32,000 nucleotides of DNA. Origin: Candidatus Jordarchaeales archaeon. GTDB lineage: Archaea > Asgardarchaeota > Jordiarchaeia > Jordiarchaeales > Freyrarchaeaceae. The notes beneath the pieces were generated by a model. The model saw nothing but the letters and a program-made list of their open reading frames with translations. It had not been told where the DNA came from and did not search any database. The stretch lies in the NCBI GenBank assembly GCA_038889235.1, contig JAWAHN010000001.1, forward strand, positions 404,499 to 436,498. Direction: 5' to 3'. The translations under genes and the position numbers were made by a program. This document shows, piece by piece, positions 1 to 32,000 of this stretch. Positions within the stretch are counted from its first letter, which is position 1, and the number at the start of each line of letters is the position of its first letter.

Positions 1-417
1 GTTATTATATCGAAGCTGACGAATAAGATCTGCTCAAAAGACTAGCTTAAAAGAGACACTCTATTTTTATAGAAAGTACTTCACCAAGCAGAACGGCCAT
101 ATTGGATTGGAAAAGGTCTGACATAAGAAGGAGCTTTGAAAGGATTTTTCATAACTATTATGTAATGCCAATGCTTGTTATCATATCGACCTCCATTGGA
201 GTACGCTAAGCAGTTTTTAATCAGTATGAAAGGTGATACCTGCCTTTGCAATTGCTTGGACACGTTGGTGAAACATCTACCAATATATCAGAGACTCGAT
301 AGGAGCTTACTCTTAATTCTACATGTAACCCTAATGAAGATGCCCTTTTTAGACTACAGTTGGGGGGACTTTTTGTTAAAGCACGTATGCGAGTCAAATC
401 CAATTTTAAGGACGTTA

Positions 418-1677
418 TCAGTTCTTACATGAAACGTTGCGCGCGTGGATCTGGCTTAATAGTAGAGCCAATTGTTGTAAGCCATCTAAACTTAGCGTCT
501 GCAACACTCTGACTTGCTCCCTAATCTTGGTTCGAAGAGCTTGGTTGTTCCTCCATACGTATTCTATTTTCGCCTTCAATGAATCATAGTTTAAGTGCTT
601 TGCATCACAGAGCAAGTTATCAATTTTAAGAAAGTTTACTAACCCATGAAATTTAGGACTATGTGCTATCAATATTGGAGGAACACCATGCAGGAGGGCA
701 ACTATAGCAGGATGCATCCTTGATGTAATAAGGATTTTACATTTCGCTATAGTGCTTATCACTTCATGAAGGCTAGAACCCTTTACAAGAGAGATCTTTT
801 CAGAGCCCATTGTACTTCGAATAGCGTCGAAAGCAACGCTAAGAAACGCTAGGTCGTCTTCATGCCTCCAACGACCACCCCTTGAAAAAGGAATTAACAC
901 AATCTTCGCGGAATACGTATTCACAAGATAGTTTGAAATATCCCTCAAGATTTGAATGAAGTACTCAGGGCTATAACTATAGAAATGTATCACGGCTTCG
1001 TTACTAATGCAAAAGCACGCTATTGGCTCATCATTTTGCGTTTTTATCTCGAGAGGAATGGAAAAAGCGGCATCAGTAATAAGGCGAACTTTAGATCCAG
1101 TAATTCCCATCTTTCTTAGATAGTTTTCGGAGTTTTGATCTCTCACTGCAATCAGTTTAACATTGTCATTTTCAAGAACCACTTTAACAAATGGTCTTAG
1201 TATACCTAAATTTCCAATAGAATGCGAGTATAGTATTACGGGCTTCTCTAGAAGTAACGCTAAAATTATGGATATGAGATTCGTAAACGTGCTAATAGTT
1301 CGCCTCACACGATACCACATGGTCTTGCTTTGTGCAGGGCAAAATCCATCCCCACTTAGATCTATGACTACATCGGCTTCATAGTAGTATTTTAACGGTT
1401 CCCACAGTAGTAACGTATCGGCTTTAAATCCAACCACTTTAAGAACTCTCCACATAAATGCTCTTATTAAAGCGTTGAGAAGAGTTCTAAGAAGCAGTTT
1501 CACAGGCTTCACACACTTACAATTCTGGTAAACTTTTCTATCGATATCCGGATAGAGGGACTCTATCGTGAATTTGATGCCAGGAATTTTATTGGATAAA
1601 AAGTTCGTGACACCCAAGACTAAAAGGGCCCATCCTCTATTAAGTGAGTAGAAGTTATTGATTATATGAACCCTCAT
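418..1677 (-). CDS. Polysaccharide pyruvyl transferase family protein (WcaK/CsaB-like)
   Basis: 419-aa ORF with family motifs DLSGDGF, IAVRDQNS, LITDAAF and ITSRMHPAIVALLHGVP; sits in a glycan cluster. Confidence 0.85.
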   Translation of the reverse strand: MRVHIINNFYSLNRGWALLVLGVTNFLSNKIPGIKFTIESLYPDIDRKVYQNCKCVKPVKLLLRTLLNALIRAFMWRVLKVVGFKADTLLLWEPLKYYYEADVVIDLSGDGFCPAQSKTMWYRVRRTISTFTNLISIILALLLEKPVILYSHSIGNLGILRPFVKVVLENDNVKLIAVRDQNSENYLRKMGITGSKVRLITDAAFSIPLEIKTQNDEPIACFCISNEAVIHFYSYSPEYFIQILRDISNYLVNTYSAKIVLIPFSRGGRWRHEDDLAFLSVAFDAIRSTMGSEKISLVKGSSLHEVISTIAKCKILITSRMHPAIVALLHGVPPILIAHSPKFHGLVNFLKIDNLLCDAKHLNYDSLKAKIEYVWRNNQALRTKIREQVRVLQTLSLDGLQQLALLLSQIHARNVSCKN

Positions 1678-1678
1678 A

Positions 1679-2947
1679 TTAATAATACCTCCTCTGATAC
1701 ATCACCCATAACGCTTTCTCAACCCTTGAGAGAACAAAGGCGTAAGCTTCCAGAATTTTAAAGGGTAATCGTTCTATCATGCGTTGCCCTATGGATGCCT
1801 CCGAAAACCTTTTATTGGCAAGCTGAATTAGGGCAATAACAAGTTGTAGAAGGCTTGTTGGCGAAACACGCTCCTCGGCCCTCTTCGTCACTACCTGCCG
1901 TGCAGGCAACGTTACTTTTTTGAAGAATAGCGGACGCCATTGGGATTCGATAACCTTTTCTATGCCTATTTCTTTTAGTTCAATATAACCAGTATGCCAC
2001 GCCTTTCGCAGAACTTTATCACCTATTTCCGTACGTGATATTGCAATAGATGTGCCCAATCTATCTGTCCTTAAAATCTCTGGTAGCCATGGATCCCCAA
2101 CGGAAATATCGGCATTCTCGTTCATCATATCGGAACAGAACATGCAACCAGTAGGTATGAAAAAGTAAGTGGAAAATAGAGGTCTCCAGTAACTAAAAAA
2201 CGGAAAGAAGATCTCGTTCCCATCTCTTAGGCGCACGTAAAGCTTGCCTGGCCACCCACGCCCTCTAAACGATATTTCCTCAACAACGCCTTCACATATA
2301 CGTAATTTATGTAACAGCGTTCTAACTCCCATCAGACTTGCAGTTCTAGAGCAGAATAACCCTATCAGCAATGATATGCGCTCCTGCAGCTTTTTTGAAA
2401 ACGACATGGCCTTTTTAACCCCTCTGATATGGCAGGGTAGACCTATGATGGCAAACCGCCCTTCAAGGCTGATTATGTCCTTCAACTTTACATTCAGTGC
2501 AACGGGCAAATACTTTGACCCCATTGTTGCAAACAGTTCCTTCGAGCTCTTCGCGATAAAAGGAGTAGGCCTTAGGCCCTCCATCCTCACTGTTAAGACA
2601 CCATCTATGACACCGTCCTCCAGCATAGACATTAGAACAGCTGTAACAAGCCCCCCTGAAGACGCCTTCCACCTAATATCGCTACGTTTTGAGTACCCTA
2701 CGTAGCTGTTAACATATCTGCCTATCAACCCATTATAATTTTCTATATTACTAATTGCCCCACTGGTAATGTCGGAGGTCGGACATACAACACTACATAC
2801 GCCACAGAAAGAACATTCATTCTTGAGTATTGGAGTGTAGTTAGATTTTGGATCAAGCACCATCTCTATGTCCTTGGGACAAAAAGCAGCACAAGTACCA
2901 CACCCCGAGCAAAGCTCGTTCCAAGAAGGTGGCCTCGTCAAAGCCAT
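1679..2947 (-). CDS. F420 hydrogenase/dehydrogenase beta-subunit (FrhB/FdhB) family protein with N-terminal 2x[4Fe-4S] domain
   Basis: CSGCGTCAAFCP and CSFCGVCSVVCP ferredoxin motifs, then ASSGGLVT, GLPCHIRG, GLFCS and CMFCSD...ADISVGDPW; stop codon is 1 nt from the next start. Confidence 0.88.
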   Translation of the reverse strand: MALTRPPSWNELCSGCGTCAAFCPKDIEMVLDPKSNYTPILKNECSFCGVCSVVCPTSDITSGAISNIENYNGLIGRYVNSYVGYSKRSDIRWKASSGGLVTAVLMSMLEDGVIDGVLTVRMEGLRPTPFIAKSSKELFATMGSKYLPVALNVKLKDIISLEGRFAIIGLPCHIRGVKKAMSFSKKLQERISLLIGLFCSRTASLMGVRTLLHKLRICEGVVEEISFRGRGWPGKLYVRLRDGNEIFFPFFSYWRPLFSTYFFIPTGCMFCSDMMNENADISVGDPWLPEILRTDRLGTSIAISRTEIGDKVLRKAWHTGYIELKEIGIEKVIESQWRPLFFKKVTLPARQVVTKRAEERVSPTSLLQLVIALIQLANKRFSEASIGQRMIERLPFKILEAYAFVLSRVEKALWVMYQRRYY

Positions 2948-2953
2948 CCACCT

Positions 2954-5497
2954 TCATATTATTGTTTTTTTGTTTAAACCACGAATAACAATATAAACAA
3001 TGACAAACGAAACAACATAACACAATAGGACAATATGCAGTTCAATAATATAAGAGAACAAAGACAATAAAAGTGTGTAACAAACAGCGTAAATTATGGT
3101 CATCTTTGCTATCTCTGAGGTGAAAATTCTTACACCTGACCTACCGGTTTTTGAGCTGAAAAAGATGTAGTAAGGCCCTAGAGCTATTATTGCCATTAAG
3201 CTATAAGCGGCGGCTTCTACGTCGAGAAGAGGAAGACCATAATATCGTCTTCCAACAGGTATATAACCAATAGTTGAGGTTGATGTGAAATAAATTATTG
3301 ATGCTAGGCTGTAGAGAAGCGTGTATGGTACTAGTTCTACCTTGCGCTTCAAGTAAGCTAGTATTATTAGGAAAGGTACAACCCAAGATAAATGCTGGGG
3401 GTATATCATGTGGTAGTTAAGGTAATGTGAGAGAATGAGTAAAGCCATTGCTGCAGAAATGTTTAGGATGATTGTCTCCCTTCTTTTCGCAGTATACGCA
3501 TACCATAGCACTATTAATGTAATGATGGCCAGGTAAGACCAGGGGTATAGAGGAAGGGAAGGTCTAAAATGCGCAAGTCCTACCCAGGACGTGAGTAAAC
3601 GGCTTGTATAAGTGGTGCGCGTAACGAAATGAGTGAAGAACTCATGGATTCCTCCAAACAGTATGAATGGCATAAATGCAAGTAATGTTGCGCACGTGCC
3701 TATGGTCAGGGCTTTTACTAGTTGATTATATTTCTTTTTAAAGATAGCTGAGGCAATTAGAAGCGCGTAGCCGGCGAATCCAAACGGCTTCGTTAACCCT
3801 GATAGTACAAATAATGTAGTGGCGGCCTGGAACCTCCGCTTCACGAATAAGAAGTAAAGACCTCCTAGGAGAAAAGAGAGAGCCAGCGTATCGTACATTC
3901 CCCATGCACTTGAAATAAAGATTATGAGTGGATTAAAAAGATAGAGAGATCCGTAGAATACGTGCTTGCCCTCGTTTCTCTTGTCGAATATCTTTACGAT
4001 GAAATAGAAGGATGCAACGTCTGCAAGAATAAAGGGCATCTTAATAAAGATAGCTTCTATCATACCCGTAGAATGAGCTAAGAAATAATAGTCCTGGAAG
4101 CCTAGAATCCTCAGCAACGCGTAAAATGAGTAAGAGAAGAGAAGTAGGTATAAGTAAAGGGGCATCGTTGGCCATAATTCTAAGTGAATGGTTCCTGATT
4201 CATAGTACTCCCTTGCGGCCGCTTTCCAAAATTCCATATCGAATGTATGACCTGTAAAGGGAGCAATTAGTAACCTTAAGGAGACCCCGATAATTAAGAA
4301 AATGAGCAGGTCTCTATGACTAATGTTTCTGCCGTAACTTTTAACATAGATACACGCTACAATGAGGGGAGGCACTATGAAAGTTAGCACTATATAATAA
4401 GTAGTAGCCGTTATAGCTATATTTGGATCTATAGGTATCAACGCTGGATATGTGCGGTTTTTTTCGTAGGTAAGTATAACTTTTTCTACATTAAAGAAGT
4501 CAAAGTAACTGTCCGTTAAGAAGATAACGGAAAGGTTTTTCGTTTCGGTTAGAGTTATATTGGCCAACTCTGTTAGGTAACCAAAGACTCTAAAATTCTG
4601 TGGGTAAATCGCTGCCACTTCATAACAAGGTCTTCCTTCAAGAAGATATGTGAAACCTTTACCTATAATAGGGGTTGTCTCATTCCATATGATGGCATAG
4701 ACTGTGTAATTGCCTCCCTTGAATCCCGAAATTGTGTAATACACTCTAATGTGGGTAAGTGTGTAGTTTCCAATTAGCTCCGGCTCTTGAATGTTCAAAA
4801 CAATTGCATACGCCTTCTCATTAGGTTCCCAAACGCTCTTCATCGATGTTAGGGCTTGAAAAGAGATTTCAGAAATAATTAGTATGGAACTAATTACATC
4901 AAAAGGATAATCTTCCATGATTATTATTATCCTCGTAATGTTTATGTCTTCGCGTCCTGTCGCGATGTAAACAAAATCTTTGAGATTGACGGTTACATTT
5001 TCCCATGCATTCTTTCCTTTCCTATCATCTAGCGGAGAAGTTTCCCAAAATACATTATATACATTCCCGTTATTGTCAACGCCTCTGAATCTTATGTGGT
5101 ATAATATGTCCTTAGATACGAGGATTCTCATCTTAAGTAATGGATACTCACTTACGTTAAGATTTAAATCTCTAGAAACATAAACATGTTCTTTTACACC
5201 TTCTTTTGTAAAAGAAGCATTAACAAATAAGCAACCATTGTCGATTGTTAGCTCTGAGTGAGCTGTACCTCCAGACTGCCATTTATTTAATTCGTCCTCG
5301 GCCCAAAAGTCTATTTTAAATTCATCGGCTAACGAAATTTCATAAGGCACTACAAAAGTGTCAGACTGAGCTTCTAAAACTAGATATGTCTTGGGTAACT
5401 GACCTCTTAATGAAAACATGAGTATAACACCGACAAACATGAATATTAGTAGAAGTACGAAAAATCTTCTGCGCCTAATTAGTAAACCCAATCGCAT
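2954..5497 (-). CDS. GT-C fold membrane glycosyltransferase (GT87/PIG-M/DUF2029-like) with a large N-terminal extracellular domain
   Basis: N-terminal TM/signal anchor, ~330-aa beta-rich domain, then a polytopic region with LRLLIAPFTGHTFDMEFW, IKMPFILAD and YLFNPLIIFISSAWGMYDTL. Confidence 0.72.
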   Translation of the reverse strand: MRLGLLIRRRRFFVLLLIFMFVGVILMFSLRGQLPKTYLVLEAQSDTFVVPYEISLADEFKIDFWAEDELNKWQSGGTAHSELTIDNGCLFVNASFTKEGVKEHVYVSRDLNLNVSEYPLLKMRILVSKDILYHIRFRGVDNNGNVYNVFWETSPLDDRKGKNAWENVTVNLKDFVYIATGREDINITRIIIIMEDYPFDVISSILIISEISFQALTSMKSVWEPNEKAYAIVLNIQEPELIGNYTLTHIRVYYTISGFKGGNYTVYAIIWNETTPIIGKGFTYLLEGRPCYEVAAIYPQNFRVFGYLTELANITLTETKNLSVIFLTDSYFDFFNVEKVILTYEKNRTYPALIPIDPNIAITATTYYIVLTFIVPPLIVACIYVKSYGRNISHRDLLIFLIIGVSLRLLIAPFTGHTFDMEFWKAAAREYYESGTIHLELWPTMPLYLYLLLFSYSFYALLRILGFQDYYFLAHSTGMIEAIFIKMPFILADVASFYFIVKIFDKRNEGKHVFYGSLYLFNPLIIFISSAWGMYDTLALSFLLGGLYFLFVKRRFQAATTLFVLSGLTKPFGFAGYALLIASAIFKKKYNQLVKALTIGTCATLLAFMPFILFGGIHEFFTHFVTRTTYTSRLLTSWVGLAHFRPSLPLYPWSYLAIITLIVLWYAYTAKRRETIILNISAAMALLILSHYLNYHMIYPQHLSWVVPFLIILAYLKRKVELVPYTLLYSLASIIYFTSTSTIGYIPVGRRYYGLPLLDVEAAAYSLMAIIALGPYYIFFSSKTGRSGVRIFTSEIAKMTIIYAVCYTLLLSLFSYIIELHIVLLCYVVSFVIVYIVIRGLNKKTII

Positions 5498-5587
5498 ATG
5501 TGATTCACCAACAATGTTGTTACATAAAATAACAGTATCTTCTCCTAAAGGATGTGATTTACCACAAATCAGATCATATTACTTTTA

Positions 5588-6790
5588 TCAATTTTTCTCT
5601 CTTTTTTCTAAAGTTAAAGTATCAAGAAGTAGCTTTGCCGACTGCTCTATAGTGAAATTGCTGAGAACCCTTCTTCTGGCCGCAAGTCCCATTTCGTTTA
5701 CAAGTTCATCGTCTTGAAGCAGTATTTCCATCGCTTCAGCTATTTCGTGAACATTGTAGGGGTCTACGAGAAGGCCCGTCTTGTTATGAATAATGCTTTC
5801 ACTTGTCCCGCCAATGCAAGAAACTATGCTGGGTCTTCCATGGAGTGCGGCTTCGAGTGGCGTTAACCCAAAGGGTTCAGCAATTGCAACATGCACTAGA
5901 AATCGGCTACATGAATACAACTTCATTAATTCATCGTCAGTCACTTTCGTCAATATATGAAAGTTCTTCAAACCTGAAGAAGCGCTTAATAAATTCCTCT
6001 TAAGTGGTCCATCACCAACTATAACTGCTCTTATATCAGGATGATTCTTCTGAACAATTTTCAGGGCCTCTATTAATCTTAAATGATTCTTTATTGGAAT
6101 AATAGCTCCAACCGATAAGATGAGCTTCGACTTACCGGGTTCAATCTGCTCCTTCTCGTGAAAGAAGTTATACTCAATGCCCGGATATACTACATGAACA
6201 TTTTTGGCACCATACAAACGCGTTATTACCCTTTTAGTGAAATAACTATTCGCGATCACCATTTTGAAGCTATGGATGCTATTGAGGTCTAATGTTCTCG
6301 CCATATATACTATGGGCTTATAGAAAAGCTCGAGAAGCACCCTAAAGGAAGCCCCATAAAGCGTCTCACAAGTACTTAAGACTGTTTCCTTGTTAATATC
6401 GTAACTTTGCCCAGAAACGTAGTCTTCCCATATCGCTCTTAGAGGCTCTCCGGAATACCAAACGGCCTTATGATCCAGAGTTTTGCTAATAAACCACAGT
6501 AGAGAAGGATCCACATGATGGTGAATCAGTACAATATCAAAAGCTTTTAGGCGTTGAATCGTCTTGTAAGACTTGTGTAGGTTAGGTTTCATATTCTTGA
6601 ACAACAATGGCAGTGTTTGGATGTTTATTTTGTGAGATTCTAGCCGAGAAAGCCAATAAGAAGGTAGTAAACCACCATAGAAAAGAGCAACGTCAATGCC
6701 CATTTTCTTCAGTTCTATTGCATGTAGAATACACAACTTTTCGGCCCCTCCAAATCTGCCCAGCGCTGTATGAACAAAGGCCACTTTCAA
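5588..6790 (-). CDS. Glycosyltransferase family 4 (GT-B)
   Basis: GGAEK N-terminal motif, IANSYFT, VVYPGI, IVGDGP and EPFGLTPLEAALHGRP (E-x7-E motif); TTG start. Confidence 0.92.
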   Translation of the reverse strand: MKVAFVHTALGRFGGAEKLCILHAIELKKMGIDVALFYGGLLPSYWLSRLESHKINIQTLPLLFKNMKPNLHKSYKTIQRLKAFDIVLIHHHVDPSLLWFISKTLDHKAVWYSGEPLRAIWEDYVSGQSYDINKETVLSTCETLYGASFRVLLELFYKPIVYMARTLDLNSIHSFKMVIANSYFTKRVITRLYGAKNVHVVYPGIEYNFFHEKEQIEPGKSKLILSVGAIIPIKNHLRLIEALKIVQKNHPDIRAVIVGDGPLKRNLLSASSGLKNFHILTKVTDDELMKLYSCSRFLVHVAIAEPFGLTPLEAALHGRPSIVSCIGGTSESIIHNKTGLLVDPYNVHEIAEAMEILLQDDELVNEMGLAARRRVLSNFTIEQSAKLLLDTLTLEKREKN

Positions 6791-7140
6791 CCCAAATCAC
6801 CCCCTTTAGCCAGCATCATTATTAATCGTACACTTACATTTGAGACTTGCATTTTAACAATACTGGTCTTCTTGTTTAAATTTAATATGTAATAAATAAT
6901 TATTTTTAGGCTTACAGGTTGAGGCATATTCGTGTTCTTTCTTGCTAGCCTTATTAAAAAGGAATGAACTCTGTTCTGGCTCCTAAACTTCCTTGAGTAT
7001 TGTATTTGACCTTCCAGCCCTGTTTCATGTATTTCTATTAGTCTGCCCGACGGCTTCATGAGCTTTAACCCCTTTATAACGTAAACCTCCACGTCCTGCG
7101 AGGGACTGTCAGCCAGCTTGATTGTCGACTCGACAAACAT
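6787..7140 (-). CDS. Hypothetical protein (may be a gene fragment)
   Basis: 117-aa ATG ORF whose TGA overlaps the GT4 TTG start (TTGA), suggesting translational coupling; no recognisable motif. Confidence 0.35.
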   Translation of the reverse strand: MFVESTIKLADSPSQDVEVYVIKGLKLMKPSGRLIEIHETGLEGQIQYSRKFRSQNRVHSFLIRLARKNTNMPQPVSLKIIIYYILNLNKKTSIVKMQVSNVSVRLIMMLAKGGDLG

Positions 7141-8389
7141 CCTGTCTTTGGGATAAGTCTTAGATATTGTTATGTGAGGATAAATGGGATGAAGAATATT
7201 TAATATTTTTCGTATTATAATCTTGTACTAGGGTGAATTATAAGTGAGAAAAGAATAGTTGCTGTTTACGACATGTTTTGCTAATCTGCCTTCGGGGTCC
7301 CTTAGTGTTTAACAGGCATTCCTAACTATTAGCTTGCTATTAAAAACACTTAACTAATATTCTTCCTCGTTTATAATTCACTTTCCCTTCAAGCACAATC
7401 TACTGAGAGCACGTCTTAAGCTTATACCATGACTAGCTTGCTAGGGCACGGCCTCGAAAATGTGTAATACTTCAACTACAGATTATTCTGTCGAAGTGCA
7501 CCACTCTCCTCCAAGATATTAGGCCATGCTTTTTCTCTTGCCTTACTGTCTTCTCTTCCTTTTGGGAGAGAGACTCGCCACTAAAAGACCTGGAAAACTT
7601 GTGTTCCGCGGGTTAAAAAATGGGTTTACCCCTCCCCTTCTGAAAGTAAAGGGGACCATCAACTTGTGGTATGACATCATCTTGGAAGTGTTAAAAGCAA
7701 ATGTAAGTAAAGCCGAAAATAATACTATGGTTAGCGTTCCCGTGATATTTCCATGCTGTGTTTTTGTGCTGGCTTTTTATTTCTCCGGCTACTTTCTCTT
7801 GGCACCATCAAAAACTAGGGGAGGAGTTTTTTGTTCCCCGCTTGTGTCTGCCTAGGACCGCATATTGGTGTCCTTCGCCGAGAGTTAGAACAATAAATTC
7901 AGCTTATGAAGGCACCATGTTCTTACTTTACTAATTTTTGACTGAGATGGTTTTTAGGATGCCTTGAACAGAGATTCCTAATGCTAGCAGGAGGTACGTT
8001 GCGTTTATTTTATGAGCTTTAATGCTTGGCTGTTAACGTTCCTATTCCTTCTAGTCTTATTGTAAATAAGTGACAGATAGTTTAATGAGCGACATATGTA
8101 AACAAAATAAAACGAGTTACACGCTTGTACTGACGACGACAATTTGTTCTAGTTTGCGTAAAACATTTTTATCAACACCACTATGTTACATGGCTTCTAA
8201 AAAGCAGCTTCTTTTCTATTAACAAAGATAAAGGTCCTGGGAACGAGTGTGAAAAAGGAATGAGAACGCAAATTTATTCTGGGAAGTTTCACTGTCCTTA
8301 GCAGTCCGTGTTCTCTAAATCTTATCTTTCAACTCTTTTGATTTTAATGGTTTCCTTGGTATGGAGCAGCAGACCGTTTATTGATGCTT

Positions 8390-8722
8390 TTACTCTGCCT
8401 TGTTGTTTGTCGTTTTGTGTAGTAGTATTCCTTCTTCTGTGGCTTTTTTTTAACGATGGTAATTTGCCTCTTTTTTCTCTGAACTCTTCAAGTGTGTAGC
8501 ATAATGCGTCGACGTTTAGGGGGTTTCTGTGATAAGCTCGTAGACTTTTATTATTCGCTCCTGAAAGTCCATTTTCTTGAACGTTCTTGATATGACTATG
8601 ATGTCGTAGTCGCTGCTTCTAAGTGCGTCCCCTCTAGTTCTTGAGCCGAACAGTAGGATTAGTTCAGGATCGAATGCGTCCTTGATTTTCTCTATGAAGC
8701 TTTTAATTCTTTCTTCAGCTAT
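8390..8722 (-). pseudogene. Minimal nucleotidyltransferase (MNT) antitoxin, frameshifted and start-less
   Basis: Manual translation gives AEERIKSFIEKIKDAFDPELILLFGSRTRGDALRSSDYDIIVIS (GS-x10-DxD), then after frameshifts PLNVDALCYTLEEF and ATEEGILL; start position reads ATA. Confidence 0.8.
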
Positions 8723-9075
8723 TCGAAGAACCTCCTGGTCATCTAGTATTCTTTCGGTTTCCTCTTTGTCTTAGGTTCTGCCGGGACGCCGCCCGCTGCG
8801 TCGGGGTACCTTGAGACTATGAATTCTGGTGTGAGGTTTCCCGCTACTCTTAGAACTTCTTCCGGGAGGGATAATCCAAGTGAAAGGTCTAGAAGGTTGC
8901 TTGTTTGTGGAGGAAAATCTTTCTTTCTGGTGATGTAGAGGGCTTTGAAGGCTTTCTCCACGGCCTGCTGGCAGAAGAAGGCTGAAGCGTAGTGGTTGCC
9001 GTCTTTGAAGCAGCCCTCAGCCGTCTTCATGTCTGCTTTACTTTGCTTAAGCCAGCGCTCAGCTTCCCCCCTCAG
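8690..9075 (-). pseudogene. HEPN domain protein (archaeal HEPN-MNT pair), C-terminus disrupted
   Basis: EAERWLKQSKADMKTAE...YASAFFCQQAVEKAFKAL...SRYPDA; the expected C-terminal helix (DKEETERIL / MTRRFFE*LKKELK) is split across frames; GGAGGTG lies upstream of a CTG/TTG start near 9075. Confidence 0.8.
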
Positions 9076-9187
9076 ACAAGCACCTCCTTCCCCCTTGAGT
9101 CAGATATTAAAATCGCGTTCTACTCCTTTCCTTGATTATTTACGGGTCCGTGTCGAGTTATAGAGAAAAAGTTTCTTTGCAAAGCTT

Positions 9188-10204
9188 TTAACTTGTGGTG
9201 AAGTAGAAGAGCCATTTAAGTAGAGATATTGTTACTAGCATAGCTGACGTGGCGGCGACTGACAGAAGGGTTCTTGTTACGACGTTTTTTCTTGTTCGGG
9301 GGGCGTATATGAATTGTGCCGGCTCGTTTAGGGTTAGCTCCATCTTTTCAGCTATTTTTGGTATGTCTGGTAGTTGTTTTTCGGCTTCCGTGAGGGTTTG
9401 TAGTAGGAGGTGGTACTCGCCGCCTGCCAAGTGGTCGAGTAGTTTTGTGACTATTTGTCTGGCTTTTTGCACATTGTTTTTCTCGCCGTGGATCATTGTG
9501 AGCGTTATCGTGGCTAGATAAGGTTGTGGGTTAATTTCTTCTATTTGTTTTGTGTTTCGCAGTATGGTGTCGGTGACCATGGCGTGAAGGATGACTGTGA
9601 GGATCTCTATTTTTTTGTAGTCTTCTTTGGTTGGTGTTTCGGGTATTTCTTCCAGTAGTTTTTTGCACATGTTTGTTAGCTTAGTTGTTTCGTCGAGGTA
9701 AGGGAGGAGTAGGAGGGTGGTTGAGAAAGCCATGGACGCTGATGTAGTGAAGAAGAGTAGTGAGTATAAGGTTGGGAGGTGTTCTTGGAGGACGTCGAAC
9801 CATATAATGGCCACGGCTGCGGCGTTAACTGCGAGGAAGAGGTATGCAAGGAATAGGAGACCGGCTGAAACGCGCTTGTTTTCTCTCCAATGTTCGAGGT
9901 ATGCTAAGGGGGGTATGTCGAGATTGACTATCTTGCTTGTGAGTTTCTTTTCAGAGAGCTTGGCTGCCAGTAGTAGTACTAGAGTTACGGCAATAAAGAA
10001 TGATACTTTGACTGCGTACTCCCTGACTGTGAATATGTTCGTGTTGACAAAGTAGAGGTATTTTCCTGTTTGTAGTGAAATGAACAATGGGGTGAACGAG
10101 TATCTAATTACTATGTAGAACACTGTAATTAGAGTGAGTGAGGCAGAGGCCCCTATAACATAGGGGGTGATACGCTTACTTAGTGCGGCTTGCAGCGATT
10201 TCAA
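9188..10204 (-). CDS. Hypothetical polytopic membrane protein
   Basis: 338-aa ORF with about four N-terminal hydrophobic segments, a helical soluble domain and a C-terminal TM; follows the GT2 gene on the same strand. Confidence 0.6.
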   Translation of the reverse strand: MKSLQAALSKRITPYVIGASASLTLITVFYIVIRYSFTPLFISLQTGKYLYFVNTNIFTVREYAVKVSFFIAVTLVLLLAAKLSEKKLTSKIVNLDIPPLAYLEHWRENKRVSAGLLFLAYLFLAVNAAAVAIIWFDVLQEHLPTLYSLLFFTTSASMAFSTTLLLLPYLDETTKLTNMCKKLLEEIPETPTKEDYKKIEILTVILHAMVTDTILRNTKQIEEINPQPYLATITLTMIHGEKNNVQKARQIVTKLLDHLAGGEYHLLLQTLTEAEKQLPDIPKIAEKMELTLNEPAQFIYAPRTRKNVVTRTLLSVAATSAMLVTISLLKWLFYFTTS

Positions 10205-10301
10205 TTGAACACACCCAGAAGCGTTTTTATAAGGGTGGCGTCCTCTTTTAACCCGAATCGTCTCAAACTAATAAATTTTATTTTGTGTGTTCTGCTTTGA
10301 A

Positions 10302-11045
10302 TTAGGTGGGTTGTTTTGTGCCAGTATTGTTGGTTTGAAAAAGCCTTTTTAGAGTTTCGGTTTGGAGTTTGGTGAGGTGTATTACGTAGTTCATGTACTC
10401 GGAGGTTTTTAGCTTGCTTTTCCCTCTTTTGCGGACTTGGAAGGTGTATGGTGTTTCCACTATTTTTTGGAAGTTTCCTTTGGCGATTAGTTCGAGGAGT
10501 ATTTTGAAGCCTTTCGGGTTGAGTTCTAGTCCTTCCACTGCTTGTTTTTTGAAGACGAAAAATCCTGAAAGTGGGTCTTTCACCTTTCTGGCGCGTGGTA
10601 TTGTGAGAGTTGCCATGAGTGTTGCTACGCGTGAGACCAGGCGCCTCCACGTGGACCAGCCTTCCACGCTTCCGCCTTTGGTGTAGCGGCTGGCTATGAC
10701 TAGGTCTGCTCCGTTTATGATCTCTCGAAACATTTGGGGGAGGAGTTCTGGGGGGTGTTGTAGGTCGGCGTCCATAACTGCCACGGTGTCTCCTTCCGCC
10801 ACATTGAGCCCGTCTATTACTGCTGATGCGAGGCCGCGCTTACCCGCTCTGTGGACGACTTTTATGTTTCTGTACTTTTCGGCCAGTTTTTCAGCCAACT
10901 CTCCTGTCCCGTCGGGGCTGTTGTCGTCGACTATTATGAGCTCGTAGTTTATCTCGTTTAACGCTAAGCGGAGGCGTTCAACAAGTTCTCCTAGATTGTC
11001 ACGCTCGTTATATGTTGGAATTATGACGGACAGAAGCAAGCACAA
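10302..11045 (-). CDS. Polyprenol/dolichol-phosphate mannose synthase-like GT2 (DPM1 family)
   Basis: LSVIIPTYNE, IIVDDNSPDGT, KRGLASAV, VMDADLQHPPE, DLVIASRY, DPLSGFF and GFKILLE. Confidence 0.92.
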   Translation of the reverse strand: MCLLLSVIIPTYNERDNLGELVERLRLALNEINYELIIVDDNSPDGTGELAEKLAEKYRNIKVVHRAGKRGLASAVIDGLNVAEGDTVAVMDADLQHPPELLPQMFREIINGADLVIASRYTKGGSVEGWSTWRRLVSRVATLMATLTIPRARKVKDPLSGFFVFKKQAVEGLELNPKGFKILLELIAKGNFQKIVETPYTFQVRKRGKSKLKTSEYMNYVIHLTKLQTETLKRLFQTNNTGTKQPT

Positions 11046-11268
11046 ACCCCTCTTTCTTCAGAGAGATACAAGATATGATAGATAAGTGAGAAATAAGGTT
11101 TTTTATGTGAGAGCTCTTGACGACGGAAACCTTCTTGTTGCATGGTAACAAGGGGTGTTCGGTGTATGTCGGATTCCGATCACGCGTATTTGTCGCGTTA
11201 ATCGTCGTGGGAGTGAGGCATAAGCTTGCAGGCATTTTCTGAAGACACGAATTTGTGTTGTTTTCCTT

Positions 11269-12594
11269 TTGAAAACCCTTTTATACTGTTTGGTTTCCCT
11301 AACTTTGATGTTTTCCGGGATGGTGATGGGCTTGGAGTTGCTGGAGCTCATCAGGAAGGGTCTTAGGGTTAAGGGTTTCCTTTACGTTACTATTGGGAAC
11401 TTCGTTAATGCTGGGTTGGGTTTCTTGTTCTTCTTTATGGCGGCGCGTATAATGCACGTTGAAAATTATGGTGTTTTAAGTTATAATATTTCAGTTGGTT
11501 TCCTTGGCGTTGCGCTCACCGTCCTCGGGCTTCAGACCGCTATTATAACGTTTTACCCTAAGGAGAAGAACTTGGAGTTTGTGAAGCAAGCCGCTACTCT
11601 TAGTTTTTTGCTCGACTTTGTTGCATTGGTCGTCGTGGTAGTGGCGGTAGTCCTTTTTGACGCACCGCTCCTACCTGCAGCGCTCATCGTTTTTGGAGGG
11701 ACAGCGTTTAGCATGTATATCGGTTTCACCCTTGGAAGACAGGAGTACAAGAGCTACGCTTTACTCATAACGGTGATGAGAGTGGGACAATGCGTTTTCT
11801 TGGTCCTATTTTACCTTTTCGTCGCTTTCACCAGTTGGTTCATGGTTTGGCTGGAGGAGGCGATACTCCTCGCCTACGGTATTGCTTACTTGGCTGCTGG
11901 CTATCGCTACTTCAGGCTTCTCAATTTCAACCTTTCGTTTAACGAGGTTTACGCTAGGTGGAGGTTTTGCCTCCCGGCGGCTGTTTCAAGCGTGTTAACA
12001 GCATCCCTAGGAAGCTTGGATAAGGTAATTATAGGGTCTCTGTTTGGAATGCATTCGCTTGGCAACTACCATCTTGCCTTCCAATTTCTCACGGCACTGA
12101 TGGTTATTCCGACCAGTTTGTTCAGCTTTCTCCTCCCGGAGAAAGCTGGAGGGAGGGTTAGAAGGGAGGTGGAGGTGCTTGGCGTGGCTGTGGCGGTGTT
12201 GGTTAGCTTAACGGGAATCATAGCGGTTCCATTTTTCATTAAGGTGTTTTTCCCGGACTTTGAAGGGAGTATTAGCGCCATCCAGCTGCTCAGCTTGTCT
12301 GTCGTACCGGCGAGCATAGCGTACATAAAGTTGAGTGAGCTTTATAGCAGGGAGAGAGCCGACCTAGTGATGGCTTGCCATGCGGCTATGTTTGCTGTTT
12401 ACATAGCGGGTGTTGTTTTGCTTGGCGGCTGGCTTCAGATGGCCGGCTTCGCCCTATCCTATACCGCTGGGCAGATTGTTCTAGCCGTGATTTCATACGT
12501 GTTTACTACGAGCAAGTGGGAGAGGTGGGAGGCTAAAAGGAGGAAGAGACGAGAGGAAGAAGGACAAAAGGGGTGTGCACCCGCACAGATTTAG
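11269..12594 (+). CDS. Oligosaccharide flippase / polysaccharide biosynthesis protein (Wzx/MOP family)
   Basis: About 12 hydrophobic segments with ARIMHVENYG, LDKVIIGSLFG...LGNYHLAFQF; true start may be a few codons downstream (ATG near 11311-11326). Confidence 0.8.
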   Translation: MKTLLYCLVSLTLMFSGMVMGLELLELIRKGLRVKGFLYVTIGNFVNAGLGFLFFFMAARIMHVENYGVLSYNISVGFLGVALTVLGLQTAIITFYPKEKNLEFVKQAATLSFLLDFVALVVVVVAVVLFDAPLLPAALIVFGGTAFSMYIGFTLGRQEYKSYALLITVMRVGQCVFLVLFYLFVAFTSWFMVWLEEAILLAYGIAYLAAGYRYFRLLNFNLSFNEVYARWRFCLPAAVSSVLTASLGSLDKVIIGSLFGMHSLGNYHLAFQFLTALMVIPTSLFSFLLPEKAGGRVRREVEVLGVAVAVLVSLTGIIAVPFFIKVFFPDFEGSISAIQLLSLSVVPASIAYIKLSELYSRERADLVMACHAAMFAVYIAGVVLLGGWLQMAGFALSYTAGQIVLAVISYVFTTSKWERWEAKRRKRREEEGQKGCAPAQI

Positions 12595-12696
12595 TCTTCC
12601 TCTACACGGAAGGATGTTTCGATGAGCAGTTTCGCCGCATTAAAAATCGGTGTGAAGATTGGCTGTTGTCACGTTTTTCTTTTTAACGTTTTTAGC

Positions 12697-13593
12697 CTAT
12701 GTTGGTGCTACCACTTTGTTTCTGAGGGTTCCTATTTTTTCTATAGTAGCTTCCATGACGTCTCCGGGCTTTAGCAGTTTTGGTGGTTTTGAGTAAACTC
12801 CTACTCCCGCAGGTGTTCCCGTGGCTATAACGTCTCCTGGTTCAAGCGTCATGTCCGCTGAAATGAACGATACCAGAAATGGTATTTTGAATATCATGTT
12901 TCCGGTGGAGCTGTCCTGTCTGGTTTCGCCGTTAACTTTCATCTGTATTCTCAAGTTGTGCGGGTCGGGGATCTCGTCTTTCAGTGCTAGGCACGGCCCC
13001 ATCGGGGCAAACGTGTCGAAGCTTTTCCCCCTAAACCACTGAACTCCTCTGAACTGAATGTCCCTTGCAGAGACATCGTTGAACACGGTGTAACCTGCGA
13101 TGTAGTCGTATGCGTCCTCCTCCGAGATGTCCTTTCCTTTCTTTCCTATTATAACCGCCAGTTCGACCTCGTAGTCAACCTGGCTTGAGACCTTTGGGTA
13201 GATTACTGGGTCCTCGTGTCCTACTACCGCAGTTGCGGGCTTAGAGAACAGTATGGGTTCCTTGGGAGGCTCGAGCCCAGCTTCTTCGGCGTGGTCGGAG
13301 TAGTTTAACCCGAGACATATTATTTTTCCCGGTCTGGGTACGGGGGCCAGCAATTTTACACCAAGGATGGAGTGTACCTCGCCTCGTATGACGCCATTCT
13401 CTAATGCTTCTGGAATGGAGGAAGCGGCCTCCCTAATCTTTTCGAGCAGGGATTCGCCCGCGGATAGAACAGATGTCATGTCCAACATTTTTCCAGGCTC
13501 ACCTAGAAGAGTATCCAAGCTTACCACTTTGTCCCCGACCAGCACACCCACCTTAGGAAGGCCACCGGCAACGAACGAAACAAGCTTCACCAA
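12697..13593 (-). CDS. Fumarylacetoacetate hydrolase family protein
   Basis: KIICLGLNYSDHAEE, PILFSKP, VDYEVELAVIIG, YTVFNDVSARD, GKSFDTFAPMGP and LEPGDVIATGTPAGVG. Confidence 0.95.
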   Translation of the reverse strand: MVKLVSFVAGGLPKVGVLVGDKVVSLDTLLGEPGKMLDMTSVLSAGESLLEKIREAASSIPEALENGVIRGEVHSILGVKLLAPVPRPGKIICLGLNYSDHAEEAGLEPPKEPILFSKPATAVVGHEDPVIYPKVSSQVDYEVELAVIIGKKGKDISEEDAYDYIAGYTVFNDVSARDIQFRGVQWFRGKSFDTFAPMGPCLALKDEIPDPHNLRIQMKVNGETRQDSSTGNMIFKIPFLVSFISADMTLEPGDVIATGTPAGVGVYSKPPKLLKPGDVMEATIEKIGTLRNKVVAPT

Positions 13594-13871
13594 GCGGGAA
13601 CCCCCTCCTTTTTAAATTACTGAGGGCGCTTGTAAACACTAAAAGTTGTCCAAAGAGTTGGGGACTTTTCCCTCTGACGGCAGACTTCCAAGGACTATGG
13701 GTATTTTAAATTTAGCGTAACAGCTTCAGGAGGTGTGTCGCAACTGGAAACCGTGCTGGATGCGTTCTCCTTTCCAGCTGCCAGTGAGCCCTGTGTGAAA
13801 ACATCGCAGCGCACGTTCAAGGTGCAAATTCAAAGTTTCTTTTCAACATATTCTAGTCCGGCGTGTGCATG

Positions 13872-13966
13872 AAAAAGCTGGTGTACTCTCACAGCGGCTT
13901 CCAAGGGGGGTAATATTTATATTGCCAAGTGGTTTTTAGATTGGTGTTAAAAAAGCTGGTGTCTCT
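13872..13966 (+). repeat. Direct repeat AAAAAGCTGGTGT at 13872 and 13950, flanking a TATA box
   Basis: Exact 13-mer twice, 78 nt apart, each followed by (A)CTCT; candidate operator. Confidence 0.55.
13911..13923 (+). promoter_or_regulatory. Putative TATA box of the speD-bpsA transcript
   Basis: TAATATTTATATT with TTTATA at 13916-13921; implies a TSS near 13945 and a long leader. Confidence 0.45.
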
Positions 13967-13973
13967 TTTCGGA

Positions 13974-14156
13974 AGGGGAGATGGTACTACGAGTCTGGCT
14001 GCCCAGGATTTCAGCGAACCGTGAAAAGGTGGCCGGCCTCTCGGCGGCTTGGGTAGCCATTAGTAGGCTTCTCCCCTCACTTTTAAAGCGTCCCCCTCTT
14101 TCTTCACCCCATCCGAAGTGTTCTCCTCTTACTTCTTTAAAAAAGACAGTAGGAGG
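13974..14156 (+). ncRNA. Candidate structured cis-regulatory leader RNA upstream of speD
   Basis: Nested stems 13974-13981/14070-14077 (8 bp), 13985-13989/14061-14065 (5 bp) and 13996-14007/14048-14059 (12 bp, 2 G-U), two small apical hairpins, and a hairpin 14125-14156 covering the GGAGG SD. Confidence 0.45.
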
Positions 14157-14163
14157 TGGTAGG

Positions 14164-14523
14164 ATGATTCCTAGGGGACACCACATAATAGGCGAAGTTT
14201 TCGCCGACCCGGAAGTATTGGACGACTTGGAGTTTATTAGGGAAGTTTTTCTGGAAGCTACGAAAGTTGCTGGGTTAAACGTCTTGGACGTCAAGTTCCA
14301 CAAGTTTGAGCCAGTGGGGGTCAGCGGCATTATTCTGATATCGGAGTCGCATTTGTCTATCCACACTTGGCCGGAGGACGGGTATGCGGCGATAGACATT
14401 TTCACTTGCGGTGACGTGGAAAAGTGTTGGGAAGCTTACCGCCATGTATTGTCTAGGTTGAAGGTGAAGAGGCACATAGAACTAGAGATAAAGAGGGGGT
14501 TAATAGAAGAGTGGGATGGTTGA
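14164..14523 (+). CDS. speD: S-adenosylmethionine decarboxylase proenzyme (pyruvoyl-dependent, class 1B)
   Basis: GHHIIGE, HKFEPVGVSGIILISESHLSIHTWPEDGYAAIDIFTCG with the E|S autocleavage site; GGAGGTGG SD before ATG 14164. An arginine-decarboxylase paralogue cannot be excluded from sequence, but the bpsA neighbour favours AdoMetDC. Confidence 0.9.
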   Translation: MIPRGHHIIGEVFADPEVLDDLEFIREVFLEATKVAGLNVLDVKFHKFEPVGVSGIILISESHLSIHTWPEDGYAAIDIFTCGDVEKCWEAYRHVLSRLKVKRHIELEIKRGLIEEWDG

Positions 14524-15751
14524 CTGCTCATTGAAAGTTGCTATGCTAAGTGCTTTACTGCATGAAAATGTGGGGAAGGTGGTTTGGTTGAAAGTGGATG
14601 AAGTGTTTCTGGAAAAGTTGGTGAGTACTTGTAGGTCCTTAGTCCCCCATGACCCGAACCTTACGGTTTACGAGGTTTTGAGGCTACTTAGGATGCTAGA
14701 AAGGGGGACCACTCTGGGTGGTATAGCGTGTAAGATGAAGGTTTTATCGGTTATGAGTGTCCTGGGATTCCTCTACTATGAAGGAATGCTCAGCGTAGAT
14801 GGGGAAAAGCTCACCGTGAAGCTTCCGTCCAAAGTAGAGTGGAACGTTAAGTCGTTTGTTGAGCTGGAGATTCGTGGGACTGTTTACGCGTTCCCGAGGG
14901 CTGACGCGCTCGAAGAAGCCCTCAGAATGAGGGATAAAGGGTTGATATACGAGTTCTCGCAGCTACCAATAAACTACGACAGCTTGATGAGAAAGTTTGC
15001 TTTCATGCAGTCATTCCAGGACGTTGACGGGAAAGATATCATATTCATAGGGGACGACGACTTCCTAAGCGTCACATGCAGTTTGCTTGGGAGGCCTAAG
15101 CGCGTCGTGGTCGTAGACTTAGACGAGAAGCTCCTAGAGAACATAAAGGAGATTTCTAAGAAGTACGGGCTGGAGATAGAAACTTACAAGCACAATCTAG
15201 TCCACCCCCTCCCGGAGGAGCTTCAGGGCGCCTTCGACACGTTCTGCACGGATTCACCTCACTGTCTTGGAGGGATACTCCTCTTCGTGAGCCGGGGGGT
15301 TTCAGCGCTTAAGAAAAACACCGAGACCGCCGGCTATTTTGTCTTCCAGACCGTTGACGAACCCCTCCTAATGGAGTTTGAAACAAGGCAGAAGCTCCTG
15401 AAGTTTATAATTAACGACATGAACGGGGTAATCCAAGGAATGCTTCCGGCATCCATAAAGTACACGACTCCAAAGAATGAGGAGGAGAAACTCATGGCCT
15501 TTTTCCTGGAAGCGATAAAGCAGCCAAACCTGAAGAAATACTACGAGCATGTTGAAAAGATCGTTAAACCCTCTTCAAGGTTTATAGAGTTCTACCCAGA
15601 GTTCTCCATGGAGGCAGCCATGATAACAAGGGTGGTTTTCAGGGACCCCAAGCCCCTGATAGTCGGAGAATACGACAAAGAGGCGGAGAAAAAGTATGGC
15701 CCAATATACTCGTGGGCTATAATTGAGCAATACGCTGCAGGAGAAAAGTAG
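14516..15751 (+). CDS. bpsA: Branched-chain polyamine synthase (N4-bis(aminopropyl)spermidine synthase, DUF43 family)
   Basis: GKDIIFIGDDDFLSV, VVDLDEKLL and FDTFCTDSP motifs; overlaps speD by 8 nt. Confidence 0.8.
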   Translation: MVDCSLKVAMLSALLHENVGKVVWLKVDEVFLEKLVSTCRSLVPHDPNLTVYEVLRLLRMLERGTTLGGIACKMKVLSVMSVLGFLYYEGMLSVDGEKLTVKLPSKVEWNVKSFVELEIRGTVYAFPRADALEEALRMRDKGLIYEFSQLPINYDSLMRKFAFMQSFQDVDGKDIIFIGDDDFLSVTCSLLGRPKRVVVVDLDEKLLENIKEISKKYGLEIETYKHNLVHPLPEELQGAFDTFCTDSPHCLGGILLFVSRGVSALKKNTETAGYFVFQTVDEPLLMEFETRQKLLKFIINDMNGVIQGMLPASIKYTTPKNEEEKLMAFFLEAIKQPNLKKYYEHVEKIVKPSSRFIEFYPEFSMEAAMITRVVFRDPKPLIVGEYDKEAEKKYGPIYSWAIIEQYAAGEK

Positions 15752-15798
15752 AAAGCGGCTGGAAGTACTTGCAAAACTTTGAGCTGGGGTTCTGAAAG

Positions 15799-16086
15799 CT
15801 AAATTGCTTTTTGCTTGAGTACTTCAGCCCATATCTTCTGGACCAATTTTTTCCCTTCGGGGGTTATCTCAACCCATCCTGCTTTTGTCATCGTTGCAAA
15901 CCCCTTTTCGACCAGCCATTCCACGGTCTCTTCGGGGCTCATTTCTGCTTTACCACACGTCCACGGCCTGTGGGAGCGCTCGAGCCGTTTAACTATGTTT
16001 TTCAACCGTTCTCCCCTAGGTATTTGGGAGAGCAACATGAGGGCGCTTTTGACTTCTTCGGGGAGGTCGAAAACTTGATCCGACAA
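15799..16086 (-). CDS. Small winged-helix protein
   Basis: 95 aa with a wHTH-like C-terminal pattern (EWLVEKGFA...GWVEITPEGKKLV); purine-rich SD-like sequence upstream. Confidence 0.55.
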   Translation of the reverse strand: MSDQVFDLPEEVKSALMLLSQIPRGERLKNIVKRLERSHRPWTCGKAEMSPEETVEWLVEKGFATMTKAGWVEITPEGKKLVQKIWAEVLKQKAI

Positions 16087-16277
16087 AAAACATCACCCTC
16101 TCTTCATAGAAAAGAAAGAAGAACATAGTAATTAAAGTTTACCTATGAAACACGTAGTCGTAAAATAGTTTCGTTACTTAACCTTCCTCCACCTCTAGGG
16201 TTTCACCAATAAGCTGGGGGCCACCTTCCTTTTGGGGGCTGAACCGAGTTTCCATTTTCCTGTGAAGGGAAGCCGAG

Positions 16278-16292
16278 CGAAAAATATAAATT
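16278..16292 (+). promoter_or_regulatory. Putative BRE/TATA of the ferredoxin-AOR operon
   Basis: GCGAAAAATATAAATT about 50 nt upstream of the ferredoxin start. Confidence 0.4.
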
Positions 16293-16339
16293 GAATTTGC
16301 GTGAATTGTTCCCCTAACTTAAGGGGGTTCTAGGTATGG

Positions 16340-16675
16340 GTGGTTGTCTTCCGAAACAGTGGACTTAGCCGTGCTTCGGGCTCTTTTTCTAGTTTTGACC
16401 CCAGTTTTGCTGGGGGAAGCTCTAACAAGAGTGGGCACATAATCACGGAATTGGAGAAGTGTACTGGGTGCATGCTGTGCATGGTTGCGTGCGCCGTGGA
16501 GCACACGGGTTTGTTGAACCCTTCAAGGTCAAGGCTTAGAGTGGAGAACAGGCTTCCAGTGGTTGAGATCAGATTTCTCGAGGAGTGCGACTTGTGCAGG
16601 TCACTTGGAACAGACGTGCCTGTATGCGTTAGAAAGTGTCCAAGAGGAGCCTTGAAATGGGGTGGTAAGGCTTGA
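16340..16675 (+). CDS. 4Fe-4S ferredoxin-like partner of AOR
   Basis: CTGCMLCMVAC, CDLC and CVRKCPRGAL; 4-nt overlap with the AOR start; exact start uncertain. Confidence 0.85.
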   Translation: MVVFRNSGLSRASGSFSSFDPSFAGGSSNKSGHIITELEKCTGCMLCMVACAVEHTGLLNPSRSRLRVENRLPVVEIRFLEECDLCRSLGTDVPVCVRKCPRGALKWGGKA

Positions 16676-18519
16676 AAGGAGGATACATTGGACGAATGCT
16701 TGTGATCGACGTGAGCGATGGGAGCTACAAGGTTATAGACTGGACGACAGAGAAAAACGAGTGGCTAAAATTTGTAGGCGGAAGAGGGTTTGGAGCCAAA
16801 ATTGTTTGGGAGCAAACAGGTAAGCATACGAGCCCCTTGGGTCCAGAGAACGTGCTGGTGATGGCTGCCGGGCCGCTGACAGGGTTGCCCGTGCCCGGTC
16901 CTAGGATTTCGGTTTGCTCGCTCAGCCCGCTCACGGGAATATGGGGGGATAGCGCGGTAGGCGGGTTCGCCGGCCTCAAGCTTAAACAGTGCGGTTATGA
17001 TGCAGTAATCATCAAGGGAAGAAGGAAAAAATTCGCCTACCTGTACATAAGCGAGGACTGCGTAGAGCTCAGGGACGCCTCCCACCTTGTTGGTAAAGGC
17101 AGCATAGAGGCGCAAGAGGAGCTGAGGAAAGAGCACGGGAGCGGTGTTGCAACTTTAACAATAGGTCCCGCTGGGGAAAACCTTGTCCTCTTCGCCTGCA
17201 TAACCAGCGACTATGGGAGGCAGTCTGGCAGGACAGGTACTGGAGCGGTCATGGGGTCGAAGGGGCTTAAAGCCGTTGTTTTTGACGGAGACAGAGATGT
17301 CCCAGTGGCTGACGGAAGGGAGCTGCTCAGATTACTCGAGGAGGCTAAGGAGAGAATAATGACAGAAAATCATGAGCTCTACCGGCAGTTCAGCAAATAC
17401 GGGACAATGATGACTTTTGACTGGGCTCAAGATGTAGCTTGCCTGCCTACGAGGAATTTCCGCGAAAGCGTTTTTGACGGGGCTGAAGGAATAAACGCCA
17501 GTAGCGTTGAGGAAAAGGTTATGATGGGCAAGAGAGCGTGCTACGCGTGCCCGATATCCTGCAGGACCATTAGCGAAGTGAAACTCGATGGTGAGACTTT
17601 CTACCTCGACGGGCCCGAGTATGAAACCATGGCTCTCTTGGGCTCAAACCTTGGGATTAGCAACGTCTACGACCTTGTTGTGGCCCACTACCTTTGTGAC
17701 CACTACGGCATGGACGCCATATCAACCGGGGTAGTTGTGGGCTTTGCAATAGAGTGTGCACAGCGCGGGCTGCTGAAGCTTGACGGGTTGAAGCCTGATT
17801 GGGGAGACAGGGAGACTATTTTCAGCTTGCTTGAAAGCATTGCCTTCCGCAGGGGCATAGGAGGCATACTGGCCGAGGGAGTTAAGAAGGCCGCTGAGAT
17901 AATAGGGGGCGGCTGCGAGAACTACGCTATGCATGTTAAAGGACTTGAGCAGTCTGGGTATGAGACTAGGGCTGCTCCAGGAATGAGCCTTGCTTATGGG
18001 ACGTGCGATGTCGGAGCGCACCACAATAGGTCTACAATAATTGGCTGGGAGTCGAGAAACGACAGGCTCGGTACTGGAAGGGACAAGGTCGAGCTCCAAA
18101 TACTCCTCCAGCACCAGAGGAGCCTTTTCGACGCGCTTGGTGTTTGCAGGTTCCCGTGGTGCGAGACGAAGCTTCCATTCGAGTACTACGTGAAATATTA
18201 CAGAGCTGCAACAGGGATAGATGTAAGCGAAAGAGACTTGTTGAAGGCTTCGGAAAGAATATTCAATTTAACGAGGATGATAAGTGTCAGGCGGGGCATT
18301 TCGCGGAAAGACGACTACCCACCGAAGAGGGTTTTCAGTGAACCTCTCCCAAGCGGGCCATTTAAGGGAGTGAAGCTGGACTTAGAGAAGTACGAGCATA
18401 TGCTAGACATGTACTATGAGCTCAGGGGATGGAGCCGGGACGGAATCCCGACAAAAGAAAAATTGGAGGAGTTAGGTATACTAGAGCTCGTCGAGAAAGG
18501 GATGCAAAACTCATTCTAG
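16672..18519 (+). CDS. aor: Aldehyde:ferredoxin oxidoreductase family protein (tungstopterin)
   Basis: GGRGFG, SPLTG, IGPAGENLV, GRTGTGAVMGSKGLKAV, DGPEYET, CDHYGMDAIS, HVKGLE and YYELRGW. Confidence 0.93.
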   Translation: MKGGYIGRMLVIDVSDGSYKVIDWTTEKNEWLKFVGGRGFGAKIVWEQTGKHTSPLGPENVLVMAAGPLTGLPVPGPRISVCSLSPLTGIWGDSAVGGFAGLKLKQCGYDAVIIKGRRKKFAYLYISEDCVELRDASHLVGKGSIEAQEELRKEHGSGVATLTIGPAGENLVLFACITSDYGRQSGRTGTGAVMGSKGLKAVVFDGDRDVPVADGRELLRLLEEAKERIMTENHELYRQFSKYGTMMTFDWAQDVACLPTRNFRESVFDGAEGINASSVEEKVMMGKRACYACPISCRTISEVKLDGETFYLDGPEYETMALLGSNLGISNVYDLVVAHYLCDHYGMDAISTGVVVGFAIECAQRGLLKLDGLKPDWGDRETIFSLLESIAFRRGIGGILAEGVKKAAEIIGGGCENYAMHVKGLEQSGYETRAAPGMSLAYGTCDVGAHHNRSTIIGWESRNDRLGTGRDKVELQILLQHQRSLFDALGVCRFPWCETKLPFEYYVKYYRAATGIDVSERDLLKASERIFNLTRMISVRRGISRKDDYPPKRVFSEPLPSGPFKGVKLDLEKYEHMLDMYYELRGWSRDGIPTKEKLEELGILELVEKGMQNSF

Positions 18520-20133
18520 TTTTTTCGCTTTAAACCACGTCTCCTTTATGGGCCTCGAGAGTTCCTCTATGTAGCCTTCCAGCGTGCTGCATACGGCTAC
18601 CGTTTGCTCCTCTTTTTGTGGTATCCAGGCGAAAACCACTTCCTCCCTGTCCTTAACTGCCCCAATTATTTTTTCCTCGTCAGGGGTGAGAACTCTCAGA
18701 GCGGTATTTGGTCTAGAGGCGATCTTTCTCAGGAGGGATGGATCTCCCGAGGCTGCCATTTGAAGTGACACCCTAGGGCTCATCGACAATATGGCCTCCA
18801 CGTCTCCAGCCTCAACTCTCGGCATTACGAGCAGGAGCGAAGATTTGGCTGATTTAGCCACCTGCCTCACGTATTCCTTAACGTTGTTGTAGCCTGCGAC
18901 GAGGCCTACGCCTACTATTTCGGTGAAAGCTATGCTTTTCATAATACTTACTATTTCCTCTACTTTGCTTTTGACCGTTTTCAGCTCACCTGTAACCCGT
19001 TGGCTGACTGGTACTAGAGCCGAGGAAACCTTCTCTGATGTTTCAGAGCTGATCTTGGATACCGTGCTTAGTGCCTTTGACAGTTCATCTTCAACCTCTT
19101 TCAAAAGTCTAGCCGATGACAACTTGCCGGACTCTAGGGATTCTGAAAGCTTCTTGGAAACCATAATTCGTGCGTCTTCTAGAGCGCGTTTAATTTCCTC
19201 GGAAAGGGATGTCAGAGAGCGATCAACGTTGCTTTTTAAACCTCCCAAAAGCGACTCTACTTTCGACGCCAGGTTGTTAAGTTCCCCTTCCACCAGGCTC
19301 GACAGCGCTTGAGACATTCTCTCAAGACTGAATTTGACTTCCCCGTTAAAAGACGCGAAGTTTTTCTCCGCATCCAGCAGGGCAAGGTTTACTGTTTCGC
19401 CAATCTTTCTCTTAGCTTTCTCCGACTCTTGGGAAACCCTTCCCTTAACTTCTTCCAAGCTGTCCTGCAGGGAGGTGACCGTATCCTGCAACCTCTTCTG
19501 CAGCCCTTGAAGTTGTGCCACGACGTCTGAAATAGCTGACTGGATGACTCCAGACACCCTGCTTAGCGCTTCAAGTGAGAACGAGGACGACGAATCTACG
19601 AGTTCAAGCGCAAACTTCTCTATTGCCGACACGCTGCTCTTAAATGATGAGAACTGTGAAGAGACCAGCGCGGCAACCCTAGATATAGTTCCGCTTGCTT
19701 GCTCACCAACAGCCTTAGCCACGCTGCTGGCAACCTGTCTGCTGAGCGACGAAACTTCGCCTACTGTTGACGCGATAGACGACGAGGACGAATTTGACAT
19801 TTCTTTGATAGACGAGGAAGATGTCTCTAGCAGTGAAGAAGTAGCGGAAGATAGGGTGTTATAAAAGTCTTTCAATGCCGAGGATTCCTGTTCATAGAAG
19901 ACTGCAGTAAAACTTGACACTTTTTCCAAGAGAGATTTGACGGCTGTTTCGAGCTCGGCGACCTTGTCTTTCAACACTACTCCTAACTCGCCTCCCAGGG
20001 AGCTAGCCGAGGAGGAAACATATGCTTCAAGCTCGCTGACTTTCTCAAGGATTTCCTTCACTCGTTCATCTAACGCTCGCCTAGCTTCCTCCACCTTACT
20101 TTTCAACGCGTGAACCACTGACGCATCCGACAA
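18511..20133 (-). CDS. Long Ser-rich hendecad coiled-coil protein with a C-terminal TrmB/PLD-like alpha/beta domain
   Basis: ORF open from 20208; likely start is TTG 20133 after GGAGGGG; ~400 aa of 11-residue periodic helix, then a ~130-aa globular domain with no HKD motif. Confidence 0.75.
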   Translation of the reverse strand: MSDASVVHALKSKVEEARRALDERVKEILEKVSELEAYVSSSASSLGGELGVVLKDKVAELETAVKSLLEKVSSFTAVFYEQESSALKDFYNTLSSATSSLLETSSSSIKEMSNSSSSSIASTVGEVSSLSRQVASSVAKAVGEQASGTISRVAALVSSQFSSFKSSVSAIEKFALELVDSSSSFSLEALSRVSGVIQSAISDVVAQLQGLQKRLQDTVTSLQDSLEEVKGRVSQESEKAKRKIGETVNLALLDAEKNFASFNGEVKFSLERMSQALSSLVEGELNNLASKVESLLGGLKSNVDRSLTSLSEEIKRALEDARIMVSKKLSESLESGKLSSARLLKEVEDELSKALSTVSKISSETSEKVSSALVPVSQRVTGELKTVKSKVEEIVSIMKSIAFTEIVGVGLVAGYNNVKEYVRQVAKSAKSSLLLVMPRVEAGDVEAILSMSPRVSLQMAASGDPSLLRKIASRPNTALRVLTPDEEKIIGAVKDREEVVFAWIPQKEEQTVAVCSTLEGYIEELSRPIKETWFKAKKLE

Positions 20134-20357
20134 GAAATCCCCTCCTCTTCCCCCTTCTAGAAAGAGGTTAAGTTCAAGATAAGTTTTCCGTCGGCGCGGT
20201 ATAAACAATAAAAGTATATTTTTAAAAATCGCTAAAAAATATATTAACAGTAGTAACGTTTACTATGAATTTCCTCTTCGAGTGAGAAATTGTGTGACGC
20301 GATGAACGTAGCATTTCCTGGAAGGAGTGCTTTGAAAGTGGGCTTGGAGGAGTCAAG

Positions 20358-20873
20358 TTGAGCACGTATGTTTTCAAGGTGGTTATGGTTGGTGACCCAT
20401 CCGTTGGGAAGACTAGCCTTGTTATGAGGTATGTGAAGGGGTTCTTCGAATACGACTACAAGGCAACCGTCGGGACACAGATAATGAGCAAGGAGGTTCA
20501 GGTTAAAGGGTTAACGGTCAAGTTGATGATATGGGATATCGGTGGCCAGGAGAAGTTTAACACGTTAGCTCCGGCATATTATAAGGGTGCGGCTGGAGGA
20601 CTCGCAGTTTTTGACTTAACACGAAAAGAGACCTTTGAAAACCTGTCTAAATGGATTTCACGCTTAAGGACTTACGCAAACCCAAACGTGTCCATTGTCA
20701 TAGTTGGAAACAAGTCCGACTTGGTGGACGAAAGACAGGTCTCGCTCGAGGAGGCTATGGAGCTAGCAGAAAAAATCGGAGTCCCCTATATAGAGACGTC
20801 TGCCAAGAGCGGGAAAAACGTTATCAAGGTTTTCGAGATAATCGCTGAGAAAGTAGTAACTAAGAAAATTTAA
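20358..20873 (+). CDS. Rab-like small GTPase
   Basis: G1 GDPSVGKT, G2 YKATVG, G3 WDIGGQ, YYKGA, G4 NKSD, G5 ETSAK; no C-terminal Cys. Confidence 0.92.
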   Translation: MSTYVFKVVMVGDPSVGKTSLVMRYVKGFFEYDYKATVGTQIMSKEVQVKGLTVKLMIWDIGGQEKFNTLAPAYYKGAAGGLAVFDLTRKETFENLSKWISRLRTYANPNVSIVIVGNKSDLVDERQVSLEEAMELAEKIGVPYIETSAKSGKNVIKVFEIIAEKVVTKKI

Positions 20874-20926
20874 AGAGTAGTAGGGAGCTGGATGATTAAG
20901 GTTTCTAGGGGGGTGGAGTTTTCCGG

Positions 20927-21382
20927 CTACTTTCTTCTGGGCTTCTGCCTTCTATCCCTTCTAGGTTTTTTAACGAAGGGCTCACCTTGACTGAAGAGGA
21001 AGCGCGGCATGCTTGGCTGCCTGTAGACATTGTTGGAGAGATTGTTGTCGGTGTTCACTTCTATTTCTTCTTCGATAATTTCCATGACGCCGTAGCGTCC
21101 GAGGTTGAGGCGCATTTGGCCCTTGTAAAGGCTGACATACCCGTTCTTTATCAGTATTGAAGATCCCGGTGACACTTCGGATATAGCGTCGTCCCACAGC
21201 GTTAATAGTATTGATCCTGTCTCGTCGCCTACCAGCGCTTCTGCGACCTTGTGTACTGAGCCGTCACGTCTCGAGACGACTTCTCGGACGGCACTAACAC
21301 TCACTATTTTAACTTTTAGGTTCACTTTCCTAGAATTAGGGTTTAACTCATTTACGGATACAAGATTGCCTTCTTCTTCCAA
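20927..21382 (-). CDS. ssb: Single OB-fold single-stranded DNA-binding protein (crenarchaeal SSB/RPA-like)
   Basis: VNLKVKIV...VAEALVGDETGSILLTLWD...IKNGYVSLYKGQMRLNLGRYG, with an Arg/Lys-rich tail. Confidence 0.85.
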   Translation of the reverse strand: MEEEGNLVSVNELNPNSRKVNLKVKIVSVSAVREVVSRRDGSVHKVAEALVGDETGSILLTLWDDAISEVSPGSSILIKNGYVSLYKGQMRLNLGRYGVMEIIEEEIEVNTDNNLSNNVYRQPSMPRFLFSQGEPFVKKPRRDRRQKPRRK

Positions 21383-21665
21383 CTTAGACCCTCAAACCTA
21401 CGTTGACACAAGTAGCGAAAGAAGGAAAAGCGTCCTTCCCCCTAAAAGAGAGGAGAAAACGCCTTCACTTCTCTCGCTTGGCAAGATCTAGTACAATACG
21501 CCTTTTAATACTTATCGGTTCACCGGCATAAGCTTACAAAACTCCGACGAACCAGTTGAACTCCAGCTCGATGACAATGTGACCCGTGTTGACGTTTTAA
21601 GATAACTTGTAACTCTCAAATTCAGGTTCATGAAGGAGTTACTCTGTGAGGCTGCGCGGCGGGTT

Positions 21666-22196
21666 TCACTTGGTTATTTTTTGAGCCAAGTTCTTGACTA
21701 TGAGTGAGGCTAGGGATGTGAAAACGTCCTCTACGCACGTGCCAGTTTTGGCCGATGACTCGAAGTAGGGTATGTTAAGTTTGCTTGCAAGCCTTGCGCC
21801 GTCTTCAAAACTTACCTTTCTTTGGGGTGAAAGGTCGACCTTGTTTCCAACGAGGATTAAAGGTATGTTACCACAGTAGCGTTTCACCTGCGCCACCCAG
21901 TCTTCAACGTTTCTAAACGACTCAGGGTTGGTCACGTCGAAGACTACTAGTGCGCCTTGCCCTCCTTTAAAGTAGTTTGGAAGCAGAGGCTTAAACTTCT
22001 CCTGCCCACCAGTGTCCCATATTGTTAGCTTCACGGAGAGGCCGTCTATGTACACTATTTTCGAGTAGAAGTTGACCCCTAATGTCGGCATATAGTTCTC
22101 TTTGAAAGAGCCTGTCGTGAACCTGAGCGTGAGACTGGTCTTACCCACCCCTCCATCGCCAACGACGAGGACTTTGAAGTGGTAATTTGGAAGCAC
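21666..22196 (-). CDS. Rab-like small GTPase
   Basis: G1 GDGGVGKT, G2 YMPTLGVNF, G3 WDTGGQ, YFKGG, G4 NKVD, G5 ESSAK; no C-terminal Cys. Confidence 0.92.
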   Translation of the reverse strand: MLPNYHFKVLVVGDGGVGKTSLTLRFTTGSFKENYMPTLGVNFYSKIVYIDGLSVKLTIWDTGGQEKFKPLLPNYFKGGQGALVVFDVTNPESFRNVEDWVAQVKRYCGNIPLILVGNKVDLSPQRKVSFEDGARLASKLNIPYFESSAKTGTCVEDVFTSLASLIVKNLAQKITK

Positions 22197-22399
22197 TCAA
22201 CAGTCCTCCTCCTTTTTCGGCGCAGTCATTAAACAATAGAACTCGGTAAAACTTAAAAATTAAGCGATGACGGCGCCTTCGACAGGTGGCTGGCAGGGGA
22301 TATAAAAGAGCGGATAAGCATGAGGATCTTCCCCGCGTTTTACTCAATTTCATAATTACTCTTTTTTCCCTTTACTTCCCTCGGAGGGAGTTGGGCGTG

Positions 22400-22636
22400 A
22401 TGTTTAGGAACGTTTTGAGGAGAAGAGGATTCTGGAAAGTTAGAGGAGGAGACGAAGAGGTTTTCATGAAGCACGATGAAAGGATCGGCGGCATATATGT
22501 CACGCTGCAGAACCGTGTGGCCATTGTTAGGTTAGAAGACAGAAACGTTGTAGAAGTGTTCAGGAGCGCGAAACATTTAGAGTTATACCTTAAAAAACTC
22601 GAAGAAGAGAAGTTTAGCAGGTTGCTGCTGAACTAG
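22400..22636 (+). CDS. Small hypothetical protein
   Basis: MFRNVLRRRGFW... 78 aa from ATG 22400 after GGAGGGAG; globular, protein-like composition. Confidence 0.6.
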   Translation: MFRNVLRRRGFWKVRGGDEEVFMKHDERIGGIYVTLQNRVAIVRLEDRNVVEVFRSAKHLELYLKKLEEEKFSRLLLN

Positions 22637-23007
22637 GAAAGGGAAGCAAACTGCTGGGAAAGTTAGAAATTTTTGAGGGAGATGTTTCCGTCGTTTTAGT
22701 TGTGTTCACAAATCTGGCTCTCTTCGCCTTTAGCTCTTAGCTTCTCGGAGATCAAGGTTTAACGGCACACTGTTAGTGTACTGCATATTCTAAGGGAAGT
22801 GTGAAAGGAGATAGAAGGCTTGTGAAGGGGGAAATTGAGGGGGAGGAGATCTGTCCTTTAACCACTCTCCCTTTTCAGAGAGGGAAGTTTTATTGGTTTT
22901 GTGCTGCGTAGTCCTCTCTCATTTACTGCTCAACTTTTCGAAGTTTCCGAGGGACACCTTGCGGCCACATGTTGACCTGAGGGCAAATGAGTTGTTTTCT
23001 CGGGTAT

Positions 23008-23805
23008 TTAAAGTGATGTTGAAGAGTTGTTTTTCGTGAGCGATTTTGCCGTAGTTTTGCAACTCGCTTTTTGTGACTTACTTAGTGTAGATTTTTGCGC
23101 GCTTCTGGTAACAGGTGCTTCGACTATCTTCCCATTCGAGAAAGAGATCTTTACTTCTATTGGGGTCTTCCCCCTTTGCCGGATCTCCATCTTGTCTTTT
23201 TCCAGGAATATCAGTGCGTTTGCAAGGTGGAGAATTGACTCTGTTTCAGCGTCTTCAGCTAATTTTCGTTCTAGTGTTGCTAGTATAACGCTGTTTGAAA
23301 GCTGTATTTTCGCTTTTAGAAAGAACATGAACCTTAACGTGGCTTTGGGGGAAGCAAGTGATATGATAGAGGAAAGCGAGTCGATCACTATGCGTATGCG
23401 CCCGAGAGAAGACAGCCTCATTATGGCATCAACTATTTTCGAGCTTAGGGCTGCTAGGTCTGTTGGCGCTGAGACATACGTCACCGTGACACTATCTTCC
23501 ACGGAGAAGTCTATCGTGGGGCGGCAAAGGTCTATTATCCTGTATGTCGGGGACGAGCTCTTATACTTGGAGAGATCTACTCCTAGGCTGGCGACTTGGG
23601 ACTCCACCTCCTCAGCGAAGTTCACTGTTGTAACGTATATGCTCCCCTCTCCAAGCCTTAATCCTTCGCAGAAAAACTCCATGGCTATTAGCTCTTTCCC
23701 TCCTAGTGGCTCGCCTATAACTATGCATAAGGAGCCCGGGTTGAACCCTCCGCCAAGAATGCGGTCTAGGAATTCTATTCCAGTTTTTAGCTTCACTCTT
23801 TCCAT
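23008..23805 (-). CDS. RAD55/KaiC-like RecA-superfamily ATPase with degenerate catalytic motifs
   Basis: KTGIEFLDRILGGG, Walker A GEPLGGKE (Glu at the T/S position), TTVN in place of the EE pair, Walker B RIVIDSLS; S/T/K-rich tail. Confidence 0.85.
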   Translation of the reverse strand: MERVKLKTGIEFLDRILGGGFNPGSLCIVIGEPLGGKELIAMEFFCEGLRLGEGSIYVTTVNFAEEVESQVASLGVDLSKYKSSSPTYRIIDLCRPTIDFSVEDSVTVTYVSAPTDLAALSSKIVDAIMRLSSLGRIRIVIDSLSSIISLASPKATLRFMFFLKAKIQLSNSVILATLERKLAEDAETESILHLANALIFLEKDKMEIRQRGKTPIEVKISFSNGKIVEAPVTRSAQKSTLSKSQKASCKTTAKSLTKNNSSTSL

Positions 23806-23827
23806 GAGTTTTCTCTCCTGCGCCAGC

Positions 23828-24190
23828 TTACGTCAACGCTTCCGCTACACTTTTACATGCTTCCTCAAGTGCCTTAACGAGGTTGGGGGCGGCTGTCTTT
23901 GATGAGAGCACTAGGAGGAACGCCTTGGAGCCTGCACCTATGATGGTGATTACTCCTCCCTCTATTTCTAGGGATAGGTGACGAGCTATTCCTCTCTTGA
24001 CGGTTTCAGCGGCTACTTCCGCGGCTCCAAGCATTGAGGCAGACATAGCGGCGAGCCTGCTAACGTTTATGTCGTGGGGCATGAGCGATTCAAGAACGCT
24101 CCCGTTTCTCATCGCGACGAGACAGCCTTCAACCCCCTCCAATGATTGGAGCCTCGTCAGAACCTTTTTAATCTTTTCCCTAAACTCCAC
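23828..24190 (-). CDS. Roadblock/LC7 (MglB-like) protein
   Basis: EGVEGCLVAMRNG...LAAMSASMLGAAE...LEIEGGVITIIGAG...LLVLS pattern; directly follows the GTPase gene. Confidence 0.9.
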   Translation of the reverse strand: MEFREKIKKVLTRLQSLEGVEGCLVAMRNGSVLESLMPHDINVSRLAAMSASMLGAAEVAAETVKRGIARHLSLEIEGGVITIIGAGSKAFLLVLSSKTAAPNLVKALEEACKSVAEALT

Positions 24191-24205
24191 AGCACAACCC
24201 TCCCT

Positions 24206-25345
24206 CTACATAGAGATTATGTTAAGGAGTATGTCAACTAAGAGGAAAGTGTTAACTCTGTTTTTGGCACTGCATCCTACCACTGGAATAGACGGCGGAA
24301 TGCCGAGAATTGATCTAAGCTCTCCTGGAGGTATTGCCGACTCCAAGTCCTGTTTGTTCGCTGCCACAACTACCGGGGCCTTTCCTCGACACTTGTCAAA
24401 GAGCTCCCTAGCTCTTACGAAACTCGAAGTGTCCGCGCTATCAACCACTAGGATGAAGCCGACTGCCCCGCTCATCATCATGTCAAGTATTGGTTCGAAC
24501 TGGGGCTGACCCGGGGTTCCAAAGAACTCTATGAAGAATCCCTTGTAGTCTAGTGTTCCGTGATCAAGTGCCACGGTTGTCCCAGCTCGCTCGACGCTGA
24601 CGGCATCCTCAGCCAGCGCGTGAATAAGCGTGGTTTTTCCTGCATTGTACGGCCCGAGAACAACTATCTTTGGAAGGTATACTCTCAGCTCTCCAGGTGG
24701 GACTACTTTGACCAAGAAGAATAGGTCTTTCACGTCACCTACCCAGGCTGCCTTCTTTACCCTCATTTGGTTCTCTACCAGTAGTAGAGGGTCTGGTCTG
24801 ACTTCTAGAACACCGTCGAAGAAATGCTCTATTTCCTCAACGAGCTCACTGGTGTACGTCCATGAAGAGAAGAGGGCTATCAGTGTGGATGAGCCAACGG
24901 CTTTTAGAACATCGAGTAACGGTTTCACTTCGCCGCCGAGCGACTCCAGGAAAGTGTTTACTGAGTCGAGTACTAGGAGTGTTTTTTCGGTCGAGAGGTC
25001 AGATAACACTCTTTTAATTGAGCTGATGTCATAGGGGTTGACAATGTATCTTTCAAGGCTTTCCGCCCCGCTTAGCATGGAGTAAGCATCGACCATTACG
25101 AATTGGCCCTTTTGCTCGTATGCCTCGAGGTTTAAACGAGATTTCCTAGCTTGCCTTCTCACGCTTAAAGGGGGCTTATTATTCACGAAGTAAACTACGT
25201 TGAAGCCCTCCTCTAAGCCAACCTTAACGACGTGCAAACCGACTATTAGTGGGTCAAAGCTAGGTGAAATAACAAACATGTTTTTAGAGGATATTGGTAT
25301 GCCGCCAACCCTTCGGTCAAAGAGTGGGAGCTTTAGCCGCATCAA
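24206..25345 (-). CDS. Fusion of an inactive KaiC/RecA-fold domain and an MglA-like small GTPase
   Basis: N-domain LFDRRVGGIP, lost P-loop (SPSFDPL), LLVLDSVN; C-domain GPYNAGKT, TTVALDHG, GTPGQ, NKQD, SAK. Confidence 0.85.
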   Translation of the reverse strand: MMRLKLPLFDRRVGGIPISSKNMFVISPSFDPLIVGLHVVKVGLEEGFNVVYFVNNKPPLSVRRQARKSRLNLEAYEQKGQFVMVDAYSMLSGAESLERYIVNPYDISSIKRVLSDLSTEKTLLVLDSVNTFLESLGGEVKPLLDVLKAVGSSTLIALFSSWTYTSELVEEIEHFFDGVLEVRPDPLLLVENQMRVKKAAWVGDVKDLFFLVKVVPPGELRVYLPKIVVLGPYNAGKTTLIHALAEDAVSVERAGTTVALDHGTLDYKGFFIEFFGTPGQPQFEPILDMMMSGAVGFILVVDSADTSSFVRARELFDKCRGKAPVVVAANKQDLESAIPPGELRSILGIPPSIPVVGCSAKNRVNTFLLVDILLNIISM

Positions 25346-25459
25346 ACTCGCAGCCCACCAGGAGCATTATCGTGAGGGGGGCGCATAGTTGGAGGGACAT
25401 GGGCTTGCAAGTGCCTCTTACACGCGCGATCTGTTAAGCTTCCGGATTTTAGGCAGCTC

Positions 25460-26248
25460 CTAGTAGAGTATCACTATGCCGTTCTCGGTTATCGAGAAGC
25501 GTTTTTTCCCTTCGTAGTGGGGGGACCCCCTCATCTTGTATATTTCGATGTACCTGCTTCTCTTGTCTCCTTCAGGTTCCCAGTATAATATGAAGACTCC
25601 GTCAGCCATGAATTCTTCCACGCCAAACCTCGTTATGCCCGGCTTACCGTACTCGGCTTCTGTTACAAAGATAGAGGTGCACCCGTACCTTTTCAACATG
25701 CGTGATATGACGTTTAGCTCCCTTCTAACCACGCCAATGTTTCCATACTGCAGGAATAGGACGGAGATCGGGTCGAGGACTACCCTCTTGATACTACACT
25801 CTCTAACCGCTGTCTCCATAGTAGAATATAAACCATCCAACGTGAACATGTCGGGGTTAAGAGATAGGGCTTTGTCACCTATGGCGATAGCGCTAAGGTC
25901 CAGCAATACCAGCATCTGCCGCTCTATGAGGTCTTTCAGGTTCCACCTGAAATTCCTCGCATTTCTCAATATACTATCCAGGTGCTCTTCGAGTGAGACG
26001 TAAAGCCCAGGTTCACCATACTCCGCCGCGCCACGATAGAGGAACTCTAAGCAGAAAATGGACTTTCCTGCCCCAGATACACCCGATAGCAGGTAAGTAG
26101 ACCCCCTAAAGAGCCCACCCCTAACGAGCTCGTCGAACCCTCTAATCCCCGTAGGTGTCCTTTCGCCAGGAGATTCTAAAACGCGCGCCTCACGGATAAT
26201 TCTCTCCTTAAGCTCCGCCATGAACCCTGAAGAACTAGGTTTCTTCAC
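25460..26248 (-). CDS. Single-domain KaiC-like ATPase (CI-type)
   Basis: PTGIRGFDEL, Walker A GVSGAGKS, catalytic SLEE, RVVLDPIS, RFGVEEFMADGV and KMRGS; start is GTG 26248 or ATG 26221. Confidence 0.92.
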   Translation of the reverse strand: MKKPSSSGFMAELKERIIREARVLESPGERTPTGIRGFDELVRGGLFRGSTYLLSGVSGAGKSIFCLEFLYRGAAEYGEPGLYVSLEEHLDSILRNARNFRWNLKDLIERQMLVLLDLSAIAIGDKALSLNPDMFTLDGLYSTMETAVRECSIKRVVLDPISVLFLQYGNIGVVRRELNVISRMLKRYGCTSIFVTEAEYGKPGITRFGVEEFMADGVFILYWEPEGDKRSRYIEIYKMRGSPHYEGKKRFSITENGIVILY

Positions 26249-26522
26249 GCCTCTCCTCCTCCTTCAAAGGTTCTAACACGGCTATAAGCTCTTCCTCACT
26301 AGGCAACCCTATAAAACGCCAGTTCAAGCCCACTATATCTATTGTGGGTGTTGAGATCACTCCCTCCCTCACAGCTATTTCAGGATTCTTAGATATGTCG
26401 ACTTCTTCAACCTCAAGATCCAAGTTAAGCTTTTTCAGCGATGAACGCACCGTCTTAATGACCTGGTGATACTTCGGGGTGCGACTCGACTTAAAGATGA
26501 CTATCTTGTACTCTTTGCTCAT
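26235..26522 (-). CDS. Cys-less thioredoxin-fold protein, KaiB-like
   Basis: 95 aa from ATG 26522 after GGGGGA: YKIVIFKSSRTPKY...EEVDISKNPEIA...ISTPTI...RFIGLPSEEEL; contains no cysteine. Confidence 0.75.
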   Translation of the reverse strand: MSKEYKIVIFKSSRTPKYHQVIKTVRSSLKKLNLDLEVEEVDISKNPEIAVREGVISTPTIDIVGLNWRFIGLPSEEELIAVLEPLKEEERREET

Positions 26523-26619
26523 TATATTCCCCCGGGAAGAATAAACAATACTTTTGAATATAAAAATAATTATATCGATTCCTTGGGTGTCTGTTTGCTT
26601 CGCGAAGGGGGGAGTATTG

Positions 26620-27654
26620 TTGAGTGTGAAGGATCCTTGCATTAGAAAAGGAGTTCTTCAAGAGGAGCTTGGTGGTGGTTGGGCTAGGTGTCTTACTTGT
26701 ATGAGGATGTGTAAGATTCCCGAGGGGGGTGTCGGGTTCTGTAAGACGAGGAAGAACATTTCGGGCGAGATTTACACGCTCATTTATGGCGATATTTCAT
26801 CTATGAGCGCTAACCCTATAGAGAAAAAGCCGTTGTTCCACTTTTTTCCGGGTTCTAAGGCGCTCACTGTTGGTTCTTGGATGTGTAATTTTACTTGCCC
26901 GTGGTGCCAGAACTGGGAGATTAGCAAGTTTCCTCCAGACGAGAAGAGACGCAACTACGTGAGCCCGGAGGACTTCATCAGGATAGCTAAGGTTGAGAAA
27001 TGTGAAGGGACTTCCATATCGTTTAACGAGCCTACGTTAATGCTGGAATACTCCCTAGACGTTTTCAGGCTTGCGAAGAAGAACGGGCTCTATAACACTT
27101 ACGTGACAAATGGTTACATGACGCCTGAGGCGCTACGCGTCTTGGTGGAGTCGGGTCTCGACGCCATGAACGTCGATGTTAAGGGATGTGAAGAAGCTGT
27201 CAGAAAGTACTGCGGAGCCGACGTTGAACATGTCTGGAGGAACATTAAGGATGCGTGGAGGATGGGGGTCTGGGTTGAAATAACGACACTCGTCATTCCT
27301 GGAGTGAACGATGACGAAGACTGCTTGAGAAGCATAGCTTGCAGGATACGCGAAATAGACAGCGACATTCCTTGGCATGTTACAAGGTTTCACCCGGACT
27401 ACGAAATGCTGGATAGGCCGCCAACACCCGTCAAAACACTTGAGAGGGCGAGGATGATAGGCATAGAGGAGGGGTTAAAGTTTGTTTACGTGGGAAACGT
27501 ACCCGGGCACAAGTGGGAGAATACGTACTGTCCGTCGTGCGGCGAACTGCTAATTGAGAGGTACATTTTTTCCATAACAAAGGTGAACGTTGAGGGGGAT
27601 AGGTGCCCAAGTTGCGGCGAAAGGATACCTATAGTTGGAAAGGTGAAGAAGTAG
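26620..27654 (+). CDS. AmmeMemoRadiSam system radical SAM enzyme
   Basis: RCLTCMRMC...GFCKTR, NPIEKKPLFHFFPG, CNFTCPWCQN (CxxxCxxC), SFNEPT, WHVTRFHPDY and C-terminal CPSC motifs; probable TTG/GTG start at 26617-26626. Confidence 0.92.
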   Translation: MSVKDPCIRKGVLQEELGGGWARCLTCMRMCKIPEGGVGFCKTRKNISGEIYTLIYGDISSMSANPIEKKPLFHFFPGSKALTVGSWMCNFTCPWCQNWEISKFPPDEKRRNYVSPEDFIRIAKVEKCEGTSISFNEPTLMLEYSLDVFRLAKKNGLYNTYVTNGYMTPEALRVLVESGLDAMNVDVKGCEEAVRKYCGADVEHVWRNIKDAWRMGVWVEITTLVIPGVNDDEDCLRSIACRIREIDSDIPWHVTRFHPDYEMLDRPPTPVKTLERARMIGIEEGLKFVYVGNVPGHKWENTYCPSCGELLIERYIFSITKVNVEGDRCPSCGERIPIVGKVKK

Positions 27655-27666
27655 ATTAGGTTCTGA

Positions 27667-27713
27667 GTTAAGTAGGAATACATGGTGAATTGTTACTTTC
27701 ATTCCTACTTAAC
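27667..27713. repeat. Perfect 13-bp inverted repeat at the tnpB 3' end (right-end / omegaRNA stem)
   Basis: GTTAAGTAGGAAT (27667-27679) and ATTCCTACTTAAC (27701-27713) with a 21-nt loop. Confidence 0.85.
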
Positions 27714-28823
27714 CCTTCCCTCTCGATTAACTCATTGAGGGCTCTTTGGGGGAACCCTGCTCCCCGCATCTGAAGGTTTAATACCGCTACAACGTCTCTA
27801 TCCATTGTCAATCCGCATTTTTCGCATCGCATTATCCTGCCCCCATAGGAAGCCATGCTTCCTGAACACAGGGGGCAGACCTTGGAGGAGTTTTTAGGAT
27901 CAACATATTTTACTGGTAGGTTAAGCCATTTAAGCTTGTATTCGAGCATGAACTGAAATGCCCTTGCGTTCCACTTTGATAGCTTGCGGTTCATTTTCTT
28001 TGAGCGGTTTAGAATTCGCCTCTTTACGCCTTTCAGGTTTTCAAGTATTGCTCCGCAGCTCTTTTCTTTCAGCTCCTTCGCTATGCTTGCGGTTAGCTTA
28101 TGCATGAAGTCCCTTGCCTTATTCCTCTCACACTTAGAATACTTCTTGAGGAGCATCCTTGATGTATTAGGCTTAATCTTAGATAGCTTTTGTATCCTTT
28201 GCCGCCTGACTTCATAGGCTCTGTGGATGTGATAGAGTCCTCTTAAGTCATAGCGCCTAATCTCGCCATCTATGAGTGCCGTTACGTTTGTCAGGTTCAC
28301 ATCAAAAGAAGCCCACCTATCCGCTTTAGGCTCAACGTCCCTCTTAACCGTAACTATGAGCTCCTTCTCGGTTAGGATTAAACCTCCAACTCTGTCGAAG
28401 TCTTTCGGAATCCATGAATACTTATTCAAGTCAACCTCAAGATACCGCTTATTGGGCTCTATGCTTATCTTTAGTATGCTGTTTCTGAAGCTGAAGAGCG
28501 TGCTCTTAATGTAGACTGTTCTTCTGGTTATCTCAGGCTTACTTTCAGCTCTCCCTCTGTTGTAGAGCGTTATCCAGCCCTTAACAAGCCCTATGACTGA
28601 GTTTATTGCTGAATCGACATAGTGCTTTGAAAACCTCCAGTCTTTCAGCAGCTCACCTCTAAGCTTCCTCCTATCCTCCCTACTGAGGGTTAGACGGGCT
28701 CTATTAGAAAACCTTACATGGGCGAAAATATGCTCCAAGGCTCTCTGCTTAACCTTGAAGTATTCTTCGATTAAATCCCCCTGGAGTTCCTACTGGGATT
28801 CTGTAGCTCTTAACTGCCTCCAC
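27668..28823 (-). pseudogene. tnpB: TnpB RNA-guided endonuclease with a 5' frameshift
   Basis: RuvC-I ASFDVN, RuvC-II ILENL, Zn finger CPLC/CEKC, RuvC-III DRDVVAVLNL; the N-terminus (V/M)EAVKSYRIPV from GTG 28823 is out of frame with DLIEEYFKVKQRALE across a G5 run (28777-28781). Confidence 0.82.
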
Positions 28824-28986
28824 AGTCTTCAACCTCACTCTTAGGATAGCGGAGCTTACCAGTCGGAAGCCTAACAGCCCTAATAATACCCCTCTTCTGC
28901 CACTCCCAGAGAGTTTTAACTGAGATGTTAAATATCTTTGCAACATCTTTCGGCCTAAGCAGTTCTTCGTAATCTTCAGACATCAT
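28810..28986 (-). CDS. MerR/excisionase-like HTH protein (IS607 TnpA N-terminal domain only)
   Basis: LLRPKDVAKIFNISVKTLWEWQKRGIIRAVRLPTGKLRYPKSEV; no serine-recombinase domain follows. Confidence 0.8.
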   Translation of the reverse strand: MMSEDYEELLRPKDVAKIFNISVKTLWEWQKRGIIRAVRLPTGKLRYPKSEVEDCGGS

Positions 28987-29129
28987 TAAGATTAAAATTA
29001 AGATTAAAGTAATCAACCTCTATTTAAACCTATCTACCCCGAAACTGCTGACAACGGCGCTGCGTGGATTTACAGTAAATTTAGAGGAAGGCAACCTGGG
29101 AGAAAAGAGTTTTTATTTTGCGTTAAGTT

Positions 29130-29963
29130 TTGTGGGTTTGTAATAAAAGGGAACGATTTTTCAGTTGGTGGGATGCTGTTTTGAGTCAGGAAGTGGTAGC
29201 TTCAGGAGATTACGTCTTAGTCGTTCTCGACGAGAAGAGGAAGTGGCTTGTTAGGGTCGTGGAGGGGGAAACACTCCACACACATAAAGGGGTTGTAAAC
29301 ATAGGTGCATTGATAGGCATGCCTTACGGCTGCGCAGTTAGAAGCAGTAAGGGGGAGAAATTCTACATTGTAAAGCCCACGCTGGCGGACTTCGCCCTGA
29401 AAGCGAAGAGGGCGACACAGATAATCTATCCAAAGGACCTAGGGTTCATTTTGCTGAACTTGGCTGTGGGGCGGGGGAGCAGAGTGGTTGAGGCTGGTAC
29501 TGGAAGCGGGGTTCTCACAGGGGTTTTGGCGAGCTGGGTTATGCCTGAAGGGAGAGTTTACAGTTACGAGGTAAGGGAGGAGTTCTTAAAGGTGGCTAAA
29601 AAGAACTTGGAGCGCATGGGGGTTGCAGAGTATGTTGAACTTAAGAACAAGGACATACTTGAAGGGATAGAAGAAAAGGAAGTCGACGCGGTGGTACTCG
29701 ACATGGCGACGCCATGGCTAGTCGTACCCTACGCTTACGAGGCGCTTAAAGCCGGGAGGGTCATGGCTTCGTTCAGTCCGACGATAGAGCAGGTCCAGAA
29801 AACGGTGTCTGAAATGGAAAAAGTCGGATTCGTAGATATACACACATACGAGTGCCTATTGAGAGAAATAATAGTTAAAGAGGGTAGGACTAGGCCTGAA
29901 TCCTTTATGGTGGGACACACCGGGTATGTAACCTTCGGACGCAAGGTTATCAGGGAAGCTTAG
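29130..29963 (+). CDS. trmI: tRNA (adenine-N1)-methyltransferase (TrmI/Gcd14)
   Basis: HTHKG, RATQIIYPKD, VVEAGTGSG, YSYEVREEF, VVLDMATPW, FSPTIEQV and HTGYVTFGRK; true start is probably a few codons downstream. Confidence 0.93.
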   Translation: MWVCNKRERFFSWWDAVLSQEVVASGDYVLVVLDEKRKWLVRVVEGETLHTHKGVVNIGALIGMPYGCAVRSSKGEKFYIVKPTLADFALKAKRATQIIYPKDLGFILLNLAVGRGSRVVEAGTGSGVLTGVLASWVMPEGRVYSYEVREEFLKVAKKNLERMGVAEYVELKNKDILEGIEEKEVDAVVLDMATPWLVVPYAYEALKAGRVMASFSPTIEQVQKTVSEMEKVGFVDIHTYECLLREIIVKEGRTRPESFMVGHTGYVTFGRKVIREA

Positions 29964-30751
29964 CCTAGGAGCTTCCCCACCATCTCCTTTAACTTGGAGA
30001 CCACTTTGTCCCGTTTCTCAGCTAGCCTTGAACCATAAGATATGACTAGGTCTTTTCCATCTATTGTGACCTTGGCTAGGAGACCTTCTGGAGATTCAAA
30101 CGTGAAAAATGGTTTTCCCTCTTCTACTTTGCAGCTAACGAGAAGCTCGGGAAACTCCTCCGAGAGCAGGGTGAACAATAACCCGAGCTTGGCTTTACCT
30201 ATCAGCTCGGGTTCTACTTCAGTTGGCTTCGCTTCAACGATTTTTTCGACCTCAGGTTGGGGTGGTAGTGTCGGAGCTTCCCTAACAAGTTGGGCCTGCG
30301 GAGTCCTAGCAGTTACTTCAGCCTTAGTAGGGGGCGGGGCGGGTATTTCAGCACTTGGCGGAGGCGACTCAACGACTGCTTCAACGAGCACCTTGTCTTT
30401 GGCTACGTAGTGCCTTTTAAAGATGGCATTGAGGGCGTCAAATTTCTCTTTAACTTCGGGCTCGGAGAGCTTGGACTCGTCTATTTCAACCAGTTCTTTC
30501 AAATTCCGTCCCACGTTTAGTTTACCGTACGAAAAACCACCTTTCATAACAGATTGAGCAATTCTTGCGGCGGCTCTCTTATCGACCATGCTTCTGTTCT
30601 TTCCCATCCACAAGTAGAGTCGGCTGTCCACTTCGTCTATAAGTAGAATTAGCGAGTCGCTATTTATTGCGTCTTGGCTGAAGGGAATTGGTGCTTTATC
30701 ACCTGACTCAACCTTAACCATAAGCATATATTTAGGCACGGAAGCAGACAC
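29960..30751 (-). CDS. Gelsolin-like domain protein with a Pro-rich linker and an unknown C-terminal domain
   Basis: NSDSLILLIDEVDSRLYLWMGKNRSMVDKRAAARIAQSV matches the gelsolin repeat pattern (S..fIlD....iyvW.Gk.....ek..A...A). Confidence 0.68.
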   Translation of the reverse strand: MSASVPKYMLMVKVESGDKAPIPFSQDAINSDSLILLIDEVDSRLYLWMGKNRSMVDKRAAARIAQSVMKGGFSYGKLNVGRNLKELVEIDESKLSEPEVKEKFDALNAIFKRHYVAKDKVLVEAVVESPPPSAEIPAPPPTKAEVTARTPQAQLVREAPTLPPQPEVEKIVEAKPTEVEPELIGKAKLGLLFTLLSEEFPELLVSCKVEEGKPFFTFESPEGLLAKVTIDGKDLVISYGSRLAEKRDKVVSKLKEMVGKLLG

Positions 30752-31154
30752 AAAAGACCACCTACCAAGACTTCTCTGTTAAAACACCCGATTCAAATAG
30801 TATTGGTTCCGGTACTATTTAAGGATTACATTTAAAAAAGGGGAGAGACTGCAGCAAACGGTAAAACACTTACTTCCCTTCTAAAAGAGATGCCTAAAAA
30901 CGGATGTTTGCCGTAATAGGTGCTTGAAGGAGCTAGTACATTAAGAGGGGGCGCACCAAACGTTCTTAGGCGTCACGGGAAAGAATACGCTGCTTGAAAA
31001 GTTGGTGAAAGATAGAGACACTTGGGAGTGTTTTAAGGTGTCTAGAGGGGCGATTACTTCTCTGAGGGAGAGGGGTCGTCGATGATCTTTCCGTGTGAAT
31101 GGAACCTTAAAGGATTCAAGTCGGAGATGTGGGGAGCGAAAAAAAGAAGGGGGT

Positions 31155-32000
31155 TTAAAGTGGGGGTTTCTTTTGCACGGTTACTTGGCGTACCACAGCG
31201 AAAGGTTTGAACTCACGCCCGGTACCATGGTAGAATTTCATGAACCACTCTACCCAGTGAAGCCTTAGTGTATGCAGGAATGATAGGAGCCCCTCGAAGG
31301 ACAATATGAGCAGCGAGATCAATATTGCCCCTATCAGGGATTCCTGTACTATCACAGGTATCTTTATGTTGAGAAACTCTTGCGTTGAAAGTGCTACTGC
31401 TAGTGTTGGCGTGTATGGGGGGATTTGTAGTCCTAGATGCGAGAATAGGTAGTGTACTGCCGCTAGAGCGAATATTCGTGCGAAGCTCACCGTGTGTGAC
31501 AGGAGTGATAACAGCTGGTCGAATATTTCCGAGAAACCTTCTGACTTGTCATGGGACACCGCTATTGTTCCAACAAGTGCCAGTATTGCCGGTAATAGTA
31601 CGAGGAAGAACACGCTTATTGATGCTGGAGGCAAGTGTATTTCAAAGCGGGAGGTCGAGTTCCAAAGGAAGAGCTGCTCAACTAAGTGGAGGGTCTCTGA
31701 CATTTTCTCTGGGAGAAGGTGTAATGCTTCGAGGAACTCTAAGGTGTGCCAGATTCCCTTGTCTAAAAGGTTGGGTGCTAGAGGCTCGAATACCTTTAAC
31801 GGCCTTACAGTCATGTAGGAAGTTATTGAAAGTCTCGTTATGAGTTCTTGCGCTGTGCGGGAAGCTTCGATCGCGTTAGCTAGGAGCCCAGCCGGGGTTT
31901 CGTGGTGGGCGTGAAGCAACTCTGTTAAATGCTTGTATAAGGCCTCTGCTGTCGGATCTAGGAACAGTGGAGTGTTTGTTAACGGGTTTACGATTAGCGG
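31155..32000 (-). CDS. atpI: A/V-type ATP synthase subunit I (a), 3' part; gene runs off the window edge
   Basis: LLSHTVSFARIFAL (essential Arg) and EGLLSFLHTLRLHWVEWFMKFYHGTGREFKPF; frame stays open to 32000. Confidence 0.88.
   Translation of the reverse strand, partial: PLIVNPLTNTPLFLDPTAEALYKHLTELLHAHHETPAGLLANAIEASRTAQELITRLSITSYMTVRPLKVFEPLAPNLLDKGIWHTLEFLEALHLLPEKMSETLHLVEQLFLWNSTSRFEIHLPPASISVFFLVLLPAILALVGTIAVSHDKSEGFSEIFDQLLSLLSHTVSFARIFALAAVHYLFSHLGLQIPPYTPTLAVALSTQEFLNIKIPVIVQESLIGAILISLLILSFEGLLSFLHTLRLHWVEWFMKFYHGTGREFKPFAVVRQVTVQKKPPL

Follow-up and report, generated by a model that had tools for sequence, protein, structure and literature searches.

In eukaryotes, S-adenosylmethionine (SAM) decarboxylase mRNAs are controlled by upstream open reading frames (uORFs), of which the mammalian MAGDIS frame and a small plant uORF (PF08132) of about 50 codons are examples. 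In bacteria, the leader frame speFL, located upstream of speF, combines a sequence-specific arrest peptide with Rho-dependent termination. To our knowledge, little has been established about translational control in archaea beyond Shine-Dalgarno (SD)-led and leaderless initiation. Structured RNAs have also been described at this step of polyamine metabolism. The fungal SDC motif is a hairpin in the leader of SAM decarboxylase that represses translation and shows no polyamine binding in vitro (Li and Breaker 2017, PMC5640933), and the bacterial spermidine riboswitch, a SAM-I variant located upstream of speD, speE or speB, turns polyamine synthesis off (Salvail et al. 2023, PMC10853860). Ribosome profiling of Haloferax detected small ORFs in 5' UTRs that are 'reminiscent of uORFs', with mechanisms still uncharacterised (PMC10117724). 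Our literature search found no paper on speD leaders or uORFs in Asgard archaea.

Here we analyse the speD leader of a Candidatus Jordarchaeales archaeon within a 32,000-nt stretch of DNA, referred to as the window, whose positions are used throughout. A preliminary description of this DNA, made from the letters alone, had proposed a riboswitch-like structured leader in front of a speD-bpsA polyamine operon.

Results

Promoter, leader and genes of the speD-bpsA locus

The promoter, the leader and the two genes lie on the same strand:

13905 to 13923, + strand: promoter, made up of a G-run and then the TATA box AATATTTATAT (13912-13922), the latter being invariant in five f1 genomes
13945 to 14163, + strand: speD 5' leader of about 215 nt, from a predicted transcription start site (TSS) and library contig X4
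14152 to 14166, + strand: speD SD sequence GGAGGUGG (14152-14159) and start codon (14164-14166), with GG.GGUGG and the AUG conserved in all relatives
14164 to 14523, + strand: speD, pyruvoyl SAM decarboxylase, 119 aa (PF02675, AdoMet_dc, E 3e-34)
14516 to 15751, + strand: bpsA-like gene (branched-chain polyamine synthase), start uncertain (PF01861, E 8e-41)

In the 119-aa SpeD, the Pfam AdoMet_dc match begins at residue 7 and is complete. Orthologues in the family are 76-96% identical to it, and a protein-anchored look-up identified L113 as the closest relative, with a SpeD 96% identical. The longest bpsA ORF begins at ATG 14516, overlaps the speD stop (ATGGTTGA) and would encode 411 aa, against 377-387 aa in relatives; the bpsA gene calls in relatives L108-L121 start 66-109 nt past the end of the called speD. 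In this window and in the family f1 bpsA comes directly after speD, whereas L105 and L106, of an f2-like lineage, have the order speD-speE-bpsA, with a spermidine synthase gene between. The upstream neighbour, on the opposite strand, is a FAA-hydrolase gene.

The TATA box has a ATATTTAT core that is also present in f2-type leaders. Transcription is predicted to start at about 13945-13950, some 25-30 nt past the TATA box. The leader length of about 220 nt given in the preliminary description agrees with the value of about 215 nt obtained here from the invariant TATA box and from contig X4. This contig comes from a metatranscriptome library (1317 nt, 97% identity, depth about 16); it starts at 13966, which is about 18 nt past the TSS that the TATA box predicts and 15 nt short of an AUG at 13981, and runs unbroken through the leader and speD towards bpsA. 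The start of X4 at 13966 argues against a TSS downstream of 14080, which the preliminary description had named as an observation that would count against it. DNA may be present in an RNA library, and a single contig can arise from overlapping transcripts and does not reveal where they end; X4 is thus consistent with, and not proof of, co-transcription of the leader with speD, which we regard as probable. About 3% of the raw RNA run X6 was scanned and yielded no read from this locus, nor did RNA contig set X7 contribute a match, and neither result bears on the question.

Two further features were noted around the promoter. An exact 13-nt direct repeat, AAAAAGCTGGTGT, brackets it, with copies at 13872-13884 and 13950-13962, 78 nt apart; both copies run into a pyrimidine stretch and then a G-run, and the second copy coincides with the predicted 5' end of the leader. 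The repeat may have arisen by a small duplication of the sequence with which the leader starts. In addition, between the TATA box and the leader, a near-identical DNA contig from a second hot-spring sample shows a single-base difference, G>A at 13944, close to the predicted TSS.

A folded RNA domain in the speD leader

The leader contains a three-way junction with the following parts:

13974 to 14077, + strand: three-way-junction RNA domain, from the folding z of -3.2, the RNAalifold consensus, pair counts and covariance model R1
13974 to 13981 with 14070 to 14077, + strand: P1, the basal helix, which involves the invariant GGGGAGAUGG
13975 to 13984, + strand: invariant decamer GGGGAGAUGG, holding the upstream AUG (13981-13983) and forming the 5' strand of P1, unchanged in seven distinct leaders
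13987 to 13990 with 14063 to 14066, + strand: P1b, CUAC/GUAG, kept in relatives
13996 to 14007 with 14048 to 14059, + strand: P2, 12 bp, backed by comparison
14009 to 14013 with 14022 to 14026, + strand: hairpin A, UUUCA/UGAAA, with the clearest double changes
14032 to 14035 with 14042 to 14045, + strand: hairpin B, GC-rich, GCCG/CGGC here and CCCC/GGGG in other species

The + strand of 13970-14082 folds with a minimum free energy (MFE) of -52.7 kcal/mol, against a mean of -40.2 in 200 dinucleotide shuffles (z -3.2; one of the 200 was as good). In the same test the - strand was weaker (-43.3 kcal/mol, z -2.5), and the longer stretch 13960-14170 gave a z of -2.0. The nested stem proposed in the preliminary description is therefore upheld by the shuffles as well as by comparison, P1, CUAC/GUAG and the 12-bp P2 being retained in seven distinct relatives together with the GC hairpin (GCCG/CGGC). 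The small ACC/GGT hairpin that had been drawn beside it is absent in relatives and gives way to hairpin A.

Across the seven distinct sequences, standard pairs fill 94.8% of the consensus pair cells, a figure that drops to 36-53% if the partner columns are shifted by 1-3 positions. Variation is concentrated in the loops and the junction, the helix strands being nearly unchanged, and both sides differ in only 2 of the 30 consensus pairs. The 5' strand of P1, GGGGAGAUGG, pairs with a UCUCCCC box that lies directly 3' of the stem in this window and about 125-155 nt downstream in sister species. Against shuffles, this long-range duplex reached a P of about 0.01 in G001-G003, 0.06 in G004 and 0.17 in this window.

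The element is restricted to one family. When 41 related genomes were searched at the DNA level, 13904-14073 was recovered from all four other f1 genomes (71-75% identity) and from no other family, and in five of five Jordarchaeaceae (f1) genomes searched it is single copy and directly upstream of speD. A covariance model (R1), built from six distinct copies, matched only the five f1 genomes among 151 Asgard genomes, once each, with E from 1e-23 to 1e-28; a match in G107 (E 0.14) was set aside as probably due to chance. Scanning genome contigs for a 16-base pattern returned 75 matches, of which all but four Jordarchaeales records were chance matches in unrelated bacteria, and a pattern scan of metagenomes added one variant, L083, and no new lineage. 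A conserved, folded RNA is present in the speD leader.

The preliminary description had failed to match this RNA to SAM-I/II, TPP, cobalamin, fluoride, SRP, 5S or tRNA consensus, and no Rfam family matched it here. Rfam 15, which includes the SAM classes, TPP, fluoride and SRP, gave no match at gathering score over the whole window, and at E<=10 on 13500-14300 the sole match was a chance one, outside the element and on the opposite strand. A tRNA-type (BHB) intron was rejected: such introns have two 3-nt bulges on opposite strands with a 4-bp helix between, and here the internal loops face each other with 5 nt against 3 nt and no bulge-helix-bulge geometry; SpeD is also complete without splicing. 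A K-turn, C/D or H/ACA RNA was likewise dismissed, the characteristic boxes and geometry being absent.

These observations bear on two alternatives. The domain could be an independent small RNA gene, or an RNA bound by a protein such as L7Ae or a ribosomal protein, that happens to lie upstream of speD; its own strong promoter, stems as invariant as a protein-contact surface and, in this window, a short T4 run after the stem would all suit it. The relatives, however, lack a conserved T-run terminator, synteny with speD is strict, contig X4 runs from 13966 into speD without a break (although transcript ends are beyond what a contig can show) and no signature of a known RNA of this kind was recognised, by geometry or in Rfam, so that we hold this reading to be very improbable. 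The second alternative is a classical riboswitch, in which the junction would be an aptamer for SAM, decarboxylated SAM, MTA or a polyamine, ligand binding would rearrange the pairing of the leader and so mask or free the speD SD, and any open frame in the leader would be incidental. A stable, conserved and branched domain before a metabolic gene is what such a switch would look like, and a spermidine riboswitch is already known on speD, speE and speB in bacteria (PMC10853860). Against it are the empty Rfam search even at E<=10, the small number of covarying pairs (two) and the combination of variable loops and junction with invariant stems, which is the reverse of the usual aptamer pattern.

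A reading frame through the leader

The preliminary description had overlooked that the entire leader, from ATG 13981, is an open frame in phase with speD:

13981 to 14163, + strand: upstream reading frame of 61 codons, stop-free and in phase with speD, so that ORF 13981-14523 spans 180 aa

The AUG lies inside the invariant GGGGAGAUGG, at the foot of the fold. GGGGAG directly adjoins it, and there is no properly spaced SD sequence. The frame from the upstream ATG has no stop before speD in any of the five species, while the other two frames have 3-7 stops. For the f1 leaders, dinucleotide shuffles gave a P for ORF length of 0.036-0.073 per leader, a statistic that is modest within f1 alone; some of the stop-free stretch also comes down with the conserved core.

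The frame is in phase with speD in this species and in L113, where it would add 61-62 codons to speD; the phase is kept even though one leader has a 3-nt insertion relative to the other and about 24% of positions in their 3' part are substituted. Neither contig X2, a near-identical DNA contig from another sample, nor the 97%-identical strain X4 has an indel in the leader, which indicates that the in-phase state is not an assembly error. In G001-G003 the upstream frame is out of phase and stops 9 nt past the A of the speD start codon, and in G004 it stops 35 nt inside speD. Among species, therefore, its phase relative to speD takes the values 0, +1 and +2. Programmed frameshifting that would fuse the uORF to SpeD was discarded, since the shift needed differs by species in the same way and speD keeps its own SD and AUG.

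Upstream ORFs across the order

In the sister family f2 and in a further Jordarchaeaceae lineage (L105, L106), the speD leaders are similarly long, follow the same ATATTTAT box and contain uORFs of 48-59 codons. These leaders are AT-rich and about 220 nt long in L095-L099 (G006-G010), L105 and L106. Over 13 leaders of the two families the upstream AUG is invariant and lies 63-71 nt past the start of the ATATTTAT core, that is, a conserved start codon at a fixed leader position as expected of a regulatory uORF. From this AUG the frame is open for 48-69 codons in the 13 leaders, and the other frames contain 3-10 stops. In the AT-rich f2-type leaders, with 4-10 stops in the other frames, the dinucleotide-shuffle P was 0.003-0.032 per leader. 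An open frame beyond chance is thus found with a P of 0.003-0.073 per leader, values that are not to be multiplied because the lineages are related, although several are independent in the variable 3' half.

Indels point in the same direction. The 3-nt insertion that separates this window from L113 has counterparts in a 3-nt difference between L105 and L106 and in differences by multiples of 3 among G001-G003, and L083 differs from L005 by a compensated +1/-1 pair 22 nt apart. The exception is 1 nt in G008-G010, within the last codons. Frame-keeping indels of this kind are, together with the open frame, a mark of regulatory uORFs.

The encoded peptide behaves differently from the frame. Between pairs, pN/pS of the uORF is 0.55-1.06, and a Pfam scan (hmmscan) of four uORF peptides, with matches considered up to E=1, found no family and no PF08132. 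The frame is therefore kept and the peptide is not; judged by these ratios the peptide appears to evolve almost neutrally, and what is conserved would be the act of translation more than the peptide. The same data weigh on the possibility that the product of the upstream frame is a small protein with a function of its own or, in this species, a true N-terminal SpeD domain. Such a role would account for a conserved open frame and for the in-frame fusion kept in both this window and L113, but it fits poorly with the pN/pS values, the empty Pfam scan, the changing phase to speD among species and an AdoMet_dc match that is complete in the 119-aa form, and we consider it hardly credible.

Two further leads were examined in this context and set aside. 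A pentapeptide, NISVF, shared by the uORF of G004 and that of f2 is not homologous, as it occupies residues 9-13 in one and 30-34 in the other, counted from equivalent AUGs, and the sole nucleotide resemblance, AUUAGUAGG versus AUUAGUGG, is read in a different frame. In other Asgard families, a search for in-frame N-terminal extensions of speD gave long open frames that were mostly C-terminal or short and followed no pattern.

Relative to speD, the uORF ends in frame, at +9, at +35, at -8 or at -40 to -50, and this variation argues against one termination-based mechanism. In L105, L106 and G007 the uORF stop, UAA, lies within the speD SD (GGAGUGUAA or GGGGUGUAA), 8 nt before the speD AUG. In L101 (G014), of another Asgard family, a single sequence has an ORF of 94 codons whose start precedes speD by 232 nt and which, in another frame, extends 50 nt into the gene; a second SD-led AUG, in the frame of this ORF, lies about 38 nt before speD.

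RNAalifold found no consensus structure in six f2-type leaders. Since these leaders have the uORF and no consensus fold, the order-wide feature is the uORF, and the three-way junction is an addition of f1. For a riboswitch with an incidental open frame, both a sister family that carries the uORF without the fold and a frame that is open beyond chance are difficult to accommodate.

The pyrimidine tract and the speD initiation site

Between the folded domain and speD lies the part of the leader in which the preliminary description had placed the switching elements:

14067 to 14135, + strand: pyrimidine-rich tract with UCUCCCC-type boxes, 78% C+U over 69 nt, fast-evolving
14125 to 14132 with 14149 to 14156, + strand: predicted SD-occluding hairpin CCUCUUAC/GUAGGAGG (CCTCTTAC/GTAGGAGG), from the MFE fold, z -2.6

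The pyrimidine tract noted in the preliminary description is extreme, its composition falling in the top 0.016% of 69-nt windows in this 32,000-nt window. It is also the fastest-evolving part of the leader. Strain X4 carries 2 substitutions in the 103-nt core, 8 at 14078-14163 and 3 within the initial 237 nt of speD, so that 8 of the 10 substitutions in its leader fall in the 14078-14163 segment.

Pairing of the SD is a different matter. The hairpin CCTCTTAC/GTAGGAGG is present in the MFE fold, and the predictions leave the SD largely paired in all relatives at both 37 C and 70 C, with the tract as its partner in each predicted fold. However, when the tract between the core and the SD was subjected to dinucleotide-preserving shuffles, the probability of an unpaired SD lay within the shuffle distribution for all 7 leaders at 37 and 70 C (fraction of shuffles at or below the observed value, 0.03-0.69), and the partner of the SD differs from species to species. 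The hairpin thus stands as a predicted fold, and the occlusion attributed to it is no stronger than in shuffled tracts. The SD/AUG pairing beyond composition that a thermometer or an SD-sequestering element would have was found in none of the 7 leaders; what sets the tract apart is composition. The second pairing proposed for this region, CATCC with GGATG over the start codon, had to be abandoned: in strain X4 CAUCC (14110-14114) has become CGCUC through changes at 14111-14113 and the speD start is unchanged, so that the pairing is lost in a 97%-identical strain without a compensating change.

These controls bear on the riboswitch once more. GGGGAGA does have alternative partners, in a proximal or a distal UCUCCCC box, and the box could also pair with the SD, which speaks for it; SD occlusion that does not exceed the shuffles speaks against it. 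With the evidence from the fold and from the sister family, we regard a classical riboswitch as unlikely. An element acting as an RNA thermometer only, in which P1, the SD pairing or both would melt and SpeD and BpsA rise with neither ligand nor upstream translation involved, faces the same difficulty. The organism comes from hot springs, branched polyamines are linked to temperature in thermophilic archaea, and the predicted unpaired probability of the upstream AUG and of the SD rises from 60 to 80 C. Yet the core is largely folded at 80 C in silico, the SD pairing is no better than in shuffles, and the conserved open frame and its frame-keeping indels would be left unexplained, which makes a thermometer alone quite improbable.

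Discussion

Our results show that the speD leader of this archaeon holds two overlapping conserved features, an RNA fold and an open reading frame. A conserved fold within a conserved upstream frame makes control through uORF translation likelier than a classical riboswitch, and we consider it rather probable, from sequence comparison, that speD-bpsA is under uORF-coupled translational control gated by the fold. That speD keeps its own conserved SD and AUG counts against this reading, as do the lack of a suitably spaced SD before the upstream AUG and the varying end point of the upstream frame. The proposal of a riboswitch-like leader made in the preliminary description survives in part. A cis-acting, structured leader for translational control of speD-bpsA holds up, as the element is conserved, is always found upstream of speD and buries an initiation site. 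Its supposed switch parts, the SD hairpin and the CATCC pairing, failed their controls, and the pattern of conservation is unlike that of a typical aptamer. More generally, a fold that looks 'riboswitch-like' can be a coding leader, and caution is warranted where such folds are described.

The uORF-coupled control that we favour would proceed in five steps, the first three of which are borne out in part by the observations above. Transcription would start about 25-30 nt past the invariant TATA box. The first AUG of the transcript (13981) would then lie in GGGGAGAUGG, within the basal helix of the three-way junction of about 100 nt, and a ribosome starting there would read the whole leader, unwinding the domain and the tract that is otherwise paired with the speD SD. 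The last two steps we infer. On reaching the speD start, the ribosome would continue in frame in this species and produce SpeD with 61 additional residues, while in sister species it would stop 9-35 nt inside speD, a position that suits coupling or re-initiation. The output of SpeD would depend on how often the fold frees the upstream AUG.

If so, the output of SpeD and BpsA would track how accessible the upstream AUG is. P1 would be opened by heat and closed by polyamines, which stabilise helices, and the outcome would be more synthesis under hot conditions together with feedback by the product. The sign of the effect could be activating, through coupling, or repressive, through occlusion of the speD start as in eukaryotic uORFs. 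Candidate triggers are temperature, helix stabilisation by polyamines, a specific ligand and a protein. As a tentative extension, which we put forward with considerable doubt, a polyamine-responsive, translated uORF may control SAM decarboxylase in Jordarchaeales, acting either through stabilisation of a fold that hides the AUG or through aIF5A-dependent elongation; it would be a counterpart, probably convergent, of the uORF control known from animals, plants and fungi.

The arrangement is of interest for several reasons. A conserved frame and a conserved RNA domain overlap before the committed enzyme of polyamine aminopropyl supply, in a host that is among the closest prokaryotic relatives of eukaryotes, which regulate the same step via uORFs. 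In addition, nature offers two designs, the in-frame fusion of this species and the out-of-frame overlap of its sisters, and their side-by-side occurrence amounts to a ready-made comparison of how translation of an upstream frame sets initiation further downstream in archaea.

Comparison with the described systems shows likeness in arrangement more than in parts. With the eukaryotic SAM decarboxylase uORFs the locus shares the enzyme activity, an upstream frame in a long leader, a role in which translation matters more than a free product and, in the case of the plant uORF, a similar length. It differs from them in having no sequence similarity and a nearly neutral peptide, where MAGDIS and the plant peptide are sequence-specific; furthermore, the frame here overlaps or fuses with the main ORF, an SD precedes speD, and the enzyme is the small prokaryotic pyruvoyl SpeD. 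The fungal SDC motif is likewise a conserved structure in a SAM decarboxylase leader that occurs alongside uORFs, but it consists of one hairpin, about 11 bp long, and occurs in alternatively spliced eukaryotic mRNAs, whereas the element described here forms a three-way junction, about 100 nt long, which takes in the start of the uORF and the first 32 of its codons. Like the spermidine riboswitch, it is a structured leader before speD; that riboswitch, however, is a bacterial four-way-junction SAM-I fold with no uORF, and the window has no Rfam SAM match. Closest to speFL and to translational coupling in general are a leader ORF that runs through structured RNA, a downstream polyamine gene and an upstream stop at or near the downstream start, although the peptide is not conserved here and the host is archaeal. 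The Jordarchaeales element therefore shares the logic of the eukaryotic uORFs and of the fungal SDC motif, but neither sequence nor fold with them or with the spermidine riboswitch.

Follow-up and report, generated by a model that had tools for sequence, protein, structure and literature searches.

No known prokaryotes are more closely related to eukaryotes than the Asgard archaea, about whose internal architecture little is understood. A window of 32,000 nucleotides from the genome of a Candidatus Jordarchaeales archaeon contains a gene whose product consists largely of 11-residue repeats and which lies head-to-head with a gene for a Rab-like GTPase. The question is what such a protein does, and whether it has anything to do with its neighbor. 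The original prediction named a filament, a membrane-shaping protein and a Rab-effector-like tether as candidates. From these, a rod or scaffold emerges here as the best reading, whereas lipid binding and a role as Rab effector are not favored.

The gene is located on the minus strand at positions 18511..20133 and comprises 540 codons and a stop codon. The enclosing open reading frame extends further (18511-20208, minus strand), but a TTG start at 20133 best fits the findings: orthologs align from this codon, and a GGAGG ribosome-binding-like motif can be read 7 nt upstream of it (20141..20145, minus strand). The 540-amino acid product (P0002) consists of three parts, all encoded on the minus strand. 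It starts with a conserved nonapeptide (residues 1-9; 20107..20133), in which V6 and V7 are invariant in an alignment of four orthologs, followed by the repeat region, further called the rod (residues 10-405; 18919..20106), and a C-terminal α/β domain (residues 406-540; 18514..18918). As predicted, no transmembrane segment was read in the protein. The highest 19-residue Kyte-Doolittle window reaches 1.82 at residues 394-412, which is not considered a transmembrane segment because it contains K and E and because its end is strand 1 of the C-terminal domain in the structure model. These residues form the junction of the rod and the C-terminal domain.

The rod counts exactly 396 residues, i.e., 36 uninterrupted hendecads, where about 36 had been anticipated. 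Fourier analysis of its hydrophobicity yields one sharp maximum, at 3.66-3.67 residues, with a power of 53-56, while 500 shuffles reached 11.9-13.6 at best. A heptad signal is absent, as illustrated by a power of 0.6-0.9 at 3.5 residues vs. about 55 at 11/3. From end to end the phase is confined to between -100 and -177 degrees, free of stutters, and when the rod is divided into thirds, coarse local periods of 3.658, 3.690 and 3.656 are obtained in succession. Hydrophobic residues occupy position a in 67%, d in 64%, e in 44%, h in 72% and k in 33% of the hendecads, or 58% for k once alanine is counted, which agrees with the hydrophobic positions 1, 4/5 and 8 that had been noticed before and results in a wide hydrophobic seam of five out of 11 positions. 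A DNA tandem repeat underlying the rod was not found, so the 11-residue period is structural and does not result from recent duplication. The rod thus displays what defines a hendecad coiled coil: an 11/3 period, an a-d-e-h core and no heptad signal. For coiled-coil research, it represents an unusually long natural hendecad array without a stutter. As one continuous helix it would measure 59 nm (396 × 0.15 nm), a length that had been calculated correctly.

These properties are largely retained in evolution. In all 15 orthologs analyzed, the rod has a power of 34-60 at 11/3 and at most 1.9 at 3.5. Between sequences that are 27% identical, there are zero indels over approximately 400 rod residues, and the rod of P0010, at 21% identity, is indel-free as well. 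The most distant orthologs carry indels of +11 and -11, or compensating ones of -4 and +4. In the two orthologs of family f4 (L047 and L048), MAFFT places insertions flanking the rod center with lengths that are not clean multiples of 11, but their rods are phase-coherent despite these insertions. Judged from the alignments, rod length and phase are kept down to about 20% identity. That both are kept with single-residue precision despite a sequence divergence of this extent suggests that these proteins serve as molecular rulers or struts. Within the core, the positions differ in their preferences, with leucine dominant at a, valine or isoleucine at h and alanine or serine at k. The chi-square p-value of 2.5e-9 for these preferences is overstated, since it was obtained from seven pooled sequences that are related and that include one, P0012, which is probably not an ortholog. 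Such position-specific core residues are the pattern expected of knobs-into-holes packing.

The same 11/3 periodicity, continuous over 396 residues, is shared by amphipathic helices that act at surfaces, like those of apolipoproteins, perilipins and α-synuclein, and the rod could accordingly lie flat on a membrane, a lipid body or another hydrophobic interface and coat or shape it. In doing so, it may open from a closed, soluble bundle into an extended belt. Pfam matches below threshold, to Apolipoprotein (E 6.6e-13, 49.2 bits) and ApoLp-III, are consistent with this possibility, as is the polar face at residues 95-200, which is rich in serine and poor in charge. Such a face resembles that of lipid-packing sensors. 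Over the whole rod, serine accounts for 83 of 396 residues, confirming the serine richness that had been predicted; for a thermophile's stable coiled coil, a polar face with 21% serine is out of the ordinary, and it would be compatible as well with a helix whose folding requires binding to a surface. Several elements nevertheless weaken the analogy with lipid-binding proteins, which had been part of the original prediction. The 49.2 bits fall short of the cut-off of 90 for the Apolipoprotein family (PF01442). Apolipoproteins are built from 22-mers punctuated by proline and show a class-A charge pattern, while the rod has neither: it contains a single proline in 396 residues, and its interface positions g and i are rich in E and S, not in K and R, without a bias toward positive charge. 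Core positions with distinct residue preferences argue against a surface-bound helix as well, and there are few aromatic residues (11 F, 3 Y and no W). Moreover, the serine share is not conserved, with 18% in this protein compared to 11-13% in distant orthologs. Altogether, a surface-active helix is an unlikely explanation.

The C-terminal domain indicates where the protein comes from. It had been described as PLD/TrmB-like, and its AlphaFold2 model (pLDDT 94) indeed has the chromatin protein TrmBL2 as its top Foldseek match (5bpi_C, E 6.5e-9, TMq 0.73). TrmB itself (2f5t) is matched with a TMq of 0.72, and further matches include Nuc, Zucchini and FAM83 as well as other proteins with a PLD fold. 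At the sequence level, the family profile aligned over the full domain recovers 2f5t (E 1.8e-3) and 5box (E 0.013). The domain contains the conserved motifs AKSS..P and RDxEE, and within PF11495 its counterpart is the N-terminal half. As a single sequence, it has no Pfam match and no Pfam TrmB model is reached; the homology to TrmBL2 therefore rests on profile and fold. NCBIfam gave only noise-level matches for the protein and nothing for this domain. In the ESM Atlas, there was no match by features, and structural comparison led to TrmB regulators and to hypothetical Asgard proteins, at TM-scores below 0.4. Residues 398-540 are devoid of histidine and the catalytic HxK(x)4D motif is absent, which bears out the predicted lack of an HKD motif and means that the domain has only its fold in common with catalytic PLD/HKD nucleases. 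Nor does the protein possess a winged helix-turn-helix (wHTH) at its N-terminus: PF01978 has no match within residues 1-130, and the rod already begins at residue 10.

The protein belongs to a large family of stretched TrmBL2-like proteins in Asgard archaea, of which it is a wHTH-less offshoot, an aspect that the original prediction had missed together with the mirror-related halves of the rod described below. Among 55 related C-terminal domains, 31 match PF11495 at E ≤0.1, and 37 of 81 members of the superfamily carry a PF01978 wHTH at the N-terminus. In a tree of the C-terminal domains, the wHTH-less proteins of 538-543 amino acids (561 in one family) form one clade with a support of 96/94. 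Based on this tree, the clade is nested in an Asgard-wide superfamily that combines a wHTH, a hendecad rod and the same C-terminal domain. Its spread is phylum-wide, as is that of the wHTH-bearing rod proteins (203 of 301 genomes). Two of the latter, P0006 and P0007, are encoded in the same genome. P0006 has 1308 amino acids with 98 coherent hendecads (power 126), P0007 has 756 amino acids, and the C-terminal domains of both are found with the ortholog profile (E 2.9e-11 and 4.5e-10, respectively). They share the domain family and the unbroken 11/3 rod with the protein studied here, but the wHTH-less clade is shorter, with 36 hendecads, and branches separately in the tree of C-terminal domains. 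Unlike these paralogs, its members are predicted to be unable to bind DNA via a TrmB-type head. Another protein of 540 amino acids, P0012, was rejected as an ortholog; it groups with wHTH-type proteins of 717 and 1107 amino acids and is therefore probably a fragment. It was left out of all statements on orthologs and is present solely among the seven sequences of the residue-preference test. A full-text literature search found no description of the Asgard rod family, which hence appears to be undescribed. Since the DNA-binding head was lost while the rod and C-terminal domain were kept, the latter two seem to constitute a module with a function of its own. The wHTH-less clade is also the simplest member of the family to express and measure. 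In addition, descent from the dimerization helix of a DNA-binding protein pleads against the lipid-binding explanation.

How the rod helices would be arranged is suggested by the distribution of conservation along them. The best-conserved segment is the center (residues 202-211, consensus SDxxxQLQxL; 19501..19530, minus strand), with L208 nearly invariant among 16 sequences. When the conservation of residue i is compared to that of residue 415-i, the top correlation of 312 tested centers lies exactly at 207.5 (r 0.24 unsmoothed and r 0.76 smoothed). At the level of hendecads, the symmetry amounts to r 0.78 with a permutation p of 0.0002. The two rod halves thus look mirror-related on the basis of their conservation, and, in combination with the position-specific core, this may point to helix packing, either in an oligomer or by fold-back. 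Other quantities are less clear. Neither mean charge nor side-chain volume nor Ser/Thr density gave a central peak in a mirror test, the local phase derivative peaks at 201 (r 0.38), second to a peak at 138, and the four sequences of the 1308-amino acid paralog family show a weak smoothed peak at 602.5 vs. a geometric center near 623. A W-shaped conservation profile could also be mirror-symmetric for causes other than pairing. In the ortholog alignment, there is no conserved glycine or proline at the rod center, hence the sequence gives no obvious sign of a fold-back turn.

Structure prediction of the entire protein is less informative than that of the C-terminal domain. The full-length AlphaFold2 monomer, based on a four-row alignment, is weak (pLDDT 63, pTM 0.44) and arranges four helices in a generic bundle, not in one hairpin, with a helix break at 205-210. 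The bundle resembles those of apoA-IV and BAR-type proteins, as a surface-active helix might, but among many others: a search of 48,161 chains retrieved generic long-helix bundles from axonemal N-DRC proteins, TTYH, F-BAR/I-BAR proteins, talin, apoA-IV and α-pore-forming toxins. As their Z-scores of at most 16 lie within the range common for helical models, these matches were set aside. A two-copy complex prediction for residues 41-540, with a 16-row alignment, scored 0.02 vs. a mark of 0.42 and speaks neither for nor against self-association. Lateral or end-to-end association of rods into cytoskeleton-like filaments or a lattice, for which the hendecad-based, filament-forming FilP/Scy-type proteins of bacteria provide a comparison, would be in line with the long regular coiled-coil element, its wide hydrophobic seam and a sub-threshold SF-assemblin match, and the serine-rich, low-charge surface could permit lateral packing. 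On the other hand, the strictly fixed length together with the globular domain at the end matches a discrete strut equally well or better. Cytoskeletal genes are also absent from the conserved neighbors of the rod gene in the synteny table. We regard a filament former as improbable.

The gene neighborhood raises the question whether the divergent GTPase recruits the rod, or the rod the GTPase, comparable to golgins and EEA1, which are recruited by Rab/Arl proteins. The short divergent intergenic region that had been pointed out is an AT-rich spacer of 224 bp (20134..20357), beyond which lies a gene for a Ras/Rab-like GTPase (20358..20873, plus strand; PF00071, 182.8 bits). The head-to-head arrangement recurs in five other loci of family f1 (L002, L003 and L038-L040), and since only 11 Ras-family matches exist in the genome, such an adjacency is not frequent by chance. 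At locus L002 there is also a TRAPP-like gene, which has no counterpart within the window. The adjacency is nevertheless confined to the Jordarchaeales family f1, where synteny extends over the whole block of approximately 10 kb from BpsA through Roadblock, and it therefore carries little independent weight. The flanks of six f2 loci, whose orthologs are 27% identical, showed no GTPase; in these six genomes the tail-to-tail AFOR neighbor is kept, with a wHTH gene upstream together with polysaccharide genes. The flanks retrieved for the f4, f8, f15 and f18 loci likewise revealed no GTPase, nor does one lie near paralogs P0006 and P0007 in the same genome. The linkage to the GTPase is thus not conserved beyond f1, an outcome that the original prediction had itself named as counting against it. 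The rod protein has no Pfam match to a GTPase-binding domain (GRIP, GRAB or RBD), although coiled-coil effectors often bind GTPases without a named domain. A role as GTPase effector or tether is very doubtful, and a candidate archaeal Rab effector that was appealing but unsupported thereby drops out.

The reading that best accommodates these elements, to which we assign a probability of roughly one half, is that of a structural rod protein, a member without DNA-binding domain of an Asgard-specific superfamily descended from TrmB/TrmBL2-type proteins. The short dimerization helix of the ancestor would have been expanded into a long hendecad coiled coil, and the rod would form a coiled coil or bundle that is nearly straight and slightly right-handed, as opposed to an amphipathic helix bound to a membrane. 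Antiparallel pairing may take place between the N- and C-terminal halves of the rod. This could occur within one chain that folds back, giving a rod of approximately 29 nm and a single terminal head, or between two chains as in the TrmB dimer, giving approximately 59 nm with a head at each end. In both cases, the rod would be a strut or spacer of fixed length that presents one or two C-terminal domains, which most likely mediate oligomerization or partner binding, possibly with wHTH-bearing paralogs. A more far-reaching and highly speculative version has the rod without wHTH acting as a partner, not binding DNA itself, of the giant rods that carry one. Joined via the shared TrmBL2-type C-terminal domain, the two would build a hetero-oligomeric scaffold of defined spacing in Asgard cells, located inside the nucleoid or connecting it to other structures, which in f1 would additionally be under the control of the adjacent switch cluster of Rab-like GTPase, KaiC and Roadblock. 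A GTPase-controlled scaffold, if true, would make a prokaryotic precursor of coiled-coil tethers regulated by GTPases.

Among known systems, TrmBL2 (TK0471/PF0496; PDB 5box, 5bpd, 5bpi, 5bqt), a chromatin protein of Thermococcales, is the closest relative in fold. Both proteins end in a PLD-like domain of the same fold with detectable sequence homology; the alignment spans the whole TrmBL2 domain (120-262) and includes the common motifs AK..(I/V)..P and D.EE. The sugar-binding sub-domain is absent from both. A helix in front of the domain occurs in TrmB (PDB 3qph, 2f5t) as well as in the protein described here, and the coiled-coil helices of the two TrmB monomers pair in an antiparallel way via F81/I91′ and F84/L88′ (PMC4158304). 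The dimerization helix of TrmB and TrmBL2 is amphipathic and spans approximately 30 residues, whereas 396 residues of hendecads take its place here, and both proteins carry the wHTH DNA-binding domain that this protein lacks.

As a rod, the protein can be compared to the stalk of tetrabrachion, which is a rigid right-handed coiled coil of hendecads, and to the E-G peripheral stalk of A/V-ATPases and b2 of F-ATPase, which show the same a-d-e-h pattern and 11/3 period and function as rigid rods or stators. Hendecads of the a-d-e-h type form right-handed coiled coils, with the peripheral stalks found in rotary ATPases as an example, and these stalks measure about 14-15 nm with approximately 100 residues (PMC6131620). 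The present rod, in contrast, counts 396 residues, has no sequence relationship to any of these proteins and ends in a different domain.

The rod gene lies on the minus strand, within a long open reading frame at window 18511-20208. Its start is a TTG at 20133, which agrees with the orthologue alignment and has a GGAGG 7 nt 5′ of it. The resulting product, P0002, counts 540 amino acids, of which residues 10-405 form a rod of exactly 396 residues, or 36 × 11. The hydrophobicity Fourier spectrum contains a single sharp peak at 3.66-3.67 residues, with a power of 53-56 on three scales, compared to 11.9-13.6 at best in 500 shuffled sequences and less than 1 at the heptad period of 3.5. In windows of 44 residues, the phase never leaves the range of -100 to -177 degrees in the rod and collapses at the C-domain alone. 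The residues VLIMFWY occupy 67, 64, 44, and 72% of the a, d, e, and h positions, respectively, while position k is small (Ala in 9/36, Ser in 6/36 hendecads). Ser accounts for 83 of the 396 residues and Pro for one. The original prediction of about 36 uninterrupted, Ser-rich hendecads with an 11/3 rather than a heptad period is therefore borne out. As Tandem Repeats Finder detected no tandem repeat in the DNA, this period is structural and not the trace of a recent repeat.

The rod is constrained in length. Zero rod indels relative to P0002 are present in aligned sequences that are 27% identical, and P0010, a relative at 21% identity, is likewise indel-free in the rod. In the relative P0009 and the orthologue of locus L049, the N-terminal rod half has indels of +11 and -11, the C-terminal one of -4 and +4. 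The 11/3 signal is coherent in every orthologue, with a power of 34-60 compared to at most 1.9 for the heptad. Core residue types depend on the position, with Leu at a, Val/Ile at h and Ala/Ser at k (chi-square p 2.5e-9, a value overstated by the pooling of seven related sequences, including P0012, which is probably not an orthologue). The flanking g and i positions are rich in Glu and Ser, not in Lys and Arg. Judged from sequence, the indel pattern, the coherent phase and these core and flank residues would agree better with helices packed against one another than with one resting on lipid.

The most conserved rod segment is the exact middle, with the consensus SDxxxQLQxL and a nearly invariant L208 (16 sequences). 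With 312 positions tried as the mirror centre, the correlation in conservation between residues and their mirror partners was maximal at 207.5, the geometric centre of 10-405 (r 0.24 unsmoothed, r 0.76 with 11-residue smoothing). For hendecad means, r is 0.78 (permutation p 0.0002). Mirror tests on charge and side-chain volume were negative, and one on the local period had a peak at 201 (r 0.38), second to one at 138. Because conservation is mirror-symmetric, antiparallel pairing of the two rod halves is suggested, for which two geometries can be proposed. Firstly, the rod might fold back within one chain, giving a length of about 29 nm; the AF2 monomer model of P0002, a weak model, has a helix break at 205-210, but a conserved Gly or Pro is absent from these central residues. 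Secondly, two chains could pair into an antiparallel dimer, about 59 nm long and with one head per end. The coiled coil of TrmB has an antiparallel-dimer topology, with contacts F81/I91′ and F84/L88′ (PMC4158304).

As a lone query, the C-terminal 143 residues of P0002 match nothing in Pfam or NCBIfam. A profile built from four orthologous C-domains retrieved 103 cluster representatives in an exhaustive HMMER search. The AlphaFold2 model of the domain, based on a 55-row alignment drawn from these, is confident (pLDDT 94, pTM 0.86), and Foldseek places TrmBL2 chains on top (5bpi_C, E 6.5e-9, TMq 0.73), followed by PLD, NucT, Nuc, FAM83, TrmB 2f5t (TMq 0.72), vaccinia F13, PLD3 and Zucchini. The profile matches TrmB (E 1.8e-3) and TrmBL2 (E 0.013, with an alignment spanning the whole domain, 120-262), with the motifs AK..V..P and D.EE in common, and 31 of 55 related C-domains match PF11495 at E ≤ 0.1. 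The end domain contains no His and hence no HKD motif. Given these fold and profile matches, the description as a PLD/TrmB-like head without HKD was right, and among solved structures, TrmBL2's C-domain is the closest relative.

Of 301 genomes sampled from the phylum, 203 encode this C-domain. Many relatives combine a TrmB wHTH with an 11/3 helix that is hundreds of residues long, the wHTH (PF01978) being found at the N-terminus of 37 of 81 long proteins. The source genome encodes two such paralogues. P0006 (1308 aa; G000:C1:689910-693833, plus strand, equal to L007:3911-7837) has a wHTH, a C-domain and a rod of ~1075 residues, about 98 phase-coherent hendecads with a power of 126 at 11/3; its orthologues (1302-1308 aa, 22-43% identity) are almost indel-free. 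P0007 (756 aa) has the same three parts. P0002 has no wHTH. A maximum-likelihood C-domain tree unites the wHTH-less proteins of 538-543 aa in one clade (support 96/94); the remaining wHTH-less rows look like fragments, their neighbours being long wHTH proteins. Both sampled Jordarchaeales families have P0002 orthologues, which are encoded in 9 of 10 genomes excluding the window's own, the single genome without one being 73% complete. Remoter orthologues, found in four further Asgard families, have frames of 547-579 aa, two of which end at contig edges. A literature search found no paper on the rod family.

The rod gene was correctly predicted to be divergent from a Rab-like GTPase gene, a member of the Ras family, the spacer being 224 bp. 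In Jordarchaeales family f1 (L002, L003, L038-L040), this head-to-head pair is part of a collinear block: BpsA, ORF95, ferredoxin, aldehyde:ferredoxin oxidoreductase (AFOR), rod, GTPase, SSB, GTPase, ORF116, KaiC and Roadblock. In six genomes of the other family, f2, the orthologue is still tail-to-tail with AFOR, the only neighbour relation kept in both families, and a 288-aa wHTH protein is encoded upstream of it along with polysaccharide genes. The flanks fetched for the f4, f8, f15 and f18 loci revealed no Ras-like gene, and none of the 11 Ras-family matches in the source genome is near P0006 or P0007. The original prediction took conservation of this linkage across Asgard genomes as a criterion for a GTPase effector. 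Since, among the loci compared, the linkage was found in f1 alone, that reading is not supported, though not disproved for f1.

Several features of these loci can be added. The rod and AFOR (16672-18519, plus strand) genes share 9 bp at their 3′ ends (18511-18519). A 95-aa ORF at 15799-16086 (minus strand), which obtained no annotation from searches, is 83-85% identical across f1 loci, above most neighbours. L002:714-1226 (plus strand), on a related metagenome contig, encodes 170 aa with a weak TRAPP (PF04051) match and is flanked by the KaiC-like gene and the homologue of ORF116; the window has no counterpart. In f2, the 288-aa protein at L046:8955-9821 (minus strand) has an Lrp/AsnC-type wHTH (HTH_24, E 7e-7) and lies directly upstream of the rod orthologue L046:7121-8740, co-directional and 215 bp apart. 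In the f4 locus L048, a 629-aa coiled-coil protein with a weak C-terminal MarR-like HTH (557-2446, plus strand) is encoded two genes upstream of the orthologue, with NYN and NUDIX genes in between and reverse gyrase downstream. One Ras-family match, G000:C1:996173-996664 (plus strand), contains an in-frame TAG and could be a pseudogene or carry a small intron.

By descent, P0002 is a TrmBL2-like derivative. The name TrmB regulator does not suit it, because the defining wHTH is missing; a catalytic PLD is rejected by the zero His and missing HKD, and the protein falls below the threshold of the apolipoprotein family. P0002 can be classified in a wHTH-less, fixed-length clade of Asgard stretched-TrmBL2 rods, with a strut role predicted by analogy. 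It would work most like a hendecad coiled-coil strut, as known from the peripheral stalks found in rotary ATPases (PMC6131620), compared to which its rod is several times longer.

Follow-up and report, generated by a model that had tools for sequence, protein, structure and literature searches.

Organization of the gene cluster

The analysed window is a stretch of 32 000 nt from Candidatus Jordarchaeales archaeon (GCA_038889235.1, JAWAHN010000001.1:404499-436498), numbered from its first letter. Five genes, A to E, lie on the minus strand between positions 23008 and 26522, with successive spacings of −14, 114, 15 and 22 nt. The ORF list matches the common direction, the coordinates and the gaps given in a first-pass annotation of this DNA, and the domain types that had been assigned there to all five genes are matched by Pfam and NCBIfam searches and by reading of the motifs. 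The features are listed in the order in which they would be transcribed, followed by the convergent ORF.

26557-26566, minus strand: putative promoter, a TATA-box-like TTTTTATATT ~40 nt 5′ of the start of A, by resemblance to the consensus only
26529-26533, minus strand: putative ribosome-binding site GGGGG, 7–11 nt ahead of the ATG of A, read from the sequence
26235-26522, minus strand: gene A, 95 aa, Cys-less thioredoxin-fold protein, KaiB-like
25460-26248, minus strand: gene B, 262 aa, single-domain KaiC ATPase of CI type; overlaps A by 14 nt
25346-25459, minus strand: B–C spacer, 114 nt
24206-25345, minus strand: gene C, KaiC-like domain fused to a small GTPase
24671-25345, minus strand: N-terminal domain of C (residues 1–225), inactivated KaiC-like (iKaiC)
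24206-24670, minus strand: C-terminal domain of C (residues 226–379), small GTPase
23828-24190, minus strand: gene D, 120 aa, Roadblock/LC7 protein (MglB-like)
23008-23805, minus strand: gene E, 265 aa, degenerate KaiC-like protein, DUF7504 type
22286-22636, plus strand: convergent ORF, 116 aa, marking the downstream end of the cluster

The gap between B and C becomes 117 nt if C begins at the ATG at 25342, the start in database entry P0001. A divergent radical-SAM gene borders the cluster at its upstream end. The convergent ORF at the downstream end has no match in a Pfam search, and tblastn finds it with 56–72% identity in the related loci L007, L009 and L010, in the syntenic place and on the opposite strand. 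In a DNA alignment of the close relatives L007–L009 the B–C spacer (114–144 nt) carries a TATA-like TTTATATG, so that an internal promoter for C, D and E is possible; the element allows two transcription units. The spacer is only 8–18 nt in L010 and in the second clade of Jordarchaeia. Rab-like GTPases, a long coiled-coil protein and a gelsolin-like gene are encoded within 8 kb of the cluster.

Domain structure and motifs of the encoded proteins

Gene B matches PF06745 strongly (2.7e-67, 227 bits against a cut-off of 26.6). Its Walker A (GAGKS), glutamate pair (LEE), Walker B (LDP) and KMRG motifs are invariant or conserved in alignment A3. In a phmmer search of the PDB the CI domain of KaiC scores 175.7 bits (1e-50) and the CII domain of the same chain 54.1 bits, with PH0186 and PH0284 at 140 and 127 bits. 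The retained catalytic motifs, together with the 176 bits to CI against 54 to CII, uphold the earlier label of an intact CI-type KaiC; judged by these motifs, B is a catalytically intact single-domain KaiC that is much nearer to CI than to CII. The CII phosphosites S431 and T432 are replaced by EE, with V-E-E aligned with I-S-T. An insert is located at the position of the KaiB-binding B-loop (alignment A3), and this is missing from the KaiC genes of Thermoplasmatota, which have no A. The protein was rejected as a bona fide clock KaiC, having a single domain of 262 aa and scores below the equivalog cut-offs of the clock models NF006799 and TIGR02655 (204.5 against 408, and 179 against 546). A KaiABC oscillator was also set aside, as KaiA (PF07688) has no match at E ≤ 0.1 in the 95%-complete genome, while it was found in the control, Synechococcus elongatus. 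The genome contains at least 11 KaiC-like ORFs.

Gene A matches Thioredoxin_3 in Pfam (8e-7). Against the Pfam KaiB family (PF07689) it gives 7.8e-4 and 19.6 bits, under the gathering cut-off of 27, and yet nothing else in the genome matches KaiB. The protein is devoid of cysteine, with TPKY at the position of the redox CxxC motif, which is absent. A sequence search of the PDB finds the archaeal thioredoxins 1NHO (3e-7) and 1FO5 (1.6e-6), and KaiB chains at 2e-4 to 2e-3 over nearly the full length. The AF2 model (pLDDT 79) has the topology b-a-b-a-b-b-a; in VIA-align it reaches Z = 9.6 with Legionella KaiB and also with the N-terminal domain of SasA, and Z = 11.1 with the best thioredoxin. Redox thioredoxins are a better match to A than is KaiB, by both sequence and fold. 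A profile of the A family (alignment A2) has only 39 matches among 1.84 billion proteins, and the family is essentially limited to Jordarchaeales. The 39 include P0174, P0176, P0180, P0188, P0190 and P0162, all of which exceed the Pfam KaiB cut-off, and this backs the earlier description of A as KaiB-like. The best outside match is P0161, a Cys-less protein encoded directly 5′ of a 497-aa double-domain KaiC. On these comparisons A is a distantly KaiB-like, Cys-less thioredoxin-fold protein.

Modelling of the KaiB-like protein with KaiC had been proposed in the first-pass annotation. The model of the A:B complex has an ipSAE of 0.60 compared with 0.04 for the best control, with a contact agreement between runs of at least 92% and a partner pLDDT of at least 84. 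The pass mark for this score is reached by 58 of 80 solved complexes and by 2 of 110 mismatched pairs, but a score of 0.60 or lower is found for only 7 of the 80 solved complexes, and for both of the mismatches that passed. Since KaiB–KaiC complexes have already been solved, the score may reflect remembered likeness. The modelling weakly suggests that A binds B.

Gene C matches PF06745 over residues 35–182 (4e-10) and Arf/Ras families over residues 226–365 (5e-14; Arf 4.7e-14, Ras 1.5e-11), as well as NCBIfam TIGR00231 (6.5e-16). The N-terminal domain has no Walker A motif, while W162 and Y164 are invariant (alignment A1). The two sets of matches and the absent Walker A agree with the earlier reading of an inactive-KaiC::small-GTPase fusion. 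The AF2 model has a pLDDT of 91.7 and a pTM of 0.87, and its N-terminal domain matches the folds of PH0284, SSO2452, FlaH and KaiC with a target-normalized TM of ~0.78. The linker between the domains is highly conserved (alignment A1), and the fusion is predicted to fold as one rigid unit.

The motifs of the GTPase domain are GPYNAGKT (G1), R-A-G-T-T (G2), GTPGQ (G3), NKQD (G4) and SAK (G5). In alignment A1 G276, T277, G279 and Q280 are invariant and P278 nearly so, and both T256 and T257 are invariant. MglA groups 2–5 are defined by a G3 of GTPGQ, lacking Asp, and by a Thr beside the G2 Thr in place of the Arg of group 1 (PMC4316618), and C has both features. The MglA/MglB-type assignment made earlier is backed by this G3 sequence and by the double Thr in G2. 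MglA is a single-domain protein, whereas in C and all its full-length relatives a KaiC-like domain of 225 residues precedes the GTPase. In the PDB the 60 best sequence matches of the GTPase comprise Sec4, Arl, Arf and Sar1, and by these matches it appears nearer in sequence to Arf, Arl and Rab than to the solved MglA structures; the best GTPase fold match of the whole model is Arl3. A PADLOC search for anti-phage defence gives a single match, of C to LeoA over a 22-residue P-loop, and C was not placed in a defence family.

Gene D matches Robl_LC7 (PF03259; 9e-12, 45 bits against a cut-off of 23). It contains the motif R-N-G, where the family has R-[DN]-G with R28 and G30 invariant (alignment A5). 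The aligned Roadblock partners have R-D-G in the euryarchaeal, DPANN and Bathyarchaeota proteins and R-N-G in those of Jordarchaeia and Thermoplasmatota. MglB proteins coupled to groups 2–5 are recognized by a conserved Asp-Gly pair, at which D reads R-N-G. Gene E matches PF06745 (8.9e-25) and DUF7504 (9.5e-9). In this protein GEPLGGKE replaces Walker A and T-V-N the catalytic glutamate pair, with the Walker B Asp kept (alignment A4). The N-terminal domain of C and gene E, both scoring over the PF06745 cut-off, have the character of an iKaiC, that is, a KaiC fold with the catalytic motifs lost. Weak matches of E and B to ArlH/FlaH models lie far under the cut-off.

Conservation and relation to known systems

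All 10 Jordarchaeia loci preserve the order A-B-C-D-E, with the contig ending after D in one of them, and in these loci A and B overlap or lie no more than 8 nt apart. Each of the 11 Jordarchaeales genomes searched has one copy of gene A and one of the full-length fusion, on the same strand and ~0.8 kb from each other, as would be expected from the original suggestion that the genes belong together. Genes A and B are found nowhere else in these genomes. The Jordarchaeia loci form two clades in which the proteins differ by ~40–53%, the fusion being ~47% and B 57–60% identical between them. The flanking genes differ by clade, with MoxR/VWA genes in one and Rab-like GTPases in the other; the Rab-like genes beside the cluster of the window are shared with the closest clade only.

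The neighbourhood search in Asgard and other archaea that had been called for at the outset recovers the five-gene order in Jordarchaeia. Among the 400 Asgard genomes sampled the core described below is restricted to Jordarchaeales, and no genome outside that order has the full-length fusion. A relative of C is encoded in 431 archaeal species genomes, and the core of GTPase, Roadblock and KaiC-like protein is widespread, occurring in Euryarchaeota, Thermoplasmatota, DPANN and Bathyarchaeota. In the 82 loci compared, the 5 kb around the fusion hold a Roadblock gene on the same strand in 69 cases, a further KaiC-like gene in 72 and a KaiC-like gene with an intact Walker A in 42. At least four phyla have an active KaiC immediately upstream of the fusion, encoded by non-orthologous genes, which argues that the linkage of KaiC to the fusion is functional rather than accidental. 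Compared with the B of the window, the corresponding genes of Thermoplasmatota, Bathyarchaeota and Nanoarchaeota score 84–145 bits, and the Jordarchaeia orthologues 343–523 bits. Most archaeal versions of the core have neither A nor a CI-type B, so that the core works without them. The first-pass annotation knew of no characterised system with all of these parts. The core is special neither to this locus nor to Asgard archaea, and the new part is the addition of A and B, by which a clock-type ATPase and a KaiB-like partner are joined to a G-protein switch module. The cluster is a real, conserved variant of an uncharacterised archaeal KaiC–GTPase signalling module.

The cluster resembles the MglA/MglB system (Myxococcus xanthus and Thermus thermophilus; groups 2–5 including the archaeal group 4) in the GTPGQ motif, the G2-adjacent Thr in place of Arg and the neighbouring Roadblock/MglB-type gene. 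It differs in that the GTPase is fused to an iKaiC domain and accompanied by two more KaiC-family genes and a KaiB-like gene, that the GTPase scores best by sequence to Arf, Arl and Sec4, and that D has R-N-G where most archaeal partners have R-D-G. The survey of Wuichet and Sogaard-Andersen (2014) dealt with single-domain GTPases and reported that group 4 has no conserved neighbours (PMC4316618). The likeness to cyanobacterial KaiB–KaiC lies in the relation of B to the CI domain (1e-50, with Walker A, EE, KMRG and the segment at the B-loop position) and in the Cys-less thioredoxin-fold A, encoded just 5′ of B and overlapping it. In contrast, B is single-domain, with neither CII nor phosphosites, no KaiA was found in the genome, A is under the KaiB cut-off and nearer to MJ0307-type thioredoxins, and, unlike the clock, the module is joined to a GTPase switch.

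Archaeal KaiC-like ‘signal transduction hubs’ with iKaiC domains were described by Makarova, Galperin and Koonin (2017), as cited in PMC5847659 and PMC4858521; to the extent of those citations, the cluster is like them in having an expanded KaiC family with active and inactivated copies in one putative operon. A KaiC arCOG is associated with a KaiB-like component of the thioredoxin family (PMC4858521). A literature search found no paper combining KaiC, Roadblock and GTPase in this sense, the 2017 paper lying outside its coverage. The ArcoA system similarly has an archaeal small GTPase with a dedicated regulator in the same operon, but ArcoA has an amphipathic helix at its N terminus for membrane binding and a SepF-like partner, and that system includes no KaiC-like or Roadblock protein. 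The actinobacterial conservon CvnA–D comprises an MglA group 2 GTPase, an MglB homologue and a sensor kinase (PMC4316618), and like the present putative operon is a conserved multi-gene signalling operon of an MglA-type GTPase and Roadblock with an NTP-using sensor as input. That input is a histidine kinase; here it would be KaiC-family ATPases, with the GTPase covalently tethered to one of them.

A possible two-layer signalling module

The observed gene content, motif status, conserved gene order, restricted distribution of A and B and CI type of B could be brought together in a composite, kinase-free signalling module of two layers. The first (C, D and E) would be the pan-archaeal core, comprising the iKaiC-tethered GTPase of MglA groups 2–5, the Roadblock protein and, in E, another catalytically dead KaiC-like protein. 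On the model of MglB, D most likely binds as a dimer and sets the nucleotide state of the GTPase. The second, Jordarchaeales-specific layer would consist of the ATP-hydrolysing CI-type KaiC and the KaiB-like A, which probably docks on B. The KaiC-fold domains of B, C and E may associate via the oligomerization surfaces typical of the fold. A might read or lock the ATP/ADP state of B, this state might be passed on to the tethered GTPase, and the output of the GTPase could be reset by D. All contacts between the proteins, the direction in which a signal would flow and the output in the cell are inferred, and the hetero-oligomeric ring, slow ATPase timer and Roadblock control of the GTPase envisaged at the outset have the same standing. 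We incline slightly towards this explanation as a whole, mechanism included.

It is rather unlikely, if still worth some weight, that the locus holds two independent neighbours, an A–B pair with targets of its own and a C–D–E module, whose adjacency reflects common descent within one order. The 11 genomes belong to one order, so that their conservation is not independent evidence; moreover in most lineages the core has neither A nor a CI-type B, the 114–144-nt B–C spacer of close relatives carries the TATA-like element, and the upstream KaiC of Thermoplasmatota is no orthologue of B. Against such independence, the order has been kept across two clades diverged by ~40–53% while the flanks changed, and in L010 and the second clade B and C are separated by only 8–18 nt. 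The genomes have no other copy of A or B, and in at least four phyla an active KaiC has come to lie directly 5′ of the fusion by way of non-orthologous genes.

Of the remaining alternatives to the two-layer module, the least probable, and very unlikely in our judgement, is a true KaiBC-type timer (hourglass or oscillator), in which a slow CI-like ATPase of B and delayed capture by a fold-switching A would create a delay read via the GTPase. In the cyanobacterial CI domain a slow ATPase sets the clock period, and B is nearer to that domain than to other archaeal KaiC homologues. The order of a kaiB-like before a kaiC-like gene with overlapping stop and start is that of kaiBC, and the predicted topology of A is that of the KaiC-binding, thioredoxin-like state of KaiB. 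But the absence of CII and the EE in place of S431/T432 make a phosphorylation cycle impossible at those sites, KaiA was not found in the 95%-complete genome, A is under the KaiB family cut-off, and fold switching and slow ATPase activity are only hypothetical here. The host is uncultured and probably from the subsurface or a hot spring, with no apparent need for daily timing. Scarcely more probable is a regulator of polarity or surface structures in the strict MglA/MglB sense, whose GTPase would mark a pole or the site of assembly of pili, archaella or cytoskeleton, the KaiC-like proteins serving as ArlH/FlaH-like accessory ATPases. The MglA group 2–5 motifs and adjacent Roadblock gene fit such a role, as do the weak matches of E and B to ArlH/FlaH models, the match of the iKaiC domain to the FlaH structure, the frequency of Roadblock genes in archaeal type IV pilus loci (PMC4858521) and the Rab-like, coiled-coil and gelsolin-like genes no more than 8 kb away. 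However, neither the window nor the related loci examined contain a pilus or archaellum gene, the scores to ArlH/FlaH models fall far short of the cut-off, and it is only in the closest clade that the Rab-like neighbours are retained.

Organization and boundaries of the cluster

The window derives from a Jordarchaeales (Asgard archaea) genome of 2.14 Mb, 95% complete, and its closest database hits carry Jordarchaeia or Freyarchaeota labels. Five open reading frames, here called A to E, lie on its minus strand, with coordinates and spacings in the ORF list that match the first-pass annotation exactly; its inventory of protein types was also right, as judged by Pfam, motif and fold identities. 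The cluster and its downstream neighbours are as follows:

26235-26522, minus strand: gene A, 95 aa, KaiB-like protein
25460-26248, minus strand: gene B, 262 aa, CI-type KaiC, overlapping A by 14 nt
24206-25345, minus strand: gene C, 379 aa, inactivated KaiC fused to a small GTPase (the fusion), 114 nt after B
23828-24190, minus strand: gene D, Roadblock protein, 15 nt after C
23008-23805, minus strand: gene E, 265 aa, dead KaiC-like protein, 22 nt after D
22286-22636, plus strand: ORF of 116 aa convergent to the cluster, no match in Pfam
21666-22196, minus strand: Ras/Rab-like small GTPase (Ras family), on one side of an Ssb-like OB-fold gene
20358-20873, plus strand: Ras/Rab-like small GTPase (Ras family), on the other side of the Ssb-like gene

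Upstream of A is a divergent radical-SAM gene, and the sequence reads as an AT-rich stretch with TTTTTATATT ~40 nt 5′ of the ATG of A. At the other end E is separated by 811 nt from the next gene on the same strand, the Rab-like GTPase, and this interval contains the convergent ORF. The latter has 56-72% amino acid identity to ORFs in the syntenic place of three related Jordarchaeia loci (L007, L009 and L010), and since it is thus conserved as a protein the cluster ends after E. Within the cluster the B-C spacer measures 114-144 nt in the closest relatives, where a TATA-like element, TTTATATG, is located ~100 nt before the fusion gene (L007:5855-6000, L008:5857-6000 and L009:5863-6000). The copy in the spacer of the window (25346-25459) is degenerate, CTTAACAGATC. 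A promoter inside this spacer is possible, judging from these elements. Rfam identified no RNA families in the window, and PADLOC matched no defence families. A scan of the window for sigma-70 promoters and terminators was uninformative, the host being an archaeon.

The two Ras-family GTPases are assigned with E-values of 4.5e-54 (20358-20873) and 1.7e-58 (21666-22196). A small GTPase is kept at the downstream position in L007, L009 and L010; the second Jordarchaeia clade has MoxR-type AAA and VWA genes there instead (locus L001). A pilus or archaellum context was rejected, as no such genes are present in the window.

The KaiB-like protein A and its possible pairing with B

Protein A, which contains no cysteine, has matches to Thioredoxin_3 (8e-7) and to an MJ0307-type thioredoxin model, while its match to the Pfam KaiB model is weaker (7.8e-4), the 19.6 bits falling under the 27-bit cut-off. 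The predicted structure has a β-α-β-α-β-β-α topology of the thioredoxin type, which is also the topology of KaiC-bound KaiB. In a fold search with this model redox thioredoxins rank at the top (Z 11.1), with Legionella KaiB and the SasA N-domain at Z 9.6, so that the fold alone is indecisive between a KaiB-type protein and a redox thioredoxin.

A word-indexed search with A returned only close relatives, and an exhaustive profile search reached further. The family profile matched 39 of 1.84 billion representatives, its own cluster among them. The best match after that cluster (P0161, 4.8e-10) is a protein of 92 aa, again with no cysteine, whose gene abuts that of a double-domain KaiC of 497 aa, stop against start (metagenome contig L090:2027-4967). 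Ahead of it on this contig are short DUF7504/KaiC-like fragments and a 160-aa gene of unknown function; on a shorter contig (L091) a weak V4R match precedes the KaiB-like gene. Beyond P0161 the matches comprise CxxC thioredoxins mixed with proteins above the Pfam KaiB cut-off. Another database protein, P0164, is encoded on a contig of 714 nt that has room for no gene context. Gene A is the sole match to the KaiB model in its own genome, and KaiA is absent from this genome at 95% completeness. From these comparisons we conclude that A is a divergent thioredoxin-fold protein, redox-dead and on the KaiB side of the fold family.

Protein B is a full KaiC-family ATPase (2.7e-67); in an alignment with its relatives the Walker A and KMRG motifs are invariant, as are the Asp of Walker B and the LEE-pair Glu. 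Against solved structures it scores 176 bits with KaiC CI and 54 bits with CII of the same chain; its scores with PH0186 (140 bits) and PH0284 (127 bits), homologues from archaea, are below that with CI. Its V-E-E sequence aligns on I-S431-T432 of CII, and thus forms a CI-like acidic pair rather than phosphosites. The segment AIGDKALSLNPDMF aligns with the CI loop to which cyanobacterial KaiB binds. Genes occupying the place of B in Thermoplasmatota operons lack a segment of this type, and those operons lack A.

Modelling of a KaiB-like:KaiC complex, suggested in the first-pass annotation, gave weak support. The A:B complex has an ipSAE of 0.60 compared with 0.04 for the best control, yet this is low among solved pairs, as only 7 of 80 score 0.60 or less, and both of the mismatched pairs that passed the mark are also in that range (the mark was passed by 58 of the 80 solved complexes and 2 of 110 mismatched pairs). 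The runs share at least 92% of contacts, with a partner pLDDT of at least 84. Because solved KaiB-KaiC complexes exist, the score may reflect likeness only. Binding of A to B is plausible.

The fusion, its partners and their distribution

The N-terminal KaiC-like domain of C lacks a Walker A motif, and all G motifs are present in its C-terminal small GTPase. The AlphaFold2 model is confident throughout (pLDDT 91.7, pTM 0.87). Residues 1 to ~225 superpose on PH0284, a hexameric RecA-superfamily ATPase, and on SSO2452, FlaH and KaiC, and the remainder superposes on Arl3. The GTPase has a GTPGQ G3 motif and a double Thr in G2, kept across 25 diverse relatives. These are features of MglA groups 2-5, including the archaeal group 4, all other small GTPases having DxxGQ (PMC4316618); that survey, by Wuichet and Sogaard-Andersen, covers single-domain proteins and reports no conserved neighbours for its group 4. 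In a plain sequence comparison Sec4, Arl and Arf all come closer to the domain than any solved MglA does, so that the MglA/MglB-type designation of the first-pass annotation stands at the level of motifs and the Roadblock partner, and not for the closest solved relative.

Protein D is a Roadblock/LC7 protein (9e-12). An R-[DN]-G sequence is invariant in the Roadblock partners, its Arg corresponding to R28 of D, and in C the residue three positions ahead of the G2 Thr, R253, is likewise invariant (R-x-G-T-T). Either R253 of C or R28 of D could be a catalytic finger. Protein E belongs to the KaiC-like proteins and carries a DUF7504 signature, with GEPLGGKE as its Walker A sequence and T-V-N in the place of the catalytic Glu pair of B.

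A relative of the fusion is encoded in 431 species genomes, from Thermoplasmatota, Archaeoglobi, Methanosarcinales, Methanocellales, Methanoperedens, Bathyarchaeota, several DPANN and Jordarchaeia. The neighbourhoods of 82 distinct fusion loci were scored with profiles from the five proteins of the window. A same-strand Roadblock gene is located within 5 kb in at least 69 of the 82, a further KaiC-like gene is present in at least 72, and a KaiC-like gene with intact Walker A in at least 42; these are lower bounds, since many loci end at contig ends. An A-type gene occurs only in 10 loci, all from Jordarchaeia. The five-gene order of the first-pass annotation is found in Jordarchaeia (A, B, fusion, Roadblock, E); the layouts at the other loci have no A-type gene. 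In Methanosarcinales, Methanoperedens, Archaeoglobi and Bathyarchaeota an E-like gene is followed by fusion and Roadblock; in DPANN the fusion precedes one to three Roadblock genes; and in Thermoplasmatota the order is active KaiC, fusion, sometimes Roadblock, and dead KaiC. One Nanoarchaeota locus carries, after the module, an ORF of 872 aa (L056:6556-9174, plus strand) scoring 2019 bits against a single-domain Roadblock profile, which would mean many tandem Roadblock-like domains.

In a tree of fusion proteins (arbitrarily rooted) the Jordarchaeia group together with support 100, divide into two sub-clades and lie beside Thermoplasmatota; both groups place an active KaiC first and a dead KaiC last. 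Among 400 genomes of the phylum a full-length fusion is present in only 11, all from the order of the window, the other matching Asgard genomes having the GTPase part only. Gene A is single-copy in each of the 11, on the strand of the fusion and ~0.8 kb ahead of it. Orthologues of B are confined to the Jordarchaeia group. Its next relatives (40-43% identity) have unrelated neighbours, with no thioredoxin-like, GTPase or Roadblock gene among them, and no older A-B pair was traced.

Possible modes of action and wider context

The cluster is clean, strictly conserved and testable, and its novel part is phyletically narrow; the hypothesis that it invites is attractive. What is seen directly is which parts are present and whether each is catalytically intact, a tight gene order that is conserved, a rigid fusion, and a layer of A and B specific to the lineage. 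We lean slightly towards a mechanism in which B, C and E would associate via their KaiC-fold domains, the nucleotide state of B (ATP or ADP), which A would sense or stabilise, would act on the tethered GTPase, and D would act on that GTPase by analogy with MglB on MglA. The association is suggested by the rings formed by members of this fold, as in the crystal structures of PH0284 and KaiC. The strongest argument at hand for joint action of the ATPase with the GTPase module is repeated recruitment: the Thermoplasmatota genes at the position of B score only ~84 bits against B, and as these upstream KaiCs are non-orthologous an ATP-hydrolysing KaiC has been recruited before the fusion more than once, from different KaiC lineages.

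The main rival, fairly unlikely in our estimation, is that two independent modules are neighbours by descent. It is favoured by the 114-144 nt B-C spacer with its TATA-like element in the closest relatives, and by the core (fusion and Roadblock, usually with a further KaiC-like gene) working elsewhere without A and B. It is quite improbable that the cluster is a relative of the KaiBC clock core, split and free of phosphorylation, that runs a G protein. The CI-type ring of B would then hydrolyse ATP slowly, A would capture the post-hydrolysis state, and the ring would stack on or mix with the dead KaiC domains of C and E, the former carrying the GTPase; an ATPase-set delay or a reading of energy charge would pass to the GTP/GDP switch, which the Roadblock protein would reset. 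A strict regulator of polarity or pili is very unlikely, the gene context giving it no support, and a real timer is more doubtful still, with CII domain, phosphosites and KaiA all missing.

Eukaryotic cell organisation depends centrally on small GTPases with Roadblock or longin regulators, and in archaea the main signalling hubs are thought to be KaiC-family ATPases; to our knowledge no experiment has connected the two in archaea. At this locus the link is physical, a dead KaiC domain being fused to a GTPase, and in one Asgard order the archaeal pair most like KaiB-KaiC(CI) is added. The five proteins are small, soluble-looking and strictly co-conserved, making a compact testable system that bears on the role of inactivated KaiCs, and on KaiB-like/KaiC pairs outside cyanobacteria as nucleotide-state sensors. 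If the split relative of the clock core were true, a non-transcriptional timer or energy sensor would be coupled to signalling by small GTPases in an archaeon related to the ancestor of eukaryotes; the confinement of the fusion to Jordarchaeales within Asgard means that it says little about that ancestor itself.

All five protein families were already known. Active and inactivated KaiC domains were proposed as archaeal signalling hubs by Makarova et al. (2017), as represented in PMC5847659 and PMC4858521, the latter also linking a KaiC arCOG to KaiB-like thioredoxin-family genes. Neither the fusion module as such, nor its combination with a CI-type KaiC and a KaiB-like protein, was found described in the literature searched, in which Makarova et al. 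(2017) is represented by citing papers.

The genome has 15 matches to the KaiC model, among them two double-domain KaiC-like ORFs of ~475 aa, each beside another KaiC-like gene (C1:42376-44508 and C3:212343-215287). It has 12 ORFs with Roadblock domains, including a group of three at C2:245958-247905. A TnpB/Cas12f-like gene (27668-28738, minus strand; Cas12f1-like TNB domain 8e-18, OrfB_IS605) is located two genes upstream of the five-gene cluster. Positions 1-12600 of the window have a GC content of 0.38-0.43, compared with 0.46-0.51 elsewhere, and contain polysaccharide genes (pyruvyl transferase, glycosyltransferase and flippase-like) and an ORF of 847 aa (2954-5497, minus strand) with no match in Pfam.

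Follow-up and report, generated by a model that had tools for sequence, protein, structure and literature searches.

A cysteine-free thioredoxin-fold protein encoded beside a single-domain KaiC in Asgard archaea, a candidate adaptor of the KaiC ring

The C-terminal half of KaiB refolds, with three prolines, conserved in 97% of KaiBs, setting a slow switch; the ground-state fold is unique to KaiB, and KaiB has been postulated to derive from a duplicated thioredoxin-like protein that occupied the fold-switched state only (PMC11185700). In the window analyzed here, a 32,000-nt stretch from an Asgard genome of the order that includes Freyrarchaeum guaymaensis, Freyarchaeum deiterrae, and the Jordarchaeaceae, a small thioredoxin-like gene lies directly upstream of a kaiC gene, and the initial annotation proposed that its product is a constitutively fold-switched KaiB analogue that arose from an archaeal thioredoxin and is relevant to the origin of Kai timers. 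The locus raises the question of whether this protein is a thioredoxin or a KaiB, and of what it does for the adjacent ATPase. With slightly better than even confidence, we regard it as a dedicated non-redox adaptor of the adjacent KaiC ring, permanently in the thioredoxin fold, that would bind the KaiC B-loop via its old substrate face. It would be a candidate named regulator for one of the many uncharacterised archaeal single-domain KaiCs.

The operon and its transcription

The operon consists of five closely spaced minus-strand genes. The first (26235–26522) encodes the Cys-free thioredoxin-fold protein of 95 aa, with a TATA-like AT run 5' of it (26557–26566, minus strand) as its putative promoter. 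The second (25460–26248) encodes a single-domain KaiC-family ATPase of 262 aa; its start is GTG, preceded by a GGAGG run, and overlaps the stop of the thioredoxin-like gene by 14 nt. The third (24206–25345) encodes an inactive KaiC-like domain lacking Walker A, fused to a small GTPase (GPYNAGKT, TTVALDHG, NKQD) that is MglA-like by these motifs. The last two encode a Roadblock/LC7 (MglB-like) protein, a candidate GTPase regulator (23828–24190; PF03259, 9e-12), and a second degenerate KaiC-like protein with the P-loop GEPLGGKE and neither an EE pair nor KxRG (23008–23805). Among the KaiC-like domains of the operon, Walker A, the EE pair, and KxRG are present only in the first KaiC, the sole catalytically intact one. 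The gene order is the same in relatives from both families of the order, and the fusion gene is found in all 11 genomes. A full-text literature search, with Makarova 2017 (mBio) outside its reach, found no account of an Asgard thioredoxin-KaiC-GTPase-Roadblock operon.

In one sediment metatranscriptome, an RNA-library contig of 1542 nt (24989–26530, ~97% identity, depth 30) covers the thioredoxin-like gene, kaiC, and the start of the fusion gene. Its upstream end, 26530, precedes the ATG by 8 nt and follows the TATA-like run by ~30 nt; the upstream intergenic bin in the same metatranscriptome has no RNA coverage, and the divergent gene has a depth of 3–5. The contig fits co-transcription of the thioredoxin-like gene and kaiC, although a contig across genes is not proof of a single transcript. 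Three raw-read RNA runs gave 0, 0, and 6 reads, too few to serve as a test. Comparison with three genus-level relatives revealed purifying selection on the 95-aa gene (dN of 0.13–0.18 against dS of 1.5–2.5), and this, together with the coverage by the RNA contig, indicate that the ORF is a real gene. A longer start at 26642 was ruled out, because the orthologues begin at the equivalent of 26522, the RNA contig reaches no further than 26530, and the longer frame would overlap the start of the divergent gene.

Several other genes surround the operon. Just downstream, two Rab-like small GTPases (20358–20873, plus strand, and 21666–22196, minus strand) flank an SSB-like OB-fold gene (20927–21382), an arrangement that is syntenic in relatives, and 18511–20208 (minus strand) encodes a long coiled-coil protein (565 aa) whose C-terminal domain is small and globular. 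A TRAPP/V4R-like gene follows the operon in Freyrarchaeum (L001:10483–10995), and the window's genome carries two tandem homologues on another contig (C3:166612–167672). Divergent from the operon is an AmmeMemoRadiSam-type radical SAM gene (26614–27654, plus strand), syntenic in family f1 and not seen in the f2 loci. An ORF resembling IS200/IS605 TnpB by eye (27668–28738, minus strand; RuvC motifs, zinc ribbon) is not called at this place in the relatives L001 and L007, and 29960–30751 (minus strand) encodes a protein of 263 aa that weakly matches a gelsolin repeat (E 0.001).

Relation of the protein to thioredoxins and KaiB

The initial annotation described a redox-dead protein with TPKY in place of CxxC, and this description is borne out, as are all the motifs that it quoted for the protein and for KaiC. 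The translation contains zero Cys, and alignment with CxxC homologues places T15-P16-K17-Y18 exactly in the CxxC columns, with xRTPxY replacing CxxC and with the cis-Pro position (P59) and the GxP loop retained; P59, G72, and P74 are invariant in this alignment. Across 16 orthologues down to 54% identity, the loops of the thioredoxin binding face are invariant (R14-T15-P16-Y18, T58-P59-T60, and W68-R69-F70-G72-P74). These residues lie on what was the substrate-binding face of the thioredoxin, in keeping with a retained role in protein binding. The host is a hot-spring Asgard archaeon, and the protein is probably heat-stable.

Automatic annotation assigns the orthologues to either the thioredoxin or the KaiB family. 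When profiles of both families were compared, the 95-aa protein matched Thioredoxin_3 (PF13192) with 29.4 bits (cut-off 24.8), whereas its match to KaiB (PF07689) was sub-threshold, with 19.6 bits against a cut-off of 27. The top NCBIfam match is the MJ0307 thioredoxin family TIGR00411 (36.5, below its cut-off of 92.75), and the KaiB model TIGR02654 scores 15 against a cut-off of 145. By sequence, MTH807 and MJ0307 (E of 9e-9 and 1.2e-8) are the closest solved relatives, with KaiBs at E 0.01–0.03. The protein would descend, in the mechanism that we propose, from a small archaeal thioredoxin of the MJ0307/MTH807 type.

The likeness to KaiB is confined to the N-terminal half. The profile-profile match to KaiB (probability 96.5) is limited to residues 3–61, in which RTP aligns with KaiB G[NRQ]TP. 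Scored with a KaiB matrix, the family's N-half has a mean of 50 (window protein 51), compared with 34 for KaiC-linked CxxC proteins (maximum 48, reached in Thorarchaeota), 20 for other thioredoxins, and 98 for held-out KaiBs (minimum 44). The Thorarchaeota CxxC proteins even exceed the Pfam KaiB cut-off, unlike the window's protein. These scores indicate that the RTP likeness is real but small, being one change from CP, and that the other proposed KaiB hallmarks, DISKNPEIA and ISTPT, are mostly generic features of small thioredoxins, on which CxxC proteins score nearly as well. The C-half scores −6 in the window protein and −7 on average in the family, against a KaiB mean of 54 and minimum of 21. 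Only the first of the three switch prolines (P58, P65, and P67 in Rhodobacter sphaeroides) is present, as P59 at the thioredoxin cis-Pro position; the two additional prolines and the GDL motif are missing, and KaiB R-x-I-I-G-D-L reads WRFIGLP. Judged by sequence, the fold-switching half of KaiB has no counterpart here, and the 95-aa protein is not a KaiB.

Structure prediction led in the same direction. AlphaFold2 (AF2), given 16 orthologues with no thioredoxins in the alignment, predicted a strand-strand-helix C-half (pLDDT 81.8), that is, the fold-switched/thioredoxin topology. The model is about as close to fold-switched KaiB (8FWJ_M: Z 10.0, RMSD 2.2 Å, 81 aligned) as to thioredoxins, and no ground-state KaiB is among the 50 structure matches listed for it. 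In a matched set-up with a 16-row alignment, a control cyanobacterial KaiB was modeled in the helix-helix-strand ground state (pLDDT 61), with a TM score of 0.72 to 2QKE/1WWJ against 0.46 to fold-switched KaiB, the proteins in this control being near-identical to solved ones. A model showing the thioredoxin state alone cannot exclude a minor second state. The topology that the initial annotation expected was therefore the one predicted; on whether the protein is an analogue or a homologue of KaiB, the trees described below lean to shared ancestry and reject neither.

The protein could alternatively be a highly diverged true KaiB, still fold-switching, that imposes a slow hourglass-like delay on the ring. 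The correspondence of RTP to G[NRQ]TP and the profile match over residues 3–61 would suit this reading, as would one orthologue that scores 27.1 on PF07689 (cut-off 27) and carries the NCBI name 'KaiB family', and one tree in which KaiB attaches beside the 95-aa family. We nonetheless consider it very improbable, given that two of the three switch prolines and GDL are missing, that AF2 yields the thioredoxin state only whereas the KaiB control yields the ground state, that the protein falls outside the KaiB clade, and that the 95% complete genome has no CII ring, phosphosite pair, or KaiA.

The putative KaiC partner and the predicted complex

Gene coupling argues for a partnership between the adaptor candidate and the active KaiC. 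Among 400 Asgard genomes searched, a strong match to the 95-aa protein was found in all 11 genomes of the order; all 11 genes are CxxC-free and abut or overlap kaiC, in agreement with the initial placement of the gene directly upstream of kaiC. All 26 family clusters carry xRTPxY and none carries CxxC. The next 19 best matches (Thorarchaeota, Atabeyarchaeia, and others) keep CAFC or CGFC and likewise lie directly upstream of a single-domain kaiC. The pattern that would have refuted the initial annotation, with orthologues mostly retaining CxxC and lying away from kaiC, was thus not the one observed. The best 30 phylum-wide homologues, from at least six families, are all directly upstream of an active kaiC, as are three further CxxC-free lineages; two CxxC-free genes were found to precede a two-domain KaiC. 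R14, D62, and R69 are common to the CxxC-free archaeal forms. In one lineage, CxxC-free and CxxC copies stand in tandem before kaiC (three contigs).

Several loci show further arrangements. The tandem genes precede a KaiC and a degenerate KaiC (L137:5119–6545 in G397, L238:4001–6065, and L239:4001–6195). CxxC-free genes with an xRSP motif lie directly upstream of a two-domain KaiC of 497 aa (L042:3196–4967, L045:5001–7065, and L240:815–3185); one of these proteins has an N-terminal extension resembling a winged helix, the second KaiC domain ends in KLSLV, and in L240 a V4R gene precedes. True KaiBs (L048–L057), mostly encoded beside two-domain KaiCs, are present in three other Asgard families (f17, f19, and f20) and form a group distinct from the 95-aa family; several of these genes have lost conserved KaiB residues. 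At L226:940–3419, two KaiB-like domains, both CxxC-free and with GLP loops of the thioredoxin type, make up a 203-aa tandem that is convergent with a KaiB-KaiC pair and is another possible intermediate. No thioredoxin-KaiC fusion was seen: the 660–680-aa fusions of family f13 (L134:3472–5508 and L135:3459–5444), which contain an internal CxxC small-thioredoxin domain and have a similar 502-aa frame in the window's genome (L099), carry no KaiC domain. A search for longer KaiCs gave multi-domain KaiCs with no thioredoxin or KaiB Pfam among the domains listed, which is weak evidence, and an ESM Atlas search returned only generic thioredoxin clusters.

Analysis of the partner KaiC indicated an intact ATPase, with Walker A GVSGAGKS, an EE pair, KMRG, and ITRFGVEEF. 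Its solved matches are led by CI domains (E 1e-50), ahead of PH0186 (1e-39) and PH0284 (9e-36). KaiB and SasA bind the end of the CI B-loop via F122/D123 (10.1101/2020.06.17.158394), and the KaiB-CI interface involves the fold-switched C-half of KaiB and Q154/Y155 of CI (PMC6378743). The window's KaiC has a 21-aa B-loop region ending in FTLDG, and its QY matches Q154/Y155 of Thermosynechococcus elongatus CI; in all six window-family KaiCs these positions are kept as QY or QF and the loop-end Phe is kept, with T, A, or N at the equivalent of D123. The loop-end motif [FY]xLx[GAP] is found in 6/6 window-family KaiCs, 12/12 other Asgard-type thioredoxin-linked KaiCs, and 23/25 KaiB-linked CI domains, and in none of 32 thioredoxin-less KaiCs, two paralogues from the same genome, and ten CII domains; it is also lacking in the operon's two dead KaiC domains. 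The definition of the motif followed inspection of the data, and these counts represent one to three independent contrasts, with which an independent-contrast test against the partner is without power. One Hydrothermarchaeota KaiC with a thioredoxin neighbor has the motif as well (L177:3081–4103; loop end FELDG plus QY). There the CxxC thioredoxin is immediately downstream, the KaiC lies outside the partnered group in the tree, and the adjacency may be chance, because the genome has ~17 small thioredoxin-like matches.

Three other candidate marks of the partner were rejected. Most single-domain archaeal KaiCs that have no thioredoxin, two paralogues from the window's genome among them, contain GVEE[FY]; KMRGS is present in cyanobacterial CII too; and B-loops of 23–24 aa occur in KaiCs without a thioredoxin neighbor. 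RFGVEEF and KMRGS, which the initial annotation read as CI-like, are therefore not specific to CI, and the end of the B-loop is a better mark.

A model of the thioredoxin-like protein with KaiC scored 0.58 against 0.02 for the best control, without giving an interface; its runs share at least 91% of contacts and the partner pLDDT is at least 84, and the verdict is weak. Of 80 solved complexes, 58 passed the score mark, as did 2 of 110 mismatched pairs; in the range up to 0.60, the passes comprise only seven of the solved complexes and both mismatches. The score may also reflect memory of solved KaiB-CI structures. The model thus adds modestly to a binding to KaiC that is already likely from gene coupling; overall, we consider this weakly predicted binding fairly likely and, somewhat less firmly, the B-loop its probable site. 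Contact would be made by the CxxC-equivalent, cis-Pro, and GxP loops, as in fold-switched KaiB and the SasA N-domain.

Two alternatives bear on this partnership. A redox-inactive thioredoxin could serve as a chaperone or assembly factor, or do an unrelated job, and be merely co-transcribed with kaiC. Cys-less thioredoxin domains with chaperone roles are common, and the best sequence and structure matches of the 95-aa protein are plain thioredoxins, but the phylum-wide position of the homologues, including the three further CxxC-free lineages, directly upstream of active kaiC and the fall of the complex score to ≤0.02 when either chain is replaced make this quite improbable. The main partner could instead be another operon product (the dead-KaiC::GTPase fusion, the degenerate KaiC, or Roadblock), or the active KaiC could be bound away from the B-loop. 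Within the order the operon is kept together as a unit, the complex model gave no interface, and the C-half is unlike that of KaiB; yet across Asgards the thioredoxin-type gene stays by the active KaiC while the GTPase context varies, with a Rag-like GTPase in Atabeyarchaeia, none recognised beside the tandem loci, and a two-domain KaiC in others, and both dead KaiC domains have lost the loop-end motif. We judge this alternative unlikely, though less so than the chaperone role. In the Atabeyarchaeia-type locus (L138:2978–4711), a CxxC thioredoxin-KaiC pair is followed by a Gtr1/RagA-like GTPase.

Against the adaptor reading itself stand the complex score in the weak band, perhaps a memory of KaiB-CI structures; a C-half, the KaiC-contacting part in KaiB, without sequence likeness to KaiB; the T/A/N at the D123 equivalent and the long B-loops in thioredoxin-less KaiCs too; and the operon's two other KaiC-like domains, which could be the partner. 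Even so, the thioredoxin-fold/KaiC partnership is conserved here and probably works like fold-switched KaiB or the SasA N-domain.

KaiB of R. sphaeroides binds ADP-state CI whatever its phosphorylation and raises CI hydrolysis threefold (10.1101/2022.11.28.518275), so that a version unable to switch, placed on one ring, would read the ATP/ADP state quickly and not act as a delay element. By this analogy, the pair may read the ATP/ADP ratio through selective binding to the post-hydrolysis ring, which we regard as quite possible, if short of an even chance. Gene order hints at output via the dead-KaiC::GTPase fusion and Roadblock; this route is doubtful, and it could connect KaiC with a switch based on a small GTPase in the lineage nearest to eukaryotes. 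Nothing points to a timer. The single active 262-aa domain has EE at the phosphosite, with no CII ring and no Ser/Thr phosphosite pair, and no PF07688 (KaiA) match was found in the 95% complete genome, while a Synechococcus elongatus control matched. A clock is unlikely because there is no phosphosite ring and no KaiA, and an ATP/ADP-GTPase switch lacking KaiB's slow refolding delay and a phosphorylation ring would not be one.

Origin and comparison with known systems

In the tree without the CxxC columns, a KaiB clade (100/100, 19 rows) excludes the 95-aa family and attaches beside it, and KaiB plus this family are split from all other thioredoxin-type rows at 85/96. When KaiB is left out, a split at 81/85 separates the CxxC-free archaeal forms, together with a single CxxC row, from the remaining CxxC forms. 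Rooting the KaiC tree on CII brings all 32 domains that are partnered with a thioredoxin or KaiB into one group (88/81), which also takes in a long branch without a partner; the window's KaiC is inside this group, outside the KaiB-CI clade (100/100; alternative p-AU 0.25), and sister (99/96) to the KaiC of the tandem lineage (loci L137, L238, and L239). AU tests left all alternative topologies unrejected (p-AU 0.05–0.49): 0.050 for the 95-aa family with the Asgard CxxC-KaiC thioredoxins, 0.055 for KaiB with the same thioredoxins, 0.41 for all CxxC-free archaeal rows together, and 0.17 for the 95-aa family with all CxxC rows. The trees rest on 89-column alignments with KaiB as a long branch and a KaiC sample chosen by similarity to the query; the careful thioredoxin tree was built without 39 of the 91 rows, for the most part near-duplicates or long branches, and its sampling did not extend to SasA. 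The trees fit both a common origin of the partnership and the view that the window gene is the CxxC-free member of a pair of duplicates, and they reject no alternative. Because of the short alignments, the long KaiB branch, the similarity-chosen sample, and the unrejected alternatives, no order of events can be claimed.

A more speculative reading, which we think unlikely as it stands, is that the pair survives as a sister lineage to KaiB-KaiC(CI), in the form of a CxxC-free proto-KaiB that does not switch fold on a single-ring KaiC, and that Asgard loci preserve the series to KaiB. The series would run from a CxxC thioredoxin beside KaiC through tandem duplication to a CxxC-free partner only and then to a CxxC-free partner with a two-domain KaiC, and the gain of two prolines would yield fold-switching KaiB, the path proposed in PMC11185700. 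The locus would offer a natural protein with the properties postulated for a proto-KaiB, tied to a one-ring KaiC, with CxxC and tandem relatives at the same locus. As a two-gene system, it allows tests of whether a plain thioredoxin fold reads the nucleotide state of KaiC, whether the cysteines matter, and whether prolines create switching; the tandem lineage is the best system for comparing CxxC-free and CxxC partner types.

With fold-switched KaiB on KaiC CI (PF07689; 5JWO, 5JWQ, and 8FWJ), and with the FS-locked Legionella KaiB (4KUN) and KaiB-TV-4 (8UBH), the 95-aa protein shares the absence of CxxC, TP in the CxxC-equivalent loop, the thioredoxin topology, the cis-Pro position, N-half profile similarity, and a gene directly upstream of kaiC; its partner KaiC resembles KaiB-bound CI in the loop-end Phe and Q-Y. 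Unlike KaiB, it has a thioredoxin-type C-half (short hairpin, FIGLP) without the second and third prolines or GDL, no predicted ground state, a position outside the KaiB clade, and a one-domain partner, whereas surveys found KaiB only with full-length KaiC (PMC5520375). In length and topology it equals the small archaeal thioredoxins MJ0307 and MTH807 (TIGR00411, PF13192; 1FO5 and 1NHO), with the Pro of CPxC, cis-Pro, and GxP kept; it differs from them in the loss of both Cys, the gain of invariant R14, D62, W68, and R69, and its fixation beside kaiC. The thioredoxin-like domain at the SasA N terminus (1T4Y, 6X61) is likewise a non-switching, non-redox thioredoxin fold, which in SasA binds the CI B-loop (10.1101/2020.06.17.158394); the 95-aa model matches it with Z 9.3 and RMSD 4.6 Å over 93 aligned residues, but the 95-aa protein is archaeal, stands alone without a kinase, and has 12% sequence identity to it.

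The CxxC thioredoxin-KaiC operons of Thorarchaeota, Atabeyarchaeia, and related Asgards have the same gene order, coupling, and KaiC loop region (21–22 aa); they retain CAFC or CGFC, however, and the CxxC-free proteins group apart from theirs. The two forms look like paralogues, since one lineage carries both in tandem. The partner KaiC, with a single ring and no phosphosite pair, is like the archaeal single-domain KaiC signaling ATPases PH0186 and PH0284. The GTPase and Roadblock genes of the operon resemble MglA-MglB and conservon-type GTPase-Roadblock switches, in which a small GTPase with the TTVALD motif lies beside a Roadblock protein; unlike in those systems, the GTPase here is joined to a dead KaiC domain, and ahead of it comes an active KaiC that has a thioredoxin-fold partner.
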